Shown here: one piece after another, positions 1-64,000 of the stretch
How positions within the stretch are numbered: the stretch's first letter is position 1
How the letters are laid out: every line of letters starts with the position of its first letter
From: Escherichia coli
GTDB taxonomy: Bacteria > Pseudomonadota > Gammaproteobacteria > Enterobacterales > Enterobacteriaceae
Assembly: GCF_030013595.1 (NCBI RefSeq)
Contig: NZ_CP122768.1
Direction: 5' to 3' (one strand)
DNA: 64,000 bases
Made by a program: the position numbers and the translations under genes
Notes under the pieces: generated by a model
Database searches by the model: none
What the model saw: only the letters and a program-made list of their open reading frames with translations
Told to the model about the DNA's origin: nothing

Positions 1-264
1 CGGTTTATCATGACGATCATTATAAAAGTTTTCCCAGTCGAAGAACCCGTACATTTCTCCCCAACTAAAGTTAGCGCCGCCTTCCAGTTCCAGATATCCA
101 AAATCATCTTTGTGTGATTTGGTCGACGATTTCTCAGTGGTTCTGCTAGTCCAGTCAAGATAATGAATACCTATATCAGCAAAACCGCCTTTAAATTCTG
201 CATGGGATACTGCTGGTATCGCCAATACAGAAGAGAGTGTCAGAGTAAAAAGATGTTTTTTCAT
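1..264 (-). CDS. yfeN: Tsx-family nucleoside-specific outer-membrane channel, 5' portion (gene runs off window start)
   Basis: Minus-strand translation from ATG at 262-264 gives MKKHLFTLTLSSVLAIPAVSHAEFKGG... with a signal peptide; open to position 1; adjacent to xapA as in K-12. Confidence 0.7.
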   Translation of the reverse strand, partial: MKKHLFTLTLSSVLAIPAVSHAEFKGGFADIGIHYLDWTSRTTEKSSTKSHKDDFGYLELEGGANFSWGEMYGFFDWENFYNDRHDKP

Positions 265-512
265 AGCATAATTCCCTATGCCGATCGTTATTAGTTGATT
301 GCTTAATAAAAAGGTTGATTAAAAGCGGCATATTGTTAATGCAAGGGAAAGGAGAGTACCAATACAGTTTTTTCAGCCTATTAATAGTGAAAAAATATAA
401 ATATATCGATATCGAATAACTATCGGATACAAGAAAAAAGTGTATTGGTATGAGGTAGGGCAATCTCGTTATAAAAAGGCGTTAGATTCCACCCTACAAA
501 AAAAGGATATAT

Positions 513-1346
513 ATGTCTCAGGCTCAGTTTTCTCATAACCAACTGTATTGCGTAGATATTATCAAGACTTATAAACCTGATTTCACGCCACGAGTGGCCT
601 TTATTTTAGGTTCCGGGCTGGGCGCGCTGGCCGATCAGATTGAGAACTCGGTCGCAATTTCCTACGAAAAGCTGCCTGGGTTCCCGGTAAGTACCGTACA
701 CGGTCATGCGGGTGAGCTGGTGCTGGGTTATCTTCAGGGGGTGCCAGTGGCGTGCATGAAAGGTCGCGGACATTTCTACGAAGGTCGTGGGATGACCATC
801 ATGATGGATGCAATCCGTACCTTTAAGTTGCTGGGCTGCGAGTTGCTGTTCTGCACCAATGCGGCTGGCTCACTGCGTCCTGAAGTGGGGGCCGGCAGTC
901 TGGTCGCATTGAAAGATCACATCAACACCATGCCGGGAACGCCGATGGTGGGTCTTAATGATGAACGTTTTGGTGAGCGCTTCTTCTCGCTGGCGAATGC
1001 CTACGATGCGGAATACCGCGCACTGTTACAAAAAGTGGCGAAAGAAGAGGGGTTCCCTCTGACGGAGGGCGTGTTCGTCTCGTATCCGGGTCCGAATTTC
1101 GAGACTGCGGCGGAAATTCGCATGATGCAAATTATTGGTGGGGATGTTGTTGGTATGTCTGTGGTGCCTGAGGTTATTTCTGCTCGCCATTGCGAACTTA
1201 AAGTCGTTGCGGTCTCTGCGATTACCAACATGGCGGAAGGTTTAAGCGATGTGAAATTGTCACATGCGCAAACGCTGGCGGCTGCGGAGCTCTCTAAGCA
1301 GAACTTCATCAACCTTATTTGTGGCTTTCTGCGCAAAATTGCCTGA
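513..1346 (+). CDS. xapA: purine nucleoside phosphorylase II (xanthosine phosphorylase)
   Basis: 277-aa ORF, PNP family, synteny with xapB and xapR. Confidence 0.95.
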   Translation: MSQAQFSHNQLYCVDIIKTYKPDFTPRVAFILGSGLGALADQIENSVAISYEKLPGFPVSTVHGHAGELVLGYLQGVPVACMKGRGHFYEGRGMTIMMDAIRTFKLLGCELLFCTNAAGSLRPEVGAGSLVALKDHINTMPGTPMVGLNDERFGERFFSLANAYDAEYRALLQKVAKEEGFPLTEGVFVSYPGPNFETAAEIRMMQIIGGDVVGMSVVPEVISARHCELKVVAVSAITNMAEGLSDVKLSHAQTLAAAELSKQNFINLICGFLRKIA

Positions 1347-1405
1347 GAAAAACAATAAGAAACGGCCTCGCGGGTGAGGCCAAATGATGCGACAAGGAAA
1401 CGATT

Positions 1406-2662
1406 ATGAGCATCGCTTTGCGCTTAAAGGTAATGTCCTTTTTGCAATATTTTATCTGGGGGAGCTGGCTGGTTACCCTCGGTTCTTACATGATTAATAC
1501 CCTTCATTTCACCGGCGCTAATGTTGGCATGGTTTACAGTTCCAAAGGGATCGCCGCGATTATTATGCCTGGTATAATGGGGATCATCGCAGACAAATGG
1601 CTGCGTGCAGAACGTGCATACATGCTGTGTCACCTGGTGTGTGCAGGCGTACTTTTTTATGCGGCATCCGTAACTGATCCGGATATGATGTTTTGGGTGA
1701 TGTTAGTCAATGCGATGGCGTTTATGCCGACTATTGCGTTATCGAACAGCGTCTCTTATTCCTGTCTTGCCCAGGCAGGGCTTGACTCGGTGACCGCTTT
1801 CCCGCCCATTCGCGTTTTTGGTACGGTGGGGTTCATTGTCGCCATGTGGGCAGTAAGCCTGCTGCATCTGGAATTGAGTAGTCTGCAGCTGTATATCGCG
1901 TCCGGTGCGTCATTGCTGCTGTCGGCTTATGCGCTGACTTTGCCGAAGATTCCGGTTGCGGAGAAAAAAGCGACTACATCGCTTGCCAGCAAGCTGGGTC
2001 TGGATGCCTTCGTGCTGTTTAAAAATCCACGCATGGCTATCTTTTTCCTCTTCGCCATGATGCTGGGCGCGGTGCTGCAAATTACCAACGTTTTTGGCAA
2101 CCCGTTCCTGCATGATTTCGCCCGTAATCCTGAGTTTGCTGATAGCTTCGTGGTGAAATACCCGTCCATTTTACTGTCAGTTTCACAGATGGCTGAAGTC
2201 GGTTTCATTCTGACGATACCGTTCTTTTTGAAGCGTTTCGGTATTAAAACCGTCATGCTGATGAGTATGGTGGCGTGGACGCTGCGCTTTGGCTTCTTCG
2301 CCTATGGCGATCCGTCAACAACCGGATTTATTTTGCTGCTGCTGTCGATGATTGTTTATGGCTGTGCATTCGATTTCTTCAATATTTCTGGTTCGGTATT
2401 TGTCGAACAGGAAGTTGATTCCAGCATTCGTGCCAGCGCGCAGGGCCTTTTTATGACGATGGTAAATGGCGTCGGCGCATGGGTTGGCTCGATTCTGAGC
2501 GGTATGGCAGTGGATTACTTCTCGGTGGATGGCGTAAAAGATTGGCATACCATTTGGCTGATGTTTGCAGGGTATGCTCTTTTCCTCGCAGTGATATTTT
2601 TCTTTGGGTTTAAATATAACCATGACCCTGAAAAGATAACGCATCGTTCAGTTACACATTAA
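1406..2662 (+). CDS. xapB: xanthosine/nucleoside MFS permease
   Basis: 418-aa multi-TM ORF directly downstream of xapA. Confidence 0.95.
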   Translation: MSIALRLKVMSFLQYFIWGSWLVTLGSYMINTLHFTGANVGMVYSSKGIAAIIMPGIMGIIADKWLRAERAYMLCHLVCAGVLFYAASVTDPDMMFWVMLVNAMAFMPTIALSNSVSYSCLAQAGLDSVTAFPPIRVFGTVGFIVAMWAVSLLHLELSSLQLYIASGASLLLSAYALTLPKIPVAEKKATTSLASKLGLDAFVLFKNPRMAIFFLFAMMLGAVLQITNVFGNPFLHDFARNPEFADSFVVKYPSILLSVSQMAEVGFILTIPFFLKRFGIKTVMLMSMVAWTLRFGFFAYGDPSTTGFILLLLSMIVYGCAFDFFNISGSVFVEQEVDSSIRASAQGLFMTMVNGVGAWVGSILSGMAVDYFSVDGVKDWHTIWLMFAGYALFLAVIFFFGFKYNHDPEKITHRSVTH

Positions 2663-2913
2663 AAGGATTCGCAGCTCTGTTCCTTGGGGCTGCTTTTATG
2701 ATAAAGGTTAATTAGTGAAAGATATTTTATTTTCTTCTGGCGTTGGTTTTGGCATTGGTGCTTTGTTTACAATCGTGCGCTTGCCTATTCCTGTACCAAA
2801 TGTATTACCGGGTATATTATCCATTGTGTTTATGTATGTCGGATATCTGGTGGTGAAATACTTTATGCCATGATAATTTAATACGATGTATTTATTATAT
2901 GGAGCACTTAATT

Positions 2914-3798
2914 ATGGAACGCGTATACAGAACAGATCTTAAGTTGCTCCGTTATTTTCTTGCCGTAGCGGAAGAGTTGCATTTTGGTCGCGCAGCAGCG
3001 CGTTTAAATATGTCTCAGCCTCCGCTCAGCATTCATATTAAAGAGCTGGAAAATCAACTCGGCACGCAGCTTTTTATTCGCCATTCGCGCAGCGTCGTAC
3101 TGACACACGCGGGCAAAATCTTGATGGAAGAATCGCGTCGATTGCTGGTGAATGCAAATAATGTATTGGCTCGGGTTGAACAAATAGGTCGGGGAGAAGC
3201 AGGGCGGATTGAACTCGGGGTTGTGGGAACGGCAATGTGGGGACGGATGCGCCCGGTTATGCGGCGATTCCTCAGGGAAAATCCTAACGTTGACGTTCTT
3301 TTTCGCGAAAAGATGCCCGCGATGCAAATGGCCCTGCTGGAACGACGTGAACTCGATGCCGGGATCTGGAGAATGGCGACAGAACCACCGGCAGGTTTTA
3401 CCAGCTTACGGTTGCATGAATCGGCGTTTCTGGTGGCGATGCCTGAAGAGCATCATCTCTCATCATTTTCCACCGTTCCGCTGGAAGCGCTACGTGACGA
3501 GTATTTTGTTACAATGCCGCCCGTGTACACTGACTGGGATTTTTTGCAGCGAGTTTGCCAGCAGGTGGGATTTTCACCGGTTGTTATTCGCGAAGTTAAT
3601 GAACCGCAAACGGTACTCGCCATGGTCAGTATGGGCATTGGTATCACATTGATAGCGGACAGCTACGCACAAATGAACTGGCCAGGTGTCATTTTCCGTC
3701 CGCTCAAACAGCGCATCCCTGCAGATTTATATATTGTTTATGAAACACAGCAGGTGACGCCCGCGATGGTTAAGCTGTTGGCTGCATTGACACAGTAG
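2914..3798 (+). CDS. xapR: LysR-type transcriptional activator of xapAB
   Basis: ORF 2899-3798; start refined to ATG 2914 (MERVYRTDLKLLRYF..., 294 aa); LysR-type HTH N-terminus. Confidence 0.9.
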   Translation: MERVYRTDLKLLRYFLAVAEELHFGRAAARLNMSQPPLSIHIKELENQLGTQLFIRHSRSVVLTHAGKILMEESRRLLVNANNVLARVEQIGRGEAGRIELGVVGTAMWGRMRPVMRRFLRENPNVDVLFREKMPAMQMALLERRELDAGIWRMATEPPAGFTSLRLHESAFLVAMPEEHHLSSFSTVPLEALRDEYFVTMPPVYTDWDFLQRVCQQVGFSPVVIREVNEPQTVLAMVSMGIGITLIADSYAQMNWPGVIFRPLKQRIPADLYIVYETQQVTPAMVKLLAALTQ

Positions 3799-3872
3799 GT
3801 GAGGAGACAGGAATTGCCGGAAATAGTAGTCTGCTAAGTGAAGCGCATCAGGCAATTTCGCAAATCGCAGAT

Positions 3873-3902
3873 AGCAAAAAAGCGCCTTTAGGGCGCTTTT
3901 TT
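3873..3902. terminator. bidirectional rho-independent terminator (xapR on one side, tRNA operon on the other)
   Basis: GC hairpin agcgcc-ttta-gggcgct flanked by A-run upstream and T-run downstream. Confidence 0.6.
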
Positions 3903-3906
3903 ACAT

Positions 3907-3982
3907 TGGTGGGTCGTGCAGGATTCGAACCTGCGACCAATTGATTAAAAGTCAACTGCTCTACCAACTGAGCTAACGACCC
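3907..3982 (-). tRNA. lysV: tRNA-Lys (anticodon UUU)
   Basis: Reverse complement reads GGGTCGTTAGCTCAGTTGGTAGAGC...CTTTTAA...ACCCACCA, 76 nt, cloverleaf-consistent. Confidence 0.95.
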
Positions 3983-3986
3983 GAAG

Positions 3987-4062
3987 TGGTGGGTGATGAC
4001 GGGATCGAACCGCCGACCCCCTCCTTGTAAGGGAGGTGCTCTCCCAGCTGAGCTAATCACCC
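3987..4062 (-). tRNA. valY: tRNA-Val (anticodon UAC)
   Basis: Reverse complement reads GGGTGATTAGCTCAGCTGGGAGAGCACCTCCCTTACAAGGAGG...CACCCACCA, 76 nt. Confidence 0.95.
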
Positions 4063-4108
4063 ACTTCGGTACTTCACATTTTTACAAGAAATTTAGCTGG
4101 CGAGAAAG

Positions 4109-4184
4109 TGGTGGGTGATGACGGGATCGAACCGCCGACCCCCTCCTTGTAAGGGAGGTGCTCTCCCAGCTGAGCTAATCACCC
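4109..4184 (-). tRNA. valX: tRNA-Val (anticodon UAC), second copy
   Basis: Identical 76-nt sequence to the copy at 3987-4062, separated by a 46-nt spacer. Confidence 0.95.
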
Positions 4185-4442
4185 CCGCTGTGTGGAGTCG
4201 CATTATAGGGAGAGTTCAAAATGAGTCAACGCATTTTCTAAAGAAATTGTTCGTTCGTCGTAAATTTAAGCAAGATGATCGCAAAACAGACCGTTTTGCG
4301 CAATTTGTCAACGAAAACAATAATGCGTAAGGTTGCAACCCGAACTACATTGAGGAATCAGGCGGGAGTGATAGAATATCGCCCACTCAATTTTTCCAGG
4401 ATTTGCCGGTTGTCGGCATCTTTCTAAACGTAAGGCCATTTC

Positions 4443-5858
4443 ATGAAAATCAAAACTCGCTTCGCGCCAAGCCCAACAGGCTATCTGCACGTTGGCGGCG
4501 CGCGTACTGCTCTTTACTCCTGGCTTTTTGCACGTAACCACGGCGGTGAGTTCGTGCTGCGTATTGAAGACACCGATCTTGAGCGTTCCACGCCGGAAGC
4601 TATCGAAGCCATTATGGATGGCATGAACTGGCTGAGCCTGGAGTGGGATGAAGGTCCGTACTACCAGACCAAACGTTTTGATCGCTACAACGCGGTGATC
4701 GATCAGATGCTGGAAGAGGGCACAGCTTATAAATGTTATTGCTCTAAAGAGCGCCTGGAAGCGCTGCGCGAAGAGCAAATGGCGAAAGGTGAGAAGCCGC
4801 GTTATGACGGTCGCTGCCGCCACAGCCATGAGCATCATGCTGATGATGAACCGTGCGTTGTACGTTTTGCTAACCCGCAGGAAGGTTCTGTTGTTTTTGA
4901 CGATCAGATCCGTGGCCCGATTGAGTTCAGCAACCAGGAGCTGGATGATCTGATTATCCGTCGTACCGATGGTTCTCCAACCTATAACTTCTGTGTGGTG
5001 GTTGACGACTGGGATATGGAAATCACCCACGTTATCCGTGGCGAAGACCATATCAACAACACGCCACGCCAGATCAACATTCTTAAAGCACTGAAAGCGC
5101 CGGTACCGGTTTACGCGCACGTTTCTATGATCAACGGCGATGACGGCAAAAAACTGTCCAAACGTCACGGGGCGGTCAGCGTAATGCAGTATCGTGATGA
5201 CGGTTATTTGCCAGAAGCACTGCTGAACTATCTGGTGCGTCTGGGCTGGTCCCACGGCGATCAGGAAATCTTCACTCGTGAAGAGATGATCAAATACTTC
5301 ACCCTGAATGCCGTCAGCAAATCTGCCAGTGCGTTCAACACCGACAAGCTGCTGTGGCTGAACCATCACTACATTAACGCGCTGCCGCCGGAGTATGTTG
5401 CTACTCACTTACAGTGGCACATTGAGCAGGAAAATATCGATACCCGTAACGGCCCGCAGCTGGCTGATCTGGTGAAACTGCTGGGCGAACGCTGCAAGAC
5501 GCTGAAAGAGATGGCACAGAGCTGCCGTTATTTCTACGAAGATTTTGCTGAGTTCGATGCCGACGCCGCGAAAAAACATCTGCGTCCGGTAGCGCGTCAG
5601 CCGCTGGAAGTAGTTCGTGACAAACTGGCCGCGATTACTGACTGGACCGCTGAAAACGTTCATCACGCTATTCAGGCGACGGCGGATGAGCTGGAAGTGG
5701 GCATGGGTAAAGTTGGTATGCCGCTGCGTGTCGCCGTAACCGGTGCGGGGCAGTCTCCGGCGCTGGATGTTACCGTTCACGCAATCGGTAAGACCCGCAG
5801 TATCGAGCGTATCAACAAAGCGCTGGCTTTTATTGCTGAACGCGAAAATCAGCAGTAA
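4443..5858 (+). CDS. gltX: glutamyl-tRNA synthetase
   Basis: 471-aa ORF; class I aaRS HIGH-type motif ([11 protein letters not shown]) and KLSKR motif. Confidence 0.97.
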
Positions 5859-5877
5859 TTAGCGCATAAAAGATAAA

Positions 5878-5908
5878 CGGCAGGAGAGATACCCCTGCCG
5901 TTTTTTAT
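5878..5908. terminator. rho-independent terminator after gltX
   Basis: Hairpin cggcaggagagatacccctgccg followed by TTTTTTATTT. Confidence 0.6.
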
Positions 5909-6301
5909 TTATTCTGATTCATCTATGTCGAGACGAGCAAGGAAATGACGAATTCCTTCGCGTGACAAAAATTGCGCAACTTTTTCCTGCTCACTGTGAG
6001 TCATATTGTCTATTGCGCTGATGATTTGCCGATAAGCAGGGGTGCGAATACCCGGTGCGTATTCGGCAAGGGGTTCTTCGGCTTCCAGAAGCATCGGTGT
6101 GTTATGGAAGGCTGGCGTGTTCTGAATAAACTCGCAAACTTGCGTATCGACCAGAATAAGTCTGGCACGACCGCCTTTCACGCCGGGAAATTTTTCCGTT
6201 TTCCAGCCTTTTTCTCTGATCCAACGGTTAACAGTTTGTTTAGCCACACCGAGGCATTCAGCCAGTTCTTCGGTGGTCATTTTATTGCGTAATCTTTTCA
6301 T
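5909..6301 (-). CDS. yfeD: putative DNA-binding protein YfeD
   Basis: 130-aa ORF, paralogous to adjacent yfeC (shared ...TVNRWIREKGW... motif). Confidence 0.85.
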   Translation of the reverse strand: MKRLRNKMTTEELAECLGVAKQTVNRWIREKGWKTEKFPGVKGGRARLILVDTQVCEFIQNTPAFHNTPMLLEAEEPLAEYAPGIRTPAYRQIISAIDNMTHSEQEKVAQFLSREGIRHFLARLDIDESE

Positions 6302-6302
6302 A

Positions 6303-6647
6303 TTATTTGCTATCGCGAATCCCTAAGCGTTGTAACAATCCGATAATCCCTTCCCGCAGAAGCAAGGATGTAAACTGTTTTTGTTCAACTGGCGTCATCT
6401 CTTTCGCCAGTGTCACCAGCAATACTTCAAGCGGCGCATCACCAGAAAGGGCAGGCGCTTCTCCCTGACCTTCTGGACGTTCAGCATTGCGAATATATTC
6501 ACGAACCTGTTCATTGACGTGAACCAGTCGGGCTTTGCCACCCTGGACGCCAGGTTTTGGTGACGTTGTCCAGCCTTCCTTGCGTACCCATTTATTAATG
6601 GTCTGGCGGCTATAGCCGGTCAGTCTGGCAAGTTCATCTGGCGTCAT
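6303..6647 (-). CDS. yfeC: putative DNA-binding protein YfeC
   Basis: ORF 6303-6662; start refined to ATG 6647 preceded by AGGAGAGG Shine-Dalgarno (114 aa). Confidence 0.85.
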   Translation of the reverse strand: MTPDELARLTGYSRQTINKWVRKEGWTTSPKPGVQGGKARLVHVNEQVREYIRNAERPEGQGEAPALSGDAPLEVLLVTLAKEMTPVEQKQFTSLLLREGIIGLLQRLGIRDSK

Positions 6648-6882
6648 CCTCTCCTTGAACATAACAATTCCCTGAATGTATGTGGGTCTATTAGTAGTTC
6701 ATTTTATAACACCACTTTACAGGAAACCGTGACATGAATAACTACTGAATGCGAGCGGTTTTCCAAAATTGTTCATTTGCCTGATTTTTCAGCGATTGAA
6801 ACTACACGTTGCAATTTGCCGTTGACACATTCGGGCGGAATTCATATGATGCCGCCCGTCAACTCGACAAGCTTTACGTGAC

Positions 6883-6958
<76 letters not shown>

Positions 6959-6997
6959 AATTTTGCACCCAACAAATTTGGTACGTAAACGCATCGT

Positions 6998-7073
<76 letters not shown>

Positions 7074-7082
7074 AATTTCAAA

Positions 7083-7110
7083 CCCTCGCTGTAAAGCGGG
7101 GGTTTTTTGT
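7083..7110 (+). terminator. rho-independent terminator of Ala tRNA operon
   Basis: ccctcgctgtaaagcggggg hairpin followed by TTTTTTG. Confidence 0.55.
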
Positions 7111-7280
7111 CTCTGCTTTTTGCCGCTTTTGTAATACAGTCTACGTCCGGGTTAGCGCCGCCTGGTGAAAACATCATTGGATGAAAAATCGGCAACAGGC
7201 TGGCCTCTGTTTGCTTCGCGATGCGAATAAACTTATTATTTGTGTGCCTGAAAACCCCGATCAGTGAGAGTAGTGTACTC

Positions 7281-9470
7281 ATGTTTGTGGAGCATAACCT
7301 GATAAAAAATATCAAGATATTCACACTAGCGTTTACGCTCACCGTGGTACTTATTCAGCTATCCCGTTTTATTTCGCCACTTGCCATTATCCATTCCAGT
7401 TATATCTTTCTGGCGTGGATGCCACTGTGCGTAATGCTGTCAATCTTGTTTATCTTTGGCTGGCGCGGTGTCGTTCCCGTTTTATGCGGGATGTTTTGCA
7501 CCAATCTGTGGAACTTTCATCTCTCTTTTTTACAGACTGCGGTCATGCTCGGCAGCCAGACGTTTGTCGTGTTGTGTGCCTGCGCAATATTACGCTGGCA
7601 GCTGGGGACGCGTTGGCGTTATGGATTGACCAGCCGATATGTCTGGCAACGTCTTTTCTGGCTTGGTTTGGTGACGCCTATCGGCATCAAATGCAGCATG
7701 TATCTTGTGGGGAGCTTTTTTGATTTCCCGCTAAAGATATCCACCTTTTTCGGCGATGCGGATGCCATTTTCACAGTCGTTGATTTACTAAGCCTTTTCA
7801 CCGCTGTGCTGATTTACAACATGCTTTTCTACTATCTCACTCGCATGATTGTAAGTCCCCACTTTGCGCAGATATTGTGGCGCAGGGATATCGCTCCGTC
7901 GTTGGGCAAAGAGAAACGCGCATTTACCTTAAGCTGGCTGGCAGCGTTAAGCGTGCTGCTACTTCTGCTGTGCACACCGTATGAAAATGACTTTATTGCC
8001 GGTTACCTGGTGCCCGTTTTCTTCATTATCTTCACCCTCGGGGTCGGTAAGCTCCGCTATCCGTTTTTAAATCTCACCTGGGCTGTTTCAACGCTTTGCC
8101 TTCTGAATTACAACCAGAACTTTTTGCAAGGGGTGGAAACCGAATATTCGCTGGCATTTATTCTCGCGGTGCTAATTTCCTTTAGCGTTTGCCTGCTCTA
8201 TATGGTGCGCATTTATCATCGCAGTGAATGGCTTAATCGCCGCTGGCATTTGCAGGCGCTGACCGATCCGTTAACGCTCCTACCCAACTTTCGTGCGTTA
8301 GAACAAGCGCCGGAGCAAGAGGCGGGCAAGAGTTTTTGCTGCCTGCGCATTGATAATCTTGAGTTTATGAGTCGTCATTACGGCTTAATGATGCGCGTTC
8401 ACTGTATCCGATCAATTTACCGTACGCTGCTGCCGTTGATGCAGGAAAACGAAAAGTTGTATCAATTGCCGGGTAGTGAACTGCTGTTAGTGCTGAGTGG
8501 ACCGGAAACGGAAGGGCGACTCCAGCATATGGTTAACATCCTGAATAGTCGGCAAATTCACTGGAACAATACCGGGCTGGATATGGGCTATGGTGCTGCC
8601 TGGGGGCGTTTTGATGGAAATCAGGAAACCCTGCAACCCTTGTTGGGGCAGTTAAGCTGGCTGGCGGAGCAATCCTGCGCACATCATCATGTGCTGGCGC
8701 TGGATAGCAGAGAGGAGATGGTTTCCGGGCAGACCACTAAACAGGTGCTATTGCTGAATACCATTCGCACGGCGTTAGATCAGGGGGATTTGCTGCTCTA
8801 CGCCCAGCCAATTCGCAACAAAGAGGGTGAAGGTTATGATGAGATCCTCGCGCGACTGAAATATGACGGCGGCATTATGACCCCGGATAAGTTTCTGCCC
8901 CTTATTGCTCAGTTTAACCTTAGCGCGCGTTTTGATTTGCAAGTGCTGGAATCCTTGTTGAAGTGGCTGACAACACACCCTTGCGACAAAAAAGGTCCGC
9001 GCTTTTCAGTCAATTTAATGCCGCTCACGCTGCTGCAAAAGAATATTGCCGGGCGGATTATTCGTCTGTTTAAGCGTTATCACATCTCCCCGCAGGCGGT
9101 CATTCTTGAGATCACCGAGGAGCAGGCGTTTTCTAACGCAGAAAGCAGCATGTACAACATCGAGCAACTGCATAAGTTTGGTTTCCGGATTGCGATTGAT
9201 GACTTTGGCACCGGCTATGCCAACTACGAACGGTTAAAGCGTTTGCAGGCTGATATCATCAAAATTGATGGCGTCTTTGTGAAAGATATTGTCACGAATA
9301 CGCTGGATGCGATGATTGTGAGATCAATTACCGATCTGGCGAAAGCGAAGTCATTGAGTGTGGTCGCGGAGTTTGTCGAGACGCAACAGCAGCAGGCGCT
9401 ATTGCATAAGCTCGGGGTGCAATATCTGCAAGGGTATTTGATTGGTCGCCCGCAGCCATTAGCTGATTAA
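7281..9470 (+). CDS. pdeA: c-di-GMP phosphodiesterase with N-terminal membrane sensor, degenerate GGDEF and EAL domains
   Basis: ORF 7221-9470; start refined to ATG 7281 (MFVEHNL..., 729 aa); multi-TM N-terminus; EAL-type C-terminus. Confidence 0.9.
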   Translation: MFVEHNLIKNIKIFTLAFTLTVVLIQLSRFISPLAIIHSSYIFLAWMPLCVMLSILFIFGWRGVVPVLCGMFCTNLWNFHLSFLQTAVMLGSQTFVVLCACAILRWQLGTRWRYGLTSRYVWQRLFWLGLVTPIGIKCSMYLVGSFFDFPLKISTFFGDADAIFTVVDLLSLFTAVLIYNMLFYYLTRMIVSPHFAQILWRRDIAPSLGKEKRAFTLSWLAALSVLLLLLCTPYENDFIAGYLVPVFFIIFTLGVGKLRYPFLNLTWAVSTLCLLNYNQNFLQGVETEYSLAFILAVLISFSVCLLYMVRIYHRSEWLNRRWHLQALTDPLTLLPNFRALEQAPEQEAGKSFCCLRIDNLEFMSRHYGLMMRVHCIRSIYRTLLPLMQENEKLYQLPGSELLLVLSGPETEGRLQHMVNILNSRQIHWNNTGLDMGYGAAWGRFDGNQETLQPLLGQLSWLAEQSCAHHHVLALDSREEMVSGQTTKQVLLLNTIRTALDQGDLLLYAQPIRNKEGEGYDEILARLKYDGGIMTPDKFLPLIAQFNLSARFDLQVLESLLKWLTTHPCDKKGPRFSVNLMPLTLLQKNIAGRIIRLFKRYHISPQAVILEITEEQAFSNAESSMYNIEQLHKFGFRIAIDDFGTGYANYERLKRLQADIIKIDGVFVKDIVTNTLDAMIVRSITDLAKAKSLSVVAEFVETQQQQALLHKLGVQYLQGYLIGRPQPLAD

Positions 9471-9476
9471 CAGGCG

Positions 9477-9510
9477 TAAAAAAACCGGGGAATTATCCCC
9501 GGCTTTTTTA
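9477..9510. terminator. bidirectional rho-independent terminator between pdeA and nupC
   Basis: A-run, ccggggaattatccccgg hairpin, T-run. Confidence 0.6.
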
Positions 9511-9519
9511 TGTATGGTC

Positions 9520-10722
9520 TTACAGCACCAGTGCTGCGATTGACGCAGACAGCACACTCACCAGGGTAGAGCCGTAAACCAGTTTCAGACCGAAGCGAGA
9601 AACCACGTTACCTTGCTCTTCATTCAGGCCTTTAACTGCACCTGCGATAATCCCGATTGAAGAGAAGTTAGCGAAGGAAACCAGGAACACAGAGATGATG
9701 CCTTCAGCACGCGGAGAAAGTGTAGAGGCAATTTTCTGCAGATCCATCATCGCAACGAACTCGTTGGAAACCAGTTTGGTCGCCATGATACTGCCCACTT
9801 GCAGTGCTTCACTGGAAGGAACACCCATCACCCATGCAATCGGATAGAAGATGTAGCCCAGGATGCCCTGGAAGGAGATGCTGTAGCCAAACCAGCCAGT
9901 CACGGTGGCAAACAGTGCGTTCAGCGCGGCGATCAGGGCGATAAAGCCGATCAGCATCGCGGCAACGATAATGGCGACTTTGAAACCTGCCAGAATGTAT
10001 TCACCCAGCATTTCGAAGAAGCTCTGACCTTCGTGTAGGTTGGACATCTGAATGTTTTCTTCACTGGCATCAACACGGTAAGGGTTGATCAGCGACAGCA
10101 CGATAAAGGTGCTGAACATGTTCAGTACCAGTGCCGCAACGACGTATTTCGGTTCCAGCATGGTCATGTATGCACCAACGATGGACATCGACACGGTGGA
10201 CATCGCCGTGGCAGCCATGGTGTACATGCGATTGCGGGAGATTTTGCCGAGGATATCTTTATAGGCAATAAAGTTTTCAGACTGACCCAGAATCAGGGAG
10301 CTGACGGCGTTAAAGGATTCCAGTTTGCCCATGCCGTTGACTTTGGAGAGCAGGAAACCAATTGCGCGGATAATCACCGGCAACACGCGAATGTGCTGGA
10401 GAATACCGATCAGTGCAGAGATAAAGACAATTGGGCACAGCACTTTCAGGAAGAAGAATGCCAGGCCTTGATCATTCATGCTACCAAAGACGAAGTTAGT
10501 CCCTTCGTTGGCAAATCCGAGCAGTTTTTCGAACATTTCGGAGAAGCCTTTCACGAAGCCTAAACCAACGTCGGAGTTCAGGAAGAACCACGCCAGTAAC
10601 ACTTCGATAACAAGCAGTTGAATAACATAACGGATACGAATTTTTTTGCGGTCGCTGCTTACCAGCAGTGCGAGAATCGCAACAACGGCAAGTGCCAGTA
10701 CAAAATGAAGGACGCGGTCCAT
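9520..10722 (-). CDS. nupC: nucleoside:H+ symporter (CNT family)
   Basis: ORF 9520-10761; start refined to ATG 10722 (MDRVLHF..., 400 aa) with GGAG RBS. Confidence 0.95.
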
Positions 10723-10992
10723 ATTTGCTCCAAATATGAGGCAGGTTAAATTTCCGTGCACATTCTATGTAACATGGTTAAGGAAAACGAGATCTGACAC
10801 ACACTATAATGACGTCCTGTGACAAGCTTCAAAAATAGTGAGCTGTCATACATTTCTGCTATGTTGTGTATGGAAGCTGAAAGTTATGTAAATGTGCTAA
10901 CATTAAACATAACCATAACATTCAAGTCATCAATCTTTTCGTAGTCATAATCCTGGTCTATCAGAGAAATCACCACAATCCATTTAAATGAA

Positions 10993-11011
10993 TTTGATAA
11001 TCATTCTCGTT
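10993..11011. promoter_or_regulatory. putative Fur box in mntH promoter
   Basis: tttgataatcattctcgtt resembles the GATAATGATAATCATTATC Fur consensus. Confidence 0.45.
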
Positions 11012-11023
11012 TGGCATAGCATG

Positions 11024-11045
11024 AAACATAGCAAAGGCTATGTTT
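11024..11045. promoter_or_regulatory. putative MntR operator
   Basis: Near-perfect palindrome AAACATAGC-AAAG-GCTATGTTT 12 bp upstream of mntH ATG. Confidence 0.6.
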
Positions 11046-11048
11046 TAG

Positions 11049-12420
<1,372 letters not shown>

Positions 12421-12436
12421 CCATTGGCAAATGTGT

Positions 12437-12763
12437 TTAATGGCGGTGTCCATGTCCGCGGCCTTTTCCGCGATGATCGTCACGATCGCGCCAGCCTTCA
12501 CGATAGCCACGCTCATACGCTTTACGCTTATCCCAGCCACGATGGTAGCCATTATCATGACGCCACCAGCGGTTCTTACGCCATTCATAATTGCGATGCC
12601 AGTAGTCACGGTCGCGCCAGTGACCACCGTCCCAGTAATTACCGTAATGATCGCGATCGCCAATTTGTAATTTGATTGATGGCAGTAGGGTGATTTCACC
12701 TGCGTTTGCCGCAAGCGGGGTAAATGCCATCAGGGCGGCCGCCAGAAACAGTGACCTGAACAT
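12437..12763 (-). CDS. ypeC: secreted DUF2502-type protein rich in His/Arg/Trp
   Basis: 108-aa ORF with signal peptide and [12 protein letters not shown]-type repeats. Confidence 0.85.
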
Positions 12764-12877
12764 TGTTATTCTCCTTCACGATCGAAGCCGTCAGCGGCCT
12801 GTTAACGCAATATTACGGGGAGGTAAAGCCCCGTATCATCGCCATAACTCTTAAATCATAAAGGAGAGCATTTTTTG

Positions 12878-14134
12878 CTAAACGTTATCGTGGGGTGGCT
12901 GTTGCTTCGGACGATTGACCATCATCATCGGCTTACCTGCTAATAACAGCCATGCCGGAAGCATGACGATACAGAGCAGCGGTAGCAATGTGGTATTGGG
13001 TACAACGACTGCCGCCATAAAAAGACTTAACCAGCCATCGCGTGTTACCACCAGCACGATGCCGAGAATAGCGCAGGAAACGGTTATTGCCGCTGGAACG
13101 GCGGGAACGTGCTCATGCAGCATCAACCCTAATGCCACGCCGACAAACACTGCCGGGAAGATTCGCCCACCGCGAAAGCCACTGGCGGCAGCAACGACCA
13201 GGGCGGCAAGTTTAATTACCGCCAGCAAAAAGTAATCGCTGGTGCTGAAAGCCTGATTTGCCACCATCTGCTGCATCTCATCCAGCCCTTTAAACAGCGA
13301 AACTGGTCCACCAATAACCCCCAGAATACCGAGAATAAATCCGCCAATACCCAGCACGAGCACCGGATTTTTCATTTGATGCATCATCGCGTGCAACCGT
13401 GGTAAGCACCATACGGCGACCATCCCTGCTGCGATGGCAATCGCCGCGACAATTGCACCGCTGAGAATATCGGTCATTTCCATTTGTCCGTAATGCGCAA
13501 TGGGCAGTGAAAAATGGGGATGGAAAAATAATCCGGTAGTAAGTGCACCAGCTGCTGCCGCCATTAACGGCGCAAAAAGACGATCCCATAGCGGAACTTC
13601 ACTACTACCATTTAAGGTTTGCGAAAATATCAACGCCGCCGCAACAGGTGTGCCAAACAGCGCGCCGATGGTTCCGGCAGAGGCTAAAATAGTCCACTCC
13701 ATTCGGTTGACGCGCGGTAACAGACGAGCGCCAATGGCAACCGCAAGGGCGATATTGACGGTCATGATCGGATGTTCTGGCCCCAGGCTGACGCCACCAG
13801 CAAGACCAAGAATTAATGCTACGATAAGTCCTGGTAGCGCAGAGGGCGGAACTGGTGCGCCGATCAGCGGTTCACAGGCGGGGTCTGGTCCGGCATGACC
13901 CTGGCTGAAACGGATAACCAACCCCACCGCAATACCTGTTAGCGTTAATATGGCGATGATCCAGAAAGGTGAATCCTGAGCTATCCCCAGAGTTCCCGGC
14001 AGTCGTTGCCAGAGCAAATTCTGTAATACCGAGGCGATTTTCATCACCACAATCAGAATAAGACTGGACGCAATCCCAATTGCCACGGCGGGGAGCGATA
14101 ATAACAACATGGTTCTGGCTCGCGGATGGAGCAT
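12878..14134 (-). CDS. yfeO: ClC-family putative ion channel/transporter
   Basis: 418-aa polytopic membrane ORF. Confidence 0.9.
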
Positions 14135-14337
14135 GTTCTATTCCTTATGCGGGGTCAGATACTTAGTTTGCCCAGCTTGCAAAAAGGCATCGCTGCAATT
14201 GGTGCTGAAACGATAAAGTAATTGTGTGACCCAGATCGATATTTACAGGGAGCCTGCCTTTCCGGCGTTGTTGTTATGCCCCCAGGTATTTACAGTGTGA
14301 GAAAGAATTATTTTGACTTTAGCGGAGCAGTTGAAGA

Positions 14338-15303
14338 ATGACAAAGTATGCATTAGTCGGTGATGTGGGCGGCACCAACGCACGTCTTGCTCTGTGTGAT
14401 ATTGCCAGTGGTGAAATCTCGCAGGCTAAGACCTATTCAGGGCTTGATTACCCCAGCCTCGAAGCGGTCATTCGCGTTTATCTTGAAGAACATAAGGTCG
14501 AGGTGAAAGACGGCTGTATTGCCATCGCTTGCCCAATTACCGGTGACTGGGTGGCAATGACCAACCATACCTGGGCGTTCTCAATTGCCGAAATGAAAAA
14601 GAATCTCGGTTTTAGCCATCTGGAAATTATTAACGATTTTACCGCTGTATCGATGGCGATCCCGATGCTGAAAAAAGAGCATCTGATTCAGTTTGGTGGC
14701 GCAGAACCGGTCGAAGGTAAGCCTATTGCGGTTTACGGTGCCGGAACGGGGCTTGGGGTTGCGCATCTGGTCCATGTCGATAAGCGTTGGGTAAGCTTGC
14801 CAGGCGAAGGCGGTCACGTTGATTTTGCGCCGAATAGTGAAGAAGAGGCCATTATCCTCGAAATACTGCGTGCAGAAATTGGTCATGTTTCGGCAGAGCG
14901 CGTGCTTTCTGGTCCTGGGCTGGTGAATTTGTATCGCGCGATTGTGAAAGCCGACAACCGCCTGCCAGAAAATCTCAAGCCAAAAGATATTACCGAACGT
15001 GCGCTGGCTGACAGCTGCACCGATTGCCGCCGCGCGTTGTCGCTGTTTTGCGTCATTATGGGCCGTTTTGGCGGCAATCTGGCGCTCAATCTCGGGACAT
15101 TTGGCGGCGTGTTTATTGCGGGTGGTATCGTGCCGCGCTTCCTTGAGTTCTTCAAAGCCTCTGGTTTCCGTGCCGCATTTGAAGATAAAGGGCGCTTTAA
15201 AGAATATGTCCATGATATTCCGGTGTATCTCATCGTCCATGACAATCCGGGCCTTCTTGGTTCCGGTGCACATTTACGCCAGACCTTAGGTCACATTCTG
15301 TAA
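14338..15303 (+). CDS. glk: glucokinase
   Basis: 321-aa ORF with N-terminal [12 protein letters not shown]-binding motif. Confidence 0.97.
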
Positions 15304-15521
15304 CTCCTTCCTGTTATATCGGGAGGTAACTCTCCCGATAATCTTTTAAATCATACAGTTAATTCAATTTTTCTTTGTGTCCCCTCACAAGGCCGACCTG
15401 CGTCACACTTCCGTACAGCGGGATTAATTCTCCAGTAAATGCATTATTTGTCTGGTAACGGCGATTTGTTTTGCACGTTCATAATTTCACTCGTCAACTA
15501 TCACTGAATGAGGAATTAACG

Positions 15522-15848
15522 ATGAGTAAGAAACTGATTGCCTTATGTGCCTGCCCGATGGGCCTGGCTCACACCTTTATGGCCGCTCAGGCGCTGGAAG
15601 AAGCGGCGGTAGAAGCCGGTTATGAAGTGAAAATTGAAACCCAGGGCGCGGACGGCATCCAGAATCGTCTGACCGCGCAGGATATCGCCGAAGCGACCAT
15701 CATCATCCACTCCGTGGCGGTTACCCCGGAAGATAACGAACGTTTCGAATCACGCGACGTTTATGAAATCACTTTGCAGGATGCAATTAAAAACGCTGCG
15801 GGCATCATCAAAGAAATCGAAGAGATGATTGCCTCTGAACAACAGTAA
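15522..15848 (+). CDS. fryB: PTS fructose-like IIB component
   Basis: ORF 15471-15848; start refined to ATG 15522 after GAGGAA RBS (108 aa); CxxC-type IIB active-site region LCACPMG. Confidence 0.85.
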   Translation: MSKKLIALCACPMGLAHTFMAAQALEEAAVEAGYEVKIETQGADGIQNRLTAQDIAEATIIIHSVAVTPEDNERFESRDVYEITLQDAIKNAAGIIKEIEEMIASEQQ

Positions 15849-15869
15849 TATTCGACAGGGATAATTGTT

Positions 15870-17117
15870 ATGGCCATTAAAAAACGCAGTGCAACCGTTG
15901 TGCCTGGCGCATCCGGTGCGGCAGCGGCAGTTAAGAATCCGCAGGCCTCTAAAAGCAGCTTCTGGGGTGAACTCCCGCAGCATGTGATGTCAGGGATTTC
16001 ACGCATGGTGTCGACCTTAATTATGGGCGGTGTGATCCTCGCTTTCAGCCAGCTTATTGCTTATAGCTGGCTTAAAATTCCTGCTGATATCGGCATCATG
16101 GATGCTCTTAATAGCGGGAAATTCTCCGGTTTCGACCTTTCCTTACTGAAATTTGCCTGGCTGTCGCAGTCCTTCGGCGGCGTGTTGTTTGGTTTCGCCA
16201 TTCCGATGTTTGCCGCTTTTGTGGCGAACTCTATCGGCGGCAAACTGGCGTTCCCGGCTGGTTTTATTGGCGGCTTGATGTCTACCCAGCCGACGCAACT
16301 GCTGAACTTCGATCCCAGCACTATGCAATGGGCGACCTCTTCGCCGGTGCCGTCCACCTTCATTGGTGCGCTGATTATTTCTATCGTTGCTGGTTACCTT
16401 GTGAAATGGATGAACCAGAAAATCCAGTTACCGGATTTCCTGTTAGCGTTCAAAACCACTTTTTTGCTACCGATTCTTTCCGCCATTTTTGTCATGCTGG
16501 CGATGTACTACGTCATCACCCCCTTTGGCGGCTGGATCAACGGCGGTATTCGTGCCGTGCTGACTGCCGCAGGTGAGAAGGGCGCGCTAATGTATGCGAT
16601 GGGGATCGCCGCGGCGACAGCAATCGACCTTGGTGGCCCGATCAACAAAGCAGCTGGTTTCGTTGCCTTCAGCTTTACCACGGACCACGTATTACCGGTC
16701 ACCGCACGTTCTATCGCTATCGTTATTCCGCCGATTGGTCTGGGTCTGGCGACCATTATTGACCGTCGTTTAACCGGCAAACGCCTGTTCAACGCTCAAC
16801 TTTATCCGCAGGGTAAGACCGCGATGTTCCTGGCCTTTATGGGGATTAGTGAGGGTGCGATTCCGTTTGCGCTGGAAAGCCCCATCACCGCCATCCCGTC
16901 GTATATGGTCGGCGCGATTGTCGGCTCAACTGCAGCTGTCTGGCTGGGCGCAGTGCAATGGTTCCCGGAATCCGCTATCTGGGCATGGCCGCTGGTCACT
17001 AACCTGGGCGTCTATATGGCGGGGATCGCGCTGGGGGCAGTCATTACTGCGCTGATGGTGGTGTTCCTGCGTCTGATGATGTTCCGTAAAGGCAAATTGT
17101 TAATCGATAGCCTGTAA
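15870..17117 (+). CDS. fryC: PTS fructose-like IIC permease component
   Basis: 415-aa polytopic ORF. Confidence 0.9.
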
Positions 17118-17131
17118 GAAGGAAAATCCAG

Positions 17132-18217
17132 ATGACATTACTCGCTTCGCTGCGTGACTGGCTTAAGGCGCAACAACTGGATGCGGTGCTTCTCTCCTCA
17201 CGGCAGAACAAACAGCCGCATCTGGGGATCTCCACCGGATCAGGCTATGTGGTGATTAGCCGTGAAAGTGCGCACATTCTGGTGGACTCGCGCTATTACG
17301 CGGATGTCGAAGCCCGCACGCAAGGTTACCAGCTACATTTGCTTGACGCGACGCACACGCTTGCAACCATCGTCAATAAAATCATTGCCGATGAGCAGTT
17401 GCAAACGCTCGGTTTTGAAGGCCAGCAGGTAAATTGGGAAACCGCGCACCGCTGGCAGTCTGAACTCAATGCGAAACTGGTAAGCGCCACGCCGGATGTG
17501 CTGCGGCAAATCAAAACGCCAGAGGAGGTGGAGAAAATCCGCCTCGCCTGTGGGATTGCCGATCGCGGAGCGGAGCATATTCGCCGCTTTATTCAGGCGG
17601 GGATGAGCGAATGCGAGATTGCTGCTGAACTGGAGTGGTTTATGCGCCAGCAGGGCGCAGAAAAAGCCTCTTTCGATACCATTGTCGCCAGTGGCTGGCG
17701 TGGGGCGCTGCCGCACGGCAAAGCCAGCGACAAGATTGTTGCAGCGGGCGAGTTTGTCACTCTCGATTTCGGTGCGCTGTATCAGGGTTACTGCTCTGAT
17801 ATGACGCGTACCTTGCTTGTGAATGGCGAAGGGGTGAGCGCCGAATTTCACCCGCTGTTTGACGTCTATCAGATTGTTTTGCAGGCACAGCTCGCAGCAA
17901 TCTCCGCGATTCGCCCCGGCGTGCGCTGCCAGCAGGTTGACGACGCCGCGCGCCGGGTGATTACCGAGGCTGGATTTGGCGACTATTTCGGTCATAACAC
18001 CGGTCATGCTATCGGTATTGAAGTCCATGAAGATCCGCGTTTTTCACCGCGGGACACCACGACGCTACAGCCAGGCATGTTACTGACCGTGGAGCCGGGG
18101 ATTTATTTGCCAGGGCAAGGGGGCGTGCGCATCGAAGATGTTGTGCTGGTCACCCCGCAAGGCGCAGAAGTGCTCTACGCCATGCCGAAAACAGTGTTGC
18201 TCACGGGAGAGGCATAA
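17132..18217 (+). CDS. ypdF: M24-family Xaa-Pro aminopeptidase
   Basis: 361-aa ORF with creatinase/prolidase fold motifs (HGxGHxxGIEVHE). Confidence 0.9.
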
Positions 18218-19254
18218 TGGATTTATCGTTATTAAAAGCGTTGAGCGAGGCAGATGCGATCGCCTCCTCGGAACAGGAAGTACGGCAGATCCTGCTGGAA
18301 GAAGCGGATCGCCTGCAAAAAGAAGTGCGATTTGATGGGCTGGGATCGGTGCTGATCCGACTCAATGAGTCGACAGGTCCGAAGGTGATGATCTGTGCGC
18401 ATATGGACGAAGTGGGATTTATGGTGCGCAGCATCTCCCGCGAAGGGGCGATTGATGTGCTGCCAGTTGGCAACGTGCGCATGGCTGCCCGACAGCTTCA
18501 GCCGGTGCGGATCACCACCCGTGAAGAGTGCAAAATACCTGGCCTGCTTGACGGCGACCGGCAGGGGAATGATGTCAGCGCCATGCGCGTGGACATTGGT
18601 GCGCGCTCGTATGACGAAGTGATGCAGGCGGGAATTCGTCCAGGCGATCGCGTCACCTTCGATACCACTTTTCAGGTTCTACCCCACCAGCGAGTGATGG
18701 GGAAAGCCTTTGATGACCGCCTCGGTTGCTACCTGCTGGTGACGTTACTGCGCGAACTACACAGCGCCGAACTGCCTGCGGAAGTGTGGCTGGTGGCCAG
18801 TTCCAGCGAAGAGGTGGGATTACGCGGCGGGCAAACCGCTACCCGTGCGGTTTCACCGGACGTTGCGATTGTGCTGGATACCGCCTGCTGGGCGAAAAAC
18901 TTTGATTATGGCGCGGCTAACCATCGTCAGATTGGTAACGGGCCGATGCTGGTGTTAAGCGACAAGTCGCTGATTGCGCCGCCAAAACTTACCGCGTGGA
19001 TTGAAACCGTGGCGGCAGAAATTGGCGTACCGTTGCAGGCGGATATGTTCAGCAACGGTGGCACGGACGGTGGGGCGGTGCACTTAACCGGCACTGGCGT
19101 ACCCACAGTGGTGATGGGGCCTGCCACCCGCCACGGACATTGCGCCGCATCGATTGCCGATTGCCGCGACATTTTGCAGATGCAGCAACTTTTATCTGCC
19201 CTTATTCAACGTCTTACCCGTGAGACGGTTGTTCAACTGACGGATTTCAGATGA
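18217..19254 (+). CDS. ypdE: M42-family aminopeptidase
   Basis: 345-aa ORF; start overlaps ypdF stop. Confidence 0.9.
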
Positions 19255-19278
19255 TCTCCTGATTAACCCGGAGCGGTT

Positions 19279-21774
19279 ATGTTAACGATTCAATTTCTCT
19301 GTCCTTTGCCTAACGGTATTCATGCTCGTCCGGCGTGGGAACTTAAAGAACAGTGCAGCCAGTGGCAAAGCGAAATCACTTTTATTAACCATCGCCAGAA
19401 CGCAAAGGCCGATGCGAAAAGTTCGCTGGCGCTGATTGGCACCGGCACTTTATTTAATGACAGTTGCAGCCTGAACATTAGCGGCAGCGATGAAGAGCAG
19501 GCGCGGCGCGTGCTGGAAGAGTACATCCAGGTGCGCTTTATCGACAGCGACAGCATCCAGCCAACACAGGCAGAACTGACGGCGCATCCGCTGCCGCGTT
19601 CATTAAGCCGTCTGAATCCTGATTTACTGTACGGCAATGTGCTGGCAAGCGGCGTCGGCGTGGGTACGCTGACCCTGTTACAGAGCGACAGCCTCGATAG
19701 TTATCGGGTAATCCCTGCCAGTGCGCAAGACTCCACCCGGCTGGAGCACAGCCTGGCAACGCTTGCCGAGCAACTGAACCAGCAACTGCGCGAGCGTGAC
19801 GGCGAAAGCAAAACTATCCTCAGCGCCCATTTGTCGCTGATCCAGGATGATGAATTTGCAGGCAATATCCGTCACCTGATGGCAGAACAGCATCAGGGGC
19901 TGGGGGCGGCGGTCATCAGCAATATGGAGCAGGTTTGTGCCAAACTTTCTGCTTCTGCCAGCGATTATCTGCGCGAGCGGGTCAGCGACATTCGCGATAT
20001 CAGCGAACAGCTGCTGCATATCACCTGGCCGGAACTGAAGCCGCGCAACAATCTGGTGCTGGAAAAACCGACTATTCTGGTGGCCGAGGATTTAACCCCA
20101 AGCCAGTTTTTGAGCCTCGATCTAAAAAATCTTGCGGGCATGATTCTGGAGAAAACCGGGCGCACCTCGCATACACTGATTCTGGCCCGCGCCTCGGCGA
20201 TCCCGGTTCTTAGCGGCCTGCCGCTGGATGCGATTGCCCGTTATGCCGGGCAACCGGCGGTGCTTGACGCCCAGTGCGGCGTGCTGGCGATTAACCCGAA
20301 TGACGCGGTGAGCGGTTATTATCAGGTCGCGCAGACGCTGGCGGATAAACGCCAAAAACAACAGGCGCAGGCTGCCGCGCAGCTGGCCTATTCCCGTGAT
20401 AACAAGCGTATTGATATTGCGGCGAATATCGGCACCGCTCTGGAAGCGCCAGGCGCGTTTGCCAACGGCGCGGAAGGCGTTGGGCTGTTTCGTACCGAAA
20501 TGCTCTATATGGATCGCGACAGCGCGCCGGACGAGCAGGAGCAATTTGAAGCCTACCAGCAGGTGCTACTGGCAGCGGGCGACAAGCCGATTATCTTCCG
20601 CACGATGGACATCGGCGGCGATAAAAGCATTCCTTATCTGAATATTCCCCAGGAAGAGAACCCGTTCCTCGGCTATCGCGCGGTACGTATTTACCCGGAA
20701 TTTGCTGGCCTGTTCCGCACTCAACTGCGGGCCATTTTGCGCGCCGCCAGTTTCGGCAACGCCCAGTTGATGATCCCAATGGTTCACAGCCTCGATCAGA
20801 TCTTATGGGTGAAGGGCGAGATCCAAAAAGCGATCGTTGAGCTTAAGCGCGATGGCCTGCGTCATGCAGAGACGATTACGCTGGGTATCATGGTGGAAGT
20901 GCCGTCGGTGTGCTACATCATCGACCACTTCTGCGATGAGGTCGATTTCTTCAGTATCGGTTCTAACGATATGACCCAGTATCTGTATGCGGTCGATCGT
21001 AATAACCCGCGCGTATCGCCGCTGTATAACCCGATTACGCCATCGTTCCTGCGCATGTTGCAGCAGATTGTTACCACTGCGCATCAGCGCGGCAAATGGG
21101 TAGGTATTTGCGGTGAACTGGGCGGTGAAAGTCGTTATCTGCCTCTACTGCTTGGGCTGGGCCTGGACGAGTTAAGCATGAGTAGCCCGCGCATTCCGGC
21201 GGTGAAAAGCCAGCTTCGTCAACTGGATAGCGAGGCGTGTCGGGAACTGGCGCGTCAGGCGTGCGAGTGCCGCAGTGCGCAGGAAATTGAAGCGTTACTC
21301 ACCGCCTTTACGCCGGAAGAAGACGTTCGCCCACTGCTGGCGCTGGAGAATATCTTTGTTGATCAGTACTTTAGTAATAAAGAGCAGGCGATCCAGTTCC
21401 TGTGCGGCAACCTTGGTGTTAACGGGCGTACTGAACATCCGTTTGAGCTGGAAGAAGATGTCTGGCAGCGGGAAGAGATTGTTACTACTGGCGTTGGTTT
21501 TGGCGTGGCGATCCCGCACACCAAATCTCAGTGGATCCGTCATTCCAGTATCAGCATTGCCCGGCTGGTGAAACCGGTTGACTGGCAGTCAGAGATGGGC
21601 GAAGTCGAACTGGTGATCATGCTGACGTTGGGTGCTAACGAAGGGATGAACCATGTGAAAGTCTTCTCGCAGCTGGCGCGCAAATTGGTGAATAAAAACT
21701 TCCGCCAGTCGTTGTTTGCCGCGCAAGATGCGCAAAGCATCCTGACGCTGCTGGAAACGGAATTAACCTTCTGA
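19279..21774 (+). CDS. fryA: PTS multiphosphoryl transfer protein (HPr-EI-IIA fusion)
   Basis: 831-aa ORF; enzyme I PEP-utilizing region (GGxxSHxxILAR) and C-terminal IIA domain. Confidence 0.9.
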   Translation: MLTIQFLCPLPNGIHARPAWELKEQCSQWQSEITFINHRQNAKADAKSSLALIGTGTLFNDSCSLNISGSDEEQARRVLEEYIQVRFIDSDSIQPTQAELTAHPLPRSLSRLNPDLLYGNVLASGVGVGTLTLLQSDSLDSYRVIPASAQDSTRLEHSLATLAEQLNQQLRERDGESKTILSAHLSLIQDDEFAGNIRHLMAEQHQGLGAAVISNMEQVCAKLSASASDYLRERVSDIRDISEQLLHITWPELKPRNNLVLEKPTILVAEDLTPSQFLSLDLKNLAGMILEKTGRTSHTLILARASAIPVLSGLPLDAIARYAGQPAVLDAQCGVLAINPNDAVSGYYQVAQTLADKRQKQQAQAAAQLAYSRDNKRIDIAANIGTALEAPGAFANGAEGVGLFRTEMLYMDRDSAPDEQEQFEAYQQVLLAAGDKPIIFRTMDIGGDKSIPYLNIPQEENPFLGYRAVRIYPEFAGLFRTQLRAILRAASFGNAQLMIPMVHSLDQILWVKGEIQKAIVELKRDGLRHAETITLGIMVEVPSVCYIIDHFCDEVDFFSIGSNDMTQYLYAVDRNNPRVSPLYNPITPSFLRMLQQIVTTAHQRGKWVGICGELGGESRYLPLLLGLGLDELSMSSPRIPAVKSQLRQLDSEACRELARQACECRSAQEIEALLTAFTPEEDVRPLLALENIFVDQYFSNKEQAIQFLCGNLGVNGRTEHPFELEEDVWQREEIVTTGVGFGVAIPHTKSQWIRHSSISIARLVKPVDWQSEMGEVELVIMLTLGANEGMNHVKVFSQLARKLVNKNFRQSLFAAQDAQSILTLLETELTF

Positions 21775-21776
21775 CG

Positions 21777-22634
21777 TTAGCCCTGAAAACGGGCGCTGTA
21801 CTCTCCCGGCGTCAGGCCAAACTGACGCCGGAAGACGCGACAAAAATAGTCGCTGTCCGGAAAGCCGCAACGCTGCGCCACTTCATGAATCGACAGATGA
21901 TATTTCTGCAAAATCATCCTCGCCTTCGCCATTCGCACCCAACGCACATATTCGATAAAACGCATTGTTCCATGCTGCGCAAACAGTTTTGACAGATGAT
22001 TGGGCGTGATATTAAAAAACAGCGCCACGCTCTCACGGGTGAGCGGCTGGGCATAATTATCCTGAACCCAGTTACAAATGCTGTGATAAAGAAAATCGCC
22101 GCGCGGCTGCGAATTGCCCGGCGGCATATTCACCACGTTGCGGCAAAGATGCAGCAAACTTAACACCAGCGGCTGAATGATATTCTGCTCCAGCGGCGAA
22201 CGGCTAAGATGGGTGAGGGCAGTAAGCATTGCTTCACCTTCGCCGCGTTGCAGGCTGGGAAGTTGGATCTGGCGAGCAGGATGCAACAACGACGTGGTGC
22301 GGCTATCGTAAAACGATAACCCAAGCCAGGTCGGCGCGAATACCAGGCTTAACAGCATTACCGGTTTGTTGTTGACCGGTAAATTAGCCGCGCGTGCCGG
22401 AATAAACAGCATTTCTCCTTCCACCATACGTTGCTGCTTTGCTTCCAGCAGATTGCCGTATTCGCCGCGTAGCACGATATCCAGACGGGGAAAATCAATA
22501 CATAAACTGCCCACTGGCAATGAGGCAGGCTGGCTGGCAAACCAGACGCGCCCCAGTAGTTGCGGGTTAAGCACCAGGCCGCTGAACAGATCGGCGAAAA
22601 ATTGTTGATCGGCGGGCAAGCCTGGTGCTTTCAT
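21777..22634 (-). CDS. ypdC: AraC-family transcriptional regulator
   Basis: 285-aa ORF with C-terminal AraC HTH. Confidence 0.85.
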   Translation of the reverse strand: MKAPGLPADQQFFADLFSGLVLNPQLLGRVWFASQPASLPVGSLCIDFPRLDIVLRGEYGNLLEAKQQRMVEGEMLFIPARAANLPVNNKPVMLLSLVFAPTWLGLSFYDSRTTSLLHPARQIQLPSLQRGEGEAMLTALTHLSRSPLEQNIIQPLVLSLLHLCRNVVNMPPGNSQPRGDFLYHSICNWVQDNYAQPLTRESVALFFNITPNHLSKLFAQHGTMRFIEYVRWVRMAKARMILQKYHLSIHEVAQRCGFPDSDYFCRVFRRQFGLTPGEYSARFQG

Positions 22635-22646
22635 GAAAGTTCCCGA

Positions 22647-23381
22647 TTAAAGATGCATTAACTGGCGGAATTCTTTAACTTTGCTGCGGCTGACCGGCAC
22701 TTCAAAATCCAGATCTTTCAGCCGCAGAATATAGGTGTTATTAAACCACGGTTCGATCTCGCGGATTTTGTTCAGATTGACACAAAATGAGCGATGGCAG
22801 CGGAAAAAATGCGACGGCGGCAGCTTGCTGCAAAACTCGGTAATGTTCATCGGCATTACGTAGGATTCACGCCGCGTATAGACAAAGGTCATTTTCTCGT
22901 GCGCTTCGGCGTAATAGATATCGTTAATTGGCGTGACAATGATTCGCTCATCTTTCACCAGATTAATGGTGTCATTCTCACGCGTTACCGTCGCGGCAGG
23001 CGTACTGCTGGTCTGCTGTTGTTGCCAGGCTGCTTCCAGTTTTTGCAGCATCCCGGTAATGCGTGACTCCTGATACGGTTTGAGAATGTAGTCAAACGCC
23101 TCCAGTTCAAACGCTTCTACCGCATGTTCTTTCCACGCGGTGATAAACACAATAAATGGTTTATGGGCGAACTGGCTGATGTTTTGTGCCAGCAACACAC
23201 CATCCAGCGACGGAATATTGATATCCAGAAAAATGGCGTCGACGCGGTTATGCTGCAAAAACTTCAACACGTCCAGACCGTCGTCAAAGGTGCCGACAAT
23301 CTCCATCTGGCTGTGCTCTTTAATTAGCCAGCTCAGTTCCTGTTGTGCCAGGAATTCGTCTTCAACAATGATGACTTTCAC
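22647..23381 (-). CDS. ypdB: LytTR-family response regulator of pyruvate-responsive two-component system
   Basis: ORF 22647-23399 (TTG-initiated in track); likely GTG start at 23381 after GGAG (MKVIIVEDEF..., 244 aa); REC plus LytTR domains. Confidence 0.85.
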   Translation of the reverse strand: MKVIIVEDEFLAQQELSWLIKEHSQMEIVGTFDDGLDVLKFLQHNRVDAIFLDINIPSLDGVLLAQNISQFAHKPFIVFITAWKEHAVEAFELEAFDYILKPYQESRITGMLQKLEAAWQQQQTSSTPAATVTRENDTINLVKDERIIVTPINDIYYAEAHEKMTFVYTRRESYVMPMNITEFCSKLPPSHFFRCHRSFCVNLNKIREIEPWFNNTYILRLKDLDFEVPVSRSKVKEFRQLMHL

Positions 23382-23395
23382 AATATCACTCCGGC

Positions 23396-25093
23396 TCAAA
23401 GCAATAATGTAGCCTGTGAGGCGACTGGGGTGCGTTGGTTAGGAATGTAAAACGCAATTTCCGTTCCTGGTTCCAGGCGGCGGATATGCAGCCCCTCGCC
23501 ATACAATAACTTCACACGATGATGGACATTCAGCAGGCCAATTTTATTGCCCGGCATTTCATTCGCTTCGACCCGCTCAATCACCTTTGGATCGATGCCG
23601 TGCCCGGTATCTCGCACCGCAATACGTACCCGATTACCGCACTCTGCAACGCTGATGGTGACAACGCCTTTACCTTTGCAAGGCTGGATACCGTGGACAA
23701 TGGCGTTTTCCACCAACGGCTGGATCAGCAGGCTGGGAATGCAGCAATTCACCTCTTCATCAATATCATAGATAACCGTCAGCTTGTCGCCAAAGCGGGC
23801 CTGCTCAATGGCAATATAGTCTTTAATTTGATACAGCTCTTTTTTGATATCGATTTGCTCATCGTCTTTTAATTCAATGTTATAGCGCAGATAACGCGAC
23901 AGATTAAAGATCAGCTGGCGAGCGGTATCCGGATTCAGACGGATTGACGATGAAATAGCGTTCAAAGCGTTAAACAGGAAATGGGGATTAATTTTGCTTT
24001 GCAGGGCGCGAAGCTCTGCCTTATTTGCCATTTCACGTAGCTGCTCGGCGCGTGAAACCTCCAGTTGCGTGGAGATGATTTGCGACAGACCGACCGCCAT
24101 TTCCTGTAATGATGACGTAATCTGATGCGCGTGGCAGTAGTAAATTTTCAGTGTTCCGGTCACAACGCCTTTCTCCCACAATGGGATCACCAGCATGGAA
24201 TGAATCTCTGGTGTGCGGTGGGCTTCATCATTGTTTTTAATGATGATTTTTCCGTAATTCATCGCCTGTCGGGTAGTCGGGCTAATGAAGTCATCGCCAT
24301 TCTGATAGTTGTGTTCACCCACGCCAACATAGGCCAGCACATGATCGGTATTGGTAATCGCCACCGCATCGGCATGAATATCATCGCGGATAATTTCACA
24401 AACTTTGCGTAATGACTCGCTATTGACATGGCGAAACAGCGGCAGCGTTTTGTTGGCGATATCCAGCGCCAGCTTGGCCTGCCGCGCGGCGCTGGCCTCT
24501 TTTTCGCCCTCAACGCTTTGCACCAGCAGCACAATAAAGCCGATACAGACGCTACCGAGGATCATCGGAATCCCGATTTTAGAGACGATATCGATCCCCA
24601 ACGCGGTAGTTGGTGCCCAGACAATCACCAGAATCATGGTCAACGTTTCACATAACATGCCGCCGAGAATACCGACGCGCCAGCGCTGTGCTTTGGGGAT
24701 TTTCAGGTTGATCCAGCCCGATATACAACCCGCCAGAATGCTGGTGATAAAGCAGGGGATCGCCGTCACGCCGCCGATATCAATTAAATACCGGTGAATA
24801 CCCGCAATCACGCCGGTAATGATGCCTACCCACGGGCCAAACAGAATCCCGCCTGACATCACCGCGATAATACGAACGTTCACTAGCGAGCCTTCTACGG
24901 GAACGCCGGACCAGGTGCTGAACAGGGCAAACAGCGAGAAAATGGCGGTAACAGCGAGCAACTCTTTTGGGGAGTGCGCCGACTTGTGCAACAGTTCGCG
25001 AAACAGGCGGATACGGATGAGAAAGAACAGGCAGATAAGCATTAACGCTGCCCGATCGAAGACCGCCAGCAGCATGTTGAATATTTCGTGCAC
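23396..25093 (-). CDS. ypdA: LytS-type sensor histidine kinase
   Basis: 565-aa ORF: multi-TM N-terminus, GAF-like middle, His-kinase C-terminus. Confidence 0.9.
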
Positions 25094-25469
25094 GGGTGAC
25101 TCTGAATAAGGATTAAACCTCTATGATAGGTAACCTGAAGGCTGATGACCAGCAGGCCGTTTTTGAGGAAAAACCACAATTTTAAAAGGGGATTGAAAGA
25201 TAAATGGTGTATTAGCAATGCATCTCTTGATAATGCACATCTGCTTGGTAAATTTATTGAAATTATAATGTTAATAAAATGAGTGGTAATTTTCTTGTTA
25301 GCGCAGATAAATTTCCTGTTTTTGAAGTGGAGTTCCTCATTTAAAGCCATTGATAAAAATGTTCTAAAACGCTGGACAGACAGAAATTAATCAGGCTATT
25401 TTCAAAACAGCCACCATCGTGGCAGCGTCGCTCGGACGGTCCGGGCGCTAACGTTAATCTGAGGAAATT

Positions 25470-26708
25470 ATGGCTGACACTCGCCCTGAACGTCGCTTTA
25501 CGCGCATTGATCGTCTCCCGCCCTACGTTTTTAATATTACCGCTGAACTGAAAATGGCTGCGCGTCGGCGCGGCGAAGATATTATCGATTTCAGTATGGG
25601 TAACCCGGACGGTGCGACTCCGCCGCATATCGTCGAAAAATTATGTACGGTGGCCCAGCGCCCGGACACGCATGGTTACTCCACGTCACGCGGCATTCCG
25701 CGGCTACGTCGCGCCATTTCCCGCTGGTATCAGGATCGCTACGACGTCGAGATCGACCCGGAATCAGAAGCCATCGTCACCATTGGTTCGAAAGAGGGAC
25801 TGGCGCATCTGATGCTGGCGACGCTGGATCATGGTGACACTGTACTAGTGCCTAATCCAAGCTACCCGATTCATATTTACGGCGCGGTGATTGCCGGGGC
25901 GCAGGTACGCTCAGTGCCGCTGGTGGAAGGTGTCGATTTCTTCAACGAACTGGAACGCGCCATTCGCGAAAGTTATCCGAAACCGAAGATGATGATCCTC
26001 GGCTTCCCGTCGAACCCAACCGCGCAATGCGTGGAACTGGAATTCTTTGAGAAGGTTGTGGCGCTGGCAAAACGCTACGATGTGCTGGTGGTCCATGACC
26101 TGGCCTATGCCGATATCGTCTACGATGGCTGGAAAGCGCCGTCAATCATGCAGGTGCCGGGCGCACGCGACGTGGCGGTCGAGTTCTTTACCCTGTCGAA
26201 AAGTTACAACATGGCGGGCTGGCGTATCGGCTTTATGGTTGGCAACAAAACGCTGGTCAGCGCGTTGGCACGTATTAAAAGCTATCACGATTACGGCACC
26301 TTTACGCCGTTGCAGGTGGCAGCGATTGCGGCGCTGGAGGGCGATCAACAGTGCGTGCGCGACATTGCTGAACAGTACAAACGCCGCCGTGATGTACTGG
26401 TAAAAGGGCTGCATGAAGCGGGCTGGATGGTCGAAATGCCGAAGGCTTCGATGTATGTCTGGGCGAAAATCCCGGAACCGTATGCTGCCATGGGCTCGCT
26501 GGAATTTGCCAAGAAGCTGCTGAACGAAGCGAAGGTCTGTGTCTCTCCGGGGATTGGCTTTGGCGACTACGGCGACACGCATGTTCGCTTTGCACTGATT
26601 GAAAACCGCGACCGTATTCGTCAGGCGATTCGTGGGATTAAAGCGATGTTCCGTGCCGATGGTTTACTACCCGCCAGCAGCAAACATATTCACGAAAACG
26701 CGGAATAA
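25470..26708 (+). CDS. alaC: glutamate-pyruvate aminotransferase (PLP-dependent class I)
   Basis: 412-aa aminotransferase ORF. Confidence 0.95.
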
Positions 26709-26727
26709 ACACCGACCTCAAAAATGC

Positions 26728-26755
26728 AAACAGGAGCCTGATGGCTCCTGTTTTT
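26728..26755 (+). terminator. rho-independent terminator after alaC
   Basis: caggagcctgatggctcctg hairpin followed by TTTTT. Confidence 0.5.
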
Positions 26756-26772
26756 CATTGCACAGTTTGCTT

Positions 26773-26844
26773 TTAGATCATCAGGGCAAAAGTACCGGCC
26801 CAAACGATGACCATAAAAGAAATGCCCATAAAGAAATATTTCAC
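26773..26844 (-). CDS. ypdK: 23-aa hydrophobic small membrane protein, GTG start
   Basis: Minus-strand reading GTG AAA TAT TTC ... ATC TAA gives (M)KYFFMGISFMVIVWAGTFALMI; below ORF-track size cutoff; identity from recalled YpdK sequence. Confidence 0.5.
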   Translation of the reverse strand: MKYFFMGISFMVIVWAGTFALMI

Positions 26845-27199
26845 TTTACATCTCTCCGCGTAATTACTGTTACGCCTGAATGACTTCATTACACCTGATA
26901 CAGTGAGTTGACACCGGGCAAAACGACCTTAAAAGTCCTGTATTTTACCGTGGGCATCACCCCAGAATTCTGAGCTAAACTGCTCCAGACGGCGCTAATG
27001 TACGCCTAAAACTGAAACGAGACAAGAGGCATTTTCTTATTTACTTTTAGTAACTTACAGGTGTCTCATATCGGCGACAGTTTAATTTCTGACGGTAATA
27101 ATTAGAGATTCAGCGAAGGAAAAAACCTTAAGAAAAAAGCCATAAAAACCATGAGGTTATTATGGCTGATTTGAGGAGGGAAAGAGTAAGAGCAGTTTG

Positions 27200-28120
27200 T
27201 TAAATGTATAGCGACGATTCTCCCACCGGGCGCGTTTTAAAGCGACGGTGGATCCAGAGGTACTGCTCCGGTGCGCGCATGATCTCTTTTTCGATAATCT
27301 TGTTCATATAGGCAGCGGCTTGATTTTCATCTGCCGGGTAGCCTTCCATCTCTGGGGTGATGTACAAACGATATCCGCTGTAATCCGCTTTTCTTACCAT
27401 CGTTACGGTTAACATGGCTGCGCCAGAGAGACGTGAAAGGACATACGTACCATTGGTTGTGGCGACATTTTCCACCGCAAAGAACGGCGCGAAGGAGCTG
27501 CCTTTACGACCATAATCCTGATCGGGAGCAAACCATACCGCTTCACCTTTCTTCAGTGCACCAACAATGCCGCGCAGATTATTTCTGCCGATCATCGCTT
27601 TGTTAGAGCGCATGCGCCCACGGGTCTGCACCCATTCCATCAGCTGATTATTATGTGGACGATAGGTAGCCATCATTGGTTGACACAGTCCCATCACGCG
27701 GCCGCCCAGTTCCAGCGACATAAAATGGACGCCGACAACCATTACGCCGCGATTTTGCATTTGTGCGTGTTTAAGGTTATCCAGCCCTTCAACATCAAAC
27801 CATTTGCGTACGCGACTGTCGGGCCAGAACCACGCCATGCCGGTTTCTACCAGCGCCATGCCGAGTGAACGAAAGTTTTCGGCGATCATCTTCTCGCGCT
27901 CTTCAGCAGAATGCTGCGGGAAACAAAGTTCCAGGTTTTTACGGGCGATAGATTCACGCCGTTTCAGGAATGGTCGCGCCATTGCGCCAATACGCGTGCC
28001 GAGAAAGCAGAGAACAGGATAAGGAAGCTGTACCCAAAGCCAGAGTACACCAAGCCCAAACCATGTGAGCCAGTAGCGAGGATGCAGAAACTCGCGGGAA
28101 AATTTGCATTTTGGAAACAT
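27200..28120 (-). CDS. lpxP: lipid A palmitoleoyl acyltransferase (cold-induced LpxL paralogue)
   Basis: ORF 27200-28186; start refined to ATG 28120 (MFPKCKFSREFLHPRYW..., 306 aa). Confidence 0.9.
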   Translation of the reverse strand: MFPKCKFSREFLHPRYWLTWFGLGVLWLWVQLPYPVLCFLGTRIGAMARPFLKRRESIARKNLELCFPQHSAEEREKMIAENFRSLGMALVETGMAWFWPDSRVRKWFDVEGLDNLKHAQMQNRGVMVVGVHFMSLELGGRVMGLCQPMMATYRPHNNQLMEWVQTRGRMRSNKAMIGRNNLRGIVGALKKGEAVWFAPDQDYGRKGSSFAPFFAVENVATTNGTYVLSRLSGAAMLTVTMVRKADYSGYRLYITPEMEGYPADENQAAAYMNKIIEKEIMRAPEQYLWIHRRFKTRPVGESSLYI

Positions 28121-28472
28121 AGTTACCTTCTGTAGATACGAATTGTTGTATCGCAGAAGATTCCATGTCGACAGCGGTACACTCAATTGGTTGGGCCATC
28201 ATGTACGACAATGGTTCCTGTAAAGAGTGTAAAGACTAGTCAGGACATAACCACGAGGAGCATGAATGCGGTATCTGTACTTTATCACTGGCTGACTGCT
28301 TTCAGCTACTGATTATTAATCGTGCAAAGTAAATATTTTTCCGTACGCAACAGTCTTGCATTTAACATGCTGTTTTCATTGATGCTTAGCAAAAATTGCC
28401 AGAGGTTAAGGATTGTCTTACTATTAAAGTGACTGAAGTTACAGGTTTTTTAGCGCGGCAGGAGGTTGAGCT

Positions 28473-28715
28473 ATGATTTATTTATGGATGTTTCTCGCCC
28501 TGTGTATTGTCTGCGTAAGCGGATACATCGGTCAGGTACTGAACGTGGTCTCGGCGGTCTCTTCTTTCTTCGGCATGGTGATCCTCGCTGCACTCATTTA
28601 CTACTTCACCATGTGGTTAACAGGCGGTAATGAACTAGTGACGGGGATATTTATGTTTCTTGCCCCGGCTTGTGGCTTGATGATTCGCTTTATGGTGGGG
28701 TATGGCAGGCGGTAG
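28473..28715 (+). CDS. yfdY: small inner-membrane protein (DUF2545)
   Basis: 80-aa two-TM ORF, conserved position. Confidence 0.8.
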   Translation: MIYLWMFLALCIVCVSGYIGQVLNVVSAVSSFFGMVILAALIYYFTMWLTGGNELVTGIFMFLAPACGLMIRFMVGYGRR

Positions 28716-28791
28716 TAGTTCAGGATGGATCATTTGGGCAGGTGCTCACATCATCAACAGATATGATTGTTCACCTGCCATGTGACAGACG

Positions 28792-29067
28792 CTATCGCAC
28801 AGGATGAATAAGATAATTCGCCTTTGTCGGAAAAGGGGGCGTGATGTCTTCTGTGAGATTTAATGGTGGCGCATCTTCTCTCATCTTAAACAAAATCGCC
28901 TGTGATGGCTGAAGTTTTGTAGAATGAGTTGTCGTCATCACTGACGTTTTTTCTGTCTCTTTATAGCTCGTCTCACTTCCACCACCAGAAATGGAAAATG
29001 CAAAAACATTGCATGCCATAATAGAGACCAATAAAAATAAGCTAAAAAGCATTAAGTTTACTTTCAT
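28792..29067 (-). CDS. ypdI: putative lipoprotein
   Basis: 91-aa ORF with lipoprotein signal peptide (LVSIMAC). Confidence 0.8.
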   Translation of the reverse strand: MKVNLMLFSLFLLVSIMACNVFAFSISGGGSETSYKETEKTSVMTTTHSTKLQPSQAILFKMREDAPPLNLTEDITPPFPTKANYLIHPVR

Positions 29068-29362
29068 AGAAAGTTATCCTGAGAATGGCTCACTGAGAAC
29101 CTACGATGTTATGGCTGTATTTACATTTAATTAATCAGTATTTACATCGATATAATAAATGACATCTCTTTGTGGTATATAAGAATAGTTCTCTGCGACA
29201 GGAAGCATATTCCTACAATTGTAAGACTAAAATACTTCTTGCGATAATAACTACAACTGTAAGATAACCCTTTCAAAATGACCGTTGCTCTCTGATTTCT
29301 CATTTCATGCTCACCCAATATGATGGCGGCGTTTTCTAAAACTGTTAAAGAATGAGGTAAGT

Positions 29363-29995
29363 ATGAAACGTTTAATTATGGCTACGATGGTCACAGCAAT
29401 TCTGGCATCTTCAACTGTATGGGCGGCTGATAATGCACCGGTAGCGGCACAACAGCAAACTCAGCAAGTTCAGCAAACCCAGAAAACGGCAGCAGCAGAG
29501 CGTATCTCTGAACAAGGTTTATATGCGATGCGTGACGTGCAGGTAGCGCGCCTGGCTCTGTTTCATGGCGATCCGGAAAAGGCAAAAGAACTGACCAATG
29601 AAGCTTCAGCTTTGTTGTCAGATGACAGTACCGAATGGGCAAAGTTCGCTAAGCCAGGTAAAAAAACCAATGTCAATGATGACCAATATATTGTCATTAA
29701 TGCATCTATCGGAATTTCTGAGAGTTATGTAGCGACACCCGAAAAAGAAGCCGCGATAAAAATTGCCAACGAAAAAATGGCGAAAGGGGATAAAAAGGGC
29801 GCAATGGAAGAGCTTCGCCTGGCCGGTGTTGGCGTAATGGAAAACCAATATCTGATGCCGCTCAAACAGACTCGTAATGCACTTGCTGATGCGCAGAAAC
29901 TGCTTGATAAAAAGCAATACTACGAGGCAAACCTGGCGCTTAAAGGTGCGGAAGATGGAATCATCGTCGATAGCGAAGCACTGTTTGTGAACTAA
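29363..29995 (+). CDS. yfdX: periplasmic YfdX-family protein (EvgA regulon)
   Basis: 210-aa ORF with signal peptide; synteny with frc and oxc. Confidence 0.9.
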
Positions 29996-30507
29996 TGCTG
30001 ACAGGCAGTATATTGAGGTAAAGGATTTAACTCCCTCCAGCCGACAATTTTTTATGACCACAATACGACAGATTGTGGTCATAAAATTATTTGGCGCTCG
30101 CGGTTCTATAAACTCGCATTTTATCTTCCTCAAAGTAAACCGCAATAATCCCGTGTCATCACAAATCATTTATTATGTTATGTTTTATGGTACGCTTTAA
30201 AAAGCGTAATCATACCCTTACTTGTAAATCACCGGCGCTTCTTACAGTTGTAAGAATAACATCACAAATGTCGCGGCTCTCTCTGATTACCGCGAACCAA
30301 TATTTATCATATTCTTCTTTTCGTCCTCACTACTTACCATGCAGAAAGGAATTGGAAGTGGCGATGAAATAATTTTCAGCACTTGATACAGGAATTTAAA
30401 AATATCGAGTGCAGCTACGACGATATTTTGCGGATTATTTATAGAGGGCGTTATGCCTTAAATAAACGCTAAATTAACATATATTTAATTAACTAATAGG
30501 TATTGCT

Positions 30508-31758
30508 ATGTCAACTCCACTTCAAGGAATTAAAGTTCTCGATTTCACCGGTGTGCAATCTGGCCCATCTTGTACTCAAATGCTGGCCTGGTTTGGCGCT
30601 GACGTCATTAAAATTGAACGTCCCGGCGTTGGTGACGTAACGCGTCACCAGCTGCGAGATATTCCTGATATCGATGCGCTTTACTTCACCATGCTTAACA
30701 GTAACAAACGTTCTATTGAATTAAATACCAAAACAGCGGAAGGCAAAGAGGTAATGGAAAAGCTGATCCGCGAAGCTGATATCTTAGTCGAGAACTTTCA
30801 TCCTGGGGCCATTGATCACATGGGCTTCACCTGGGAGCATATTCAAGAAATCAATCCACGTCTGATTTTTGGTTCGATCAAAGGGTTTGATGAGTGTTCG
30901 CCTTATGTGAATGTAAAAGCCTATGAAAACGTTGCTCAGGCAGCGGGTGGCGCGGCATCCACTACGGGTTTTTGGGACGGTCCGCCGCTGGTAAGCGCTG
31001 CAGCGTTGGGTGACAGCAACACCGGAATGCATTTACTGATCGGTTTACTTGCTGCTTTGCTGCATCGCGAAAAAACGGGGCGTGGGCAACGAGTCACCAT
31101 GTCAATGCAGGATGCCGTATTGAACCTTTGCCGCGTGAAATTACGCGACCAGCAGCGTCTCGATAAATTGGGTTATCTGGAAGAATACCCGCAGTATCCG
31201 AATGGCACATTTGGTGATGCAGTTCCCCGCGGAGGTAATGCGGGTGGTGGCGGTCAGCCTGGCTGGATCCTGAAATGTAAAGGCTGGGAAACCGATCCTA
31301 ACGCCTATATTTATTTCACTATTCAGGAGCAAAACTGGGAAAACACCTGTAAAGCCATCGGCAAACCAGATTGGATTACCGATCCGGCATACAGTACAGC
31401 CCATGCCCGACAGCCACATATTTTCGATATTTTTGCTGAAATCGAAAAATACACTGTCACTATTGATAAACATGAAGCGGTGGCCTATTTGACTCAGTTT
31501 GATATTCCTTGTGCACCGGTTTTAAGTATGAAAGAAATTTCACTTGATCCCTCTTTGCGCCAAAGTGGCAGTGTTGTTGAAGTGGAACAACCGTTGCGTG
31601 GAAAATATCTGACAGTTGGTTGTCCAATGAAATTCTCTGCCTTTACGCCGGATATTAAAGCTGCGCCGCTATTAGGTGAACATACCGCTGCTGTATTGCA
31701 GGCGCTGGGTTATAGCGACGATGAAATTGCTGCAATGAAGCAAAACCACGCCATCTGA
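30508..31758 (+). CDS. frc: formyl-CoA:oxalate CoA-transferase
   Basis: 416-aa class III CoA-transferase ORF. Confidence 0.97.
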
Positions 31759-31811
31759 TATTAACGGGGGCTTCTGGCTCCCAATTTATAAAAATTTCGA
31801 GGTTATTAATC

Positions 31812-33506
31812 ATGTCAGATCAACTTCAAATGACAGATGGTATGCATATCATCGTTGAAGCATTAAAACAGAATGATATTGACACTATTTATGGTGTTGT
31901 AGGTATTCCTGTGACGGATATGGCACGCCATGCCCAGGCGGAAGGCATTCGTTATATTGGTTTTCGTCATGAGCAGTCGGCAGGCTATGCCGCTGCGGCA
32001 AGCGGTTTTCTTACCCAAAAACCGGGGATCTGCCTGACAGTTTCTGCGCCAGGATTCCTCAATGGTTTGACCGCATTGGCCAACGCAACGGTAAATGGTT
32101 TTCCGATGATCATGATTAGCGGCTCCAGCGACCGCGCGATCGTCGACCTACAGCAAGGTGATTATGAAGAGCTGGACCAAATGAATGCGGCAAAACCGTA
32201 TGCCAAAGCAGCATTCCGCGTTAATCAGCCGCAGGATCTTGGCATTGCATTGGCACGCGCTATCCGGGTCTCAGTATCGGGTCGCCCTGGCGGAGTTTAT
32301 CTTGATTTACCAGCAAATGTCCTGGCCGCGACGATGGAAAAAGACGAAGCGTTAACCACGATTGTAAAAGTTGAAAATCCGTCGCCAGCATTATTGCCAT
32401 GCCCGAAGTCAGTCACTAGCGCAATTTCGCTTTTAGCAAAAGCTGAACGTCCATTAGTTATCCTTGGCAAAGGCGCGGCGTATTCACAAGCGGATGAACA
32501 GCTTCGTGAATTTATTGAAAGTGCCCAGATTCCATTCCTGCCAATGTCTATGGCGAAAGGGATCCTCGAAGATACACATCCACTTTCTGCGGCAACTGCG
32601 CGTTCGTTTGCCCTGGCAAATGCTGACGTTGTCATGCTTGTTGGTGCACGACTGAATTGGTTACTGGCACACGGTAAAAAAGGATGGGCGGCAGATACAC
32701 AGTTTATTCAACTGGATATTGAACCGCAGGAAATTGACAGCAACCGCCCCATTGCTGTGCCAGTCGTTGGCGATATTGCATCCAGTATGCAAGGTATGCT
32801 GGCAGAACTGAAACAAAACACATTTACGACTCCACTGGTATGGCGCGATATTTTAAATATCCACAAGCAGCAAAATGCACAAAAAATGCATGAAAAATTA
32901 AGTACAGATACTCAACCATTAAATTACTTTAATGCATTAAGTGCTGTGCGCGATGTATTGCGCGAGAACCAGGATATTTATTTAGTTAATGAAGGTGCAA
33001 ATACCCTGGATAATGCACGAAATATTATTGATATGTATAAACCACGTCGCCGTCTGGATTGTGGTACCTGGGGTGTCATGGGCATCGGTATGGGCTATGC
33101 CATCGGTGCTAGCGTGACCTCTGGTTCTCCGGTTGTCGCCATTGAAGGTGATAGTGCTTTTGGTTTCAGTGGGATGGAGATTGAAACGATTTGTCGATAT
33201 AACCTGCCGGTGACGATCGTTATTTTTAATAATGGCGGCATCTACAGAGGAGACGGTGTTGATCTCAGTGGCGCTGGTGCACCATCACCAACAGATCTAT
33301 TGCACCATGCAAGGTATGACAAATTAATGGATGCGTTTCGTGGCGTTGGCTATAACGTCACTACGACAGATGAACTTCGTCATGCTTTAACCACCGGTAT
33401 TCAGTCGCGCAAACCGACCATTATTAATGTGGTCATCGACCCTGCAGCAGGAACTGAAAGTGGCCATATTACCAAACTTAACCCAAAACAAGTCGCTGGT
33501 AATTAA
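31812..33506 (+). CDS. oxc: oxalyl-CoA decarboxylase (ThDP-dependent)
   Basis: 564-aa ORF with ThDP-binding motif GDSAFGFSGMEIETICRYNLPVTIVIFNNGG. Confidence 0.97.
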   Translation: MSDQLQMTDGMHIIVEALKQNDIDTIYGVVGIPVTDMARHAQAEGIRYIGFRHEQSAGYAAAASGFLTQKPGICLTVSAPGFLNGLTALANATVNGFPMIMISGSSDRAIVDLQQGDYEELDQMNAAKPYAKAAFRVNQPQDLGIALARAIRVSVSGRPGGVYLDLPANVLAATMEKDEALTTIVKVENPSPALLPCPKSVTSAISLLAKAERPLVILGKGAAYSQADEQLREFIESAQIPFLPMSMAKGILEDTHPLSAATARSFALANADVVMLVGARLNWLLAHGKKGWAADTQFIQLDIEPQEIDSNRPIAVPVVGDIASSMQGMLAELKQNTFTTPLVWRDILNIHKQQNAQKMHEKLSTDTQPLNYFNALSAVRDVLRENQDIYLVNEGANTLDNARNIIDMYKPRRRLDCGTWGVMGIGMGYAIGASVTSGSPVVAIEGDSAFGFSGMEIETICRYNLPVTIVIFNNGGIYRGDGVDLSGAGAPSPTDLLHHARYDKLMDAFRGVGYNVTTTDELRHALTTGIQSRKPTIINVVIDPAAGTESGHITKLNPKQVAGN

Positions 33507-33575
33507 ATACTGACATCGTCTCCTCTTGCCAACTCATTATGCGATGGTGAGGGGACCCTTATCGGAAATACTATT

Positions 33576-34520
33576 ATGCTAACATTTTTTATTGGCGATT
33601 TATTGCCTATTATCGTAATCATGCTGTTGGGTTATTTTAGCGGCAGACGAGAAACTTTTTCAGAAGATCAAGCCCGGGCATTTAATAAACTGGTATTAAA
33701 CTACGCTCTTCCTGCGGCTCTATTTGTATCTATTACCCGAGCAAACAGGGAAATGATTTTTGCGGACACTCGTCTGACCCTTGTATCACTTGTGGTTATT
33801 GTCGGATGTTTCTTTTTCTCCTGGTTCGGTTGCTACAAATTTTTTAAACGTACTCATGCAGAAGCAGCAGTATGTGCATTAATTGCAGGTTCACCTACCA
33901 TTGGATTCCTGGGATTTGCAGTTCTCGATCCTATTTATGGTGATTCCGTATCAACAGGTTTAGTGGTAGCAATTATTTCAATTATCGTTAACGCAATTAC
34001 TATTCCTATTGGTCTGTATTTGCTGAATCCCTCCTCAGGAGCGGATGGTAAGAAGAATAGTAATCTGAGCGCATTAATTTCTGCGGCAAAGGAGCCAGTA
34101 GTATGGGCACCTGTTCTGGCAACGATCCTGGTGTTGGTTGGGGTAAAAATTCCGGCAGCATGGGACCCAACCTTTAATCTGATTGCGAAGGCTAACTCAG
34201 GGGTAGCGGTATTCGCTGCGGGGTTGACTCTGGCTGCACATAAATTCGAGTTCAGTGCCGAAATTGCTTATAACACCTTCCTGAAGCTAATTCTGATGCC
34301 ACTGGCGCTGCTTCTCGTTGGTATGGCATGTCATTTGAACAGCGAACATTTGCAGATGATGGTACTGGCAGGCGCCTTACCGCCGGCATTCTCCGGAATC
34401 ATTATTGCCAGCCGGTTTAATGTCTACACCCGCACTGGTACAGCGTCACTGGCTGTGAGCGTACTGGGCTTTGTCGTCACGGCTCCTTTGTGGATTTATG
34501 TCAGTCGACTGGTTTCATAA
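33576..34520 (+). CDS. yfdV: AEC-family transporter
   Basis: 314-aa polytopic ORF. Confidence 0.9.
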
Positions 34521-34522
34521 TT

Positions 34523-34531
34523 AATCATGTT
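34523..34531. repeat. IS1 target-site duplication, left copy (AATCATGTT)
   Basis: 9-bp direct repeat identical to 35300-35308 immediately flanking the IS1 inverted repeats. Confidence 0.85.
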
Positions 34532-34546
34532 GGTAATGACTCCAAC

Positions 34547-35050
34547 TTACTGATAGTGTTTTATGTTCAGATAATGCCCGATGACCTTGTCATGCAGCTC
34601 CACCGATTTTGAGAACGACAGTGACTTCCGTCCCAGCCTTGCCAGATGTTGTCTCAGATTCAGGTTATGCCGCTCAATGCGCTGAGTATAACGCTTGCTG
34701 ATAACGTGCAGCTTTCCCTTCAGGCGTGATTCATACAGCGGCCAGCCATCCGTCATCCATACCACGACCTCAAAGGCCGACAGCAGGCTCAGAAGACGCT
34801 CCAGTGTGGCCAGAGTGCGTTCACCGAAGACGTGCGCCACAACCGTCCTCCGCATCCTGTCATACGCGTAAAACAGCCAGCGCTGACGTGATTTAGCACC
34901 GACGTAGCCCCACTGTTCGTCCATTTCAGCGCAGACAATCACATCACTGCCCGGTTGTATGCGCGAGGTTACCGACTGCGGCCTGAGTTTTTTAAGTGGC
35001 GGAAAATCGTGTTGAGGCCAACGCCAATAATGCGTGCACTGGCGCGACAT
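34547..35050 (-). CDS. insB: IS1 transposase InsB frame (expressed as InsAB' by -1 frameshift)
   Basis: 167-aa ORF matching IS1 InsB. Confidence 0.9.
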
Positions 35051-35244
35051 CCGACGCCATTCATGGCCATATCAATGATTTTCTGGTGCGTACCGGGCTG
35101 AGAGGCGGCGTAAGTGAACTGTAGTTGCCATGTTTTACGGCAGTGAGAGCAGAGATAGCGCTGATGTCCGGCGGTGCTTTTGCCGTTACGCACCACCCCG
35201 TCAGTAGCTGAACAGGAGGGACAGCTGATAGAAACAGAAGCCAC
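34969..35244 (-). CDS. insA: IS1 InsA transposition inhibitor/DNA-binding protein
   Basis: 91-aa ORF with CxxC...CxxC zinc finger; overlaps insB start. Confidence 0.9.
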
Positions 35245-35299
35245 TGGAGCACCTCAAAAACACCATCATACACTAAATCAGTAAGTTGGCAGCATCACC

Positions 35300-35308
35300 A
35301 ATCATGTT
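35300..35308. repeat. IS1 target-site duplication, right copy (AATCATGTT)
   Basis: Direct repeat of 34523-34531. Confidence 0.85.
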
Positions 35309-35370
35309 ATTGATTTTACATAAATGCCGAAGTGTCTTTTCACCTTCGGCTTTTTTCAAGGCATAAGCAA

Positions 35371-36516
35371 ATGACAAATAATGAATGCAAAGGGCCGTTT
35401 GAAGGCTTATTAGTTATCGATATGACACATGTCCTTAATGGACCTTTCGGAACTCAACTTCTTTGTAATATGGGCGCAAGGGTAATTAAAGTTGAGCCGC
35501 CGGGTCATGGTGATGATACCCGCACATTTGGTCCCTATGTGGATGGACAGTCACTCTATTACAGTTTTATTAATCATGGCAAAGAGAGTGTGGTTCTTGA
35601 TTTAAAGAATGATCACGATAAAAGTATATTTATAAATATGCTTAAACAAGCTGATGTATTAGCTGAGAATTTTCGCCCAGGTACAATGGAAAAACTGGGG
35701 TTTTCATGGGAAACGCTACAAGAAATCAACCCGCGTCTCATCTATGCTTCATCGTCAGGTTTTGGGCATACCGGCCCGCTAAAAGATGCTCCAGCCTACG
35801 ATACCATCATTCAGGCAATGAGCGGGATAATGATGGAAACAGGGTACCCTGATGCTCCGCCAGTGCGCGTGGGTACCTCTCTTGCGGATTTATGTGGCGG
35901 TGTCTATTTATTCAGTGGAATAGTGAGTGCACTTTATGGCCGCGAAAAGAGCCAGAGAGGGGCGCATGTCGATATAGCGATGTTTGATGCCACGCTGAGT
36001 TTTCTGGAGCATGGTCTGATGGCATATATTGCGACAGGGAAGTCACCACAACGCCTGGGAAATCGCCATCCCTACATGGCACCTTTTGATGTTTTTGATA
36101 CTCAGGATAAGCCGATTACTATTTGTTGTGGTAATGACAAGCTTTTTTCTGCGTTATGCCAGGCACTGGATCTGACGGAGCTGGTTGATGATCCCCGATT
36201 TATCAGCAATATTTTACGCGTACAAAACCAGGCTATTCTTAAACAATATATTGAGCGAACGTTAAAAACGCAGGCAGCTGAAGTTTGGTTAGCCAAAATA
36301 CATGAAGTTGGTGTGCCCGTCGCGCCGTTATTAAGTGTGGCTGAGGCCATTAATTTGCCACAAACTCAGGCGAGAAATATGTTGATTGAAGCCGGAGGAA
36401 TAATGATGCCAGGTAATCCGATAAAAATCAGCGGCTGCGCGGACCCGCATGTTATGCCGGGAGCGGCAACGCTCGACCAGCATGGGGAACAAATTCGCCA
36501 GGAGTTCTCATCATAA
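35371..36516 (+). CDS. yfdE: acetyl-CoA:oxalate CoA-transferase (class III CoA-transferase)
   Basis: ORF 35332-36516; start refined to ATG 35371 (MTNNECKGPFEGLLVIDMTHV..., 381 aa). Confidence 0.9.
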   Translation: MTNNECKGPFEGLLVIDMTHVLNGPFGTQLLCNMGARVIKVEPPGHGDDTRTFGPYVDGQSLYYSFINHGKESVVLDLKNDHDKSIFINMLKQADVLAENFRPGTMEKLGFSWETLQEINPRLIYASSSGFGHTGPLKDAPAYDTIIQAMSGIMMETGYPDAPPVRVGTSLADLCGGVYLFSGIVSALYGREKSQRGAHVDIAMFDATLSFLEHGLMAYIATGKSPQRLGNRHPYMAPFDVFDTQDKPITICCGNDKLFSALCQALDLTELVDDPRFISNILRVQNQAILKQYIERTLKTQAAEVWLAKIHEVGVPVAPLLSVAEAINLPQTQARNMLIEAGGIMMPGNPIKISGCADPHVMPGAATLDQHGEQIRQEFSS

Positions 36517-36571
36517 ATGTAAGATGTGCTGGTAAATAGCTCCCACATTTGAATATTGTGGGAGCCGCTAT

Positions 36572-39500
36572 TTAGTCATTTTGTTGACAGAAAACAGCTA
36601 TCTCCTGGTCCAGCTCTGCAATGTGTTCTTTAACAGAGTTCAGCAGCTGAAGAATTTCAGGCTTACTGTCATCTGAAACAGGTGTTATTTCTAACTGATG
36701 GCTAATATTAATCAACTTTTGCAAATTCAGGATGTTAGCCGCACCGTGGATGCGATGAATACACTGATGGAAAGTTCTGTTGTCGCCAGCTTCTAGTGCA
36801 TGAAACGCAGCGGGTAGATCTTTATGCGTTTCATGCTGGAAAGTCATGAGAATCTCCTGCATCAGTTGTAGATCGTTCGCCGTATTATTTTTCAGGGCCT
36901 CGATATCAAGGTGGCGATACTGAGGTGCAATAGGCGCAACCTGGTGTAACTGACTTAAATGTGTTTTCAGTACATCCAGGGTCAACGGTTTGAACAAACA
37001 TAAGTTCATGCCGCAATTTAACCCTTTTTCACGTTCGTTAGCCTGTGCGTTGGCTGTAAGCCCCCAGATGGGTAAGGCCGAATTTTGCTCACGGAGTTTG
37101 CGAGTCAACTCAAAACCATCCATATTCGGCATATTAACGTCAGTAATAAGCAGATCATAATGTTGCATACTGACTTTGTGTAGCGCTTGCACACCATCAG
37201 TGGCTTCATCAACATCATATCCTAATAGATTTAGCTGGCGTTTGAGTAATAGCCTGTTGGTCGGATGATCATCCGCGATTAATATGCTCAACTTTTCAGG
37301 GAGTGTCATAGGTTGTTCTGCTTTTGCCTCGACAGTCGCCACTTGTTGGGTAATTTCTACCGGGATTGTGATCGTAAATGTCGTTCCTATGCCTGGATGA
37401 CTTTCTAATGACAAATCGCCCTGCATGTTTTTAATTAATTCTTTGCAGATCATTAAGCCTAAACCAGAACCTGTTTGCTGACGACCTGCACTTGTTTGGC
37501 TATAGCGTTTAAACAGTTGTTGTTGTTCTTCCTGCGATAATCCACTTCCAGAATCCATAATCGTCATTTTGATTACAGCGTGGTTGTCATCAATGTTAAC
37601 CAGGGAGGTCGTAATTTTTACTGCCCCCTCGGTGGTAAATTTGAGAGCATTGCTCAGTAAATTAGATAAGACCTGCTTAAACGCCTGAGGGTCGATCTTA
37701 ACCAGGTAATGTTCAGGAAACGTACTGCTGCAACTTAATGCGATGGATTTGCTTGCAGCAATCGCACCGAAAGAGTGACAAGTGTTCTGGACTAAAGTAG
37801 GGATATCGACCCATTGTGGTTGAAGTTGATAGTTACCCGACTCAATTTTGTCGACATCAAGGATTTCACCAATTAAGCCGAGGAGTGATTGTCCGGTGGC
37901 GTAGGCAAGTGAAATCGCCTCCACCCGTTGTTCCTTGCTAAGACCAGAACCCGACAGAAGTTCCAGGAAGCCCATAATGGAGCTTATTGGTGTTCTTATT
38001 TCGTGACTCATTGTTGCCAGAAACTGACTTTTTGCGACAGTTGCATTGATCGCTTTATTTCTCTCTACTTCGAGAGCGTGAATTAAATCACGTGTCTCGG
38101 TAATATCTTGCCAACCACAAATATAAACAGCATGATCGCTGGCTGGCAGATTGCATAATGTATGCCAGTGATTAATGCATCTTTTCTCGATGCCATTATC
38201 AATTTCAAATACCTGTGTGTATATTGTTCGATTTTCTTTCGTTTCTGCTGTGACTTCATGCGCATTAGAAAAAACATCTTTAAAGGGTGAGTCACTGTTT
38301 TCTAATGGTAACATTGCATTTTTGTAGTAATCCGCAGTGAAATAATGTTCAAAAGCACTATTATGACTAATGACATTACCTTGCCAGTTTACAACATAAG
38401 TTGGATTCGGTAAGGAATCCGAGAGTGCTTTTCGGAATGATATTTGGTTTTCTAAATCACCCTGAATGACTTTACGACGACGAACTGAGCGTAACAGGTA
38501 GAATCCCCATAAAAGGCTACTGCCAACTAATAAAACGGATAATGTCGTGACAATATAAAATTGCTCGCTATAGAGGTCCCATGTGTCAATGGTCACATTG
38601 GGCATTTTAATCCATTTTTCCGTCAGGCGCAGAACTTCGCTTGGGGGAATTGCATTCAGAGCTTTATTAATAATATCCTTAAGTTCCGGTTCTCCGCGAG
38701 GAAAAGCGAACGAAAGCGATGCATTCTGAACGCCGGGAATAAGAAAATGATAAAGTTCATTAGGATAGTAATGGTCGATCATGTAACGCGAATTTAGCTG
38801 TGTCGCGACCAGAGCATCAAGTTCACCTTCCTTGACCTTGTGAAATGCAGCGCTGGCGTTATCGACTTTTATCCACTCTACCTCCGGATACATCTCTTTT
38901 AATTGCGAATGCAGCTCATAATAATATGGAATGGCAACTTTCATTCCTTTTTTTAATGTTTGTTCACTGTCAGGCGCTTTTTGCATGACAAAAACGTAAG
39001 GCGTTGTTATGAAGGCTTCAGCAAATAAAACATTATTTTCTCTATCTTCACTATAAATAGCACCGGGTAATATATCCCATCCGCCGGGATTCAGCTGTGT
39101 TCCAGCATGGATATTGTGTGAAACGGTGATCGGAGAAAAATTTAAACCTGTTTGCAAGGTAATAATATTAAGAATATCCCCCATAACGCCCCGAACCGAG
39201 CCATTTTCATCCGTCATAGAATAGGGAGGGGAGTAAGGATTTTCCAACACCTTTAAATCGGGATGCTGCTTAATCCACTGTTTTTCATGTTCAGTGAGTT
39301 CTAATGGTTTGTTCAGAAAGGCCAGGTTTCCTGTATCAAGCCAATTTTGTGATACTTCATAGCGAACTTCGTTTGTCAAAGCATCAACAAATCGATTGAG
39401 TACTTCATTAAGAACGACAGATTCTTTTCTGGTCAAGAAAAAATTATATTGACGCGGTGAGTTATAATATTTCACTACATTTAAGGAGTGAGTGAAATAG

Positions 39501-40165
39501 CGGGAAATCATACTGCTGGTAATAATGTTACTACCAATAAAGTAATCATTCTGTCCGGCTGAGACGGATGCTAATGCCTGATATAAATTTGTAAAAGAGA
39601 TAATTGTTGCTTTTGGAAATGATTGATGAATTACCTCATCTGGAGGGTAATTTGCTACCCGAGCAATATTTACTGGTTTTGATGAGGTAAGCGGTCTCAT
39701 TGAATCGTGAAGGGTGGTGACCAGCGCCGGAAAGGTAATTATCAGCGGTTTGGTTGCAGCAATGTCATCATTAAGAGGCGGCGAAGCAACTAAATGTGAT
39801 AACACTATATCGACTTCCCCTTCTGTAAGCGCGTCCATTGCTTTTTGATGATCTGCGTATTCCCGGAGTGTTAATTTGATATTTAACGCTCTTTTTAAAA
39901 GATTTAAATAATCAGCATTAATACCACGAACCCGTTGCTGCGAATCGGTACGCAACAAAGTAGCCGTTTGGGACTTGTGTACTGCAATCACAAGATTTTT
40001 TTTGCTCGCTAACCAACGTAATTCCTTGTTGCTCAGACGTAGTGGATCAAGCGTGACACGGTTGTTACTACTGATGCCACGATATTCGATGTAATCTTCG
40101 TCTGCGAAACTTATAGTCGACCAAAGACCACAACAGAGAAGAATAATATAGGGTAAAAACTTCAT
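36572..40165 (-). CDS. evgS: hybrid sensor histidine kinase (periplasmic SBP-like domains, HisKA, REC, HPt)
   Basis: 1197-aa ORF. Confidence 0.95.
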   Translation of the reverse strand: MKFLPYIILLCCGLWSTISFADEDYIEYRGISSNNRVTLDPLRLSNKELRWLASKKNLVIAVHKSQTATLLRTDSQQRVRGINADYLNLLKRALNIKLTLREYADHQKAMDALTEGEVDIVLSHLVASPPLNDDIAATKPLIITFPALVTTLHDSMRPLTSSKPVNIARVANYPPDEVIHQSFPKATIISFTNLYQALASVSAGQNDYFIGSNIITSSMISRYFTHSLNVVKYYNSPRQYNFFLTRKESVVLNEVLNRFVDALTNEVRYEVSQNWLDTGNLAFLNKPLELTEHEKQWIKQHPDLKVLENPYSPPYSMTDENGSVRGVMGDILNIITLQTGLNFSPITVSHNIHAGTQLNPGGWDILPGAIYSEDRENNVLFAEAFITTPYVFVMQKAPDSEQTLKKGMKVAIPYYYELHSQLKEMYPEVEWIKVDNASAAFHKVKEGELDALVATQLNSRYMIDHYYPNELYHFLIPGVQNASLSFAFPRGEPELKDIINKALNAIPPSEVLRLTEKWIKMPNVTIDTWDLYSEQFYIVTTLSVLLVGSSLLWGFYLLRSVRRRKVIQGDLENQISFRKALSDSLPNPTYVVNWQGNVISHNSAFEHYFTADYYKNAMLPLENSDSPFKDVFSNAHEVTAETKENRTIYTQVFEIDNGIEKRCINHWHTLCNLPASDHAVYICGWQDITETRDLIHALEVERNKAINATVAKSQFLATMSHEIRTPISSIMGFLELLSGSGLSKEQRVEAISLAYATGQSLLGLIGEILDVDKIESGNYQLQPQWVDIPTLVQNTCHSFGAIAASKSIALSCSSTFPEHYLVKIDPQAFKQVLSNLLSNALKFTTEGAVKITTSLVNIDDNHAVIKMTIMDSGSGLSQEEQQQLFKRYSQTSAGRQQTGSGLGLMICKELIKNMQGDLSLESHPGIGTTFTITIPVEITQQVATVEAKAEQPMTLPEKLSILIADDHPTNRLLLKRQLNLLGYDVDEATDGVQALHKVSMQHYDLLITDVNMPNMDGFELTRKLREQNSALPIWGLTANAQANEREKGLNCGMNLCLFKPLTLDVLKTHLSQLHQVAPIAPQYRHLDIEALKNNTANDLQLMQEILMTFQHETHKDLPAAFHALEAGDNRTFHQCIHRIHGAANILNLQKLINISHQLEITPVSDDSKPEILQLLNSVKEHIAELDQEIAVFCQQND

Positions 40166-40169
40166 GTGG

Positions 40170-40784
40170 TTAGCCGATTTTGTTACGTTGTGCGAATGTG
40201 TAAAGATCCATCAGTGATTTACATTCTAATTTTTCCATCAGGCGACTTTTATAAGTGCTGACAGTTTTGTTGCTGATGAACATTTTTTCCGCAATGTCAT
40301 TATTATCCTTGCCATCAAGAATATATCGCATGACACTAATTTCTTGTTTCGATAAGGAGTCGAGTTTTTGCTGGTCGGACGTTAAACTTCCAACAAACCG
40401 GTTGAGAGAGAAGGGGAAATAGCAGTAGCCATTTTTTGCAGCTTCAATAGCCGCAATGATATTGTTCATGCCTTCTTTTTTACTCACGAATCCATTAGCG
40501 CCAGCATCAGCACAATGTTTCCCGTAAAAATGGTCATTTTTAGCGGAGACGATAATAATAATTCCGCTATATTGGCGCTTCCTCAGCGTTTCTAACACCT
40601 GGATACCGTTAACTCCGGGGATATCGACATCAATGATGACGATATCAGGTTTAAGTGTTTCCACCCGCTGAACGGCACTTCCCCCTTCAGTCAACTCCGC
40701 TAAGATTTCAATATCGTTTTTGATCAATAAATTACGAATTGCTGCGATAGCAAGAGGATGGTCATCAATAATTATTGCGTTCAT
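40170..40784 (-). CDS. evgA: NarL/FixJ-family response regulator
   Basis: 204-aa ORF with REC and LuxR-type HTH. Confidence 0.95.
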   Translation of the reverse strand: MNAIIIDDHPLAIAAIRNLLIKNDIEILAELTEGGSAVQRVETLKPDIVIIDVDIPGVNGIQVLETLRKRQYSGIIIIVSAKNDHFYGKHCADAGANGFVSKKEGMNNIIAAIEAAKNGYCYFPFSLNRFVGSLTSDQQKLDSLSKQEISVMRYILDGKDNNDIAEKMFISNKTVSTYKSRLMEKLECKSLMDLYTFAQRNKIG

Positions 40785-41199
40785 AGATTATTCCCTTGGC
40801 AATGAAGCATCTCCCTTCTCCCTGTAGTAATACAGACATAAGGCATCATCTCATTTTCTCAATAAAAATAAGAAAATTTGAGCTTCCTTTAAGATAATTC
40901 GACAAGTATACCATATAAATAGTCGGCATAAATGAAATGTCAACAATAAAATCAGGGATTGTACCGATGATTTATAGTTTCACATTAGCACTATAAGTCT
41001 TCTCACTAATCCTACATGCGTAAGAATTGTATTGCAAAAGCTACGGTTTAGTCCTCTGTTGTTTTTTTTGCACCTCATTTAAATTAGGCCTCCAACGTTC
41101 CTGGGACAATGTGCAACACATGCACTGTGTTTGATATGAAGAATGAATACTCTTTTCATTCAATTCATAAATTTCATCTATGCGAAATGAGAGATAATA

Positions 41200-42363
41200 G
41201 TGGAACAGATTAATTCAAATAAAAAACATTCTAACAGAAGAAAATACTTTTCTTTATTGGCGGTAGTTTTATTTATTGCGTTTTCAGGTGCCTATGCCTA
41301 TTGGTCAATGGAATTAGAAGACATGATTAGTACAGATGATGCCTATGTCACGGGGAATGCAGATCCAATTTCTGCACAAGTTTCAGGCAGCGTCACTGTC
41401 GTTAATCATAAAGATACGAACTACGTTCGACAGGGTGACATTTTAGTCTCACTGGATAAGACTGATGCCACTATCGCACTCAATAAAGCTAAAAATAATC
41501 TGGCAAATATTGTTCGGCAAACGAATAAACTGTACTTACAGGATAAACAATACAGTGCCGAAGTCGCTTCAGCACGTATTCAGTATCAACAATCTTTAGA
41601 AGATTATAACCGTCGTGTGCCTTTAGCGAAGCAGGGGGTTATTTCAAAAGAAACGCTGGAGCATACCAAAGATACGTTAATAAGTAGCAAAGCGGCATTG
41701 AATGCCGCTATCCAGGCTTATAAAGCGAATAAAGCTTTAGTAATGAACACACCATTAAACCGTCAGCCACAAGTCGTTGAAGCTGCGGATGCAACCAAAG
41801 AAGCCTGGTTGGCGCTTAAACGTACGGATATTAAGAGTCCGGTTACCGGCTATATTGCCCAGCGAAGTGTTCAGGTCGGCGAAACAGTGAGTCCCGGACA
41901 ATCGTTAATGGCTGTCGTACCGGCACGTCAAATGTGGGTTAATGCTAACTTTAAAGAAACACAACTCACGGATGTACGGATTGGTCAATCGGTCAATATT
42001 ATCAGCGATCTTTATGGTGAAAATGTTGTGTTTCATGGTCGGGTGACAGGGATCAATATGGGAACCGGCAATGCGTTCTCCTTATTACCTGCACAAAATG
42101 CGACAGGGAACTGGATCAAAATCGTTCAGCGTGTACCGGTTGAAGTTTCTCTTGATCCAAAAGAACTCATGGAACATCCCTTACGTATTGGTTTATCGAT
42201 GACAGCAACTATTGATACGAAGAACGAAGACATTGCCGAGATGCCTGAGCTGGCTTCAACCGTGACGTCCATGCCTGCTTATACCAGTAAGGCTTTAGTT
42301 ATCGATACCAGTCCGATAGAAAAAGAAATTAGCAACATTATTTCGCATAATGGACAACTTTAA
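41200..42363 (+). CDS. emrK: multidrug efflux membrane fusion protein
   Basis: 387-aa ORF, GTG start, HlyD-family. Confidence 0.9.
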   Translation: MEQINSNKKHSNRRKYFSLLAVVLFIAFSGAYAYWSMELEDMISTDDAYVTGNADPISAQVSGSVTVVNHKDTNYVRQGDILVSLDKTDATIALNKAKNNLANIVRQTNKLYLQDKQYSAEVASARIQYQQSLEDYNRRVPLAKQGVISKETLEHTKDTLISSKAALNAAIQAYKANKALVMNTPLNRQPQVVEAADATKEAWLALKRTDIKSPVTGYIAQRSVQVGETVSPGQSLMAVVPARQMWVNANFKETQLTDVRIGQSVNIISDLYGENVVFHGRVTGINMGTGNAFSLLPAQNATGNWIKIVQRVPVEVSLDPKELMEHPLRIGLSMTATIDTKNEDIAEMPELASTVTSMPAYTSKALVIDTSPIEKEISNIISHNGQL

Positions 42364-43901
42364 TGGCAATCACTAAATCAACTCCGGCACCATTAACCGG
42401 TGGGACGTTATGGTGCGTCACTATTGCATTGTCATTAGCGACGTTTATGCAAATGTTGGATTCCACTATTTCTAACGTCGCAATACCGACAATATCTGGC
42501 TTTCTGGGAGCATCAACAGACGAAGGCACCTGGGTTATCACTTCGTTTGGCGTAGCAAATGCCATTGCGATCCCTGTTACCGGCAGGCTGGCACAAAGAA
42601 TAGGCGAATTAAGATTATTTTTACTTTCAGTCACTTTTTTTTCGCTGTCTTCCTTAATGTGTAGCCTATCGACCAATCTTGATGTGCTGATATTTTTTAG
42701 AGTCGTTCAGGGGTTAATGGCGGGGCCGTTAATTCCACTGTCACAGAGTTTATTATTAAGGAATTATCCGCCAGAAAAAAGAACATTTGCTTTGGCATTA
42801 TGGTCAATGACCGTAATTATCGCTCCGATATGTGGGCCGATATTGGGCGGCTATATTTGCGATAACTTTAGCTGGGGTTGGATATTTTTAATCAATGTCC
42901 CTATGGGGATTATCGTCCTGACATTATGCTTAACCTTACTTAAAGGAAGAGAAACTGAGACTTCACCGGTCAAAATGAATCTACCAGGACTGACCCTGTT
43001 AGTGCTCGGTGTTGGTGGCTTGCAAATTATGCTCGATAAAGGGCGCGATCTGGATTGGTTCAACTCGAGTACAATAATAATACTAACAGTAGTGTCAGTT
43101 ATTTCTCTGATCTCTTTAGTCATTTGGGAGTCGACCTCAGAGAATCCGATTCTTGACCTCAGTTTGTTTAAGTCCCGTAATTTCACCATTGGTATTGTGA
43201 GTATCACATGCGCGTATTTATTTTACTCTGGGGCAATAGTCCTTATGCCGCAATTACTCCAGGAAACGATGGGGTATAATGCGATATGGGCCGGACTTGC
43301 CTATGCGCCCATCGGCATCATGCCGCTATTAATATCACCTTTGATAGGACGTTATGGCAACAAAATTGATATGCGGTTATTGGTGACATTTAGTTTTTTA
43401 ATGTATGCGGTTTGCTATTACTGGCGTTCTGTGACATTTATGCCAACGATTGATTTTACAGGCATCATTTTGCCACAGTTTTTCCAGGGATTCGCCGTTG
43501 CCTGTTTCTTTTTACCCTTAACAACGATTTCGTTTTCAGGGTTGCCAGATAATAAATTTGCCAATGCCTCGAGTATGAGTAATTTTTTTCGTACCTTGTC
43601 AGGATCAGTTGGTACGTCGTTGACAATGACGCTGTGGGGACGACGCGAATCGTTACACCATAGTCAGTTGACAGCAACCATCGATCAATTTAACCCCGCG
43701 TTTAATTCATCGTCACAAATTATGGATAAATACTATGGTTCGCTTTCAGGAGTTCTTAATGAAATTAATAGTGAAATAACCCAGCAGTCACTTTCTATTT
43801 CTGCAAATGAGATTTTCCGTATGGCGGCTATTGCTTTTATCTTACTTACGGTTTTGGTTTGGTTTGCGAAACCGCCGTTTACAGCGAAAGGCGTTGGGTG
43901 A
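42363..43901 (+). CDS. emrY: MFS multidrug efflux pump (14-TM DHA2 family)
   Basis: 512-aa ORF; ATG overlaps emrK stop (TAATG). Confidence 0.95.
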   Translation: MAITKSTPAPLTGGTLWCVTIALSLATFMQMLDSTISNVAIPTISGFLGASTDEGTWVITSFGVANAIAIPVTGRLAQRIGELRLFLLSVTFFSLSSLMCSLSTNLDVLIFFRVVQGLMAGPLIPLSQSLLLRNYPPEKRTFALALWSMTVIIAPICGPILGGYICDNFSWGWIFLINVPMGIIVLTLCLTLLKGRETETSPVKMNLPGLTLLVLGVGGLQIMLDKGRDLDWFNSSTIIILTVVSVISLISLVIWESTSENPILDLSLFKSRNFTIGIVSITCAYLFYSGAIVLMPQLLQETMGYNAIWAGLAYAPIGIMPLLISPLIGRYGNKIDMRLLVTFSFLMYAVCYYWRSVTFMPTIDFTGIILPQFFQGFAVACFFLPLTTISFSGLPDNKFANASSMSNFFRTLSGSVGTSLTMTLWGRRESLHHSQLTATIDQFNPAFNSSSQIMDKYYGSLSGVLNEINSEITQQSLSISANEIFRMAAIAFILLTVLVWFAKPPFTAKGVG

Positions 43902-44008
43902 TGGTAAAAGCAGGGGGTTATAGCGGGTAAGACCGGGGATCTTAAGTCTGCGCCATCGGCAGCATCGCTCACCCAGGGAAAGGATGGCGATGCTGCATTG
44001 AAAATTAA

Positions 44009-45337
44009 TTAGCGGCCTTTTGCCAGATATTGCTCCATCTCTTCTTCCGGCACCATTCCACCTCCCGTCGCCCACACCAGATGAGTGGCATTACGCAGTT
44101 GTTCTGCGCTGAAACCGTGCATCTGTTGGTAACTTACTGATGCGCACACGCGCTGAGGCCCGGCCATACCCGCCAGTGCCGAAGGTTCAAGACGAATACC
44201 TTCTTCCTGCGCCAGCCAGCCAAGCATGTCATACATGGTTTGATCGCTAAGGGTATAGAAGCCATCCAGTAGACGCTCCATTGCCCGCCCGACAAAGCCT
44301 GATGCGCGACCAACTGCAAGGCCATCCGCTGCGGTAAGGTTGTCGATACCAATATCCTGAACAGAAATCTGATCGTGTAATCCTGTATGGACGCCTAACA
44401 GCATACAAGGGGAGTGCGTTGGTTCGGCAAAAAAGCAGTGAACATGATCGCCAAATGCCAGTTTAAGCCCGAATGCGACGCCACCAGGACCACCGCCAAC
44501 ACCACACGGCAGATAGACAAACAGAGGGTTATCAGCATCGACAATACGACCTTGCTCGGCAAATTGCGCTTTAAGACGCTGGCCTGCGACGGAATACCCA
44601 AGGAACAACGTGCGGGAATTCTCGTCATCAATAAAGAAACAGTTCGGGTCAGACTGCGCTGCTTTACGTCCTTCCTCGACTGCAACACCATAATCTTGCT
44701 CATATTCCACGACCGTAACGCCATGGCTGCGCAGTTTCGCTTTTTTCCATGCCCGGGCATCAGAAGACATATGTACTGTCACCTTAAAGCCAATGCGGGC
44801 GCTCATAATGCCGATTGATAACCCCAGATTTCCGGTTGAGCCCACAGCAATGCTGTATTGGCTAAAGAACTGTTTAAACTCCGGAGAAAGCAGTTTGCTG
44901 TAGTCATCTTCAGGCGTCAGCAACCCCGCTTCCAGAGCCAGTTTTTCTGCATGTGCCAGGACTTCATAAATCCCGCCGCGTGCTTTTATGGAGCCGGAAA
45001 TGGGCAAATGGCTATCTTTTTTCAGTAGCAGTTGCCCGCTGATCGGTTGTTGATATTCCTTTTCCAGCCGTTTTTGCATAGCCGGAATGGCAACCAGTTC
45101 TGATTCAATAATCCCCCCAGTCGCAGCAGTTTCAGGAAATGCTTTTGCCAGATAGGGTGCAAAACGGGATAAGCGCGCATGGGCGTCCTGAACATCCTGT
45201 TCGGTCAGGCCAACATAAGGTAAACCTTCAGCCAATGAGGTCGTGCCAGGATTAAACCAGGTGGTTTCTTTAAGAGCAACCAGATCCTTTACCAACGGAT
45301 ACTGGGCGATGAGCGAGTTCATTTTAGCGTTTTCCAT
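44009..45337 (-). CDS. dsdA: D-serine ammonia-lyase (dehydratase)
   Basis: 442-aa PLP-dependent ORF (..SGSIKARGG..). Confidence 0.95.
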
Positions 45338-45354
45338 AGTACGTCTCTTTGCGC

Positions 45355-45590
45355 TTAGATGATAAATGACAGCAGGAATGTGCCCGCCAGAGCGACGACT
45401 GAAGCGATAAATGTCGCGGTCGTATAGTATTTAAATGTTTCATTGAGCGTAGCGCCGCAATATTGCTTCACCAGCCAGAAAAGCGAGTCCGTAACGATCG
45501 TGCAGCCAATCGCACCTGAACCGATAGCAATCGCAATAATTTCCGGGCTGATGTCGGGATACAGCGGCAGCACAATGATCCATATTTATA
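45355..45590 (-). pseudogene. dsdX: 3' remnant of dsdX (GntP-family D-serine permease), truncated by the csc insertion
   Basis: Only a C-terminal hydrophobic stretch (...SPEIIAIAIGSGAIGCTIVTDSLFWLVKQY...TFLLSFII) remains immediately upstream of dsdA; no N-terminal part and no dsdC; upstream boundary approximate. Confidence 0.7.
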
Positions 45591-45815
45591 TTTTCTTCTC
45601 CAGATTGGCGATGCCAGTTGGCATGTTTTACCTACTTGTCTACATGGTTACTCGTTGGCGAGAACAGAGGCGGAATTGGGTACAATTGTCCGGGAATTAT
45701 TGTTATTTTTTATTGTATTGCCGTGTCGGGTGATAGGGCGTCGAGAATATCGTTGGATCTCGCCAGTGACGTCTGTTTCTGCTACAGTGCCCGTTTTACG
45801 GCAAACGGCTTGGGT

Positions 45816-46811
45816 ATGGCTTCATTAAAGGATGTCGCACGCCTGGCGGGAGTGTCGATGATGACAGTCTCCCGGGTGATGCATAATGCAGAATCTGTGC
45901 GTCCTGCAACGCGTAACCGCGTATTGCAGGCAATCCAGACCCTGAATTATGTTCCTGATCTTTCCGCCCGTAAGATGCGCGCTCAAGGACGTAAGCCGTC
46001 GACTCTCGCCGTGCTGGCGCAGGACACGGCCACCACTCCTTTCTCTGTTGATATTCTGCTTGCCATTGAGCAAACCGCCAGCGAGTTTGGCTGGAATAGT
46101 TTTTTAATCAATATTTTTTCTGAAGATGACGCTGCCCGCGCGGCACGTCAGCTGCTTGCCCACCGTCCGGATGGCATTATCTATACTACAATGGGGCTGC
46201 GACATATCACGCTGCCTGAGTCTCTGTATGGTGAAAATATTGTATTGGCGAACTGTGTGGCGGATGACCCAGCGTTACCCAGTTATATCCCTGATGATTA
46301 CACTGCACAATATGAATCAACACAGCATTTGCTCGCGGCGGGCTATCGTCAACCGTTATGCTTCTGGCTACCGGAAAGTGCGTTGGCAACAGGGTATCGT
46401 CGGCAGGGATTTGAGCAGGCCTGGCGTGATGCTGGACGAGATCTGGCTGAGGTGAAACAATTTCACATGGCAACAGGTGATGATCACTACACCGATCTCG
46501 CAAGTTTACTCAATGCCCACTTCAAATCGGGCAAACCAGATTTTGATGTTCTGATATGTGGTAACGATCGCGCAGCCTTTGTGGCTTATCAGGTTCTTTT
46601 GGCGAAGGGGGTACGTATCCCGAAGGATGTCGCCGTAATGGGCTTTGATAATCTGGTTGGCGTCGGGCATCTGTTTTTACCGCCGCTGACCACAATTCAG
46701 CTTCCACATGACATTATCGGGCGGGAAGCTGCATTGCATATTATTGAAGGTCGTGAAGGGGGAAGAGTGACGCGGATCCCTTGCCCGCTGTTGATCCGTT
46801 GTTCCACCTGA
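45816..46811 (+). CDS. cscR: LacI-family sucrose operon repressor
   Basis: ORF 45618-46811; start refined to ATG 45816 (MASLKDVARLAGVSMMTVSRV..., 331 aa); LacI-type HTH plus periplasmic-binding-protein fold. Confidence 0.85.
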   Translation: MASLKDVARLAGVSMMTVSRVMHNAESVRPATRNRVLQAIQTLNYVPDLSARKMRAQGRKPSTLAVLAQDTATTPFSVDILLAIEQTASEFGWNSFLINIFSEDDAARAARQLLAHRPDGIIYTTMGLRHITLPESLYGENIVLANCVADDPALPSYIPDDYTAQYESTQHLLAAGYRQPLCFWLPESALATGYRRQGFEQAWRDAGRDLAEVKQFHMATGDDHYTDLASLLNAHFKSGKPDFDVLICGNDRAAFVAYQVLLAKGVRIPKDVAVMGFDNLVGVGHLFLPPLTTIQLPHDIIGREAALHIIEGREGGRVTRIPCPLLIRCST

Positions 46812-46818
46812 TATTATG

Positions 46819-48252
46819 TTAACCCAGTTGCCAGAGTGCTCCATGTTGCAGCACAGCCACTCCGTGGGAGGCATAGAGCGACAGTTCCCGTTCTTCTGGC
46901 TGCGGATATATTCGGCTACTCATCACCGCCTCCCCGTCGTTAATAAATACTTCCACGGATGATGTATCGATAAATATCCTTAGGGCGAGCATGTCACCCT
47001 GCGGGAGGGGAATACTACGGTAGCCATCTAAATTCTCGTGTGGGTAATACCGCCACAAAACAAGTCGCTCAGATTGGTTATCAATATACAGCCGCATTCC
47101 AGCGCCGAGCTGTAATCCGTAATGTTCGGCATCACTGTTCTTCAGCGCCCACTGCAACTGAATCTCAACTGCTTGCGCGTTTTCCTGCAAAACATATTTA
47201 TTGCTGATTGTGCGGGGAGAGATAGATTGATGCTGCTGGCGTAACGACTCAGCTTCGTGTACCGGGCGTTGTAGGAGTTTGCCATTGCTCTCTGATAGCT
47301 CGCGCGCCAGCGTCATGCAGCCTGCCCAGCCTTCACGTTTTGAGGGCATTGGCGATTCCCACATATCCATCCAGCCGATAACAATACGCCGACCATCCTT
47401 CGCTACAAAGCTTTGTGGTGCATAAAAGTCATGCCCGTTATCAAGTTCAGTAAAATGCCCGGATTGTGCAAAAAGTCGTCCTGGCGACCACATTCCGGGT
47501 ATTACGCCACTTTGAAAGCGATTTCGATAACTGTATCCCTCGGCATTCATTCCCTGCGGGGAAAACATCAGATAATGCTGATCGCCAAGGCTGAAAAAGT
47601 CCGGACATTCCCACATATAGCTTTCACCCGCATCAGCGTGGGCCAGTACGCGATCGAAAGTCCATTCACGCAATGAACTGCCGCGATAAAGCAGGATCTG
47701 CCCCGTGTTGCCTGGGTCTTTCGCCCCGACTACCATCCACCATGTGTCGGCTTCACGCCACACTTTAGGATCGCGGAAGTGCATGATGCCTTCTGGTGGA
47801 GTGAGGATCACACCCTGTTTCTCGAAATGAATACCATCCCGACTGGTAGCCAGACATTGTACTTCGCGAATTGCATCGTCATTACCTGCACCATCGAGCC
47901 AGACGTGTCCGGTGTAGATAAGTGAGAGGACACCATTGTCATCGACAGCACTACCTGAAAAACACCCGTCTTTGTCATTCTCGTCTCCTGGCGCTAGCGC
48001 AATAGGCTCATGCTGCCAGTGGATCATATCGTCGCTGGTGGCATGTCCCCAGTGCATTGGCCCCCAGTGTTCGCTCATCGGGTGATGTTGATAAAACGCG
48101 TGATAACGATCGTTAAACCAGATCAGGCCGTTTGGATCGTTCATCCACCCGGCAGGAGGCGCGAGGTGAAAATGGGGATAGAAAGTGTTACCTCGGCGCT
48201 CGTGAAGTTTTGCTAGTGCGTTTTGCGCCGCATGCAATCGAGATTGCGTCAT
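46819..48252 (-). CDS. cscA: sucrose-6-phosphate hydrolase/invertase (GH32)
   Basis: ORF 46819-48261 (start 48252 or 48261); GH32 motifs WMNDPNG and RDP present. Confidence 0.9.
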   Translation of the reverse strand: MTQSRLHAAQNALAKLHERRGNTFYPHFHLAPPAGWMNDPNGLIWFNDRYHAFYQHHPMSEHWGPMHWGHATSDDMIHWQHEPIALAPGDENDKDGCFSGSAVDDNGVLSLIYTGHVWLDGAGNDDAIREVQCLATSRDGIHFEKQGVILTPPEGIMHFRDPKVWREADTWWMVVGAKDPGNTGQILLYRGSSLREWTFDRVLAHADAGESYMWECPDFFSLGDQHYLMFSPQGMNAEGYSYRNRFQSGVIPGMWSPGRLFAQSGHFTELDNGHDFYAPQSFVAKDGRRIVIGWMDMWESPMPSKREGWAGCMTLARELSESNGKLLQRPVHEAESLRQQHQSISPRTISNKYVLQENAQAVEIQLQWALKNSDAEHYGLQLGAGMRLYIDNQSERLVLWRYYPHENLDGYRSIPLPQGDMLALRIFIDTSSVEVFINDGEAVMSSRIYPQPEERELSLYASHGVAVLQHGALWQLG

Positions 48253-48286
48253 TTTAATCATCCTGGTTAAGCAAATTTGGTGAATT

Positions 48287-48298
48287 GTTAACGTTAAC
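48287..48298. promoter_or_regulatory. putative CscR operator (palindrome GTTAACGTTAAC), copy 1
   Basis: Perfect 12-bp palindrome in the divergent cscA/cscK promoter region. Confidence 0.4.
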
Positions 48299-48350
48299 TT
48301 TTATAAAAATAAAGTCCCTTACTTTCATAAATGCGATGAATATCACAAAT

Positions 48351-48362
48351 GTTAACGTTAAC
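48351..48362. promoter_or_regulatory. putative CscR operator (palindrome GTTAACGTTAAC), copy 2
   Basis: Identical 12-bp palindrome 52 bp from copy 1. Confidence 0.4.
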
Positions 48363-48467
48363 TATGACGTTTTGTGATCGAATATGCATGTTTTAGTAAA
48401 TCCATGACGATTTTGCGAAAAAGAGGTTTATCACTATGCGTAAGTCAGATGAATTTAAGGGAAAAAA

Positions 48468-49382
48468 ATGTCAGCCAAAGTATGGGTTTTAGGGGATGCG
48501 GTCGTAGATCTCTTGCCAGAATCAGACGGGCGGCTACTGCCTTGTCCTGGCGGCGCGCCAGCTAACGTTGCGGTGGGAATCGCCAGATTAGGCGGAACAA
48601 GTGGGTTTATAGGTCGGGTCGGTGATGATCCTTTTGGTGCGTTAATGCAAAGAACGCTGCTAACTGAGGGTGTCGATATCACGTATCTGAAGCAAGATGA
48701 ATGGCACCGGACATCCACGGTGCTTGTCGATCTGAATGATCAAGGAGAACGTTCATTTACGTTTATGGTCCGCCCCAGTGCCGATCTTTTTTTAGAGACG
48801 ACAGACTTGCCCTGCTGGCGACATGGCGAATGGTTACATCTCTGTTCAATTGCGTTGTCTGCCGAGCCTTCGCGTACCAGCGCATTTACTGCGATGACGG
48901 CGATCCGGCATGCCGGAGGTTTTGTCAGCTTCGATCCCAATATTCGTGAAGATCTATGGCAAGACGAGCATTTGCTCCGCTTGTGTTTGCGGCAGGCGCT
49001 ACAACTGGCGGATGTCGTCAAGCTCTCGGAAGAAGAATGGCGACTTATCAGTGGAAAAACACAGAACGATCGGGATATATGCGCGCTGGCAAAAGAGTAT
49101 GAGATCGCCATGCTGTTGGTGACTAAAGGTGCAGAAGGGGTGGTGGTCTGTTATCGAGGACAAGTTCACCATTTTGCTGGAATGTCTGTGAATTGTGTCG
49201 ATAGTACTGGGGCGGGAGATGCGTTCGTTGCCGGGTTACTCACAGGTCTGTCCTCTACGGGGTTATCTACAGATGAGAGAGAAATGCGACGAATTATTGA
49301 TCTTGCTCAACGTTGCGGAGCGCTTGCAGTAACGGCGAAAGGGGCGATGACAGCGCTGCCATGTCGACAAGAACTGGAATAG
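48468..49382 (+). CDS. cscK: fructokinase (PfkB/ribokinase family)
   Basis: 304-aa ORF with GAGDAF motif. Confidence 0.9.
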   Translation: MSAKVWVLGDAVVDLLPESDGRLLPCPGGAPANVAVGIARLGGTSGFIGRVGDDPFGALMQRTLLTEGVDITYLKQDEWHRTSTVLVDLNDQGERSFTFMVRPSADLFLETTDLPCWRHGEWLHLCSIALSAEPSRTSAFTAMTAIRHAGGFVSFDPNIREDLWQDEHLLRLCLRQALQLADVVKLSEEEWRLISGKTQNDRDICALAKEYEIAMLLVTKGAEGVVVCYRGQVHHFAGMSVNCVDSTGAGDAFVAGLLTGLSSTGLSTDEREMRRIIDLAQRCGALAVTAKGAMTALPCRQELE

Positions 49383-49453
49383 TGAGAATTAAACGGCGAA
49401 GTCGCTCTTATCTCTAAATAGGACGTGAATTTTTTAACGACAGGCAGGTAATT

Positions 49454-50701
49454 ATGGCACTGAATATTCCATTCAGAAATGCGTACTATCGTTTGGCATC
49501 CAGTTACTCATTTCTCTTTTTTATTTCCTGGTCGCTGTGGTGGTCGTTATACGCTATTTGGCTGAAAGGACATCTAGGATTAACAGGGACGGAATTAGGT
49601 ACACTTTATTCGGTCAACCAGTTTACCAGCATTCTATTTATGATGTTCTACGGCATCGTTCAGGATAAACTCGGTCTGAAGAAACCGCTCATCTGGTGTA
49701 TGAGTTTCATTCTGGTCTTGACCGGACCGTTTATGATTTACGTTTATGAACCGTTACTGCAAAGCAATTTTTCTGTAGGTCTAATTCTGGGGGCGCTCTT
49801 TTTTGGCCTGGGGTATCTGGCGGGATGCGGTTTGCTTGACAGCTTCACCGAAAAAATGGCGCGAAATTTTCATTTCGAATATGGAACAGCGCGCGCCTGG
49901 GGATCTTTTGGCTATGCTATTGGCGCGTTCTTTGCCGGTATATTTTTTAGTATCAGTCCCCATATCAACTTCTGGTTGGTCTCGCTATTTGGCGCTGTAT
50001 TTATGATGATCAACATGCGTTTTAAAGATAAGGATCACCAGTGCATAGCGGCGGATGCGGGAGGGGTAAAAAAAGAGGATTTTATCGCAGTTTTCAAGGA
50101 TCGAAACTTCTGGGTTTTCGTCATATTTATTGTGGGGACGTGGTCTTTCTATAACATTTTTGATCAACAACTCTTTCCTGTCTTTTATGCAGGTTTATTC
50201 GAATCACACGATGTAGGAACGCGCCTGTATGGTTATCTCAACTCATTCCAGGTGGTACTCGAAGCGCTGTGCATGGCGATTATTCCTTTCTTTGTGAATC
50301 GGGTAGGGCCAAAAAATGCATTACTTATCGGTGTTGTGATTATGGCGTTGCGTATCCTTTCCTGCGCGTTGTTCGTTAACCCCTGGATTATTTCATTAGT
50401 GAAGCTGTTACATGCCATTGAGGTTCCACTTTGTGTCATATCCGTCTTCAAATACAGCGTGGCAAACTTTGATAAGCGCCTGTCGTCGACGATCTTTCTG
50501 ATTGGTTTTCAAATTGCCAGTTCGCTTGGGATTGTGCTGCTTTCAACGCCGACTGGGATACTCTTTGACCACGCAGGCTACCAGACAGTTTTCTTCGCAA
50601 TTTCGGGTATTGTCTGCCTGATGTTGCTATTTGGCATTTTCTTCCTGAGTAAAAAACGCGAGCAAATAGTTATGGAAACGCCTGTACCTTCAGCAATATA
50701 G
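49454..50701 (+). CDS. cscB: sucrose:H+ symporter (MFS, LacY-like)
   Basis: 415-aa 12-TM ORF. Confidence 0.9.
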   Translation: MALNIPFRNAYYRLASSYSFLFFISWSLWWSLYAIWLKGHLGLTGTELGTLYSVNQFTSILFMMFYGIVQDKLGLKKPLIWCMSFILVLTGPFMIYVYEPLLQSNFSVGLILGALFFGLGYLAGCGLLDSFTEKMARNFHFEYGTARAWGSFGYAIGAFFAGIFFSISPHINFWLVSLFGAVFMMINMRFKDKDHQCIAADAGGVKKEDFIAVFKDRNFWVFVIFIVGTWSFYNIFDQQLFPVFYAGLFESHDVGTRLYGYLNSFQVVLEALCMAIIPFFVNRVGPKNALLIGVVIMALRILSCALFVNPWIISLVKLLHAIEVPLCVISVFKYSVANFDKRLSSTIFLIGFQIASSLGIVLLSTPTGILFDHAGYQTVFFAISGIVCLMLLFGIFFLSKKREQIVMETPVPSAI

Positions 50702-51143
50702 ACGTAAACTTTTTCCGGTTGTTGTCGATATCTCCATATCCCTCAACCGGAAAATAATAATACAAAAATGCTTAGCCCAACTAATAATCACCTAATCCAA
50801 ACGCCTCATTCATGTTCTGGTACAGTCGCTCAAATGTACTCCGGATACGCGGTTCGCTGATTTCCAGGACATTGTCGTCATTCAGCGACCTGTCCCGAGT
50901 ATCACGGGCCTGCGAATTCATCAAGGAATGCATTGCAGAGTGAAGTATCGAGTCACGCCATATTTCGCTATCAGGATTCTGTATGATGGTTACATCGCCC
51001 GGCCCAGGGCTGTTTAGTCATCAGCGCTTTCTGACAGTGCTGAGATTTCAACCTGTTGCAGTAAAAATGAGTAGATATAGGGCAAGTGTGCTGCCAAACC
51101 CATCTTTTACGGGGTGAAGGTAGATTTGGTTTGAAGGGTATCT

Positions 51144-51158
51144 GGTGTCCCCTGCAGA
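51144..51158. other. putative prophage att core (attR): 15-nt identity to the 3' end of tRNA-Arg argW
   Basis: Minus strand reads CTGCAGGGGACACCA, matching the argW 3' terminus as recalled, without the rest of the tRNA; lies about 70 bp from the torI-like gene. Confidence 0.45.
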
Positions 51159-51230
51159 CATCTACTTGAGGCGGCAGGGGATTGATTGGAATGGTGTTTT
51201 TTAGATGTGAAAAATATTTTACCCGCTATT

Positions 51231-51431
51231 TTACCCATTGGCGCGGCTTAAGAGCTTATTTTTGAATTCACAATGGTCACGATATAACCATCTTGCTCGC
51301 CCGTGGATAACTTTGGCTTTTGGCAGGTCGCCGGACTTAATCCGGTCATAGATGAAGGTTTTACCGAATCCAGTATCGGCCATGATGAATTTCAAATCAA
51401 CCAGTGAATCAGGCTGTAGTTCGTGTTGCAT
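51231..51431 (-). CDS. torI: AlpA/Xis-family excisionase (recombination directionality factor), TorI-like
   Basis: 66-aa ORF at the prophage edge next to the att core; size and position match KplE1 TorI; identity from recall. Confidence 0.6.
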   Translation of the reverse strand: MQHELQPDSLVDLKFIMADTGFGKTFIYDRIKSGDLPKAKVIHGRARWLYRDHCEFKNKLLSRANG

Positions 51432-51562
51432 GAGTGCTATCTCCGAATAGGGAATCGAACCTGCAAATCAGGCAATAAAAAACCGCCATCAGGCGGCTTG
51501 GTGTTCTTTCAGTTCTTCAATTCGAATATTGGTTACATTGTTTTAATATATGAATAAATAAA

Positions 51563-51775
51563 TTAGCTTTTTTCGTTGCCTTCGCGTTCTTTATTAATTT
51601 TAACAAACTCGTTTTTACCACGCTCTCCAAATGCGTCTTTAGAGTCGTTGTATCCGCAATCGCAGCACACATAATCACCAGACCATCCACGCATTGTTTT
51701 TTCTTTTGCAATATTTCCAGAACCGCATTTTGGACAAGACATATCACTACCTCCAAAGCATGAGTGAGATGACAA
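51563..51775 (-). CDS. small Cys-rich zinc-finger protein (lambda Ea8.5 position)
   Basis: 70-aa ORF with CPKCGSG...CCDCGYN zinc-ribbon-like motifs. Confidence 0.4.
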   Translation of the reverse strand: MSSHSCFGGSDMSCPKCGSGNIAKEKTMRGWSGDYVCCDCGYNDSKDAFGERGKNEFVKINKEREGNEKS

Positions 51776-51838
51776 CGTAACATTGATTGGAGATTAACAA
51801 TAGATTGCTGATGTAAAAGATATGTATAAGCTTCGCTT

Positions 51839-52393
51839 TCAAAGTGGAGGCTCTGGTAGCGGCATCCAGTGTGACGGCTCACATACCACCTCAACACCGT
51901 TCATGTAAAAGAATTGAAATAACCCTTTACCTTTGTGAAACCCTACCATCTGCTCTTTTGTGTCTGAACAATAAACCAAAACATCTTCTTCGTTTGGCAT
52001 CCACTCACTACAGCTTATCCAACCATCTGGAATTACCGGAGAGTTGCCCGACATCTCATTCAACTTGTAAGTCTGGCTTACAGGTTTGGCTTCCAGTTCT
52101 GCAATGCGCTTACCTCCATCCGCGATTACTCCCTCGTAATATTCACGCTGCTCGTTGAGTTTTGATTTTGCTTCCTCAAGCTCAACTCTCAGCTTCCCTA
52201 CCGTTAGCGCAATATCCTCGTTCTCCTGGTCACGGCGTTTGATGTATTGCTGGTTTCTTTCCCGTTCATCCAGCAGTTCCAGCACAATCGATGGTGTTAC
52301 CAATTCATGGAAAAGGTCTGCGTCAAATCCCCAGTCGTCATGCATTGCCTGCTCTGCCGCTTCACGCAGTGCCTGAGAGTTAATTTCGCTCAC
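51839..52393 (-). CDS. Ead/Ea22-like early protein (DUF551-type)
   Basis: 184-aa ORF at the Ea22 position of the lambda early-left operon. Confidence 0.55.
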   Translation of the reverse strand: MSEINSQALREAAEQAMHDDWGFDADLFHELVTPSIVLELLDERERNQQYIKRRDQENEDIALTVGKLRVELEEAKSKLNEQREYYEGVIADGGKRIAELEAKPVSQTYKLNEMSGNSPVIPDGWISCSEWMPNEEDVLVYCSDTKEQMVGFHKGKGLFQFFYMNGVEVVCEPSHWMPLPEPPL

Positions 52394-52611
52394 TTCGAAC
52401 CTCTCTGTTTACTGATAAGTTCCAGATCCTCCTGGCAACTTGCACAAGTCCGACAACCCTGAACGGCCAAGCGTCTTCGTTCATCTATCGGATCGCCACA
52501 CTCACAACAATGAGTGGCAGATATAGCCTGGTGGTTCAGGCGGCGCATTTTTATTGCTGTGTTGCGCTGTAATTCTTCAATTTCTGATGCTGAATCAATG
52601 ATGTCTGCCAT
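52390..52611 (-). CDS. TraR/DksA-family C4 zinc-finger protein
   Basis: 73-aa ORF with CxxC-17-CxxC motif (CCECGDPIDERRRLAVQGCRTCASC). Confidence 0.55.
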   Translation of the reverse strand: MADIIDSASEIEELQRNTAIKMRRLNHQAISATHCCECGDPIDERRRLAVQGCRTCASCQEDLELISKQRGSK

Positions 52612-52709
52612 CTTTCATTAATCCCTGAATTGTTGGTTAATACGCTTGAGGGTGAATGCGAATAATAAAAAAGGAGCCTGTAGCTCCATGATGATTTTGT
52701 TTTTCATGC

Positions 52710-52991
52710 TCACCGTTCCTTAAAGACGCCGTTTAACATGCCGATCGCCAGGCTTAAATGAGTCGGTGTGAATCCCATCAGCGTTACCGTTTCGCGGTGC
52801 TTCTTCAGTACGCTACGGCAAATGTCATCGACGTTTTTATCCGGAAACTGCTGTCTGGCTTTTTTGATTTCATAATTAGCCTGACGGGCAATACTGCGAA
52901 GGGCGTTTTCTTGCTGAGGTGTCATTGAACAAGTCCCATGTCGGCAAGCATAAGCACACAGAATATGAAGCCCGCTGCCAGAAAAATGCAT
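52710..52991 (-). CDS. hypothetical phage early protein
   Basis: 93-aa ORF, co-oriented in the early-left operon; start uncertain. Confidence 0.35.
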   Translation of the reverse strand: MHFSGSGLHILCAYACRHGTCSMTPQQENALRSIARQANYEIKKARQQFPDKNVDDICRSVLKKHRETVTLMGFTPTHLSLAIGMLNGVFKER

Positions 52992-53001
52992 TCAGTGGTT
53001 G

Positions 53002-53193
53002 TCATACCTGGTCTCTCTCATCTGCTTCTGCTTTCGCCACCATCATTTCCAGCTTTTGTGAAAGGGATGTGGCTAACGTATGAAATTCTTCGTCTGTTTC
53101 TACTGGTATTGGCACAAACCTGACTCCAATTTGAGCGAGGCTATGTGCCATCTCGATACTCGTTCTTAACTCAACGGGAGATGCTTTGTGCAT
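53002..53193 (-). CDS. hypothetical phage early protein (lambda orf63 position)
   Basis: 63-aa ORF. Confidence 0.35.
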   Translation of the reverse strand: MHKASPVELRTSIEMAHSLAQIGVRFVPIPVETDEEFHTLATSLSQKLEMMVAKAEADERDQV

Positions 53194-53354
53194 ACAGCCC
53201 CCCGTTTATTATTTATCTCCTCAGCCAGCCGCTGGGCTTTCAGTGGATTTTGGATAACAGAAAGGCCGGGAAATACCCAGCCTCGCTTTGTAACGGAGTA
53301 GACGAAAGTGATCGCGCCTACCCGGATATTATCGTGAGGATGCGTCATCGCCAT
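53166..53354 (-). CDS. hypothetical phage early protein (lambda orf60a position)
   Basis: 62-aa ORF overlapping exo stop. Confidence 0.3.
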
Positions 53355-54025
53355 TGCTCCCCAAATACAAAACCAATTTCAGCCAGTGCCTCGTCCATTT
53401 TTTCGATGAACTCCGGCACCATCTCGTCAAAACTCGCCATGTACTTTTCATCCCGCTCAACCACGACATAATGCAGTCCTTCACGCTTCATACGCGGGTC
53501 ATAGTTGGCAAAGTACCAGGCATCTTTTCGCGTCACCCACATGCTGTACTGCACCTGGGCCATGTAAGCCGACTTTATGGCCTCGAAACCACCGAGCCGG
53601 AACTTCATGAAATCCCGGGAGGTAAACGGGCATTTCAGCTCAAGGCCATTGCCGTCACTGCATAAACCATCGGGAGAGCAGGCGGTGCGCATACTTTCGT
53701 CGCGATAGATGATCGGGGATTCAGTAACATTCACGCCGGAAGTGAATTCAAACAGGGTTCTGGCGTCGTTCTCGTACTGTTTTCCCCAGGCCAGCGCCTT
53801 AGCATTAACTTCCGGAGCCACACCGGTGCAAACCTCAGCCAGCAGGGTGTGGAAGTAGGACATTTTCATGTCAGGCCACTTCTTTCCTGAGCGGGGCTTT
53901 GCTATCACGTTGTGAACTTCTGAAGCGGTGATGACGCCGAGCCGTAATTTGTGCCACGCATCATCCCCCTGTTCGACAGCTCTCACGTCGATCCCGGTAC
54001 GCTGCAGGATAATGTCCGGTGTCAT
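53345..54025 (-). CDS. exo: lambda-type 5'-3' exonuclease (Red-alpha)
   Basis: 226-aa ORF, YqaJ-type recombinase exonuclease; followed by bet and gam. Confidence 0.9.
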
Positions 54026-54807
54026 GCAGCCACCTTCTGTTCAGAGGCTTTCTGTTTCAGGAATCCAAGAGCTTTCACTGCTTCGGCCTGTGTCAGTTCT
54101 GACGATGCGCGAATGTCGCGGCGAAATATCTGGGAACAGAGCGGCAATAAGTCGTCATCCCATGTTTTATCCAGGGCGATCAGCAGAGTGTTAATCTCCT
54201 GCATGGTTTCATCGTTAACCGGAGTGATGTCGCGTTCCGGCTGGCGTTCTGCAGTGTGTGCAGTATTTTCGACAATGCGCTCGGCTTCATCCTTGTCATA
54301 GATACCAGCAAATCCGAAGGCCAGACGGGCACACTGAATCATGGCTTTATGCCGTAACATCCGTTTGGGATGCGACTGCCACGCCCCCGTGATTTCTCTG
54401 CCTTCGCGAGTTTTGAATGGTTCGCGGCGGCATTCATCCATCCATTCGGTAACGCAGATCGGATGATTACGGTCCTTGCGGTAAATCCGGCATGTACAGG
54501 ATTCATTGTCCTGCTCAAAGTCCATGCCATCAAACTGCTGGTTTTCATTGATGATGCGGGACCAGCCATCAACGCCCACCACCGGAACGATGCCGTTCTG
54601 CTTATCAGGGAAGGCGTAAATTTCTTTCGTCCACGGATTAAGGCCGTACTGGTTGGCGACGATCAACAATGCGATGAACTGCGCATCGCTGGCATCACCT
54701 TTAAATGCCGTCTGGCGAAGAGTGGTGATCAGTTCCTGTGGGTCGACAGAATCCATGCCGACACGTTCAGCCAGCTTCCCTGCCAGCGTTGCGAGTGCTG
54801 TACTCAT
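54022..54807 (-). CDS. bet: single-strand annealing protein Bet (Red-beta)
   Basis: 261-aa ORF; overlaps exo start as in lambda. Confidence 0.9.
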
Positions 54808-54812
54808 CCGTT

Positions 54813-55109
54813 TTATACCTCTGAATCAATATCAACCTGGTGGTGAGCAATGGTTTCAACCATGTACCGGATGTGTTCTGCCATGCGCTCCTGAAACTCA
54901 ACATCGTCATCAAACGCACGGGTAATGGCTTTTTTGCTGGCCCCGTGGCGTTGCAAATGATCGATGCATAGCGATTCAAACAGGTGCTGGGGCAGGCCTT
55001 TTTCCATGTCGTCTGCCAGTTCTGCCTCTTTCTCTTCACGAGCGATCTGCTGGTAGTGACGCGCCCAGCTCTGAGCCTCAAGACGATCCTGAATGTAATA
55101 AGCGTTCAT
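54813..55109 (-). CDS. gam: host-nuclease (RecBCD) inhibitor Gam (short form)
   Basis: 98-aa [24 protein letters not shown]... matching lambda GamS as recalled. Confidence 0.9.
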
Positions 55110-55184
55110 GGCTGAACTCCTGAAAATGGCTGTGAAAATAGCGCCCGCGAAATGCCAGGCTGATTAGGAAAACAGGAAAGGGGG

Positions 55185-55328
55185 TTAGTGAATGCTTTTG
55201 CTTGATCTCAGTTTCAGCATTAATATCCATTTTTTATAAGCGTCGACGGCTTCACGAAACATCTTTTCATCGCCAATAAAAGTGGCGATAGTGAATTTAG
55301 TCTGGATAGCCATAAGTGTTTGATCCAT
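55185..55328 (-). CDS. kil: host-killing protein Kil
   Basis: 47-aa [12 protein letters not shown]... within ORF 55185-55454; overlaps cIII by 32 nt as in lambda. Confidence 0.8.
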
Positions 55329-55461
55329 TTTTTGGGACTCCTGGCTGATTAAGTATGTCGATAAGGCGTTTCCATCCGTCACGTAATTTACGGGTGATTC
55401 GTTCAAGTAAAGATTCGGAAGGGCAGCCAGCAACAGGCCACCCTGCAATGGCATATTGCAT
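55297..55461 (-). CDS. cIII: cIII (FtsH protease inhibitor)
   Basis: Manual translation gives [54 protein letters not shown] (54 aa); below ORF-track cutoff. Confidence 0.85.
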   Translation of the reverse strand: MQYAIAGWPVAGCPSESLLERITRKLRDGWKRLIDILNQPGVPKNGSNTYGYPD

Positions 55462-55533
55462 GGTGTGCTCCTTATTTATACATAACGAAAAACGCCTCGA
55501 GTGAAGCGTTATTGGTATGCGGTAAAGCCGCGC

Positions 55534-55845
55534 TTAGGCGGCTGATGTTTCTTCTTTCAGGCTTTCGAGATATTTACGTGGGTCGTCGTAACATTGGCAT
55601 TCGCTGTACCAATCCACCCAGCGATCAGTAAGCCCCACCTCTGATAAATCTTCATCGGTAAGGCTCTCATCCCACATCTCAAGGCCGTTAGCATTGCAGT
55701 AATCAGGCTTGATGTTGTTGTCATACTGAAAGGCGTCATAATCAGCCAGTGCGTCCATCAGGCGAACACCCTCTTCAACACTTGCCACTTCTACAATGAA
55801 CGGCTTCATAGGTACTTGCGGGATATGCCAGACACGTAATTTCAT
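55534..55845 (-). CDS. hypothetical acidic protein (lambda ea10 position)
   Basis: 103-aa ORF, strongly acidic, Trp/Cys-containing. Confidence 0.5.
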   Translation of the reverse strand: MKLRVWHIPQVPMKPFIVEVASVEEGVRLMDALADYDAFQYDNNIKPDYCNANGLEMWDESLTDEDLSEVGLTDRWVDWYSECQCYDDPRKYLESLKEETSAA

Positions 55846-55989
55846 ATTTCCTCCGTCAAAAAAATGCCCTCACACTGGAGGGCAAAGAAGATTTCCAATA
55901 ATCAGAACAAGTCGGCTCCTGTTTAGTTACGAGCGACATTGCTCCGTGTATTCACTCGTTGGAATGAATACACAGTGCTTATTCGCAGC

Positions 55990-56316
55990 CTACATAATCA
56001 TTCCGGTTATTATTACCATTTCAATATCGCTATCTTTCATAATGATTGGAGTTGAGTTATCAACTTTACTTTTACTCCATTTTCCTGCATCAGTTTTTAC
56101 CGCTCCACAATAAGAAAGCCAATCATCATCACAATGTTCTGGATCACTAATTCTGACAAGAACACGTGATAGTGCTTTTTCGATACTTTCATCACAATTA
56201 GCATTTGTGTAATTGCCGTGAGACAATTTCAAATCGTTAACTTCATCTTCATTGGCATCAAAAATATAGATTTCAGTCGACTCTGGAACATTTTCATAAA
56301 CCATTAAAACTTTCAT
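55990..56316 (-). CDS. hypothetical protein, AT-rich moron-like gene
   Basis: ORF 55990-56397; likely start ATG 56316 (MKVLMVYENVPE...) after GGGG RBS; low GC relative to flanks. Confidence 0.45.
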   Translation of the reverse strand: MKVLMVYENVPESTEIYIFDANEDEVNDLKLSHGNYTNANCDESIEKALSRVLVRISDPEHCDDDWLSYCGAVKTDAGKWSKSKVDNSTPIIMKDSDIEMVIITGMIM

Positions 56317-56356
56317 TTTTACCCCATATTGTTTATGCCAAAAATAAAGGCCACCA

Positions 56357-56557
56357 TTAGGCAGCCTTGTTGTTCTGTTTACCAAGTTCTCTGGCAATCA
56401 TTGCCGTCGTTCGTATTGCCCATTTATCGACATATTTCCCATCTTCCATTACAGGAAACATTTCTTCAGGCTTAACCATGCATTCCGATTGCAGCTTGCA
56501 TCCATTGCATCGTTTGAATTGTCCACACCATTGATTTGTATCAATAGTCGTAGTCAT
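56357..56557 (-). CDS. ral: Ral-like small Cys-rich protein (restriction alleviation), tentative
   Basis: 66-aa ORF with CGQFKRCNGC motif at the ral position and size; identity from recall. Confidence 0.5.
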   Translation of the reverse strand: MTTTIDTNQWCGQFKRCNGCKLQSECMVKPEEMFPVMEDGKYVDKWAIRTTAMIARELGKQNNKAA

Positions 56558-56627
56558 ACGGATAGTCCTGGTATTGTTCCATCACATCCTGAGGATGCTC
56601 TTCGAACTCTTCAAATTCTTCTTCCAT
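56541..56627 (-). CDS. possible 28-aa acidic leader peptide (MEEEFEEFEEHPQDVMEQYQDYPYDYDY)
   Basis: Short ORF with strong GAGGTGA RBS 6 nt upstream of ATG; its stop overlaps the ral-like start. Confidence 0.25.
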   Translation of the reverse strand: MEEEFEEFEEHPQDVMEQYQDYPYDYDY

Positions 56628-56685
56628 ATCTCACCTCAAATAAGTGGTTTGCTGCCTAATTTCATTTTCTGGCGACCAACACAAG

Positions 56686-56958
56686 TCATCTTGCTGTCAG
56701 CTGTTTGGATTTCCTGTAGCCTGCCGCGTAAATGGCTACATTTGGAAGACAAGTTGAGCCTTCATATTTTCTGGTCAACGTTGTCAGTGTTATTACTTCT
56801 GCTCTCATTACTGGTTTGCGTTTGCATTGTAAGACCACTCGTGAAGGGGTTGGCCTGTGTAGCTTGTCAGAGCTGATCGCCTCCTGACTTTGCAGGTTTG
56901 CACGACGAGCTCTACGGCGAGAAGCTGCGGTGCCTTTAAATTCTGTTTTTCTGGACAT
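56686..56958 (-). CDS. N-like transcription antiterminator (P22 gene 24 type)
   Basis: ORF 56686-57030; start refined to ATG 56958 after GGGAGGA RBS; arginine-rich motif AASRRRARRANLQ; C-terminus ...IYAAGYRKSKQLTAR. Confidence 0.75.
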   Translation of the reverse strand: MSRKTEFKGTAASRRRARRANLQSQEAISSDKLHRPTPSRVVLQCKRKPVMRAEVITLTTLTRKYEGSTCLPNVAIYAAGYRKSKQLTAR

Positions 56959-57056
56959 AGATTCCTCCCGAATAAACTTTGGCGATGCAATCTCGAAGCT
57001 CCTCCTGAGACGGTTGCTTCGGCATTGCATCCCACAGCTTATATGGTTGGGTGATC

Positions 57057-57070
57057 TGGCTTTTCAGCCA
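57057..57070 (-). promoter_or_regulatory. putative nutL boxB hairpin
   Basis: Transcript-sense UGGCUGAAAAGCCA stem-loop between the putative pL and N start. Confidence 0.35.
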
Positions 57071-57148
57071 CGTAGTCGAGTGTTCGACGTTGTTTAAAGA
57101 GCCTGCCAGTCTGCTCCGTTTGGCTTACAGCGTCCTGCTGACGGTTAA

Positions 57149-57177
57149 ATAGTACGATATGTACTTTATTGGGTCAA
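57149..57177 (-). promoter_or_regulatory. putative pL promoter
   Basis: TTGACC -35 and TACTAT -10 with 17-nt spacer on minus strand upstream of N. Confidence 0.35.
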
Positions 57178-57397
57178 TACAATTTGTTCTAAAATGGGGT
57201 GATTTTTTATAACGCTTTGTATTTAATAGTGTTGTTTTTTAGCGTGGGTGTATCGCCTCGGCGATGTAAGGAGAGATCAGAATTGCGTGGTTTAGTGAGT
57301 TGTATCTATTTATTTTTCAATAAATACATTTGGTTATGTGTCTTTAGGTGGGGGCGTGAGGCAAAGAAAACCCGGCTCGGTGGCCGGGTTGATGGGA

Positions 57398-58255
57398 TTA
57401 TCGTTTATTTCTTTGATGTTTCTTTGCTGACTCAGCTTGAGTGTTTCCATACCTGCGTTTACCGCTATTGTTTTTTCCTCTAGGCTTGCCTTTTTTTCGA
57501 TCTTCCCACCAGTCAGGTGCCGGGTCTGGCTCAACATGTAAAGCATCGGCAAGTCCTGATATCAAGCTGTATGACTGAACTCCATCAATGTGCTCTGACA
57601 GTGATGGGGTAACATTCTGTCTTAGTGGATCAAGAATAAAATCAATACCTTTAATTCTGGCGTGTTTGGCGGCAGGCACAAAGTCTGAGTCCCCAGCAAC
57701 AAGGACAATTACATCAACAAGTTTTTCATAAGCTAAAGTCGTGATATCCATCCCTAGCTTGATATCAACTTGTTTTTGTTTGATGTCATAGTAAAAATCA
57801 TCATTTGTCAGTTCATCCCATTTTTTCGTTCCTTTCATCAGAGCATCAAGGGAGAATGTAGTTAGTTGCCATCGCTTATTATCAACAAGATTCCCTAATC
57901 TTAAGGCTGTTTTTCGAGTTTTTCTTAACTCTTCATGCAGCTCCGTTCTCAGAATATATGATTTTTCGAGTTTGAAATTCTTGCGACCAGGCGTCTTATT
58001 GCCAGGCTCAGGAAGTGGAAGGCGTGTTTGAATGTCGAGTGGTGGACAGTCATAGAAGTAAATTCTATAAAGCTCAAGCGGTTCCCTACGTTCTTGTGAT
58101 TGACGTTTTCCATTAAGATGGGAAAGAACCATTGACCATATTACTTTCATTATGCATTGCGCAGTCAGTTCATGCTCGGCGAAGTGTTTACGATGCGTAG
58201 CATGAACACGCTGCATGAAAAAACCCGCATCAATTAAAATTGCTGCTTTCTTCAT
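57398..58255 (-). CDS. NYN/LabA-like (PIN-fold) nuclease-domain protein with Lys/Arg-rich C-terminal tail; candidate prophage exclusion/defence protein in the rex position
   Basis: 285-aa ORF: N-terminal AILIDAGFF and central VLVAGDSDFVPAAKHARIKGIDF NYN-type motifs; basic tail; between cI and pL/N; AT-rich. Confidence 0.75.
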   Translation of the reverse strand: MKKAAILIDAGFFMQRVHATHRKHFAEHELTAQCIMKVIWSMVLSHLNGKRQSQERREPLELYRIYFYDCPPLDIQTRLPLPEPGNKTPGRKNFKLEKSYILRTELHEELRKTRKTALRLGNLVDNKRWQLTTFSLDALMKGTKKWDELTNDDFYYDIKQKQVDIKLGMDITTLAYEKLVDVIVLVAGDSDFVPAAKHARIKGIDFILDPLRQNVTPSLSEHIDGVQSYSLISGLADALHVEPDPAPDWWEDRKKGKPRGKNNSGKRRYGNTQAESAKKHQRNKR

Positions 58256-58382
58256 AAGAGTCCCAAAAAAATAGCCCAGAGCCGTTATGCAGATATTAAC
58301 AATTGTCTGCGAACGGGGCTGGGCTTGGTTTAATTAATCTATGCCAAGTTGACTGTGCCGTCAACATAAAACTTACTTCCTA

Positions 58383-59036
58383 TCACCCAAACGTCTCTTC
58401 AGGCCACTGACTAGCGATAACTTTCCCCACAACGGAACAACTCTCATTGCATGGGATCATTGGGTATTGTGGGTTTAGTGGCTGTAGAAACACCTGACCG
58501 CTATCCCTGATCAGTTTCTTGAAGGTAAACTCATCACCACCAAGTCTGGCTATACAGAAATCGCCTGGCTCAACAGCCTGCTCAGGGTCAACCAGAATTA
58601 ACATCCCGTCAGGAAAGCTGGGCTTGGATCCTGTTGGTGCGGTCATGGAATTACCTTCAACCTCAAGCCAGAATGCAGAGCCACTGGCTTTTTTGGTTGT
58701 GCTTACCAATCTCTCCGCATCGCCTTTGGTAAAGGTTCTGAGTTCTGGAGAGAACATCCCAGCCTGAACATGAGAAAATACAGGGTACTCATATTGTTTT
58801 TTAACTGGGGCCGATGAGTATTCGCCAACAGGTGAAAATGTCCCGTCGTGGTTGAATGATATGTTATCAATACCAAGGTATTTAAACACCACACCAATAT
58901 CACTAAGAGATGGATGACGAGATCCGCGCAACCAGTGTCCAATCCCACCCTGCGTCATACCTAGCTCTTCGGCTAACTTCTCTTGAGTTATGCCGAGCTC
59001 TTTCATTCTGGATCTAGCCAGTTCATACCATTTCAT
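58383..59036 (-). CDS. cI: cI-type prophage repressor (HTH plus S24 LexA-like peptidase domain)
   Basis: ORF 58383-59084; probable start ATG 59036 ([10 protein letters not shown]...) 7 nt after AAGGA; C-terminal GNSMTAP...KKL...PLNPQYPMI autocleavage domain. Confidence 0.85.
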
Positions 59037-59152
59037 TTTCATGTCCTTATTATTACGCTCTGTACTGGAACCATCAATGCACAATGTGTATTTTTGCTTG
59101 TATTTGGAAAGTACATATTGTATTTTTTATTCGAGGTTACTATGGAGGGCAT

Positions 59153-59368
59153 ATGAGCAACCTACGAAAATATCGAGAGTCACTGAATATCTCTCAAACA
59201 ACACTTGCTAAGGCAGTTGGATGCACACAGGGAGCTATCGGACATTGGGAATCTGGTCGTCGCTTCCCAGACCTTAAAACATGCCGTGCTCTTGTTGCGT
59301 GCCTAAATAAGTTAGGCGCAAAAGTAAGTCTTGATGACGTGTTCCCGCCGGAACACAAAGCCGCTTAA
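59153..59368 (+). CDS. cro: Cro-like HTH repressor
   Basis: ORF 59084-59368; start refined to ATG 59153 after GGAGGG; HTH QTTLAKAVGCTQGAIGHWE; divergent from cI. Confidence 0.7.
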   Translation: MSNLRKYRESLNISQTTLAKAVGCTQGAIGHWESGRRFPDLKTCRALVACLNKLGAKVSLDDVFPPEHKAA

Positions 59369-59509
59369 TAAGCGGAGCCGCTCTTTGTAACAACGGACAT
59401 TCGTCCTACGTCGCTGAAAAGCGAGTCCCAAGATATCTGACCAACTAAGGCCATATGCGTTTCCACGCATACCTTTCAACTAACTATTCACTATTGGAAA
59501 TCTTAAGAA

Positions 59510-59806
59510 ATGGAACGAACAAGTTACAGCAAACTATCACAGCGTGACGTTGATCGCGCAGAAACAGATTTACTCATCAACCTATCAACGCTTACCCAGC
59601 GCGGTCTGGCAAAGATGATTGGCTGTCATGAATCGAAGATAAGCAGAACGGACTGGAGATTTATTGCTTCGGTCTTGTGTGCTTTCGGAATGGCATCAGA
59701 CATCAGTCCGATTAGCAGGGCTTTTAAGTATGCGCTTGATGAAATCACAAAGAAAAAATCCCCGGCCGCCACCGAGGATTTTAAGCAAATTGATATGCAA
59801 TTCTGA
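59510..59806 (+). CDS. cII: CII-like transcriptional activator
   Basis: 98-aa ORF; C-terminus ...KKKSPAATEDFKQIDMQF resembles lambda CII ...KKRPAATERSEQIQMEF. Confidence 0.8.
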   Translation: MERTSYSKLSQRDVDRAETDLLINLSTLTQRGLAKMIGCHESKISRTDWRFIASVLCAFGMASDISPISRAFKYALDEITKKKSPAATEDFKQIDMQF

Positions 59807-59838
59807 GGGAATTACTGGATCAATCTACAGGGGTCATT

Positions 59839-60738
59839 ATGACAAATACAGCAAAAATACTCAACTTCTGCAGAGGTAACTTTGCCGAACAGGAGCGTAA
59901 TGTGGCAGATCTCGATGATGGTTACGCCAGACTATCAAATATGCTGCTTGAGGCTTATTCAGGCGCAGATCTGACCAAGCGACAGTTTAAAGTGCTGCTT
60001 GCCATTCTGCGTAAAACCTATGGGTGGAATAAACCAATGGACAGAATCACCGATTCTCAACTTAGCGAGATTACAAAGTTACCTGTCAAACGGTGCAATG
60101 AAGCCAAGTTAGAGCTCGTCAGAATGAATATTATCAAGCAGCAAGGCGGCATGTTTGGACCAAATAAAAACATCTCAGAATGGTGTATCCCTCAAAACGA
60201 GGGAAAATCCCCTAAAACGAGGGATAAAACATCCCTCAAATTGGGGGATTGCTATCCCTCAAAACAGGGGAACACAAAAGACACTAATACAAAAGAAAAA
60301 AGAAAAGATTATTCGTCAGAGAATTCTGGCGAATCCTCTGACCAGCCAGAAAACGATCTTTCTGTGGTTAAACCGGATGCTGCAATTCAGAGCGGCAGCA
60401 AGTGGGGAACAGCAGAAGACCTGACCGCCGCAGAGTGGATGTTTGACATGGTGAAGACCATCGCGCCATCAGCCAGAAAACCGAATTTTGCTGGGTGGGC
60501 TAACGATATCCGCCTGATGCGTGAACGTGACGGACGTAACCACCGCGATATGTGTGTGCTTTTCCGCTGGGCCTGCCAGGACAACTTCTGGTCCGGTAAC
60601 GTGCTGAGTCCGGCCAAACTCCGCGACAAGTGGACCCAGCTCGAAATCAACCGTAACAAGCAACAGGCAGGCGTGACAGCCAGCAAACCAAAACTCGACC
60701 TGACAAACACTGACTGGATTTACGGGGTGGATTTATGA
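59839..60738 (+). CDS. O: replication initiator O
   Basis: 299-aa ORF essentially identical to lambda O as recalled; contains ori iterons. Confidence 0.95.
   Translation: MTNTAKILNFCRGNFAEQERNVADLDDGYARLSNMLLEAYSGADLTKRQFKVLLAILRKTYGWNKPMDRITDSQLSEITKLPVKRCNEAKLELVRMNIIKQQGGMFGPNKNISEWCIPQNEGKSPKTRDKTSLKLGDCYPSKQGNTKDTNTKEKRKDYSSENSGESSDQPENDLSVVKPDAAIQSGSKWGTAEDLTAAEWMFDMVKTIAPSARKPNFAGWANDIRLMRERDGRNHRDMCVLFRWACQDNFWSGNVLSPAKLRDKWTQLEINRNKQQAGVTASKPKLDLTNTDWIYGVDL
60187..60270 (+). repeat. ori-lambda iterons (four approx. 18-bp repeats ATCCCTCAAAACGAGGGA-like) followed by AT-rich segment
   Basis: Directly visible repeats tccctcaaaacgaggga / tcccctaaaacgaggga / tccctcaaattggggga / tccctcaaaacagggg inside O. 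Confidence 0.7.
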
Positions 60739-61436
60739 AAAACATCGCCGCACAGATGGTTAACTTTGACCGTGAGCAGATGCGTCGGATCGCCAACAAC
60801 ATGCCGGAACAGTACGACGAAAAGCCGCAGGTACAACAGGTAGCGCAGATCATCAATGGTGTGTTCAGCCAGTTACTGGCAACTTTCCCGGCGAGCCAGG
60901 CTAACCGGGACCAGAACGAACTGAACGAAATCCGCCGCCAGTGGGTGCTGGCTTTCCGGGAAAACGGGATCACCACGATGGAACAGGTTAACGCAGGAAT
61001 GCGCGTAGCCCGTCGGCAGAATCGACCATTTCTGCCATCACCCGGGCAGTTTGTTGCATGGTGCCGGGAAGAAGCATCCGTTACCGCCGGACTGCCAAAC
61101 GTCAGCGAGCTGGTTGATATGGTTTACGAGTATTGCCGGAAGCGAGGCCTGTATCCGGATGCGGAGTCTTATCCGTGGAAATCAAACGCGCACTACTGGC
61201 TGGTTACCAACCTGTATCAGAACATGCGGGCCAATGCGCTTACTGATGCGGAATTACGCCGTAAGGCCGCAGATGAGCTTGTCCATATGACTGCGAGAAT
61301 TAACCGTGGTGAGGCGATCCCTGAACCAGTAAAACAACTTCCTGTCATGGGCGGTAGACCTCTAAATCGTGCACAGGCTCTGGCGAAGATCGCAGAAATC
61401 AAAGCTAAGTTCGGACTGAAAGGAGCAAGTGTATGA
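60735..61436 (+). CDS. P: replication protein P (DnaB helicase loader)
   Basis: 233-aa ORF; ATGA overlap with O stop. Confidence 0.95.
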   Translation: MKNIAAQMVNFDREQMRRIANNMPEQYDEKPQVQQVAQIINGVFSQLLATFPASQANRDQNELNEIRRQWVLAFRENGITTMEQVNAGMRVARRQNRPFLPSPGQFVAWCREEASVTAGLPNVSELVDMVYEYCRKRGLYPDAESYPWKSNAHYWLVTNLYQNMRANALTDAELRRKAADELVHMTARINRGEAIPEPVKQLPVMGGRPLNRAQALAKIAEIKAKFGLKGASV

Positions 61437-61723
61437 CGGGCAAAGAGGCAATTATTCATTACCTGGGGACGCATAATAGCTTCTGTGCGCCGGACGTTGC
61501 CGCGCTAACAGGCGCAACAGTAACCAGCATAAATCAGGCCGCGGCTAAAATGGCACGGGCAGGTCTTCTGGTTATCGAAGGTAAGGTCTGGCGAACGGTG
61601 TATTACCGGTTTGCTACCAGGGAAGAACGGGAAGGAAAGATGAGCACGAACCTGATTTTTAAGGAGTGTCGCCAGAGTGCCGCGATGAAACGGGTATTGG
61701 CGGTATATGGAGTTAAAAGATGA
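61433..61723 (+). CDS. ren: Ren (Rex exclusion protection protein)
   Basis: 96-aa ORF immediately after P with ATGA overlap. Confidence 0.85.
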   Translation: MTGKEAIIHYLGTHNSFCAPDVAALTGATVTSINQAAAKMARAGLLVIEGKVWRTVYYRFATREEREGKMSTNLIFKECRQSAAMKRVLAVYGVKR

Positions 61724-61749
61724 CCATCTACATTACTGAGCTAATAACA

Positions 61750-61780
61750 GGCCTGCTGGTAATCGCAGGCCTTTTTATTT
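61750..61780 (+). terminator. tR2-like rho-independent terminator
   Basis: caggcctgctggtaatcgcaggcc hairpin followed by TTTTTATTT between ren and ninB. Confidence 0.5.
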
Positions 61781-61796
61781 GGGGGAGAGGGAAGTC

Positions 61797-62237
61797 ATGA
61801 AAAAACTAACCTTTGAAATTCGATCTCCAGCACATCAGCAAAACGCTATTCACGCAGTACAGCAAATCCTTCCAGACCCAACCAAACCAATCGTAGTAAC
61901 CATTCAGGAGCGCAACCGCAGCTTAGACCAAAATCGGAAGCTTTGGGCTTGCCTTGGTGACGTTTCGCGTCAGGTTGAATGGCATGGTCGCTGGCTGGAT
62001 GCAGAAAGCTGGAAGTGTGTGTTTACCGCAGCATTAAAGCAGCAGGATGTTGTTCCTAACCTTGCCGGGAATGGCTTTGTGGTAATAGGCCAGTCAACCA
62101 GCAGGATGCGTGTAAACGAATTTGCGGAGCTATTAGAGCTTATACAGGCATTCGGTACAGAGCGTGGCGTTAAGTGGTCAGACGAAGCGAGACTGGCTCT
62201 GGAGTGGAAAGCGAGATGGGGAGATCGGGCTGCATGA
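61797..62237 (+). CDS. ninB: NinB recombination protein (Orf)
   Basis: ORF 61779-62237; start refined to ATG 61797 after GGGGGAGAGGG. Confidence 0.85.
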   Translation: MKKLTFEIRSPAHQQNAIHAVQQILPDPTKPIVVTIQERNRSLDQNRKLWACLGDVSRQVEWHGRWLDAESWKCVFTAALKQQDVVPNLAGNGFVVIGQSTSRMRVNEFAELLELIQAFGTERGVKWSDEARLALEWKARWGDRAA

Positions 62238-62761
62238 CTATCAAATCAAATACGCCAGCACACGACAAGGACTGCTGGCAAACGCCGCTTTGGCTTTTTG
62301 ATGCACTGGATATTGAGTTTGGATTCTGGCTGGATTCGGCAGCGAGCGACAAAAATGCTCTGTGTGCTCACTGGCTAACTGAGGCCGACGACGCGCTCAA
62401 TTCTGAGTGGGTAAGCCACGGTGCAATCTGGAATAACCCACCGTACAGCAATATCAGGCCGTGGGTGGAAAAAGCCGCTGAGCAGTGCATACAACAGCGA
62501 CAGACGGTAGTGATGCTTGTGCCAGAGGATATGTCAGTCGGATGGTTCAGCAAGGCTCTGGAGAGTGTCGACGAAGTTCGCATTATCACTGATGGACGGA
62601 TTAATTTTATCGAACCATCGACGGGGCTGGAGAAGAAGGGAAACAGCAAAGGCTCCATGCTGCTGATTTGGCGACCGTTCATCAGTCCTCGACGGATGTT
62701 TACTACCGTATCCAAAGCGGCATTGATAGCGATCGGGCAGGGCGTCAGGAGGGCGGCATGA
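62234..62761 (+). CDS. phage N6-adenine DNA methyltransferase (orphan)
   Basis: ORF 62174-62761; start ATG 62234 overlapping ninB stop; NPPY catalytic motif (IWNNPPYS). Confidence 0.8.
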
Positions 62762-62934
62762 GGCGACAGCGACGAAGTTTCACCGACATCATCTGCGAAA
62801 ACTGCAAATACCTTCCAACGAAACGCTCCAGAAATAAACGCAAGCCAATCCCAAAAGAATCTGACGTAAAAACCTTCAACTACACGGCTCACCTGTGGGA
62901 TATCCGGTGGCTAAGACATCGTGCGAGGAAATGA
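62758..62934 (+). CDS. ninE: NinE
   Basis: [27 protein letters not shown]... within ORF 62668-62934; ATGA overlap with methyltransferase stop. Confidence 0.75.
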
Positions 62935-62936
62935 CA

Positions 62937-63338
62937 ATGCTTTTAATTCAACCTGGATTTGGCCTTAGCATCAAAAAAGGACACATGTTTGGCGAGAAAG
63001 AGTCACAACGAAAAATGGTGTCTATCCGGTTGCCATTTATCAGTATTTATTGGCTAAACAGGGAGGCAACAAATTATTGGTATACATGCGCCAGAGCAGC
63101 ATTTAACGACCCTGACTGGTTTGTGAAAAACCACCATGCGGTTCGTCAGGCAAAGAGAAAGGCCAATACGACATACATGAAGGCGTATCGAAAAGCATGG
63201 AAAGAACACCGCGATCGATACCAGCAAGACATGGAAAAGCTTGAATCAGAAAACATGGAATTAAGACGAAAGCTTGGTGAAGCAAAACGAGACATTGATG
63301 CTTACAAGCGACTTTTTAATGGTGAAAGCCATGCTTAG
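62937..63338 (+). CDS. hypothetical nin-region protein with C-terminal coiled coil
   Basis: ORF 62895-63338; likely start ATG 62937 after GAGG; C-terminal QQDMEKLESENMELRRKLGEAKRDIDAYKRL heptad-like. Confidence 0.4.
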   Translation: MLLIQPGFGLSIKKGHMFGEKESQRKMVSIRLPFISIYWLNREATNYWYTCARAAFNDPDWFVKNHHAVRQAKRKANTTYMKAYRKAWKEHRDRYQQDMEKLESENMELRRKLGEAKRDIDAYKRLFNGESHA

Positions 63339-63507
63339 CCCATCCCAAACCCTTCAATACCAGAAAGAAAGCGTCGAGCGAGCTTTAACGTGCGCTAACT
63401 GCGGTCAGAAGCTGCATGTGCTTGAAGTTCATGTGTGTGAGCACTGCTGCGCAGAACTGATGAGCGATCCGAATAGCTCAATGTACGAGGAAGAAGACGA
63501 TGAATGA
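63331..63507 (+). CDS. ninF: NinF (Cys-rich)
   Basis: MLSPSQTLQYQKESVERALTCANCGQKLHVLEVHVCEHCCAELM... within ORF 63274-63507. Confidence 0.75.
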   Translation: MLSPSQTLQYQKESVERALTCANCGQKLHVLEVHVCEHCCAELMSDPNSSMYEEEDDE

Positions 63508-64000
63508 GTTAATAAATGGCAATGCCATCAAAATGACAAGCATTGAAATCGCTGAGTTGGTGGGTAAGCGTCATGACAATGTGAAACGTACCATCGAAAC
63601 GCTGGCTAAAAATGGTGTTATCCGGCTTCCTCAAATTGAGGTTTCCGAAAGAATCAATAACTTAGGGTTCAATGTTCAGTACGAGCATTACGTCTTCGAA
63701 GGCGAACAAGGTAAGCGAGATAGTATTGTTGTTGTTGCCCAGTTGTCGCCAGAGTTCACCGCTCGCCTTGTTGACCGCTGGCGAGAGCTTGAAGAAACTG
63801 CGGCTAATATCCCCAAAACGCTACCAGAAGCGTTGCGCCTTGCTGCTGATCTTGCTGAGCAGAAAATGCAACTGGAAAACCAGCTCGCAATTGCCGCACC
63901 TAAAGTTGAGTTTGCCGATCGTGTTGGCGAGGCCAGCGGAATTTTGATTGGAAACTTTGCAAAGGTTGTTGGAATTGGTCAAAACAAACTGTTTGCGTGG
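63500..64000 (+). CDS. Rha/Roi-like phage regulatory protein, 5' portion (runs off window end)
   Basis: ATG 63500 overlapping ninF stop; N-terminus MNELINGNAIKMTSIEIAELVGKRHDNVKRTIETL typical of the Phage_pRha family; open to 64000. Confidence 0.6.
   Translation, partial: MNELINGNAIKMTSIEIAELVGKRHDNVKRTIETLAKNGVIRLPQIEVSERINNLGFNVQYEHYVFEGEQGKRDSIVVVAQLSPEFTARLVDRWRELEETAANIPKTLPEALRLAADLAEQKMQLENQLAIAAPKVEFADRVGEASGILIGNFAKVVGIGQNKLFAW

What the first reader, a model, noticed from the sequence alone, without database searches (positions are those of the whole stretch)
3907..4184. Only two tRNA-Val(UAC) copies upstream of lysV, where K-12 has three
The tRNA operon divergent from gltX here contains Val-Val-Lys (identical Val copies, 46-nt spacer), whereas K-12 as I recall carries valU-valX-valY-lysV. 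This is either a natural copy-number contraction by recombination between repeats or an assembly collapse of a tandem repeat.
Basis: partly seen in the sequence, partly recalled or inferred. Interest (0 to 1): 0.25.

Follow-up and report, generated by a model that had tools for sequence, protein, structure and literature searches.

The report
Two-copy valine tRNA array variant
This E. coli strain carries two instead of the usual three identical valine-tRNA genes in the valU operon next to gltX; this is a common, already documented copy-number variant caused by slippage between identical repeats, and it is ordinary.

Summary
On the minus strand the window has a promoter, tRNA-Val(UAC), a 46-nt spacer, an identical tRNA-Val(UAC), CUUC, tRNA-Lys(UUU) and a terminator, divergent from gltX. 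K-12 MG1655 has three Val genes here (valU-44 nt-valX-46 nt-valY-lysV).

Relative to MG1655 the window lacks exactly one 120-bp unit (one Val gene plus the 44-nt spacer). Everything else in the operon is base-for-base identical.

This is a known, recurrent polymorphism. Among 5,426 complete E. coli genomes:
- 5,042 carry the canonical 46-Val-44 junction.
- About 300 carry two-copy arrays, in two alternative forms that keep either the 46-nt or the 44-nt spacer.
- 26 carry a single copy.
- Roughly 70-80 each carry duplicated 46/46 or 44/44 junctions, with up to four copies.

BW25113, ABU 83972 and ECGC74 have the same two-copy form as the window, and a paper states that BW25113 lacks valX. The closest relative in the collection (99.9% identical flanks) carries the other two-copy form, so the events are independent and frequent.

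The most likely cause is a real deletion by misalignment between the identical 76-bp genes. Assembly collapse cannot be excluded without reads but is unlikely. Interest is low.

The parts
4202..4229 (-). Sigma-70 promoter of the valU operon: TTGACT, 16-nt spacer, TATAAT
   Evidence: The promoter scan gives 11 of 12 matches. Its position fits the published transcription start 9 nt upstream of valU (PMC4176162). The sequence is identical to K-12.
4109..4184 (-). Promoter-proximal tRNA-Val(UAC). It has the valU-type 5' leader and is followed by the valX-type 46-nt trailer, so it is a valU/valX hybrid position.
   Evidence: ARAGORN, Rfam tRNA at 65.9 bits, and exact identity to the K-12 Val genes.
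4063..4108 (-). 46-nt spacer, identical to the K-12 valX-valY spacer. The 44-nt valU-valX spacer is absent.
   Evidence: Alignment A1 and exact string match.
3987..4062 (-). Second tRNA-Val(UAC), in the valY position next to lysV
   Evidence: ARAGORN and Rfam; 100% identical to the other copy.
3983..3986 (-). 4-nt CUUC spacer between valY and lysV
   Evidence: Read from the sequence. It matches the spacer described in PMC4176162.
3907..3982 (-). tRNA-Lys(UUU), lysV
   Evidence: ARAGORN, Rfam at 79.2 bits, and identity to K-12.
3874..3904 (-). Rho-independent terminator of the operon: a 13-bp hairpin followed by a U run
   Evidence: The RNA fold gives -19.1 kcal/mol with z = -4.6. The sequence is identical to the K-12 terminator, and the terminator is described in PMC4176162.

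Best explanation
This is the normal E. coli valU tRNA operon in a two-copy allele (promoter, Val, 46-nt spacer, Val, CUUC, Lys, terminator). One 120-bp repeat unit, a Val gene plus the 44-nt valU-valX spacer, was lost from the canonical three-copy array. The loss occurred by misalignment between the identical 76-bp Val genes at the valU and valX positions, either through replication template switching (slippage) or unequal sister-chromatid exchange. The operon remains intact and should still be transcribed as one precursor and processed by RNase P. It now yields two Val tRNAs and one Lys tRNA per transcript. If the lysT operon elsewhere in the genome is standard, the genome's tRNA-Val(UAC) gene count drops from five to four, with little expected phenotypic effect. 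Shown here: the anatomy, the exact one-unit difference, and the population spectrum. Inferred: the mechanism, that the deletion is real rather than an assembly artefact, and its near-neutrality.
For: - **Exact one-unit loss.** The window differs from K-12 across promoter, array and terminator only by the absence of 120 bp (Val plus sp44). All retained modules are identical.
- **Both single-unit deletions exist.** The sp46-Val-leader junction occurs in 132 genomes and the lysV-Val-sp44 junction in 214. A whole-array two-copy-type match is found in 324 of 5,426 genomes.
- **Further contraction and expansion exist.** There are 26 single-copy genomes (TG1), 79 with a 46-Val-46 junction and 70 with a 44-Val-44 junction. 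O145:H28 RM13514 has four copies and strain C has a 46/46 array.
- **The canonical junction dominates.** It is present in 5,042 genomes.
- **Independent genomes share the window's architecture.** These are BW25113, ABU 83972 and ECGC74. PMC5053530 states that BW25113 lacks valX relative to MG1655.
- **The nearest relative carries the other allele.** HCP5S3_I2 differs by 6 SNPs in about 7 kb outside the spacer yet has the 44-nt allele. The next relatives (ST2747, 99.1%) have three copies. This implies independent recent events.
- **The operon signals are intact.** The promoter and terminator are both preserved.
- **Loss should be tolerated.** Most tRNA transcription-unit deletions caused minimal growth change, and valUXY-lysV was not among the essential or defective units named (PMC11480407).
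Against: - No reads are available, so a collapse of the array during assembly cannot be ruled out for this particular sequence.
- Some of the public two-copy records could themselves be assembly artefacts, which would inflate the counts.
- The counts come from junction-specific BLAST coverage thresholds, not from a per-genome parse. The 132 count also includes some three-copy 46/46 arrays, for example strain C.
- Whether the deletion arose in this lineage or was imported by recombination cannot be told, because the modules are identical in all strains.
Confidence: 0.85

Rival explanations
1. Assembly collapse: the strain really has three Val genes, and the assembler dropped one 120-bp unit of the tandem array.
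For: The array consists of identical 76-81-bp cores, which short k-mers cannot resolve. The two closest public assemblies (HCP5S3_I2 and LCP30S3_I5) show reduced copies at both the Val and the Ala tandem loci, which could hint at assembler behaviour in some pipelines.
Against: - The same window keeps two identical tRNA-Ala(GGC) genes only 39 nt apart and two identical Val genes, so this repeat class was resolved.
- The repeat core (81 bp or less) is shorter than ordinary reads, and the spacers are unique.
- The window is a 64-kb contiguous stretch that includes prophage sequence.
- The identical allele exists in many independent complete genomes and is reported for BW25113.
Confidence: 0.1
2. 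The two-copy allele was not generated in this lineage. It was imported ready-made from another E. coli by homologous recombination.
For: The allele circulates in diverse lineages. E. coli recombines frequently (general knowledge). The nearest relative has a different allele at the same site.
Against: Flanks on both sides stay 99.9% identical to the nearest relative, with only 6 scattered SNPs and no cluster next to the array. A de novo one-unit deletion from a three-copy ancestor is simpler and is known to be frequent.
Confidence: 0.1
3. Two copies is the ancestral state, and K-12's three copies is a derived duplication.
For: Expansions do occur.
Against: The canonical array has two different spacers (44 and 46 nt, unrelated in sequence beyond 5 nt), so it is not a recent duplication. 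It is present in 5,042 of 5,426 genomes across pathotypes. The next-nearest relatives of the window have three copies.
Confidence: 0.02

Closest known systems
E. coli K-12 MG1655 valU-valX-valY-lysV operon
   Same: It has the same location between xapR and gltX, and the same promoter, leader, Val and Lys gene sequences, 46-nt spacer, CUUC spacer and terminator.
   Different: The window lacks one Val gene and the 44-nt valU-valX spacer (120 bp). It also lacks the roughly 156-bp RtT-like element downstream of lysV.
E. coli BW25113 (CP009273), reported as lacking valX; also J53, ABU 83972 and ECGC74
   Same: The array is identical: lysV, CUUC, Val, 46-nt spacer, Val, leader. The literature notes the valX loss.
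   Different: BW25113 and J53 keep the RtT-like element, whereas ABU 83972 and ECGC74 lack it as the window does. The flanking genes differ by 1-4%.
The alternative two-copy allele that keeps the 44-nt spacer (KOr019, HCP5S3_I2, O103:H2 12009, several ST131 strains)
   Same: It also has two Val genes plus lysV, in the same operon and context.
   Different: The deleted unit is Val plus the 46-nt spacer (122 bp), meaning a crossover between the valX and valY positions rather than valU and valX.
RecA-independent deletion between short tandem repeats (Lovett laboratory 101-bp tetA assay)
   Same: Both involve direct repeats of about 80-100 bp that are adjacent or nearly so, with loss of exactly one period.
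   Different: That assay measures events on plasmids. Here the event is chromosomal and only inferred from its end product.

Membership tests
valU tRNA operon of E. coli (valU-valX-valY-lysV) | Located between xapR and gltX and transcribed divergently from gltX | tested here: met
   same flanking genes and same orientation.
valU tRNA operon of E. coli (valU-valX-valY-lysV) | tRNA-Val(UAC) type 1 genes and tRNA-Lys(UUU), identical to the K-12 genes, with a 4-nt CUUC junction | tested here: met
valU tRNA operon of E. coli (valU-valX-valY-lysV) | Single promoter upstream of the first Val gene and a Rho-independent terminator after lysV | tested here: met
   Promoter-like site with 11 of 12 matches. 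Hairpin of -19.1 kcal/mol plus a U run. Transcription itself was not tested.
valU tRNA operon of E. coli (valU-valX-valY-lysV) | Three Val genes separated by 44-nt and 46-nt spacers | tested here: not met
   Only two Val genes and only the 46-nt spacer are present. This is an allele of the operon, not the reference form.
Repeat-mediated (misalignment) tandem deletion | The missing segment equals exactly one repeat period, with end points inside identical repeats | tested here: met
   120 bp (76 + 44) is missing, and the flanking Val copies are 100% identical.
Repeat-mediated (misalignment) tandem deletion | Reciprocal and alternative products (other deletions, expansions) are seen at the same array in the population | tested here: met
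   arrays of 1, 2 (both types), 3 (46/44 and 46/46) and 4 copies.
Repeat-mediated (misalignment) tandem deletion | Arises during replication, independent of RecA | not testable with these tools
   Known only from the literature on model repeats.
Assembly collapse artefact | Excess read depth over the repeat, and reads containing the missing spacer | not testable with these tools
   No reads are available.
Assembly collapse artefact | Other tandem identical tRNA genes in the same assembly are also collapsed | tested here: not met
   The alaW/alaX-type pair at 6883-7073 is kept as two identical copies.

The most novel reading that the evidence does not exclude
The valU array may act as a fast, reversible dosage dial. 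Frequent slippage would generate 1-4 Val copies, and selection on translation demand would pick among them. In that case the two-copy state here, together with the different two-copy state in the nearest relative, would reflect parallel adaptive tuning of tRNA-Val(UAC) supply in this lineage rather than neutral drift.
Probability: 0.07. Interest if true: 0.3.

Novelty: already known. Interest (0 to 1): 0.06.

Why it matters
It matters little. The practical value is for annotation and comparison: a two-copy valU array should not be flagged as an error or as a strain-defining novelty. About 6% of complete E. coli genomes have it, including the widely used BW25113 background. The survey also gives a small, clean example of how unstable tandem tRNA gene arrays are. 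Copy number runs from 1 to 4, with both deletion products and both expansion products present, and with changes even among K-12 laboratory derivatives and within clonal groups. Despite this instability, 93% of genomes keep the canonical form, which is consistent with selection on tRNA gene dosage.

Tried and rejected
- **Counting two-copy genomes with a 1.5-kb query.** This gave 205 and undercounts, because divergence or insertions on the xapR side break the match. I replaced it with junction-specific queries of 164-172 nt and a 430-nt whole-array query.
- **Treating the 132 count as pure two-copy genomes.** The 132 sp46-Val-leader genomes cannot be read that way. Strain C appears in both and has a three-copy 46/46 array. 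The window-type allele is therefore estimated at only about 80-110 genomes (324 minus about 214-222, and minus 26 if single-copy genomes were joined).
- **Counting genomes without the RtT-like element.** This failed because the tool joined the two pieces in genomes that carry RtT, so the figure of 3,944 is uninformative.
- **My script's test for the RtT duplication.** It used too long a seed and returned false negatives. The annotation tables were used instead.
- **Looking for the window's own genome in the E. coli collection.** The best matches were 99.9% and 99.8% over the array, so the source assembly is not in that collection and its sequencing method is unknown.
- **Collection scans.** I did not scan the metagenome or GTDB collections, because a hit would not distinguish a real deletion from a collapse.
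- **PMC10195153.** It lists valY/lysV as a recurrently mutated intergenic target in experimental evolution. The mutation types were not given in the main text, so it was not used as evidence.

Full report
**Observation.** ARAGORN finds three tRNA genes on the minus strand (nothing else nearby in the whole window):
- tRNA-Lys(UUU) at 3907-3982
- tRNA-Val(UAC) at 3987-4062
- tRNA-Val(UAC) at 4109-4184

Rfam confirms the three tRNAs. The two Val genes are identical, in fact over 79 nt including three flanking bases. They are separated by a 46-nt spacer. The second Val gene is separated from lysV by 4 nt (CUUC on the operon strand), and gltX starts at 4444 on the opposite strand. The finding's description is therefore accurate.

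**Operon anatomy.**
- A strong sigma-70-like promoter (TTGACT, 16 nt, TATAAT; 11 of 12 matches) lies at 4229-4202 on the minus strand. This fits the published transcription start 9 nt upstream of valU (PMC4176162).
- Directly after lysV there is a 13-bp hairpin followed by a U run (-19.1 kcal/mol, z = -4.6). This is the Rho-independent terminator that RNase P removes first during processing of this transcript.
- All signals needed for expression are intact.

**Comparison with K-12.** MG1655 (NZ_CP097881.1) has xapR, an RtT-like element, lysV, Val, a 46-nt spacer, Val, a 44-nt spacer, Val and then gltX.

In the four-way alignment the window is identical to K-12 through the promoter, leader, Val and Lys genes, 46-nt spacer and terminator. 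It lacks exactly 120 bp: one Val gene plus the 44-nt valU-valX spacer. The deletion end points fall inside identical 76-bp genes, so the crossover point cannot be located. This is the expected footprint of misalignment between the valU and valX copies.

**Population context.** I used junction-specific queries against 5,426 complete E. coli genomes:

| Junction or query | Genomes |
|---|---|
| Canonical sp46-Val-sp44 | 5,042 |
| sp46-Val-leader (window type) | 132 |
| lysV-Val-sp44 (the other possible single-unit deletion) | 214 |
| lysV-Val-leader (one copy) | 26 |
| sp46-Val-sp46 | 79 |
| sp44-Val-sp44 | 70 |
| 430-nt query spanning the whole two-copy array, matched at 80% coverage or more | 324 |

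Inspection of individual records, with exact module strings, shows the full range:

| Copies | Array form | Examples |
|---|---|---|
| 1 | Val only | TG1 |
| 2 | 46 type | BW25113, O111:H8 8B, ABU 83972, ECGC74 |
| 2 | 44 type | KOr019, HCP5S3_I2 |
| 3 | canonical 46/44 | MG1655, ST2747 |
| 3 | reshuffled 46/46 | strain C |
| 4 | 46/46/44 | O145:H28 RM13514; a record labelled DH5alpha |

Because strain C-type arrays also contain the sp46-Val-leader junction, the window-type two-copy allele is somewhat rarer than 132 genomes. I estimate roughly 80-110. Two-copy arrays of either type make up about 5-6% of complete genomes.

**Literature.** PMC5053530 states that BW25113 lacks valX relative to MG1655. 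The same allele is therefore already documented in the most widely used E. coli knockout background.

**Recurrence.** The closest genomes in the collection, HCP5S3_I2 and LCP30S3_I5, are 99.9% identical over 9.8 kb. HCP5S3_I2 differs from the window by only six SNPs in about 7 kb outside the spacer. Yet it carries the other two-copy allele, the one with the 44-nt spacer. The next relatives (99.1%) have three copies.

The simplest history is a three-copy ancestor and two independent single-unit deletions. Variation among K-12 derivatives also points to a high event rate: MG1655 has 3 copies, BW25113 and J53 have 2, and TG1 has 1. The same holds within O157:H7, where F6321 has 3 copies, FRIK944 has a 44-type junction and Xuzhou21 has 1. 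This agrees with experimental work showing that deletion between about 100-bp tandem repeats in E. coli is frequent and RecA-independent, through template switching at the fork (PMC8378479).

**Real deletion or assembly collapse?** This cannot be settled without reads. Several points argue against collapse:
- The same window retains two identical tRNA-Ala(GGC) genes 39 nt apart, as well as the two identical Val genes.
- The identical core (81 bp or less) is shorter than ordinary reads, and the spacers are unique.
- The identical architecture (no RtT element, Val-46-Val-Lys) is found in independent finished genomes.

I put collapse at about 10%.

**Consequence.** The operon should still give one precursor, processed 3' to 5' by RNase P, now delivering two Val tRNAs and one Lys tRNA. 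If the lysT operon, which lies outside the window and was not examined, is standard, tRNA-Val(UAC) gene dosage falls from five to four.

In a systematic deletion study most tRNA transcription units could be deleted with minimal growth effect. The valUXY-lysV unit was not among those reported as essential or defective (PMC11480407). Losing one of its Val genes is therefore expected to be nearly neutral in the laboratory. That 93% of genomes nevertheless keep the canonical array, despite frequent slippage, suggests weak purifying selection on dosage. This is an inference and was not tested.

**Verdict.** The feature is an already known and common allele of a well-studied operon. Interest is low.

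Noticed in passing
window 3840-3925 (indel point about 3896/3897, ambiguous within the repeat): The window lacks the roughly 156-bp RtT-like element that K-12, BW25113, O111:H8 8B, ST2747 and TG1 carry between the lysV terminator and xapR. In those strains the element is bracketed by direct repeats of about 58 bp (the terminator plus the first 18 nt of the lysV 3' end), so its presence or absence is a second repeat-mediated indel at this locus. Both states are common in complete genomes.
   Followed up: partly
window 6883-7073 (+): Two identical tRNA-Ala(GGC) genes (alaW/alaX type) are separated by 39 nt. The nearest relative, HCP5S3_I2, has only one copy here, with a 115-bp difference. This is the same kind of tandem tRNA copy-number polymorphism as the Val array.
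   Followed up: partly
window 55416-55474 (-): There is a strong Rfam hit to the lambda phage CIII thermoregulator element (88.5 bits). This indicates a lambdoid prophage in the far part of the window.
   Followed up: no
L007, L008 and L009, positions 1-225 (strain C, O145:H28 RM13514, 'DH5alpha' CP026085): In these strains the gene next to lysV is a FlxA-like (prophage-type) gene instead of xapR. Mobile DNA may therefore insert beside lysV in some lineages. The record labelled DH5alpha is 4.83 Mb and carries this gene, which is odd for a K-12 derivative.
   Followed up: no
window 4295: The window has T at this position, where all compared strains have G, in the gltX-valU intergenic region. 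It is the only difference from the best array-spanning matches (99.8%).
   Followed up: no

Follow-up and report, generated by a model that had tools for sequence, protein, structure and literature searches.

The mntH promoter of Escherichia coli K-12 reportedly carries a Fur box together with an MntR inverted repeat, and the corresponding promoter of Salmonella enterica is said to contain OxyR, Fur and MntR motifs. MntR sites have reportedly also been placed at mntP and mntS of E. coli. A review describes the E. coli mntH promoter as having separate MntR, Fur and OxyR sites, with two repressors that act independently (PMC8632737). Fur was found to repress an mntH-lacZ fusion (Beauchene et al. 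[quoted passage not shown] 2023). Dual repression of mntH by iron and manganese with this architecture is already known and published.

We analysed a 64-kb stretch of E. coli DNA (hereafter the window, meaning the whole stretch of 64,000 nucleotides), for which an earlier note had pointed out adjacent Fur-like and MntR-like operators upstream of mntH. In the main reading, to which we assign a probability of about 0.93, window positions 10947–11057 are the canonical E. coli mntH promoter/operator, with a predicted sigma-70 promoter flanked by independent Fur and MntR repressor sites (Table 1). The dual regulation by iron and manganese claimed in that note was supported, as both elements were found where it had placed them and are backed by independent evidence. 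As textbook dual repression, with a sequence that is the same as in K-12, the result is of little weight as a discovery. It does allow the locus to be annotated confidently as an mntH promoter, intact and controlled by OxyR, Fur and MntR.

Gene context and identity to K-12

The reading frame that starts with the ATG at 11058–11060 encodes 412 residues and was identified as MntH using NCBIfam model NF001923, for which it scored 622.6 bits where the cutoff is 430. The intergenic region extends between this gene and the divergent nupC, whose ATG is at 10722 on the minus strand, and the gene neighbours are those of K-12, with nupC divergent and ypeC and yfeO downstream of mntH. Base-for-base identity to E. 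coli K-12 MG1655 was found over window positions 10843–11080, and the only two intergenic single-nucleotide differences, at 10825 and 10842, fall outside the operators. The regulatory region, which had been described as intact, is so indeed, because its sequence is identical to that of K-12. The 601-bp stretch that includes the mntH control region was found in 5424 of 5426 complete E. coli genomes.

On the far side of nupC, K-12 carries an IS186 copy (IS186C) between nupC and yfeA, whereas the window has no IS186 there; the nupC/yfeA gap (9471–9519) contains only a bidirectional terminator-like hairpin, AAAAAACCGGGGAATTATCCCCGGCTTTTTT. Elsewhere in the window, a 768-bp copy of IS1 with a target-site duplication of 9 bp (AATCATGTT) was located at 34532–35299, near yfdV and yfdE, and is absent from O157:H7 PV15-279. 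The region from ~51200 to 64000 is not collinear with that strain, and a lambda cIII thermoregulator element on the minus strand at 55416–55474 (Rfam RF01804, 88.5 bits) suggests a lambdoid prophage in it. The csc sucrose genes, at ~45.6–50.7 kb, lie just before this candidate prophage region.

Table 1. Features of the mntH control region in window coordinates, with conservation over the 81 sequences scored.
Feature	Position	Strand	Basis	Conservation
Upstream background	10908–10946			41.7%
OxyR-like activator site, ATAA-N7-CTAT-N7-ATCA-N7-CCAT	10947–10983	+	12/16 vs ATAG-N7-CTAT-N7-ATAG-N7-CTAT	73%
ypeD (b4819 in K-12), annotated 29-codon ORF	10988–11077	+	K-12 annotation	
Fur box 19-mer, GAATTTGATAATCATTCTC (core GATAATCATTCTC)	10990–11008	.	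15/19 vs consensus, ChIP-exo peak, conservation	
Fur-like 13-mer, GATAATCATTCTC	10996–11008	.	read from sequence	97.7%
Predicted −35 hexamer TTGATA, regulated mntH promoter	10994–10999	+	promoter search; inside Fur box	100%
Predicted −10 hexamer TAGCAT, 17-nt spacer	11017–11022	+	promoter search	92.6%
Predicted MntR operator, perfect 9-4-9 palindrome, AAACATAGC-AAAG-GCTATGTTT	11024–11045	.	geometry, conservation, motif recurrence	97.6%
Shine-Dalgarno GAGG of mntH	11048–11051	+	read from sequence; 6 nt before ATG	
mntH, Nramp-family Mn2+/H+ importer	11058–12296	+	ORF, NCBIfam NF001923, annotation	

Fur box

The Fur-like 13-mer forms the core of the 19-mer and matches positions 7–19 of the Fur consensus GATAATGATAATCATTATC at 12 of 13 positions. 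A consensus search allowing up to three mismatches misses the site at 10990–11008, which has four. At the level of 15/19, two matches were observed in the window against 0.29 expected. The other one, at 159–177 on the minus strand, may be due to chance, as may a 14/19 match at 6–24, near the window start. The earlier note had put a Fur-box-like site about 20 bp upstream of the palindrome described below; the site itself stands, but the spacing holds only loosely, as the gap measures 15 nt (28 nt from start to start).

Occupancy of the site by Fur in vivo is documented by published data for MG1655, to which the window is identical in this region. Gao et al. (2023) reported a Fur ChIP-exo peak for mntH at 2510767–2510798 in an older K-12 numbering. 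With the mntH ATG at coordinate 2510728 of the same numbering, the peak was placed at window positions 10988–11019, where it brackets the 19-mer, so the position of the Fur site agrees with the occupancy data. A model for the binding of Fur, built on information theory, had predicted a two-site, 25-bp cluster 56 nt upstream of the mntH start (Chen et al. 2007), which corresponds to window position 11002.

A second Fur ChIP-exo peak of the same study, P76, to which no transcription unit was assigned, falls at 10713–10742, over the nupC start codon. Under it lies an 8-3-8 palindrome, CATATTTG-CTC-CAAATATG, at 10720–10738, and no obvious Fur box was seen there.

MntR palindrome

Downstream of the Fur box, arms AAACATAGC (11024–11032) and GCTATGTTT (11037–11045) enclose the spacer AAAG (11033–11036). 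This element had been described as a near-perfect palindrome 12 bp before the mntH ATG. The distance is exactly 12 nt (11046–11057) and the palindrome is present, but it is perfect rather than near-perfect, because the 9-nt arms are fully complementary. With up to three mismatches allowed, the pattern occurred once in the 64 kb, compared with 0.04 occurrences expected.

The motif recurs at other MntR targets. Upstream of mntP in K-12, the 9-4-9 motif was found twice, with three mismatches in each case (GAATTTAGCCAAAGCTATGTTT and AGACATAGCTTAGGCTATATTA; 0.00 expected), and the K-12 mntS promoter contains the 16-nt core pattern ATAGC-N4-GCTAT twice (TATAGCACAGGCTATA and TATAGCTATTGCTAAA); the strict 22-nt palindrome pattern gave no match at K-12 mntS. 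The motif is therefore common to the known MntR regulon. The mntP and mntS sites share the 9-4-9 geometry and the ATAGC-N4-GCTAT core with mntH, whereas their outer bases are degenerate and their spacers are CAAA, TTAG, ACAG and TATT instead of AAAG. The sites of mntP are found ~380–420 nt upstream of its ATG, and MntR is reported to activate this gene, not to repress it.

From the motif recurrence, the conservation described below and secondary citations, we infer that MntR would contact the palindrome at 11024–11045. A literature search for MntR ChIP-exo data found none, and a full-text search for the mntH operator sequence returned no match. CATAGCA occurs as a direct repeat with copies 12 nt apart (11015–11033), of which one covers the −10 hexamer and the other belongs to the palindrome's left arm.

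Promoter, start sites and OxyR-like site

The hexamer pair TTGATA/TAGCAT was the sole plus-strand sigma-70-like site detected in 10600–11200. Its predicted −35 element falls within the Fur 19-mer, and the palindrome begins 1 nt after the predicted −10 element. Together with the 17-nt spacer, the two hexamers imply a transcription start near 11029 (about 11028–11030), and the palindrome would accordingly cover the start, from about −5 to +17. The sequence GAGGCA, in the Shine-Dalgarno region of mntH, is kept in most of the species aligned.

The start-site dataset of Kim et al. (2012) for K-12 contains no start at the predicted TTGATA/TAGCAT promoter, probably because the regulated promoter was repressed in the cultures used. 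The starts assigned to mntH in that dataset are weak and correspond to window positions 10911 (5 reads) and 10872 (11 reads), both upstream of ypeD. An antisense start at 11070 on the minus strand (13 reads), in codon 5 of mntH, reads back through the operators, and the nupC start is at 10755 on the minus strand, 33 nt ahead of the nupC ATG (Kim et al. 2012).

Upstream of the promoter, the OxyR-like site at 10947–10983 has four mismatches to the pattern and was missed by a search that allowed three. No more than two positions of the 64-kb window reach its score. In 67 of the 81 sequences aligned, the motif begins at an offset of 47 nt ahead of the −35 hexamer, and the block CTATCAGAGAAATCA is at least 90% conserved. 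This site, which adjoins the −35 hexamer, probably gives peroxide activation of mntH. The OxyR-like site, the promoter hexamers and the overlapping ypeD were all absent from the earlier note.

Cross-species conservation

For comparison across species, the 150 nt upstream of each ATG were aligned for 80 orthologous mntH loci from 80 Enterobacteriaceae species, and 81 sequences were scored. More than 20 genera were sampled, including Escherichia, Salmonella, Citrobacter, Enterobacter, Klebsiella, Raoultella, Buttiauxella, Kosakonia and Atlantibacter. Conservation values for the individual elements are given in Table 1. Variants of the −10 hexamer in other species comprised TAACAT, TAATAT, TAGCTT, TAGTTT and TAGCCT, with T1, A2 and T6 always kept. 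The 18-nt core of the palindrome, AAACATAGCAAAGGCTAT, was identical in 80 of the 81 sequences, the spacer AAAG included. Measured start to start, the −35 hexamer and the palindrome are 30 nt apart in 27 sequences and 29 nt apart in 51. Within the genus, 11 Escherichia sequences showed single-nucleotide differences in the −35/−10 spacer and upstream, whereas the Fur 13-mer, the −10 hexamer and the palindrome were free of them. In Trabulsiella odontotermitis TbOT1.10, a 16-nt tandem duplication, ATATTTCAGAGGCAGA, which begins in the right arm of the palindrome and lies just upstream of the mntH ATG, doubles the Shine-Dalgarno region and brings the gap between palindrome and ATG to 28 nt.

These data bear on whether the Fur and MntR motifs are mere chance resemblances in AT-rich intergenic DNA, a reading that could appeal to the second 15/19 match to the Fur consensus in the window and to which we give next to no weight. 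The expected counts are low for both patterns (0.04 for the palindrome and 0.29 for the Fur match), both motifs are near-invariant over more than 20 genera while the flanking DNA is conserved at ~42%, and the Fur-like site coincides with the ChIP-exo peak. Conservation and this coincidence refute chance resemblance.

The ypeD reading frame

The small ORF ypeD covers both operators and overlaps the first 20 nt of mntH, so the conserved stretch might mainly be YpeD coding sequence, with the operators incidental to it. K-12 annotates ypeD exactly over the conserved stretch, and 69 of the 81 sequences retain its ATG at 10988; this ATG also sits within the region of the Fur ChIP-exo peak. Moreover, Stringer et al. 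presented conservation alignments of YpeD against putative homologues from Salmonella and Citrobacter, and gave new gene names to small ORFs for which western blotting had shown the tagged protein. The weak upstream starts at 10872 and 10911 could supply mRNA for translation of ypeD.

The behaviour of the frame across sequences nevertheless makes a coding origin of the conservation extremely unlikely. The ypeD frame through the palindrome differs between the groups with 30-nt and 29-nt spacing, and the peptide varies in length from 8 to more than 33 residues. A stop takes the place of codon 9 (11012–11014) in Escherichia sp. E1V33 and E. whittamii, as well as in E. coli alleles, namely TAA in Rb-23 and T309.Ta3 and TGA in CRECJHTL34. 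When 123-bp sequences with the stop alleles were compared with complete genomes, about 1004 and 42 records differed from them by at most one mismatch, as estimated from identity bands. Within the ypeD frame, third codon positions are the most conserved (0.90, compared with 0.835 and 0.89 for the others), in contrast to codons 2–10 of mntH, which show the usual third-position dip (0.73). Furthermore, an NCBIfam search returned no family matching YpeD. Coding constraint on ypeD was rejected as the cause of conservation on account of the frame shifts between genera, the codon-9 stops and the third-position conservation, and the apparent conservation of ypeD therefore comes from the operators. Operator constraint explains the cross-genus conservation of ypeD better than peptide selection does, which calls for caution with small-ORF catalogues ranked by conservation. 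In the three loci examined with codon-9 stop alleles, PGAP calls an 18-residue ORF from an internal ATG at 11021.

RNA-level alternatives

The palindrome might instead, or in addition, work at the RNA level, as a hairpin of the mntH leader with a role in stability, translation control or attenuation. A leader made from the upstream starts folds the palindrome as a hairpin, with a minimum free energy of −21.1 kcal/mol for the whole 91 nt (z = −2.46), and an mRNA from the predicted promoter would start with a 5-bp terminal hairpin. In addition, the AAAG loop and the inner stem, invariant in 80 of 81 sequences, exceed what MntR would need as suggested by the degenerate mntP and mntS sites.

We nonetheless consider this explanation very unlikely. 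The outer right arm varies among GTTT, ATTT, ATCT and ATTA across species, and no compensating left-arm change accompanies G11042A (60 of 81 sequences), T11044C (13) or T11045A (4), which fits independent protein half-sites and not a selected RNA stem. The predicted short 5′ untranslated region does not fold better than shuffled controls (z = −0.15), and the leader contains no terminator-like U tract. The promoter DNA of mntP and mntS carries the same motif, and loss of manganese repression is reported for an mntR mutant. Rfam covariance models, including yybP-ykoY, gave no match to the leader at gathering thresholds, and the only matches in 10723–11200 were chance eukaryotic ones (E > 2). A riboswitch or known leader RNA was rejected as there was no Rfam match, and a terminator or attenuator as there was no terminator-like site. 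The preferred reading of the palindrome remains that of a protein operator.

A small excess of constraint is left unexplained, in that 80 of 81 mntH sequences share exactly the spacer AAAG. Since the spacers at mntP and mntS are different ones, the DNA may be constrained by more than recognition of the half-sites by MntR. The operator DNA might thus carry a second function besides Fur and MntR binding, such as a conserved 5′-terminal hairpin or a leader ORF that tunes mRNA stability or translation. There is room for it because the AAAG-containing core is invariant and the upstream starts yield leaders with ypeD and the full hairpin, but we regard it as unlikely. If true, bound Fur and MntR would also be roadblocks to read-through transcripts.

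Proposed mechanism

With the operator reading as a basis, regulation may be envisaged as follows. Fur loaded with Fe2+ would bind the 19-bp box, which contains the −35 hexamer, and by occluding the −35 region would block binding of RNA polymerase. A dimer of MntR loaded with Mn2+ would sit on the palindrome, over the −10/+1 junction, and block open-complex formation or promoter escape. The elements taken to carry repression are ATAGC/GCTAT for manganese and GATAATCATT for iron. Fur and MntR would act as independent metal-sensing repressors, so that either metal alone could repress the manganese importer. OxyR, in turn, would activate from its putative site adjoining the −35 hexamer.

Comparison with known systems

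The closest relatives outside E. coli were the mntH promoters of S. enterica subsp. arizonae and subsp. diarizonae, which have the identical 22-bp palindrome and show the OxyR-like site, the −35 hexamer with the Fur box, and the −10 hexamer in the same order and with the same spacing. They differ in two respects. The core of the Salmonella Fur box is a perfect GATAATCATTATC, whereas that of E. coli is GATAATCATTCTC, and the −10 region of Salmonella is overlaid by a complete third half-site, AAACATAGC, of which E. coli has only CATAGC. More distantly, MntR of Bacillus subtilis, one of the DtxR-family manganese sensors, likewise binds as a metal-loaded dimer to an inverted repeat at the promoters of manganese uptake genes. 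Its operator sequence is different, and the link to peroxide runs through PerR and not OxyR (PMC8632737). Compared with the mntH promoter of K-12, finally, the window has the same gene, the same position of the Fur ChIP-exo peak and operators without any difference.

Follow-up and report, generated by a model that had tools for sequence, protein, structure and literature searches.

Genomic context of the yfdV-yfdE spacer

The window, that is the whole 64-kb stretch of Escherichia coli DNA analysed here, carries yfdX, frc, oxc, yfdV and yfdE in this order, followed by the convergent evgS-evgA genes and then by emrKY. The arrangement is collinear with that of annotated RefSeq genomes, K-12 included. 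YfdE is known to function as an acetyl-CoA:oxalate CoA-transferase (PMC3720670). The genes bordering the yfdV-yfdE spacer and the element predicted within its native sequence are as follows.

33576–34520, plus strand: yfdV, a transporter of the AEC/Mem_trans type, intact (ORF, collinearity and Pfam); 3 bp separate its stop codon from the target duplication
35326–35356, plus strand: terminator-like hairpin GCCGAAGUG-UCUUUU-CA-CCUUCGGC (35326–35350) followed by U6 (35351–35356), from RNA folding
35371–36516, plus strand: yfdE, acetyl-CoA:oxalate CoA-transferase of 381 amino acids, intact (ORF, collinearity and Pfam); its ATG lies 62 bp past the right repeat

An initial annotation of this DNA had placed an IS1 in the yfdV-yfdE spacer of an EvgA-regulated frc-oxc-yfdV-yfdE cluster, and both the collinearity and the Pfam assignments agree with that placement. 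The empty-site spacer is 73 bp long, reads ATT-AATCATGTT-ATTGATTTTACATAAAT-GCCGAAGTGTCTTTTCACCTTCGGC-TTTTTT-CAAGGCATAAGCAA-ATG, and was identical in sequence in eleven independent loci, K-12 among them. The IS1 insertion adds 777 bp and extends the untranslated gap between yfdV and yfdE from 73 to 850 nt.

The hairpin is natively located between yfdV and yfdE and now lies downstream of IS1. It was identical in all the empty-site loci examined, including K-12, and its U6 is placed 15 nt before the yfdE ATG. In the predicted fold a stem of 9 bp, interrupted by a single bulge, closes a 6-nt loop and leads into U6; the centroid energy is −12.4 kcal/mol and the z-score over a 76-nt stretch is −2.0. 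This structure resembles an intrinsic terminator or an attenuator between two cistrons; as the simple consensus terminator scan made no call and did not list the hairpin, the assignment is no more than a prediction. When the spacer was searched against Rfam at a permissive threshold, no relevant known RNA element was found. A terminator-like hairpin is odd between genes that are described as one operon, and it may be an intercistronic attenuator.

A complete IS1 flanked by a 9-bp target duplication

Sequence reading and a script identified window positions 34532–35299 as an IS1 of exactly 768 bp, with the transposase genes on the minus strand. Given this orientation, IRL forms the right end (35299) and IRR the left end (34532) of the element. 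The features of the element and of its immediate flanks are listed below.

34523–34531, no strand: left 9-bp target-site duplication, AATCATGTT (sequence reading and script)
34532–35299, minus strand: IS1, with the IRL end at 35299 and the IRR end at 34532
34532–34554, minus strand: right inverted repeat IRR, GGTAATGACTCCAACTTACTGAT (sequence reading and script)
34547–35050, minus strand: insB frame (ORF list)
34547–35244, minus strand: InsAB' transposase frame, 232 amino acids after the −1 frameshift (conceptual fusion)
34969–35244, minus strand: insA, 91 amino acids, zinc ribbon plus HTH, a repressor and DNA-binding protein (ORF and Pfam)
34987–34995, minus strand: programmed −1 frameshift site A6C, TTAAAAAAC, at IS coordinates 305–313, intact
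35292–35265, minus strand: insA promoter in IRL, CTGCCA-16-TATGAT, a promoter-like site from the consensus scan at the known insA promoter position
35277–35299, minus strand: left inverted repeat IRL, GGTGATGCTGCCAACTTACTGAT, holding the insA promoter (sequence reading and script)
35286–35291, plus strand: outward −35-like box TTGGCA in IRL, directed toward yfdE, with a 5/6 match to the consensus
35300–35308, no strand: right 9-bp target-site duplication, AATCATGTT (sequence reading and script)

The element begins with GGTAATGACTCCAACTTACTGAT and closes with the reverse complement of GGTGATGCTGCCAACTTACTGAT, and the inverted repeats match at 19 of the 23 terminal bases. Its length and its imperfect terminal repeats of about 23 bp (GGTGATGCTGCCAACTTACTGAT / GGTAATGACTCCAACTTA.TGAT) are thus those of the IS1 family (~768 bp). 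The insA product showed the Zn_ribbon_InsA (1.5e-19) and HTH_Tnp_IS1 (1.7e-25) domains expected of an IS1 InsA, and differed from K-12 InsA at four residues. DDE_Tnp_IS1 was covered from 1 to 131 of its 131 positions (E = 2e-74), so that all three IS1 Pfam domains are full length. A conceptual −1 shift at the predicted A6C site would yield an InsAB' of 232 amino acids, equal in length to that of K-12. The copy is complete, with every feature that can be read from the sequence intact, and it is apparently functional.

The 9-bp sequence AATCATGTT occurs only twice in the 64-kb window when both strands are scanned, and these are the two copies flanking IS1. The direct repeat stops at 9 bp by script, and the 9-mer in front of an element would recur right behind it by chance with a probability of 3.8e-6. 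The uninterrupted homologous sites examined, K-12 included, had one AATCATGTT each. The target duplication of IS1 is known to be of 8 or 9 bp (PMC12428005), and the perfect 9-bp repeat found here, single-copy in empty sites, conforms to it. The initial annotation had described a full 768-bp IS1 with both inverted repeats and flanking direct repeats, and positions 34523–35308 comprise exactly the element with both repeats; unequal flanking repeats, which it had named as a finding against its reading, are excluded because both copies are perfect. The insertion point lies 3 bp past the yfdV stop codon and 71 bp ahead of the yfdE start codon. In the 40 bp around the target the A+T content is 80%, which is in the top 0.4% of the window. 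IS1 prefers AT-rich target DNA, and the composition of this target fits that preference.

The isoform was examined by comparison with IS1A of K-12 (NC_000913.3 19796–20563). Both elements are 768 bp long and share the terminal repeats, the insA / A6C / insB' organization and a 232-residue InsAB', and the ends of the window IS1 equal those of IS1A over the first 30 terminal bases compared. Like IS1 in general, the window copy has a 9-bp target duplication and an AT-rich target. It differs from IS1A by 51 substitutions (93.4% identity, no indels) and by 13 residues of InsAB', and these differences mark it as a distinct isoform, which RefSeq labels only as 'IS1 family transposase'. Many copies that are 100% identical to it occupy various other positions, chromosomal as well as plasmid-borne, in other strains, which, together with the newness of the present insertion, speaks indirectly for transposition activity. 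Such copies were found mostly in porcine E. coli, and the many pig-associated strains that have them on chromosomes or plasmids include UMNF18, O139:H1, O141:H4 and several ETEC strains; only 150 of the 9,595 matching records had a best copy at least 99% identical to the window IS1. The variant is the one in circulation among pig-associated E. coli, in chromosomes and in plasmids.

Distribution and recency of the insertion

An empty-site query of 308 bp gave an uninterrupted, single-place match in 5,385 of the 5,426 complete RefSeq E. coli genomes (99.2%). Queries spanning the left or the right junction gave no one-piece match in complete genomes among the matches listed, a qualification that matters for about 385 IS1-rich records; the few matches with at least 80% coverage were two-piece joins to IS1 copies located 170–360 bp away. 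Fixation of the insertion across the species, named earlier as grounds for rejecting a recent origin, is excluded since other complete genomes are without the junction.

The closest relatives of the window strain are the UK pig isolates HCP5S3_I2 and LCP30S3_I5, which are 100.0% identical to it over 24.5 kb, and the site is empty in both. At base level HCP5S3_I2 differs from the window by about 18 SNPs over 51 kb and has the empty site with a single AATCATGTT. Its alignment blocks (window 28837–34531 and 35300–48483) overlap by exactly the 9-bp target, and this overlap together with the collinear flanks indicates that nothing was deleted or inverted at the insertion. The GenBank assembly GCA_030346525.1 (contig JAUANJ010000002.1, 4.1 Mb) shows 100% identity to 7,146 bp of the window, with IS1 and both repeats included. 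When GenBank assemblies were looked up by the exact YfdE protein, in 24 of the 4,225 index blocks, the identical insertion was found there only in GCA_030346525.1. A metagenome scan with the 39-nt left-junction pattern (GGTTTCATAATTAATCATGTTGGTAATGACTCCAACTTA) returned no exact matches, and no literature mention of the accession GCA_030346525.1 was found.

The IS1 copy shows zero differences from other public IS1 copies. With the site empty in nearly all genomes and in the relatives, and with the junction in none of the complete genomes among the matches listed, the event is recent and lineage specific; both the identity of the insertion and its recency we regard as virtually certain. It is best read as a recent, lineage-specific and simple transposition in the lineage of GCA_030346525.1, where the case for its absence elsewhere is strong and not absolute. 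A simple, relatively recent transposition had been claimed at the outset, and the collinear flanks, the empty site in the nearest relative and the 100% identity of the copy to others all support the claim. Only the position of the insertion is new, and it is specific to a single assembly; the element, the mechanism and the possible consequences are already known. As a marker of one E. coli lineage the insertion has little importance outside strain-level annotation, and as an ordinary IS1 it reveals no new element, mechanism or regulatory principle.

Other insertions at the locus

Thirteen genomes were found to carry an IS1 somewhere in the 2-kb neighbourhood. All of them were mapped, and none (0/13) had the element in the yfdV-yfdE spacer. 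Four sites lie in yfdV, at 33775–83, 33881–89, 34166–74 and 34200–09, two lie in yfdE, at 35469–77 and 36059–67, and one lies between yfdE and evgS. Three further cases have no duplication and show an adjacent deletion into evgS or up to emrY. The neighbourhood copies of these 13 genomes belong to other isoforms, being 93.4–95.8% identical to the window IS1. With about 10.9 chromosomal IS1 copies per genome, a uniform density predicts 7–15 genomes with an IS1 in 1.2 kb. A hotspot was therefore rejected, as the observed 13 falls within this range and all are at other positions. An apparent orientation bias (13/13 in the same orientation as the window) was also discarded as an artefact, since the search joins same-strand pieces only and an element in the opposite orientation cannot reach 80% coverage.

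These results bear on two other readings of the insertion. One holds that the position of IS1 is an assembly artefact, with a repeat copy misplaced. IS1 is multicopy, assemblers can misplace such repeats, and the insertion is present in one assembly only; against this, the 9-bp sequence present once at the empty site is perfectly duplicated around the element, a specific signature of IS1 transposition which misassembly would not make, and the element lies inside a 4.1-Mb contig, so an artefact would be highly improbable. The other takes the insertion to be of old date and wide distribution, whether inherited from an ancestor or arisen repeatedly at a hotspot, to which the 13 genomes with IS1 in the 2-kb neighbourhood would lend some colour. 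That reading can be practically dismissed, because all 13 are elsewhere, 99.2% of the genomes have an intact site, the count equals the uniform expectation and the copy has zero differences from others.

A second, independent hit on the 73-bp spacer is an IS200C found in porcine ETEC (e.g. ETEC1701, NZ_CP122938.1, 981–1691), which, like the IS1 insertion, leaves both ORFs intact. It differs from the window IS1 in belonging to the IS200/IS605 family, in having the orientation of the operon and in being common to at least 13 porcine ETEC genomes that form a clade. Its insertion point corresponds to window 35356/35357, right after the T-run of the hairpin (...CTTCGGCTTTTTT | IS200C | CAAGGCATAAGCAAATG) and 15 bp before the yfdE ATG. 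The yfdV-yfdE spacer thus tolerates IS insertions. A repeated uncoupling of yfdE from the EvgA-driven oxalate operon by IS1 and IS200C in pig-associated E. coli, hinting at selection in the pig gut, would be very unlikely; with two events only, at a locus that tolerates many IS insertions, chance is far likelier than selection on yfdE expression.

Other observations on the neighbourhood insertions were also made. Strains 3045, KUN2017-0933 and F404 carry IS1 without a duplication and have deletions of parts of evgS, of yfdE-evgS or of yfdE-emrY; these look like IS1-mediated adjacent deletions that would inactivate EvgAS acid sensing in clinical isolates. In strain LR-33 the IS1 in yfdV (window 34200–34209) is flanked by a 10-bp duplication, GGGGTAGCGG, where 9 bp is usual, and evgS of this strain is annotated with an internal stop.

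Proposed effect of the insertion on yfdE

The initial annotation had assumed that a yfdE promoter region lies downstream of IS1. Consensus scans of both the occupied and the empty spacer found no promoter-like site usable for yfdE, the sole plus-strand match of the promoter scan having its −10 hexamer inside the ORF. A yfdE promoter located between IS1 and the ATG, or split by the insertion, was rejected on these scans. The 62 bp between IS1 with its repeat and the yfdE ATG are instead taken up mostly by the hairpin and U6, followed by a Shine-Dalgarno sequence. The literature likewise describes one EvgA operon: EvgA activates yfdXWUVE, or yfdX together with yfdWUVE, EvgA boxes precede both yfdX and yfdW, and yfdE is expressed along with the other genes (PMC3720670). 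A passage of the same paper that cites Masuda and Church 2002/2003 has yfdE co-induced with the operon by EvgA. The idea of a separate yfdE promoter region could thus not be upheld.

An ordinary transposition mediated by InsAB' into the AT-rich AATCATGTT, 3 bp past the yfdV stop, duplicated the target. On the course of events that we propose, RNA polymerase leaving yfdV would now have to cross an untranslated, ribosome-free gap of 850 nt. The operon-sense strand of IS1 has stop codons in all three frames and its RNA is antisense to insAB; it also contains a C>G stretch of about 200 nt (34700–34920), which is a weak indicator of a rut site. Untranslated nascent RNA is known to lead to Rho-dependent termination and operon polarity (PMC7858274). 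The long untranslated RNA and the C>G stretch would favour Rho-dependent termination in IS1, and the EvgA-dependent expression of yfdE would then fall, whereas frc, oxc and yfdV would be unaffected. We lean slightly toward this reduction of EvgA-dependent yfdE by polarity, with frc, oxc and yfdV unaffected, as the actual outcome. IS1 is classically polar in either orientation, and the polar IS1 insertions in gal and lac act by Rho-dependent termination in the untranslated element. The window insertion resembles these in the placement of IS1 between or inside genes that are transcribed together and in the expected fall of downstream expression. It differs in being intercistronic, in breaking no ORF and in having a spacer that already contains a terminator-like hairpin, and the polarity proposed here is predicted from sequence. 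Since the native spacer already has this hairpin, such polarity might add little in absolute terms.

The opposite outcome, in which a hybrid promoter formed by IS1 would activate yfdE or make it constitutive and uncouple it from EvgA, draws on the TTGGCA box with its 5/6 match and on a TATTGA that lies at 16-bp spacing and is preceded by TG in the extended −10 position, which leaves room for some outward transcription. IS1 is known to activate a downstream gene only with a well-placed −10 at 16–18 bp from the outward −35 (PMC8764528; PMC9330008). Here the −10 candidates at 16–18 bp (TATTGA, ATTGAT and TTGATT) match at 3/6 positions each and none has both A2 and T6, the consensus scan made no plus-strand promoter call at the junction of IS1 and the flank, and any transcript from such a promoter would meet the hairpin and U6 after ~10 nt. 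A −35 box joined to a functional −10 at 16–18 bp was thus not found at the site. The documented cases of hybrid-promoter activation (afaA in ST131, acrEF and blaTEM) share with the window an outward −35 box in the inverted repeat facing the downstream gene; unlike them, the window site has no well-spaced −10 (3/6) and is followed by the hairpin. In the ST131 study, moreover, downstream transcription was either reduced or unaffected where the inserted IS1 lacked a good −10 (PMC8764528). The 3/6 candidates and the hairpin together make activation of yfdE unlikely, and the outward −35 could at best give weak constitutive transcription, to which the native hairpin would remain an obstacle. The initial annotation had suggested either polarity or an outward promoter as a possible effect on yfdE; both are plausible, and of the two it is polarity that agrees better with the sequence.

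It is also possible, though we find it doubtful, that the insertion is neutral, either because little transcription passes the native hairpin or because YfdE is dispensable. The hairpin with U6 at 15 nt before the yfdE ATG is present in all the strains examined, other genomes tolerate IS1 in yfdV, yfdE or evgS as well as IS200C in the spacer, and the neighbourhood IS1 count of 13 is that expected (7–15). However, yfdE is reported to be co-induced by EvgA, in the passage of PMC3720670 that cites Masuda and Church 2002, so that some read-through must occur, and the yfdE ORF is conserved throughout E. coli as an intact frame. A recent simple IS1 insertion, likely polar on yfdE, is accordingly the best overall explanation, and we hold it with considerable confidence. 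If the insertion is polar, it would represent a natural yfdE-polar allele of the oxalate/acid-tolerance operon, which could serve to study the contribution of YfdE in vivo.

Other differences in the window

The comparison with related genomes revealed further differences along the window. Positions 28837–28846 and 48472–48483 are empty sites in the window at which HCP5S3_I2 has, respectively, an ISVsa5 (IS10-type) separating yfdY from yfdX and, in the csc sucrose locus, an IS4. The window strain and HCP5S3_I2, nearly identical otherwise, differ mainly in their IS content. The match to the nearest relative ends at ~51163, and the region from there to 64000 holds the early region of a lambda-like prophage adjoining cscB. 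The prophage genes assigned by similarity to strain PCP06235 are torI, exo, bet, gam, kil, cIII, N, a cI-like repressor, cII, O, P, ren and ninB. The nearest relative has a P4/P2-type element at the prophage position, and coverage of window 48000–64000 by any complete genome is at most 77%.

In the divergent evgA/emrK promoter region, at window ~41062, a T-run (tgttttttttgc) is one T longer than in the nearest relative; the extra T may be either a true length variant or a sequencing error in the homopolymer. Two tandem tRNA-Ala(GGC) genes are present at window 6883–7073, where the nearest relative has one, and within window 3907–4184 the spacer between two tRNA-Val genes (~4068–4108) differs in sequence from that of the relative. 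Both of these tRNA differences look like the products of recombination among tandem tRNA genes.

Follow-up and report, generated by a model that had tools for sequence, protein, structure and literature searches.

The closest described relative of the region studied here is the csc regulon of Escherichia coli EC3132, W and O157:H7 EDL933 (cscB, cscK, cscA and cscR; z3623-z3626), and the replacement of dsd by csc genes at the argW hotspot has been described before (PMC4366372, PMC7486766, PMC3032704). Our region is part of a 64 kb stretch of one E. coli genome, called the window throughout, and shares with this regulon the gene content and orientations, the two 12-bp operators, the DUF4942 fragment and the position beside argW. 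With the O157:H7 locus it also shares the truncation point of dsdX, the query for this junction being fully covered there. Only allelic detail differs, as CscK is a protein of 304 aa here and not of 307 aa. Identity over the region amounts to 99.0-99.4% with the best-ranked other genomes and reaches 99.9% with two pig isolates, and argW is occupied by a lambdoid prophage here, but by a P4-like element or by no element in relatives. Compared with the dsdCXA locus, intact in K-12, UPEC and NMEC, our region is collinear and 98% identical from the emrKY flank through dsdA and the dsdX-dsdA spacer to the 218 nt of the dsdX 3' end, whereas 2,368 bp of that locus (K-12) are missing here and 5,570 bp are found instead. 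The PTS-dependent scr regulon, found in Klebsiella, on Salmonella plasmids and in some E. coli, also serves sucrose catabolism and likewise includes a hydrolase of family GH32, a fructokinase and a repressor of the LacI family. The csc regulon differs from it by a LacY-type proton symporter and by the hydrolysis of unphosphorylated sucrose; neither a PTS EII nor a porin gene was found at the csc locus here in the ORF list and a profile search. We assign the region, with a probability of about 0.93, to the standard csc haplotype known from the argW-dsdA region in E. coli, together with the phenotypes predicted from it. That csc replaces dsdC and most of dsdX is an ordinary and long-described arrangement in E. 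coli and as such already known.

The junctions were located by a blastn comparison of positions 40001-56000 of the window with K-12. On the left side emrKY, dsdA and the 3' end of dsdX match K-12 through position 45572, where the homology ends, which places the left junction at 45572|45573 and within the 45.57-45.62 kb that a sequence-only reading of the same DNA had predicted. On the right side the homology restarts at a 15-nt repeat of the argW 3' end (junction 51142|51143), and the csc-specific block between both points (45573-51142) takes the place of dsdC, of the control region between dsdC and dsdX and of 1,120 nt of dsdX (1,338 nt in full). As the alignments span kilobases at 98-100% identity, chance can be dismissed as an explanation. 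The sequence-only reading had correctly seen csc in the place of dsdC and of a part of dsdX, which amounts to its 5' 84%, but it let the csc locus end at 50701 with the stop codon of cscB, while the block actually reaches 441 bp further.

Left of the block dsdA (44009-45337, minus strand) is intact, as had been claimed. With 808.5 bits its full-length ORF of 442 aa exceeds the cutoff of 368 for TIGR02035, the equivalog of D-serine ammonia-lyase, it is identical to K-12 at 1304 of 1329 nt with six amino-acid substitutions, and the PLP lysine K118 of DsdA is present in SGSIKARGG. From dsdX only the last 218 nt, about 72 codons, are left (45355-45572, minus strand), in line with the earlier claim that just its 3' end remains. 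This remnant is identical to the 3' end of K-12 dsdX at 214 of the 218 positions and matches positions 375-445 of the 445 in the DsdX profile, it has lost both start codon and promoter, and the corresponding piece in relatives is labelled by PGAP as a partial permease with missing N-terminus. The segment 45355-45590, whose dsdX origin had been marked for checking, proved to be dsdX-derived over 45355-45572. No dsdC or dsdX-5' sequence was detected in window positions 40001-56000 by blastn against K-12, so that the reported absence of dsdC at the locus holds for this range.

The block begins with 243 bp 5' of cscR (45573-45815, plus strand), where the K-12 alignment is lost, followed by cscR (45816-46811, plus strand) for a LacI-family sucrose repressor of 331 aa. 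Both CscR domains are full length (LacI HTH at residues 3-48, Peripla_BP_1 at 61-329), and three substitutions separate it from the CscR annotated in strain 1296KP; a longer ORF starting at 45618 is a mere in-frame upstream extension of cscR. The following cscA (46819-48252, minus strand) encodes a cytoplasmic invertase of family GH32 with 477 aa, which scores 477 bits on TIGR01322 (cutoff 356) and shows the GH32 N and C domains as well as the catalytic motifs WMNDPNG (residue 36), RDP (160) and ECP (215). The fructokinase gene cscK of the PfkB family (48468-49382, plus strand) passes the cutoff of the NF006957 equivalog (450) with 507.7 bits and covers profile positions 2-302 of 302, with the GAGD motif at residue 248. 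Compared with the 307-aa form there is an additional T at 49380, which costs the protein no more than its three C-terminal residues, and the 304-aa form is annotated in two relatives too. The sucrose:H+ symporter gene cscB (49454-50701, plus strand) encodes 415 aa of the LacY family; residues 5-410 match PF01306 with 641.7 bits, and TIGR00882 gives 594.5 bits (cutoff 220). While dsdA, cscA, cscK and cscB were called by curated family cutoffs, CscR was called by its domains and its near-identity to annotated CscR. All four csc genes are full length at the positions read from the ORFs, confirming the intact cscR-cscA-cscK-cscB locus of the sequence-only reading, and their order and orientation, with cscA alone on the minus strand, are annotated identically in relatives. 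Each of the four proteins carries a few lineage-specific substitutions.

For the spacer between cscA and cscK, PMC11251922 (citing Jahreis 2002) mentions a pair of 12-bp inverted repeats as putative CscR operators and a Crp site adjoining the -35. Our repeat search in the divergent cscA/cscKB control region (48253-48467, no strand assigned) gave two 12-bp palindromes GTTAACGTTAAC at 48287-48298 and 48351-48362, which fit the CscR operators as described in PMC11251922, and a CRP-like half site at 48373-48388. A simple promoter scan found no consensus sigma-70 site in the region against 9.5 expected in shuffles, so that the positions of the promoters are taken from the literature. The hits of a terminator scan were mostly located within coding regions, and an Rfam search gave no RNA family in 45-51 kb. 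The control region is uninterrupted here, whereas in the nearest relatives IS4 is inserted in it.

Downstream of cscB a spacer of 441 bp (50702-51142, no strand assigned), delimited by genome search as part of the csc haplotype, contains the 5' fragment of a DUF4942 gene (50781-50933, minus strand), which matches positions 18-62 of the 190 in the DUF4942 profile with 26.1 bits against a cutoff of 25 and belongs to a gene type that we take to be one of CP4/P4-like islands. The spacer query 50690-51142, including the last 12 nt of cscB, matches 2,644 genomes only, with the full query adjacent to cscB in all but one of 40 sampled rows, and it has no match in dsdCXA-type genomes. The right boundary of the block is formed by the argW 3'-end repeat (51143-51157, plus strand), the attR core, which is an exact copy of K-12 pawZ and occurs only once in the window; in the prophage-free genome AP025214 the tRNA-Arg gene itself has these 15 nt at its 3' end. 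Here a lambdoid prophage has inserted into argW, which is therefore represented by the attR core repeat, the gene itself being located beyond the prophage and outside the window. The excisionase gene torI at the attR end of this prophage (51231-51431, minus strand, 97.6% identity to the K-12 torI region), which is also annotated in relatives, is context and does not belong to csc.

To count the arrangement we used a 300-nt query centred on the left junction and a coverage of at least 80%, and found it in 2,687 of 5,426 complete E. coli genomes. O157:H7 and O111:H8 are among them, and O157:H7 strain 9234 and O111:H8 cover the query to 100%. The statement that this architecture is known from O157:H7-type and other csc-positive strains is thereby supported, and PMC4366372, PMC7486766 and PMC3032704 agree with it. 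Window positions 44000-51500 are held to at least 80% in one place by 2,645 of the 5,426 genomes. A match to the dsdC/dsdX-5' segment was found in 2,698 of them, in some at two places (the highest number being two), and both counts sum to 5,385, which is consistent with csc and dsdCXA being alternative states without proving it. As other configurations are on record, with dsdC retained or both loci complete in a few strains (PMC11251922), the mutual exclusivity of csc and dsd is a strong tendency and not a rule. The two closest complete genomes share the junction, and their identity is 100% across 24.5 kb of backbone and 99.9% across the csc region. A chimeric query made of a lineage marker and K-12 dsdC/dsdX-5' found only one place in each of these two genomes, showing that neither chromosome has a copy of dsdC/dsdX-5'.

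With respect to D-serine, the consequences of the replacement have been studied in detail, including D-serine toxicity, uptake by CycA and SstT and the switching on again of dsdA through deletions across cscR (PMC4366372, PMC7486766). D-serine that enters via CycA and SstT while dsdA is uninduced is toxic (PMC7486766), and for EHEC and E. coli W, whose architecture is as here, it was shown that D-serine is not used and is inhibitory (PMC7486766, PMC3032704), W having lost D-serine use (PMC3032704). In our strain the intact dsdA would be expressed at a basal level only, because the DsdC activator and the inducible promoter are lost, and D-serine imported by CycA and SstT would not be detoxified, so that the strain should fail to use D-serine and be inhibited by it. 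The predicted loss of D-serine uptake is right for the DsdX route but went too far, as entry persists through CycA and SstT (PMC7486766). A latent route back may exist, since cscA and dsdA are codirectional with cscR alone between them and deletions removing cscR could place dsdA under the cscA promoter; such a reactivation has been demonstrated experimentally in EHEC (PMC4366372, PMC7486766).

The confirmed protein families and the literature together suggest the following steps of sucrose use: CscB would bring in sucrose with a proton, CscA would cleave it to glucose and fructose in the cytoplasm, CscK would phosphorylate the fructose, and CscR would repress the divergent cscA and cscKB promoters via the two putative GTTAACGTTAAC operators, with CRP adding catabolite control. 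From the repression by CscR and the control by CRP it follows that csc-only strains should usually be slow on sucrose. Among csc-positive, scr-negative isolates none was rapidly sucrose-positive, 23/29 grew slowly or very slowly and 5/29 did not grow (PMC11251922). The label 'sucrose-positive' given to this strain is too strong for a csc-only strain, which is usually slow (PMC11251922). An scr locus may be present in this genome beyond the 64 kb of the window.

How the block came to its place has more than one conceivable answer. A gene fragment that consists of a 3' end only arises by truncation alone, and we therefore infer that the csc state is derived from an intact dsdCXA state. That csc would be the cargo of the adjacent prophage, brought in by specialised transduction or lysogenic conversion, and not a chromosomal haplotype, is suggested at first sight by its position directly outside the prophage attR, by four GenBank 'phage' records with csc at one end and by the report of csc in four coliphage genomes (PMC11251922). 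However, the csc block is located on the chromosomal side of the attR core, an identical block is found in a genome without a prophage at argW, where dsdA, the dsdX remnant, cscRAKB, the DUF4942 fragment, argW and yfdC follow each other consecutively, and the block is also present beside an unrelated P4-like element at argW. Moreover, the four 'phage' records are PHASTER-predicted regions cut from draft genomes and not sequenced virions; ON470594 has one end within the dsdX remnant and the other where the integrase gene ends, and its limit is a prediction boundary overshooting the prophage. We regard the phage origin as effectively refuted. A plasmid origin was rejected as well, since full-length matches in a plasmid collection came solely from records of 0.37-4.9 Mb, which are taken to be mislabelled chromosomes or large chromosome fragments, and true plasmids gave only GH32 matches of about 73% identity, taken to be scr-type genes. 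For the chromosomal csc haplotype itself it is conceivable, though we consider it rather doubtful, that it represents what erosion has left of one ancient integrative island at argW, a state which would have arisen by one integration and deletion early in the history of E. coli and then been spread or lost by homologous recombination through the flanks, with no need for recurrent insertion at a hotspot. Pointing in this direction are the dsdX breakpoint, which is identical in about 2,700 genomes although the spacer differs by up to about 7% between lineages, and the end of the csc-specific block exactly at the tRNA 3' end with the DUF4942 5' fragment beside the tRNA.

Architecture, junctions, gene integrity and population frequency were observed directly, whereas the phenotypes are predictions, which could fail even if the haplotype is assigned correctly. 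A second intact dsdCXA locus elsewhere in the genome would keep D-serine catabolism and leave the truncated copy without phenotypic effect. According to the title of Moritz and Welch (2006), two copies are reportedly common in K1 strains, and beyond the 64 kb seen of this genome there is room for one. The genomes with two places for the dsdC/dsdX-5' query and the few strains with both loci complete (PMC11251922) point the same way, but neither the range 40001-56000 nor the two closest complete genomes, searched for a second dsdC or dsdX as the sequence-only reading had suggested, contain a further copy, and the counts of 2,687 and 2,698 among 5,426 genomes leave scant room for frequent co-occurrence, making a second locus very improbable. 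Less far-fetched, although still unlikely, is that csc is silent and the strain sucrose-negative despite its four intact ORFs. Four of the five non-growing csc-positive, scr-negative isolates had no visible csc defect (PMC11251922), so that intact ORFs are no guarantee of a sucrose phenotype, and the few lineage-specific substitutions in CscR, CscA, CscK and CscB might also matter. Against this stand the full length of all four proteins with their catalytic and family motifs kept, the control region with both putative operators, which is uninterrupted here and not hit by IS4 as in the nearest relatives, and the slow growth of 23/29 comparable isolates (PMC11251922).

The value of the finding is a practical one for strain typing and phenotype prediction and does not represent new biology. 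The region types the strain as csc/truncated-dsd haplotype, typically found in phylogroups B1, D and E and in most carriers of the LEE pathogenicity island; this phylogroup distribution has been reported together with the slow growth on sucrose (PMC11251922). Slow use of sucrose is predicted for the strain, while D-serine would not be catabolised and would inhibit its growth, and the literature ties such D-serine sensitivity to a niche restriction to the gut and not the urinary tract. As a latent escape, deletions removing cscR can turn dsdA on again, at the cost of sucrose use.

Aligned to the K-12 reference MG1655 (region 2,464,000-2,486,000), positions 40001-45572 are collinear with evgA, emrKY, dsdA and the 3′ end of dsdX, with no gaps and 98.0% identity. 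This identity ends between 45572 and 45573 and homology restarts at 51143, precisely at TGGTGTCCCCTGCAG (51143-51157), which in K-12 is pawZ, the repeat of the 3′ end of the tRNA-Arg gene argW that forms attR of prophage CPS-53/KplE1; torI (51231-51431) follows this 15-nt repeat. The segment absent from K-12, the csc block, comprises 45573-51142 (5,570 bp). Its K-12 counterpart of 2,368 bp consists of dsdC, the control region between dsdC and dsdX, and 1,120 nt of dsdX. Both this alignment and the profile searches confirm the sequence-only reading, which had proposed that csc genes replace dsdC and the 5′ part of dsdX and leave dsdA intact. The junction alignment to K-12 that it suggested as a check showed 45355-45572 to be derived from dsdX, with 218 of 1,338 nt retained and 214 of these 218 identical. 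The extent it had given, 45355-50701, does contain the csc locus, but 50701 is only the stop codon of cscB and the haplotype-specific block is 441 bp longer, reaching 51142.

Features were called by ORF listing and family profile searches. From left to right, emrK (41200-42363, + strand) and emrY (42363-43901, +), both named after the annotation of relatives, are followed by dsdA (44009-45337, −), which encodes 442 aa and scores 808.5 bits against the D-serine ammonia-lyase equivalog (cutoff 368), and by the dsdX remnant (45355-45572, −), a fragment of 72 codons whose match to the DsdX profile (445 positions) is confined to positions 375-445. The csc genes themselves are cscR (45816-46811, +) with a LacI HTH and a sugar-binding domain, cscA (46819-48252, −; GH32, 477 bits, cutoff 356), cscK (48468-49382, +; fructokinase equivalog, 507.7 bits, cutoff 450) and cscB (49454-50701, +; LacY-type symporter, 641.7 bits). 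Catalytic or cofactor motifs were found in DsdA (K118), CscA (WMNDPNG, RDP and ECP) and CscK (GAGD). A 397-aa ORF starting at 45618 was rejected as a separate gene, being merely an in-frame upstream extension of cscR. Close to its 3′ end, cscK varies in length by one base (T at 49380), and the window has the version encoding 304 aa (...RQELE) instead of 307 aa (...RQELESEK). Each form is annotated in natural genomes and the short one covers the family profile fully.

The 215-bp spacer between cscA and cscK contains the perfect 12-bp palindrome GTTAACGTTAAC twice, at 48287-48298 and 48351-48362, and a CRP-like half site at 48373-48388. A simple promoter scan of the region was uninformative. These elements agree exactly with published csc features: with reference to Jahreis et al. 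2002, PMC11251922 places two inverted repeats of 12 bp in the cscA-cscK interval, interprets them as putative CscR operators on either side of the cscA promoter, and locates a Crp site beside the −35 element. Both nearest genomes, NZ_CM149870 and NZ_CM149862, carry an IS4 at this spacer or at the very beginning of cscK (window 48472-48483; 17352-18777 in L004, a record of nearest-genome DNA), an insertion that has probably cut cscKB off from its promoter in these genomes. In the window IS4 is absent from the control region, which is intact.

These two genomes, faecal isolates from UK pigs, are the only complete ones with 100% identity to the backbone at 10000-34500. Only 3 of 5,426 complete genomes reach 99% and the next-best listed ones 98.5%, and by these matches the backbone belongs to a rarely sequenced chromosomal lineage. 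Their csc region is 99.9% identical to that of the window and has the same junction, but at argW they carry a P4-like element and the window a lambdoid prophage. A chimeric query joining a 3.6-kb lineage marker to the K-12 dsdC/dsdX-5′ segment found a single place per nearest genome, the marker, and therefore no second dsdC/dsdX copy exists in these relatives. None was present either in 40001-56000, the stretch aligned to K-12, and the intact dsdC and dsdX elsewhere that had been named as evidence against the proposal were thus found in neither place. A complete IS1 (768 bp, 34532-35299) lies between yfdV and yfdE, flanked by the 9-bp target duplication AATCATGTT (34523-34531 and 35300-35308); neither the nearest genomes nor the prophage-free genome AP025214 contains it. 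Two tRNA-Val genes precede tRNA-Lys by gltX (3907-4184), as in the nearest genome; K-12 presumably has three at this position (valU, valX, valY). Two tandem tRNA-Ala(GGC) genes (6883-7073) face one annotated in the otherwise identical nearest genome (7306-7381 in its record L005), which could reflect copy number or assembly collapse.

To the right of the csc block a lambdoid prophage at argW occupies 51143-64000 and runs past the window end, its integrase end and argW lying outside. It includes the attR core and torI at its attR end, exo (53345-54025), bet/RecT (54022-54807) and a lambda cIII thermoregulator RNA (55416-55474; Rfam, 88.5 bits), and matches elsewhere indicate a cI-like repressor and O/P replication genes. 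Coverage of 51143-64000 in one place reaches 80% in none of the complete genomes, and the prophage is therefore mosaic. Four GenBank "complete phage genomes" (ON470594, ON470589, ON470608 and ON470622) have csc at one end. These records are PHASTER-predicted prophage regions excised from draft genomes, with boundaries that overshoot attR into the chromosome, and published findings of csc in coliphages are therefore most likely artefacts of annotation. ON470594 (csc part 1-6108) starts within the dsdX remnant and stops where the integrase gene ends, which reflects such an overshot boundary and not a transducing phage; csc as phage cargo was rejected. In AP025214, dsdA, the dsdX remnant, cscRAKB, the DUF4942 fragment described below, tRNA-Arg and yfdC lie directly in a row, and the window aligns to it as far as 51157, the end of the tRNA gene. 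As the block is present there without a prophage, it is chromosomal and outside the prophage.

Counting complete E. coli genomes (n = 5,426) with at least 80% of a query covered in one place, window 44000-51500 was found in 2,645, a 300-nt query centred on the left junction in 2,687, including O157:H7 and O111:H8, and the K-12 dsdC/dsdX-5′ segment in 2,698. The latter two counts sum to 5,385, a total compatible with the site having two alternative states, but exclusivity is not proven by counts alone. Essentially, csc is not plasmid-borne. It has been reported in 35-37% of isolates and in all or nearly all members of phylogroups B1, D and E, and variant csc/dsd configurations exist (PMC11251922).

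The same architecture is described for EDL933, in which the sucrose locus substitutes dsdC and part of dsdX at the argW hotspot, LEE and dsdCXA carriage being nearly exclusive (PMC4366372), and for E. coli W, in which the same insertion goes with loss of D-serine use (PMC3032704). Together with the junction in O157:H7 this agrees with the earlier statement that the arrangement is known from O157:H7-type and other csc strains, and the interpretation as a whole is supported with three corrections, concerning the block end, sucrose rate and D-serine entry. Sucrose use is expected, but slow and not classically positive, as none of the isolates with csc and without scr was rapidly positive, 23 of 29 growing slowly or very slowly and 5 of 29 not at all (PMC11251922). 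The predicted loss of regulated D-serine uptake holds insofar as dsdX is truncated, but D-serine still enters by CycA and SstT, and the system does not function when DsdC is lacking, D-serine then being toxic (PMC7486766). Deletions spanning cscR place dsdA under the promoter of cscA or of the neighbouring ORF z3622 and restore D-serine catabolism in exchange for sucrose use (PMC7486766); genes in the window are oriented in the same way, as this reactivation requires.

Replacement of dsdC and 5′ dsdX by csc is already known and very common. The 441-bp spacer between cscB and the argW repeat contains a 50-codon ORF (50781-50933, −) whose match to the DUF4942 profile (190 positions) covers positions 18-62 (26.1 bits, cutoff 25); judged by this match it is the 5′ fragment of a DUF4942 gene, probably the ORF named z3622 in EDL933. 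A query running from the final 12 nt of cscB through the spacer (50690-51142) matched only 2,644 genomes, was covered whole and adjoining cscB in all but one of 40 sampled rows, and had no dsdCXA-type genome among the matches listed; being confined to csc-type genomes, the spacer is part of the csc haplotype. Truncated genes therefore lie on both sides of the csc genes, a dsdX 3′ end on the left and a DUF4942 5′ end on the right, and since a gene reduced to its 3′ end can have arisen solely by truncation, we infer that the csc state descends from an intact dsdCXA state. The haplotype may have originated in a single ancient integration of an island plus deletion, as hinted at by the one breakpoint that its carriers share, the boundary exactly at the tRNA end and the DUF4942 fragment.

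Follow-up and report, generated by a model that had tools for sequence, protein, structure and literature searches.

Two identical palindromes between cscA and cscK of Escherichia coli as very probable CscR operators in a bidirectional, cAMP-CRP-dependent control region

The intergenic region between the divergent sucrose genes cscA and cscK of Escherichia coli contains two identical 12-bp palindromes. These are very probably operators of the repressor CscR, lying in a compact, bidirectional, cAMP-CRP-dependent control region and acting by two-site simple repression. Their identity as operators rests on sequence, genomic context, conservation, and published genetics, in which loss of cscR and mutations in the operators lead to derepression. 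The twin palindromes were already described in 2002, and the present analysis is a correct rediscovery rather than a new finding. Here, "the window" denotes the whole stretch of E. coli DNA that was analyzed (64,000 nucleotides), and the palindromes are called O1 (cscA proximal) and O2 (on the cscK side).

The csc locus and its surroundings

The window contains an intact E. coli csc sucrose locus, composed of cscR, cscA, cscK, and cscB:

45816 to 46811, plus strand: cscR, intact LacI-family repressor, 331 aa, convergent with cscA (translation; RefSeq "sucrose operon repressor CscR")
46819 to 48252, minus strand: cscA, sucrose hydrolase (invertase, GH32), 477 aa (TIGR01322 scrB_fam, E = 5e-143; RefSeq cscA)
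48468 to 49382, plus strand: cscK, fructokinase, 304 aa here (NF006957, E = 1.2e-152; RefSeq)
49454 to 50701, plus strand: cscB, LacY-type sucrose/H+ symporter, 415 aa (TIGR00882 oligosaccharide MFS transporter, E = 8.6e-179; RefSeq sucrose MFS transporter)

The divergent genes cscA (ATG at 48252, minus strand) and cscK (ATG at 48468, plus strand) are separated by 215 bp. Near-identical E. coli genomes in RefSeq carry the gene series emrY, dsdA, dsdX remnant (pseudogene), cscR, cscA, cscK, and cscB, and their annotated starts of cscA and cscK correspond to window positions 48252 and 48468. An ATG further upstream (48261), which appears as the cscA start in the list of open reading frames, was rejected in favor of 48252 on the basis of the RefSeq annotation and the 477-aa length. 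The cscA-cscK intergenic region is present at an identity of at least 95% in 2663 of 5426 complete E. coli genomes.

CscR has the Pfam domain structure of a LacI-family protein, with a LacI helix-turn-helix (HTH) domain at residues 3 to 48 (E = 1.3e-21) and a Peripla_BP_1 domain at residues 61 to 329 (E = 3.4e-93). CscR has a full-length match (window 45816 to 46808; E = 5e-114) in a solved structure, PDB entry 6NDI (334 aa, two chains), whose only annotation is "Transcriptional regulator," and thus a close structural template for CscR exists.

Several features of the surrounding DNA were also recorded. The product of cscK comprises 304 aa in the window versus 307 aa in two RefSeq E. coli genomes (49370 to 49395): one extra T (GGAATAGTGAG versus GGAAAGTGAG) leads to a TAG codon and to the loss of the last three residues (SEK), which is probably harmless. 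A dsdX remnant of 72 codons with a missing N terminus (45355 to 45573, minus strand; a GntT/GntP/DsdX family permease pseudogene in RefSeq) adjoins an intact dsdA (44009 to 45337, minus strand), and dsdC is absent between these genes and cscR. We take the dsdX remnant and the missing dsdC to reflect the known event in which csc replaced part of the D-serine locus. Downstream of cscB, ARAGORN found no argW (tRNA-Arg) in the window (50702 to 64000). This segment consists of lambdoid prophage genes (bet, exo, gam, and others) that are approximately 97% identical to O157:H7 prophage segments; in strain NY1601, argW lies approximately 450 bp after cscB. Given the lack of argW after cscB and the presence of lambdoid prophage genes, a prophage appears to have integrated at the argW hotspot beside csc.

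Two identical palindromes in the cscA-cscK gap

The initial annotation had reported identical perfect 12-bp palindromes at 48287 to 48298 and 48351 to 48362, 64 bp apart from center to center, and a sequence search reproduced both exactly. Their reported location between divergent cscA and cscK was likewise correct, as 48253 to 48467 is exactly the intergenic region of these two genes. The palindromes are as follows:

48287 to 48298, no strand: O1, cscA-proximal putative CscR operator, GTTAACGTTAAC, exact palindrome
48351 to 48362, no strand: O2, cscK-side putative CscR operator, GTTAACGTTAAC, exact palindrome

The 12-mer is its own reverse complement, with a dyad (GTTAAC/GTTAAC) on the central CG, and the likeness between the two copies extends beyond it to 17 nt (AATTGTTAACGTTAACT versus AAATGTTAACGTTAACT; 94%). 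No other exact copies exist in the 64-kb window. When up to two mismatches were allowed, the window contained 10 matches versus 2.0 expected, and none of 100 shuffled sequences reached 10. Palindromy per se was rejected as a signal, since the window includes 17 perfect 12-bp palindromes versus 15.9 +/- 3.5 in shuffled sequences. What departs from chance is that one palindrome recurs within 76 bp and that it is conserved. A role as a hairpin, cruciform, or terminator was also rejected, because the palindrome consists of two AT-rich 6-bp halves without a loop or a T-run.

The center of O1 lies 40 bp upstream of the cscA ATG, where O1 overlaps the putative cscA transcription start, and that of O2 lies 111.5 bp upstream of the cscK ATG. 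LacI-family operators are described as even-length palindromes with a central CG pair, typically located 30 to 140 bp upstream of the regulated start codon (PMC4052901). O1 and O2 are even-length palindromes centered on CG, both distances fall within this range, and the same locus encodes a regulator, CscR, with an intact HTH.

Conservation of the palindromes across CscR loci

A scan with CscR as the query, using one genome per species, yielded 74 loci encoding relatives with 49 to 96% identity, plus six distant LacI proteins from Lachnospiraceae. The 74 loci span Escherichia, Citrobacter, Pluralibacter, Tatumella, Pectobacterium, Samsonia, Rosenbergiella, Klebsiella, Raoultella, Enterobacter, Serratia, Yersinia, Proteus, Providencia, Gilliamella/Orbaceae, Aeromonas, and others. 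At up to one mismatch, GTTAACGTTAAC was present in 73 of the 74 loci, in intergenic DNA beside cscA, a cscB-like permease gene, or cscR, and it occurred as a pair in 63 of them. The motif therefore accompanies CscR orthologues beside csc genes in other genomes, and it is kept across different gene orders, namely, cscA and cscK in divergence (E. coli), cscA and cscB in divergence (Rosenbergiella), and cscR in divergence from an operon of a permease gene and cscA (Klebsiella, Enterobacter, and Serratia). The locus DNA (1.18 Mb) contained 155 such sites, versus roughly 3 expected by an arithmetic estimate.

Closer to E. coli, when seven intergenic regions from Escherichia, Citrobacter, and Pluralibacter were aligned, all 24 operator columns were invariant, compared with 55 of the 191 other intergenic columns (Fisher p = 2.8e-12); between the operators, 12 to 29 of 52 bases differ from those of the window. 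A position weight matrix (PWM) trained on non-Escherichia loci only recovered O1 and O2, and no other site, from the 64-kb window, with scores of 26.7 bits for O1 and 26.9 bits for O2 (next-best window match, 10.4; maximum in shuffled sequences, 13.7). The same matrix detected neither an autoregulatory site for cscR nor auxiliary operators within the csc genes (best scores, -6.1 upstream of cscR and 0.6 within genes). The fuller consensus is aaT-GTTAACGTTAAC-Att, and its central TAACGTTA is 97 to 100% conserved among 117 distinct sites. The HTH and hinge residues of CscR are nearly invariant across 72 orthologues, which is consistent with an unchanged operator. The proposal in the initial annotation that the location and symmetry of the palindromes fit LacI-family CscR operators thus gains support from the co-occurrence of the motif with CscR orthologues across many genera as well as from published work (see below).

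Some loci depart from the common arrangement. The sole locus of the 74 without the motif, L018 (Providencia rustigianii), encodes a CscR relative with 55% identity. This orphan regulator has none of cscA, cscK, and cscB in its neighborhood and lacks a CscR-type site within 8 kb. In L063 (Providencia alcalifaciens DSM 30120; 7780 to 7791 and 7844 to 7855), both operators lack the central CG and form a mirror-image pair, GTTAATGTTAAC and GTTAACATTAAC, each being the reverse complement of the other; their spacing is still 64 bp, and no regulator in the set is more divergent (49% identity). Nine Gilliamella/Orbaceae loci from the bee gut (L029, L033, L036, L038, L039, L044, L048, L065, and L071) contain a second group of CscR-type sites in the cscB-cscR gap, approximately 150 to 300 bp upstream of cscR (e.g., L065, 7824 to 7849). 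This group consists of two copies 14 bp apart (20 bp in L048), with TTTAACGTTAAC and, in most loci, GTTAATGTTAAC; such closely spaced tandem sites were not seen in enterics. Seven of the nine loci also have cscA-cscK sites, either as a 57-bp pair (L029, L036, L044, and L065) or as a single exact site (L038, L039, and L071), the exceptions being L033 and L048, in which no cscA or cscK was seen.

Palindrome pairs of a similar kind also occur in distant relatives. Five Lachnospiraceae loci (L075 and L077 to L080) encode LacI-family proteins with 25 to 27% identity to CscR and carry pairs of GTTAGCGCTAAC-like palindromes, 140 to 200 bp apart and approximately 30 to 230 bp upstream of their own regulator genes, which indicates that this half-site type is shared well beyond CscR.

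Published genetics and the identity of the regulator

According to PMC11251922 and PMC3938415, Jahreis et al. (2002; J Bacteriol 184:5307) described a 12-bp inverted repeat that occurs twice between cscA and cscK and proposed both copies as CscR operators, and a copy of the repeat was the site of a derepressing up-mutation (PMC11251922). A later study reported that the repeats flank the -35 and -10 elements of the cscA promoter, with the downstream repeat overlapping the start site, that a Crp-cAMP site adjoins the cscA -35 element, and that the repeats are conserved in five species (PMC11251922; Front Microbiol 2024). Separate cscA and cscKB operator sites and two cAMP-CRP sites were assigned to the bidirectional promoter in the intergenic region in another study, in which a spontaneous mutation of the cscKB operator allowed growth on low sucrose, a cyaA insertion abolished sucrose use, and the inducer of CscR was described as not yet established by experiment (PMC3938415; PLoS One 2014). 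Loss of cscR derepresses the regulon (PMC3938415 and PMC6599523), and inactivation of cscR was the most prevalent mutation in sucrose-evolved lineages of E. coli W (PMC6599523). A search of the open literature for electrophoretic mobility shift assays or footprints of E. coli CscR returned none; the only work found was on a different regulator in Bifidobacterium.

As relayed in these later papers, the operators of Jahreis et al. and the palindromes in the window are the same object: two 12-bp repeats in the cscA-cscK gap, on either side of the cscA promoter, accompanied by a Crp site and by operator-constitutive mutations. No substantive difference from the relayed description is apparent, and the window carries the wild-type sequence. 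O2 presumably corresponds to the published cscKB operator.

An extremely improbable alternative is that the palindromes are bound by another regulator (Cra/FruR, PurR, or another LacI paralogue with an AAC/GTT core) or that they are a functionless chance duplication of two HpaI sites. The central AACGTT core does resemble the centers of other LacI-family operators, and the GTTAGCGCTAAC sites upstream of the Lachnospiraceae genes indicate that the half-site type is not unique to CscR. However, the motif accompanies CscR orthologues in 73 of 74 loci despite several gene rearrangements and does not occur elsewhere in the 64-kb window, and the conservation statistics rule out chance duplication. 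Moreover, operator mutations and cscR loss produce the same derepressed phenotype in the published accounts, the operator mutations partly as relayed from the 2002 work (PMC11251922, PMC3938415, and PMC6599523).

Architecture of the bidirectional control region

Between the two start codons, the elements are ordered as O1, the cscA core promoter, CRP site 1, O2, CRP-like site 2, and the presumed cscKB promoter. The elements in addition to the operators are as follows:

48306 to 48311, minus strand: candidate cscA -10 element, TATTTT, read from the sequence; TAT(T/C)TT is conserved in the Escherichia/Citrobacter/Pluralibacter alignment
48332 to 48347, no strand: CRP site 1, TGCGATGAATATCACA, one mismatch to TGTGA-N6-TCACA; strongly conserved block in 38 modules
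48373 to 48388, no strand: CRP-like site 2, TGTGATCGAATATGCA, left half consensus and right half weak; three mismatches to the 10 consensus bases

When 38 distinct modules with an operator spacing of 64 bp were compared without gaps, four conserved blocks emerged, i.e., O1, CRP site 1, O2, and the left half of CRP-like site 2. CRP site 1 is one of only three sites in the window with at most one mismatch to TGTGA-N6-TCACA, and it is probably the class II activator site of the cscA promoter. The left half of CRP-like site 2, GTTTTGTGATC, is invariant in the Escherichia/Citrobacter/Pluralibacter alignment, and TGnGATC is conserved in the 38 modules; this site is probably the activator site of the cscKB promoter. 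The TCACA of CRP site 1 and the TGTGA of CRP-like site 2 belong to an 8-bp inverted repeat that flanks O2, which is separated from the two sites by 3 bp and 10 bp, respectively.

A scan of 48200 to 48520 for consensus sigma-70 promoters and terminators detected none. CRP-dependent promoters usually lack consensus-grade sigma-70 elements. The candidate -10 element of cscA was thus placed only by conservation and CRP geometry. On this basis, transcription of cscA would start near 48298/48299, with CRP site 1 at approximately -41 (class II geometry) and O1 at approximately +1 to +12, a layout that agrees with the published description (PMC11251922).

For cscK, two promoter candidates can be proposed, one with TATCAC at 48429 to 48434 and CRP-like site 2 at approximately -61, and one with a class II start near 48422; neither has a good -35 element at legal spacing. 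A conserved TTTATCA block at 48427 to 48433 would likewise set CRP-like site 2 at approximately -61. A small upstream open reading frame that overlaps the cscK start (ATG at 48437, preceded by GAGG) was rejected, as its frame is not conserved in Citrobacter or Pluralibacter. The control region is also spanned by a 14-nt inverted repeat (48315 to 48328 and 48449 to 48462; TCCCTTACTTTCAT and ATGAATTTAAGGGA, 86% complementary), the second arm of which covers the ribosome-binding site of cscK. Its arms are probably on different transcripts, and the repeat is therefore likely due to chance.

Mode of repression

We infer which operator serves which promoter, the transcription starts, and the manner in which O2 represses. 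In the absence of inducer, one CscR dimer would occupy each 12-bp core, with its dyad on the central CG. CscR bound at O1 would cover roughly positions +1 to +12 of cscA and block RNA polymerase. At O2, which abuts CRP site 1 and lies between both CRP sites, bound CscR would most likely hinder the CRP-dependent activation of cscKB and also that of cscA. High sucrose, or a product thereof, would release CscR. O2 is located more than 45 bp upstream of every plausible -10 element of cscK, and simple occlusion of RNA polymerase at cscK is thus unlikely; the proposed interference with CRP would matter most for cscKB.

The two operators could also act jointly. CscR dimers on O1 and O2 might touch across the 64 bp (approximately 6.1 turns, on the same face), enclosing the cscA core promoter and CRP site 1 in a small loop, so that both operators would be needed for full repression of both operons; we regard this model as unlikely. 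The conserved spacing is compatible with same-face cooperative binding, as judged from the sequences: it is 64 bp in 37 pairs, 63 bp in 6, and 62 bp in 2, across genera and gene arrangements. In the 38 distinct modules, the 33-bp segment from O1 to CRP site 1 varies in sequence but contains no indel, which points to a length constraint, and related sugar repressors, ScrR among them, commonly have twin operators (PMC11251922). However, an O1 site over the start site and an O2 site just upstream of a CRP site at approximately -41 already fix most of the O1-O2 distance. The spacing is also not universal: besides 45 pairs at 62 to 64 bp (approximately 6 turns), 4 pairs are spaced at 57 bp (5.4 turns), as in the Gilliamella group, and 9 pairs at 68 to 69 bp (6.5 turns), as in Proteus; both spacings are about half a turn off, which would place the sites on opposite faces of the helix. 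In several Providencia loci, only one site was found at up to one mismatch.

The structure of the repressor argues against looping of the LacI type as well, which depends on a C-terminal tetramerization helix. Residues 3 to 318 of CscR align to residues 5 to 313 of the 360 residues of LacI, with 13 residues remaining, and CscR matches the LacI-family profile PRK09526 over positions 6 to 328 of 358. CscR therefore ends before the position of the C-terminal helix of LacI and is without this element.

The position of O2 between CRP site 1 (48332 to 48347) and CRP-like site 2 (48373 to 48388), which lie 41 bp apart in a conserved arrangement, brings to mind anti-activation of the CytR type. CscR at O2 would then bind together with CRP through protein contact and mask the activating surfaces of CRP without competition for DNA. 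The best NCBIfam match of CscR is indeed the CytR model (E = 5e-40), yet this match is far below the cutoff of the model. The O2 palindrome is perfect and strongly conserved, as is typical of an autonomous high-affinity operator, whereas CytR sites are weak and CRP dependent. The 41-bp spacing of the CRP sites is also unlike that at CytR-regulated promoters, which is approximately 52 to 53 bp. Finally, only 3 bp separate the cores of CRP site 1 and O2, so that steric competition is likelier than co-binding. We consider the CytR-like model very unlikely, and the two-site simple repression outlined above is the reading that we favor.

Comparison with related regulatory systems

The csc control region resembles the ScrR system in that the downstream operator overlaps the start site and a CRP site is located upstream. 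The ScrR operator, in contrast, has a different sequence and is 14 bp long, and the ScrR system is PTS based, with a known inducer (fructose or fructose-1-phosphate). The two regulators belong to nonorthologous branches and are treated as separate sucrose regulators (PMC4052901).

With LacI and its operators (lac O1, O2, and O3), the csc system shares the protein family, the placement of a palindromic operator on the start site and of an auxiliary one upstream by a CRP site, and CRP-dependent promoters. LacI, however, forms loops as a tetramer through its C-terminal helix, whereas CscR ends before that segment, and the lac operators comprise one strong and two weak sites, whereas the csc operators are identical and perfect. 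The complexes of CytR and CRP (e.g., at deoP2) likewise have a LacI-family repressor site between two CRP sites. CytR differs in that it needs CRP to bind and recognizes weak, flexible half-sites, whereas csc O2 is a perfect, conserved palindrome and its flanking CRP sites are 41 bp apart.

Implications

Earlier publications already report the sites, what they probably do, and that they are conserved, and nothing in the present results is new in kind. The survey widens the known conservation of the repeats from five species (PMC11251922) to over 70 species with several gene orders, shows the conserved spacing, and documents the conserved module of O1, promoter, CRP site, O2, and CRP site, which represents an incremental addition.

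The indel-free 64-bp spacing, retained in dozens of species despite divergence of the sequence in between, and the position of O2, wedged between two CRP sites, could reflect a higher-order complex of CscR, CRP, and DNA, formed through either a dimer-dimer micro-loop or CytR-like co-binding, although we judge such a complex to be distinctly unlikely. If it exists, it would act as a common switch for both divergent promoters and might be the reason why the sucrose threshold of induction (>1%) is unusually high.

Industrial E. coli strains that use sucrose are engineered on the basis of the csc regulon, and the exact positions of the CscR and CRP sites are of help when its promoters are to be derepressed or retuned. 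In genome annotation, O1 and O2 can be labeled as CscR operators with confidence, and the consensus aaT-GTTAACGTTAAC-Att is usable for csc-like loci across Enterobacterales.

Follow-up and report, generated by a model that had tools for sequence, protein, structure and literature searches.

Introduction

Phage lambda has its Xis sites on attR and transcribes int from pI and pL. The IntS/TorI module, best described for prophage KplE1 of E. coli K-12, carries the sites for its recombination directionality factor (RDF) and its int promoter on attL, and its integrase is autoregulated (PMC2951348). In KplE1 the intS promoter overlaps attL, five TorI sites are present on attL, a TAAA motif has been reported for the P' arm-type sites of IntS on attL, and the core was published as a 16-nt sequence, CTGCAGGGGACACCAT; the torI promoter, PtorI, is uncharacterised in the KplE1 literature (PMC2951348). 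Excision that depends on TorI and IntS and gives attB and attP has been shown for KplE1 and HK620 substrates (PMC2951348, PMC3509656), and the published 135-bp attR substrate begins at CTCTTAAGCCGCGCCAATGG in the 3' end of torI (PMC3509656). On the bacterial side, the csc genes replace dsdCX, and argW has been described as a recombination hotspot for csc (PMC4366372).

Here we describe the junction between the csc block and a prophage in a 64-kb stretch of E. coli DNA (the window, to whose first nucleotide all positions refer). We conclude with high confidence that positions 51143-51250 are attR of a lambdoid prophage with an IntS/TorI module of the KplE1/HK620/Sf6 type, inserted in the 3' end of argW, the gene of tRNA-Arg(CCU). 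Since all of its features fit the well-studied KplE1/HK620/Sf6 module together with the known csc/argW arrangement, the junction represents already known biology, namely the well-described attR of an HK620/KplE1-type prophage, and nothing new. The features are collected in Table 1.

Table 1. Features of the csc/prophage junction and its surroundings, by position in the window.
Feature	Position	Strand	Remarks
cscB (sucrose permease)	49454..50701	+	415-aa ORF; cscB / oligosaccharide MFS transporter in related genomes
attR parts: B' flank, core, P arm	50702..51142, 51143..51157, 51158..51250		
B' flank of attR (bacterial)	50702..51142	.	follows argW directly at its 3' end in csc+ genomes with an unoccupied site
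Perfect 11-nt inverted repeat TTTTCCGGTTG / CAACCGGAAAA, 22-nt loop	50711..50754	.	just past the cscB stop; T-run on neither strand
DUF4942 pseudogene relic	50790..51076	-	truncated at both ends; overlaps the 50-aa ORF 50781-50933
att core	51143..51157	-	15-nt copy of the argW 3' end; counterpart of K-12 pawZ
Candidate core-type dyad GATGTC-TGCAGGG-GACACC	51144..51162	-	sequence comparison
P arm of attR (phage side)	51158..51250	-	last torI codons to core; 98.6% identical to HK620 attP
Second arm of inverted repeat, GCAGGGGA, and IHF-like site AATCAATCCCCTG	51174..51187	-	AATCAATCCCCTG at 51175-51187
Two direct repeats GGGTAAAATA, arm-type Int sites	51215..51236	-	one overlaps the torI stop codon
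torI (excisionase / RDF)	51231..51431	-	66 aa; annotated torI in relatives
Homologue of the pI ('phage integration') promoter	51438..51476	-	mapped from HK620 GenBank features; cII-dependent in HK620
Intrinsic-terminator-like hairpin with T-run	51480..51499	-	between early-left genes and torI
Lambdoid early-left operon	51563..57030	-	Pfam scans; reads towards torI

Results

The att core and the limits of homology

The 15-mer TGGTGTCCCCTGCAG at 51143-51157, of which this is the sole copy within the window, is the reverse complement of the final 15 nt of argW (CTGCAGGGGACACCA, minus strand), with all 15 nt matching. A preliminary description of this DNA had reported the copy of the argW 3' end, which is indeed present, at 51144-51158; its true position is one base to the left. 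The argW sequence used for this comparison was checked against the K-12 gene and agreed with it. The alignments with related sequences end at the edges of the same 15 nt. Strain EFF60, in which csc and the same small ORF are followed directly by a tRNA-Arg gene and which therefore represents the unoccupied site, shares 99.9% identity with the window, coming from the left, as far as 51157, that is, up to 15 nt into argW. From the other side, the 97.6% identity to K-12 CPS-53/KplE1 runs from 51481 and breaks off exactly at 51143, and the equivalent 15 nt are annotated in K-12 as the pseudo-tRNA pawZ. The attP of HK620 matches from 51143 rightwards with 98.6-98.7% identity to the junction; for HK620 and Sf6 taken together the identity is 98.3-98.7%, and the feature annotated in them as 'attP core' lies at 51142-51157. 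The 15-mer is thus the only stretch in which homology to the host and homology to the phage overlap, an overlap that marks a site-specific recombination core, and the exact prophage boundary is now fixed at 51143-51157. The identity is 15 nt here, as against the 16 nt published for KplE1, because the csc+ host flank begins with G and the K-12 flank with T.

Two sequence elements at the core were considered with regard to the recombination reaction. By the lambda paradigm, the dyad at 51144-51162 would be a candidate for two Int core sites that enclose an overlap of 7 bp; it is perfect (GGTGTC/GACACC) in Erwinia phage EhrS49. The other element is an inverted repeat with 8-nt arms, TCCCCTGC at 51148-51155 and GCAGGGGA at 51174-51181, 18 nt apart, which had been said to flank the core; the arms are there, but one is part of the core itself and the other belongs to the phage arm. 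As core-type sites, the dyad appears to be a more canonical candidate than this repeat. Of 20000 shuffles of the flank, 167 (~0.8%) had an inverted match of 8 nt to the core within 60 nt. Phages of E. coli, Erwinia and Klebsiella all keep the block CAA.CCCCTGC invariant at a fixed spacing of 18 nt, although the spacer itself has diverged. The phage-side arm overlaps AATCAATCCCCTG, a putative IHF site by its resemblance to the consensus WATCAANNNNTTR, and the core arm is fixed by the tRNA sequence; on these grounds the conservation of the repeat probably stems from protein-binding sites and not from a hairpin.

The P arm, torI and its transcription

The product of the prophage gene adjoining the P arm, torI, is 100% identical to K-12 TorI and to HkaC of HK620. 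As is characteristic of the IntS/TorI module, torI is the last gene of the prophage and is read towards the attR core. Because of this direction of transcription, the core adjoins the 3' end of torI, past the stop codon, and not its promoter. The preliminary description was accurate in placing the core about 70 bp from a torI-like gene (73 nt separate the torI stop codon from the core) and in recognizing a KplE1-type attR at argW with the excisionase gene at the same end, a reading that the boundaries with EFF60, K-12 and HK620 fit. Its idea of a torI promoter at attR has to be corrected on both counts: the core, said to lie next to the torI promoter, is found 73 nt beyond the stop codon, and as to the excisionase promoter overlapping attR, the annotated pI maps upstream of torI, while in KplE1 it is the intS promoter that overlaps an att site, and that site is attL.

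The pI promoter of HK620/Sf6 is the only promoter annotated near torI, and is located upstream of the gene, about 280 nt from the core. A simple scan for sigma-70 promoters in 50600-51900 found 0 sites against 2.9 expected. Directly upstream of torI is a terminator-like hairpin, and beyond it the early-left operon, with Lar-like, Ead/Ea22-DUF551, exo (YqaJ), bet (RecT), gam, gp17-like and N genes, faces torI; we count both as support for the proposed explanation. We infer that torI is reached by antiterminated early-left transcription: on induction, N-antiterminated transcripts from the early-left operon would read through the terminator at 51480-51499 into torI. An Rfam scan returned nothing close to gathering scores; a match to the sRNA STnc130 at 51381-51508 (+), antisense to the 5' end of torI, reached 25 bits against a gathering score of 55 and was judged a chance match, as its alignment rests mostly on the terminator hairpin. 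Farther into the prophage, an ORF of 285 aa with an NYN (RNase-like) domain was seen at 57398-58255 (-), between the N and cI-like repressor genes; it could represent a moron or a gene for defence within the immunity region.

The P arm is conserved and carries arm-type repeats, as expected of an IntS/TorI module. The two GGGTAAAATA repeats contain the TAAA motif, are invariant across diverged phages (Erwinia and Klebsiella relatives), and fall in a stretch (51215-51236) that is annotated as an attP repeat in the HK620 GenBank record. An ORF of 43 aa at 51107-51238 (-), the counterpart of hkaB in HK620 and of gene 17 in Sf6, spans the P arm and the core; as its 3' part is host DNA in the prophage, it is chimeric and probably meaningless.

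Upstream of torI, 35 nt from its ATG, the 16-mer TTGCAGGTTCGATTCC at 51451-51466 (-) is identical to nt 46-61 of argW, the T arm, which runs directly into the att core in the tRNA gene. This 16-mer, which includes the TorI-site motif GTTCG, is conserved in K-12, HK620 (1455-1470 of the sequence compared), Sf6 and MS14384; in HK620 it falls within the annotated cII site / pI promoter. In Erwinia phage Midgardsormr38 the same place (about 375-415 of the sequence compared) is occupied by two tandem copies of CAGGTTCGATTCC, and the motif was not found in Klebsiella phage Chronis, Erwinia phage EhrS49 or Salmonella phage Emek. We put forward only tentatively, as something we hold to be rather doubtful, that the 16-mer is more than a chance match or a passive relic: it might be an operator that mimics the tRNA T arm, for example for TorI autoregulation or for cII control of a pI-like promoter, or else torI and the P arm might have been inserted into an ancestral attP carrying 30 nt of argW.

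The csc flank and the DUF4942 relic

The cscB gene is the last of the csc block and abuts the junction region; the repeat at 50711-50754, just beyond it, may from its sequence form a transcript-end hairpin. The B' flank is 99.9% identical to EFF60, where it directly adjoins tRNA-Arg. A flank bearing the relic described below was found in 2644 of 5426 complete E. coli genomes, or about half, and the whole junction is common to 371 complete genomes. In comparison to K-12, a block of 5.57 kb at 45573-51142, comprising cscR, cscA, cscK, cscB and the DUF4942 relic, takes the place of the attR flank, of dsdC and of 1.1 kb at the 5' end of dsdX, with one boundary exactly at the argW 3' end and the other inside dsdX. 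The csc/DUF4942-relic block is thus host DNA and not phage DNA.

Between cscB and the core, the preliminary description had seen an ORF remnant on the minus strand at about 50780-50930, which was confirmed as a 50-aa ORF, MHSLMNSQARDTRDRSLNDDNVLEISEPRIRSTFERLYQNMNEAFGLGDY, at 50781-50933. The origin of this ORF, given there as unknown, could be resolved by Pfam, tblastn and HMMER searches and by the PGAP label of the ORF in relatives ('DUF4942 domain-containing protein'): it is a fragment of a DUF4942 pseudogene. The match to Pfam PF13708 is marginal (26.1 bits against a cut-off of 25, E 8e-6) and covers only profile positions 18-62 of 190. In a tblastn search with P0029, a 261-aa homologue, residues 76-151 matched 51017-50790, and residues 38-70 matched 51076-50978 in another frame with two stops, the latter a weak match (E 0.002 in a very small search space). 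The homology to P0029 (261 aa) therefore extends over residues 38-151 and is interrupted by a frameshift and stop codons, a complete DUF4942 domain in an intact frame was not found, and these features together with the partial cover of the profile identify a gene fragment and not a member protein of the DUF4942 family. Relative to APEC O2-211, whose ORF is 79 aa long, the window has a 1-nt insertion in a G-run. When the relic was used in a word-indexed protein search, all matches were further copies of it, called at 44 to 85 aa, from complete genomes and long contigs; an exhaustive HMMER search returned full-length relatives at about 50% identity, and neither search found an intact close relative above about 60% identity.

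The context of the full-length gene was read in E. coli genomes, the contig with the best relative being only 1.7 kb long. Full-length copies close the radC-yeeT-cbeA-cbtA-DUF5983-DUF957-DUF4942 module of CP4-44-like islands. The relic itself has the orientation of the tRNA gene, is separated by about 66 nt from the argW 3' end, and is all that lies between that end and cscB; the P4-type integrase by a tRNA and the radC-yeeT-cbeA-cbtA genes that mark a CP4-44-like island were not found there. The relic is the decayed middle portion of a gene that closes CP4-44-like integrative islands, and it most likely stems from an older island that targeted argW and was later mostly deleted; its derivation from an island is suggested by where the full-length DUF4942 genes sit.

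Far end and extent of the prophage

A sequence search of the window found neither a second core nor a longer argW fragment, and ARAGORN found no argW and no other tRNA-Arg in it. The right edge of the window falls within the replication/nin region, where the prophage is still continuing, so that the window stops short of its far end. In MS14384, which has the same junction, the second core is at argW, 41,270 bp away, with intS adjoining, and the two cores bound a P22-like prophage; the mosaic of that prophage differs from the window beyond 51536. The earlier placement of the integrase at the opposite end is borne out in this relative, whereas for the prophage studied here that end is beyond the window. 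Among complete E. coli genomes, none covered at least 80% of 51100-57000, and the same prophage mosaic was not found.

In ETEC L7_E1373 (NZ_LR882990.1), region 4001-6359 has cscB, 77 nt, ISEc46 (TnpB/TnpA), an N-terminal intS pseudogene and argW. We considered the 77 nt left after cscB as a natural module boundary and rejected this in favor of an ISEc46-associated deletion, which took out the DUF4942 relic and most of an argW prophage.

Discussion

Taken together, these data fit the following sequence of events. In integration, a phage attP with the order torI - P arm - core - P' arm - intS recombined with the argW 3' end. At the end seen here, this joined torI, the P arm and a core copy of 15 nt to the DNA normally 3' of argW; the other product, argW with the core, the P' arm and intS, would lie at the far end, beyond the window. 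Excision most likely follows the scheme worked out for KplE1 and HK620, from which we carry it over by analogy: TorI would bind attL, IntS would bind the arm-type GGGTAAAATA repeats and the core, IHF would bend the arms, and recombination of attL with attR would restore the argW-relic-csc order (attB) and release a circular attP.

Of the other readings of the junction, the one that would undo this scheme altogether is that the 15-mer matches argW by coincidence and that the prophage boundary is elsewhere, a doubt raised by the preliminary description itself; that only one core copy is visible in the window would also agree with it. Against this, the argW sequence was verified, the homology to the empty site ends at 51157 and that to attP and the K-12 attR at 51143, which are the two edges of the 15-mer, the same copy carries the pawZ / attP core annotation, and the chance expectation for such a 15-mer is 0.04 per window even if up to two mismatches are allowed. 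The alignment of attB, attP, attL and attR refutes a coincidental match, and we give that reading practically no credence. Accepting an attR at argW, one could still suppose that it belongs to a short cryptic remnant such as K-12 KplE1/CPS-53, which is 10 kb long and without an immunity region, and not to a full-length lambdoid prophage, given that the recombination module is 97.6% identical to CPS-53 and that the far end is unseen. We regard this as very unlikely, since the window holds at least 12.8 kb of prophage including N, gam, bet, exo, a cI-like repressor, cII, O and P, none of which is present in CPS-53, since the prophage still runs on at the end of the window, and since relatives with the same junction are P22-like prophages of about 41 kb.

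The elements on either side of the core allow different interpretations as well. The 50-aa ORF at 50781-50933 forms an open frame, annotated by PGAP as a CDS in many genomes, and its DNA is 93-100% conserved in 2644 genomes, as might be expected if it were a functional small gene. However, its match to the DUF4942 profile is confined to positions 18-62 of 190, indels make the length at which it is called differ from strain to strain (44, 50, 54, 60, 73 or 79 aa), the homology runs on upstream in another frame with stop codons, and no promoter-like site was found in the simple sigma-70 scan; there is thus very little likelihood of a functional gene, and the ORF is best described as part of the DUF4942 pseudogene relic. 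For the inverted repeat, the alternative to protein-binding sites is an RNA hairpin on the torI transcript, either a terminator or a sib-like retroregulator whose presence would depend on the integrated or excised state. The repeat does lie on this transcript, the predicted fold includes the hairpin, and both the improbability of such a repeat beside the core by chance (167/20000 shuffles) and its retention at a fixed 18-nt spacing in diverged phages would speak for a function of this kind. Its folding energy, however, is ordinary (z = -1.06, not significant, with 30 of 200 shuffles folding as well), no T-run follows, and both arms are contained in attP as well as in attR, so that the two states would not differ; the overlap with the IHF-like sequence and the position of the other arm in the core explain the conservation by protein-binding constraints. 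We therefore rejected the hairpin, which seems improbable, and keep to the reading of the repeat as protein-binding sites.

The importance of these findings beyond correct annotation is slight. In thousands of genomes, the CDS labeled 'DUF4942 domain-containing protein' beside argW is a pseudogene fragment. For assays of attB and attP formed by excision in csc+ strains, the expected primers and products are now defined.

With regard to known systems, the junction is closest to those of KplE1 and of the Lederbergvirus phages HK620 and Sf6. It shares with K-12 KplE1 (CPS-53) the argW site, the core, a TorI that is 100% identical, the torI-P arm-core segment at 97.6% identity and the 73-nt spacing, but K-12 has an identity of 16 nt and a dsdC flank where the window has 15 nt and a flank of DUF4942 relic and csc, and the K-12 element is a 10-kb remnant without an immunity region, whereas the prophage in the window has a full early region. 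With HK620 and Sf6 it has in common a torI (hkaC / gene 18)-P arm-core segment that is 98.3-98.7% identical, and the annotated arm repeats, attP core and pI promoter of these phages all map onto the window; they are free phage genomes with an intact attP, in contrast to the recombined half-site seen here, and the early-left genes of the window form a different mosaic beyond 51536. The relic resembles the DUF4942 genes of CP4-44-like islands in matching Pfam DUF4942 and in aligning with residues 38-151 of the 261-aa P0029, but it has only about 50% identity, is truncated at both ends and is frameshifted, while the island gene of strain SCU-482 is 280 aa long; the other island genes and the island integrase are absent from the window. 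Finally, the junction is like lambda attR and int-xis in having a tyrosine integrase with arm-type and core-type sites, an RDF, IHF and a short identity core, and it differs from lambda in that the order of the IntS/TorI module is xis-attP-int, so that integration separates the two genes.
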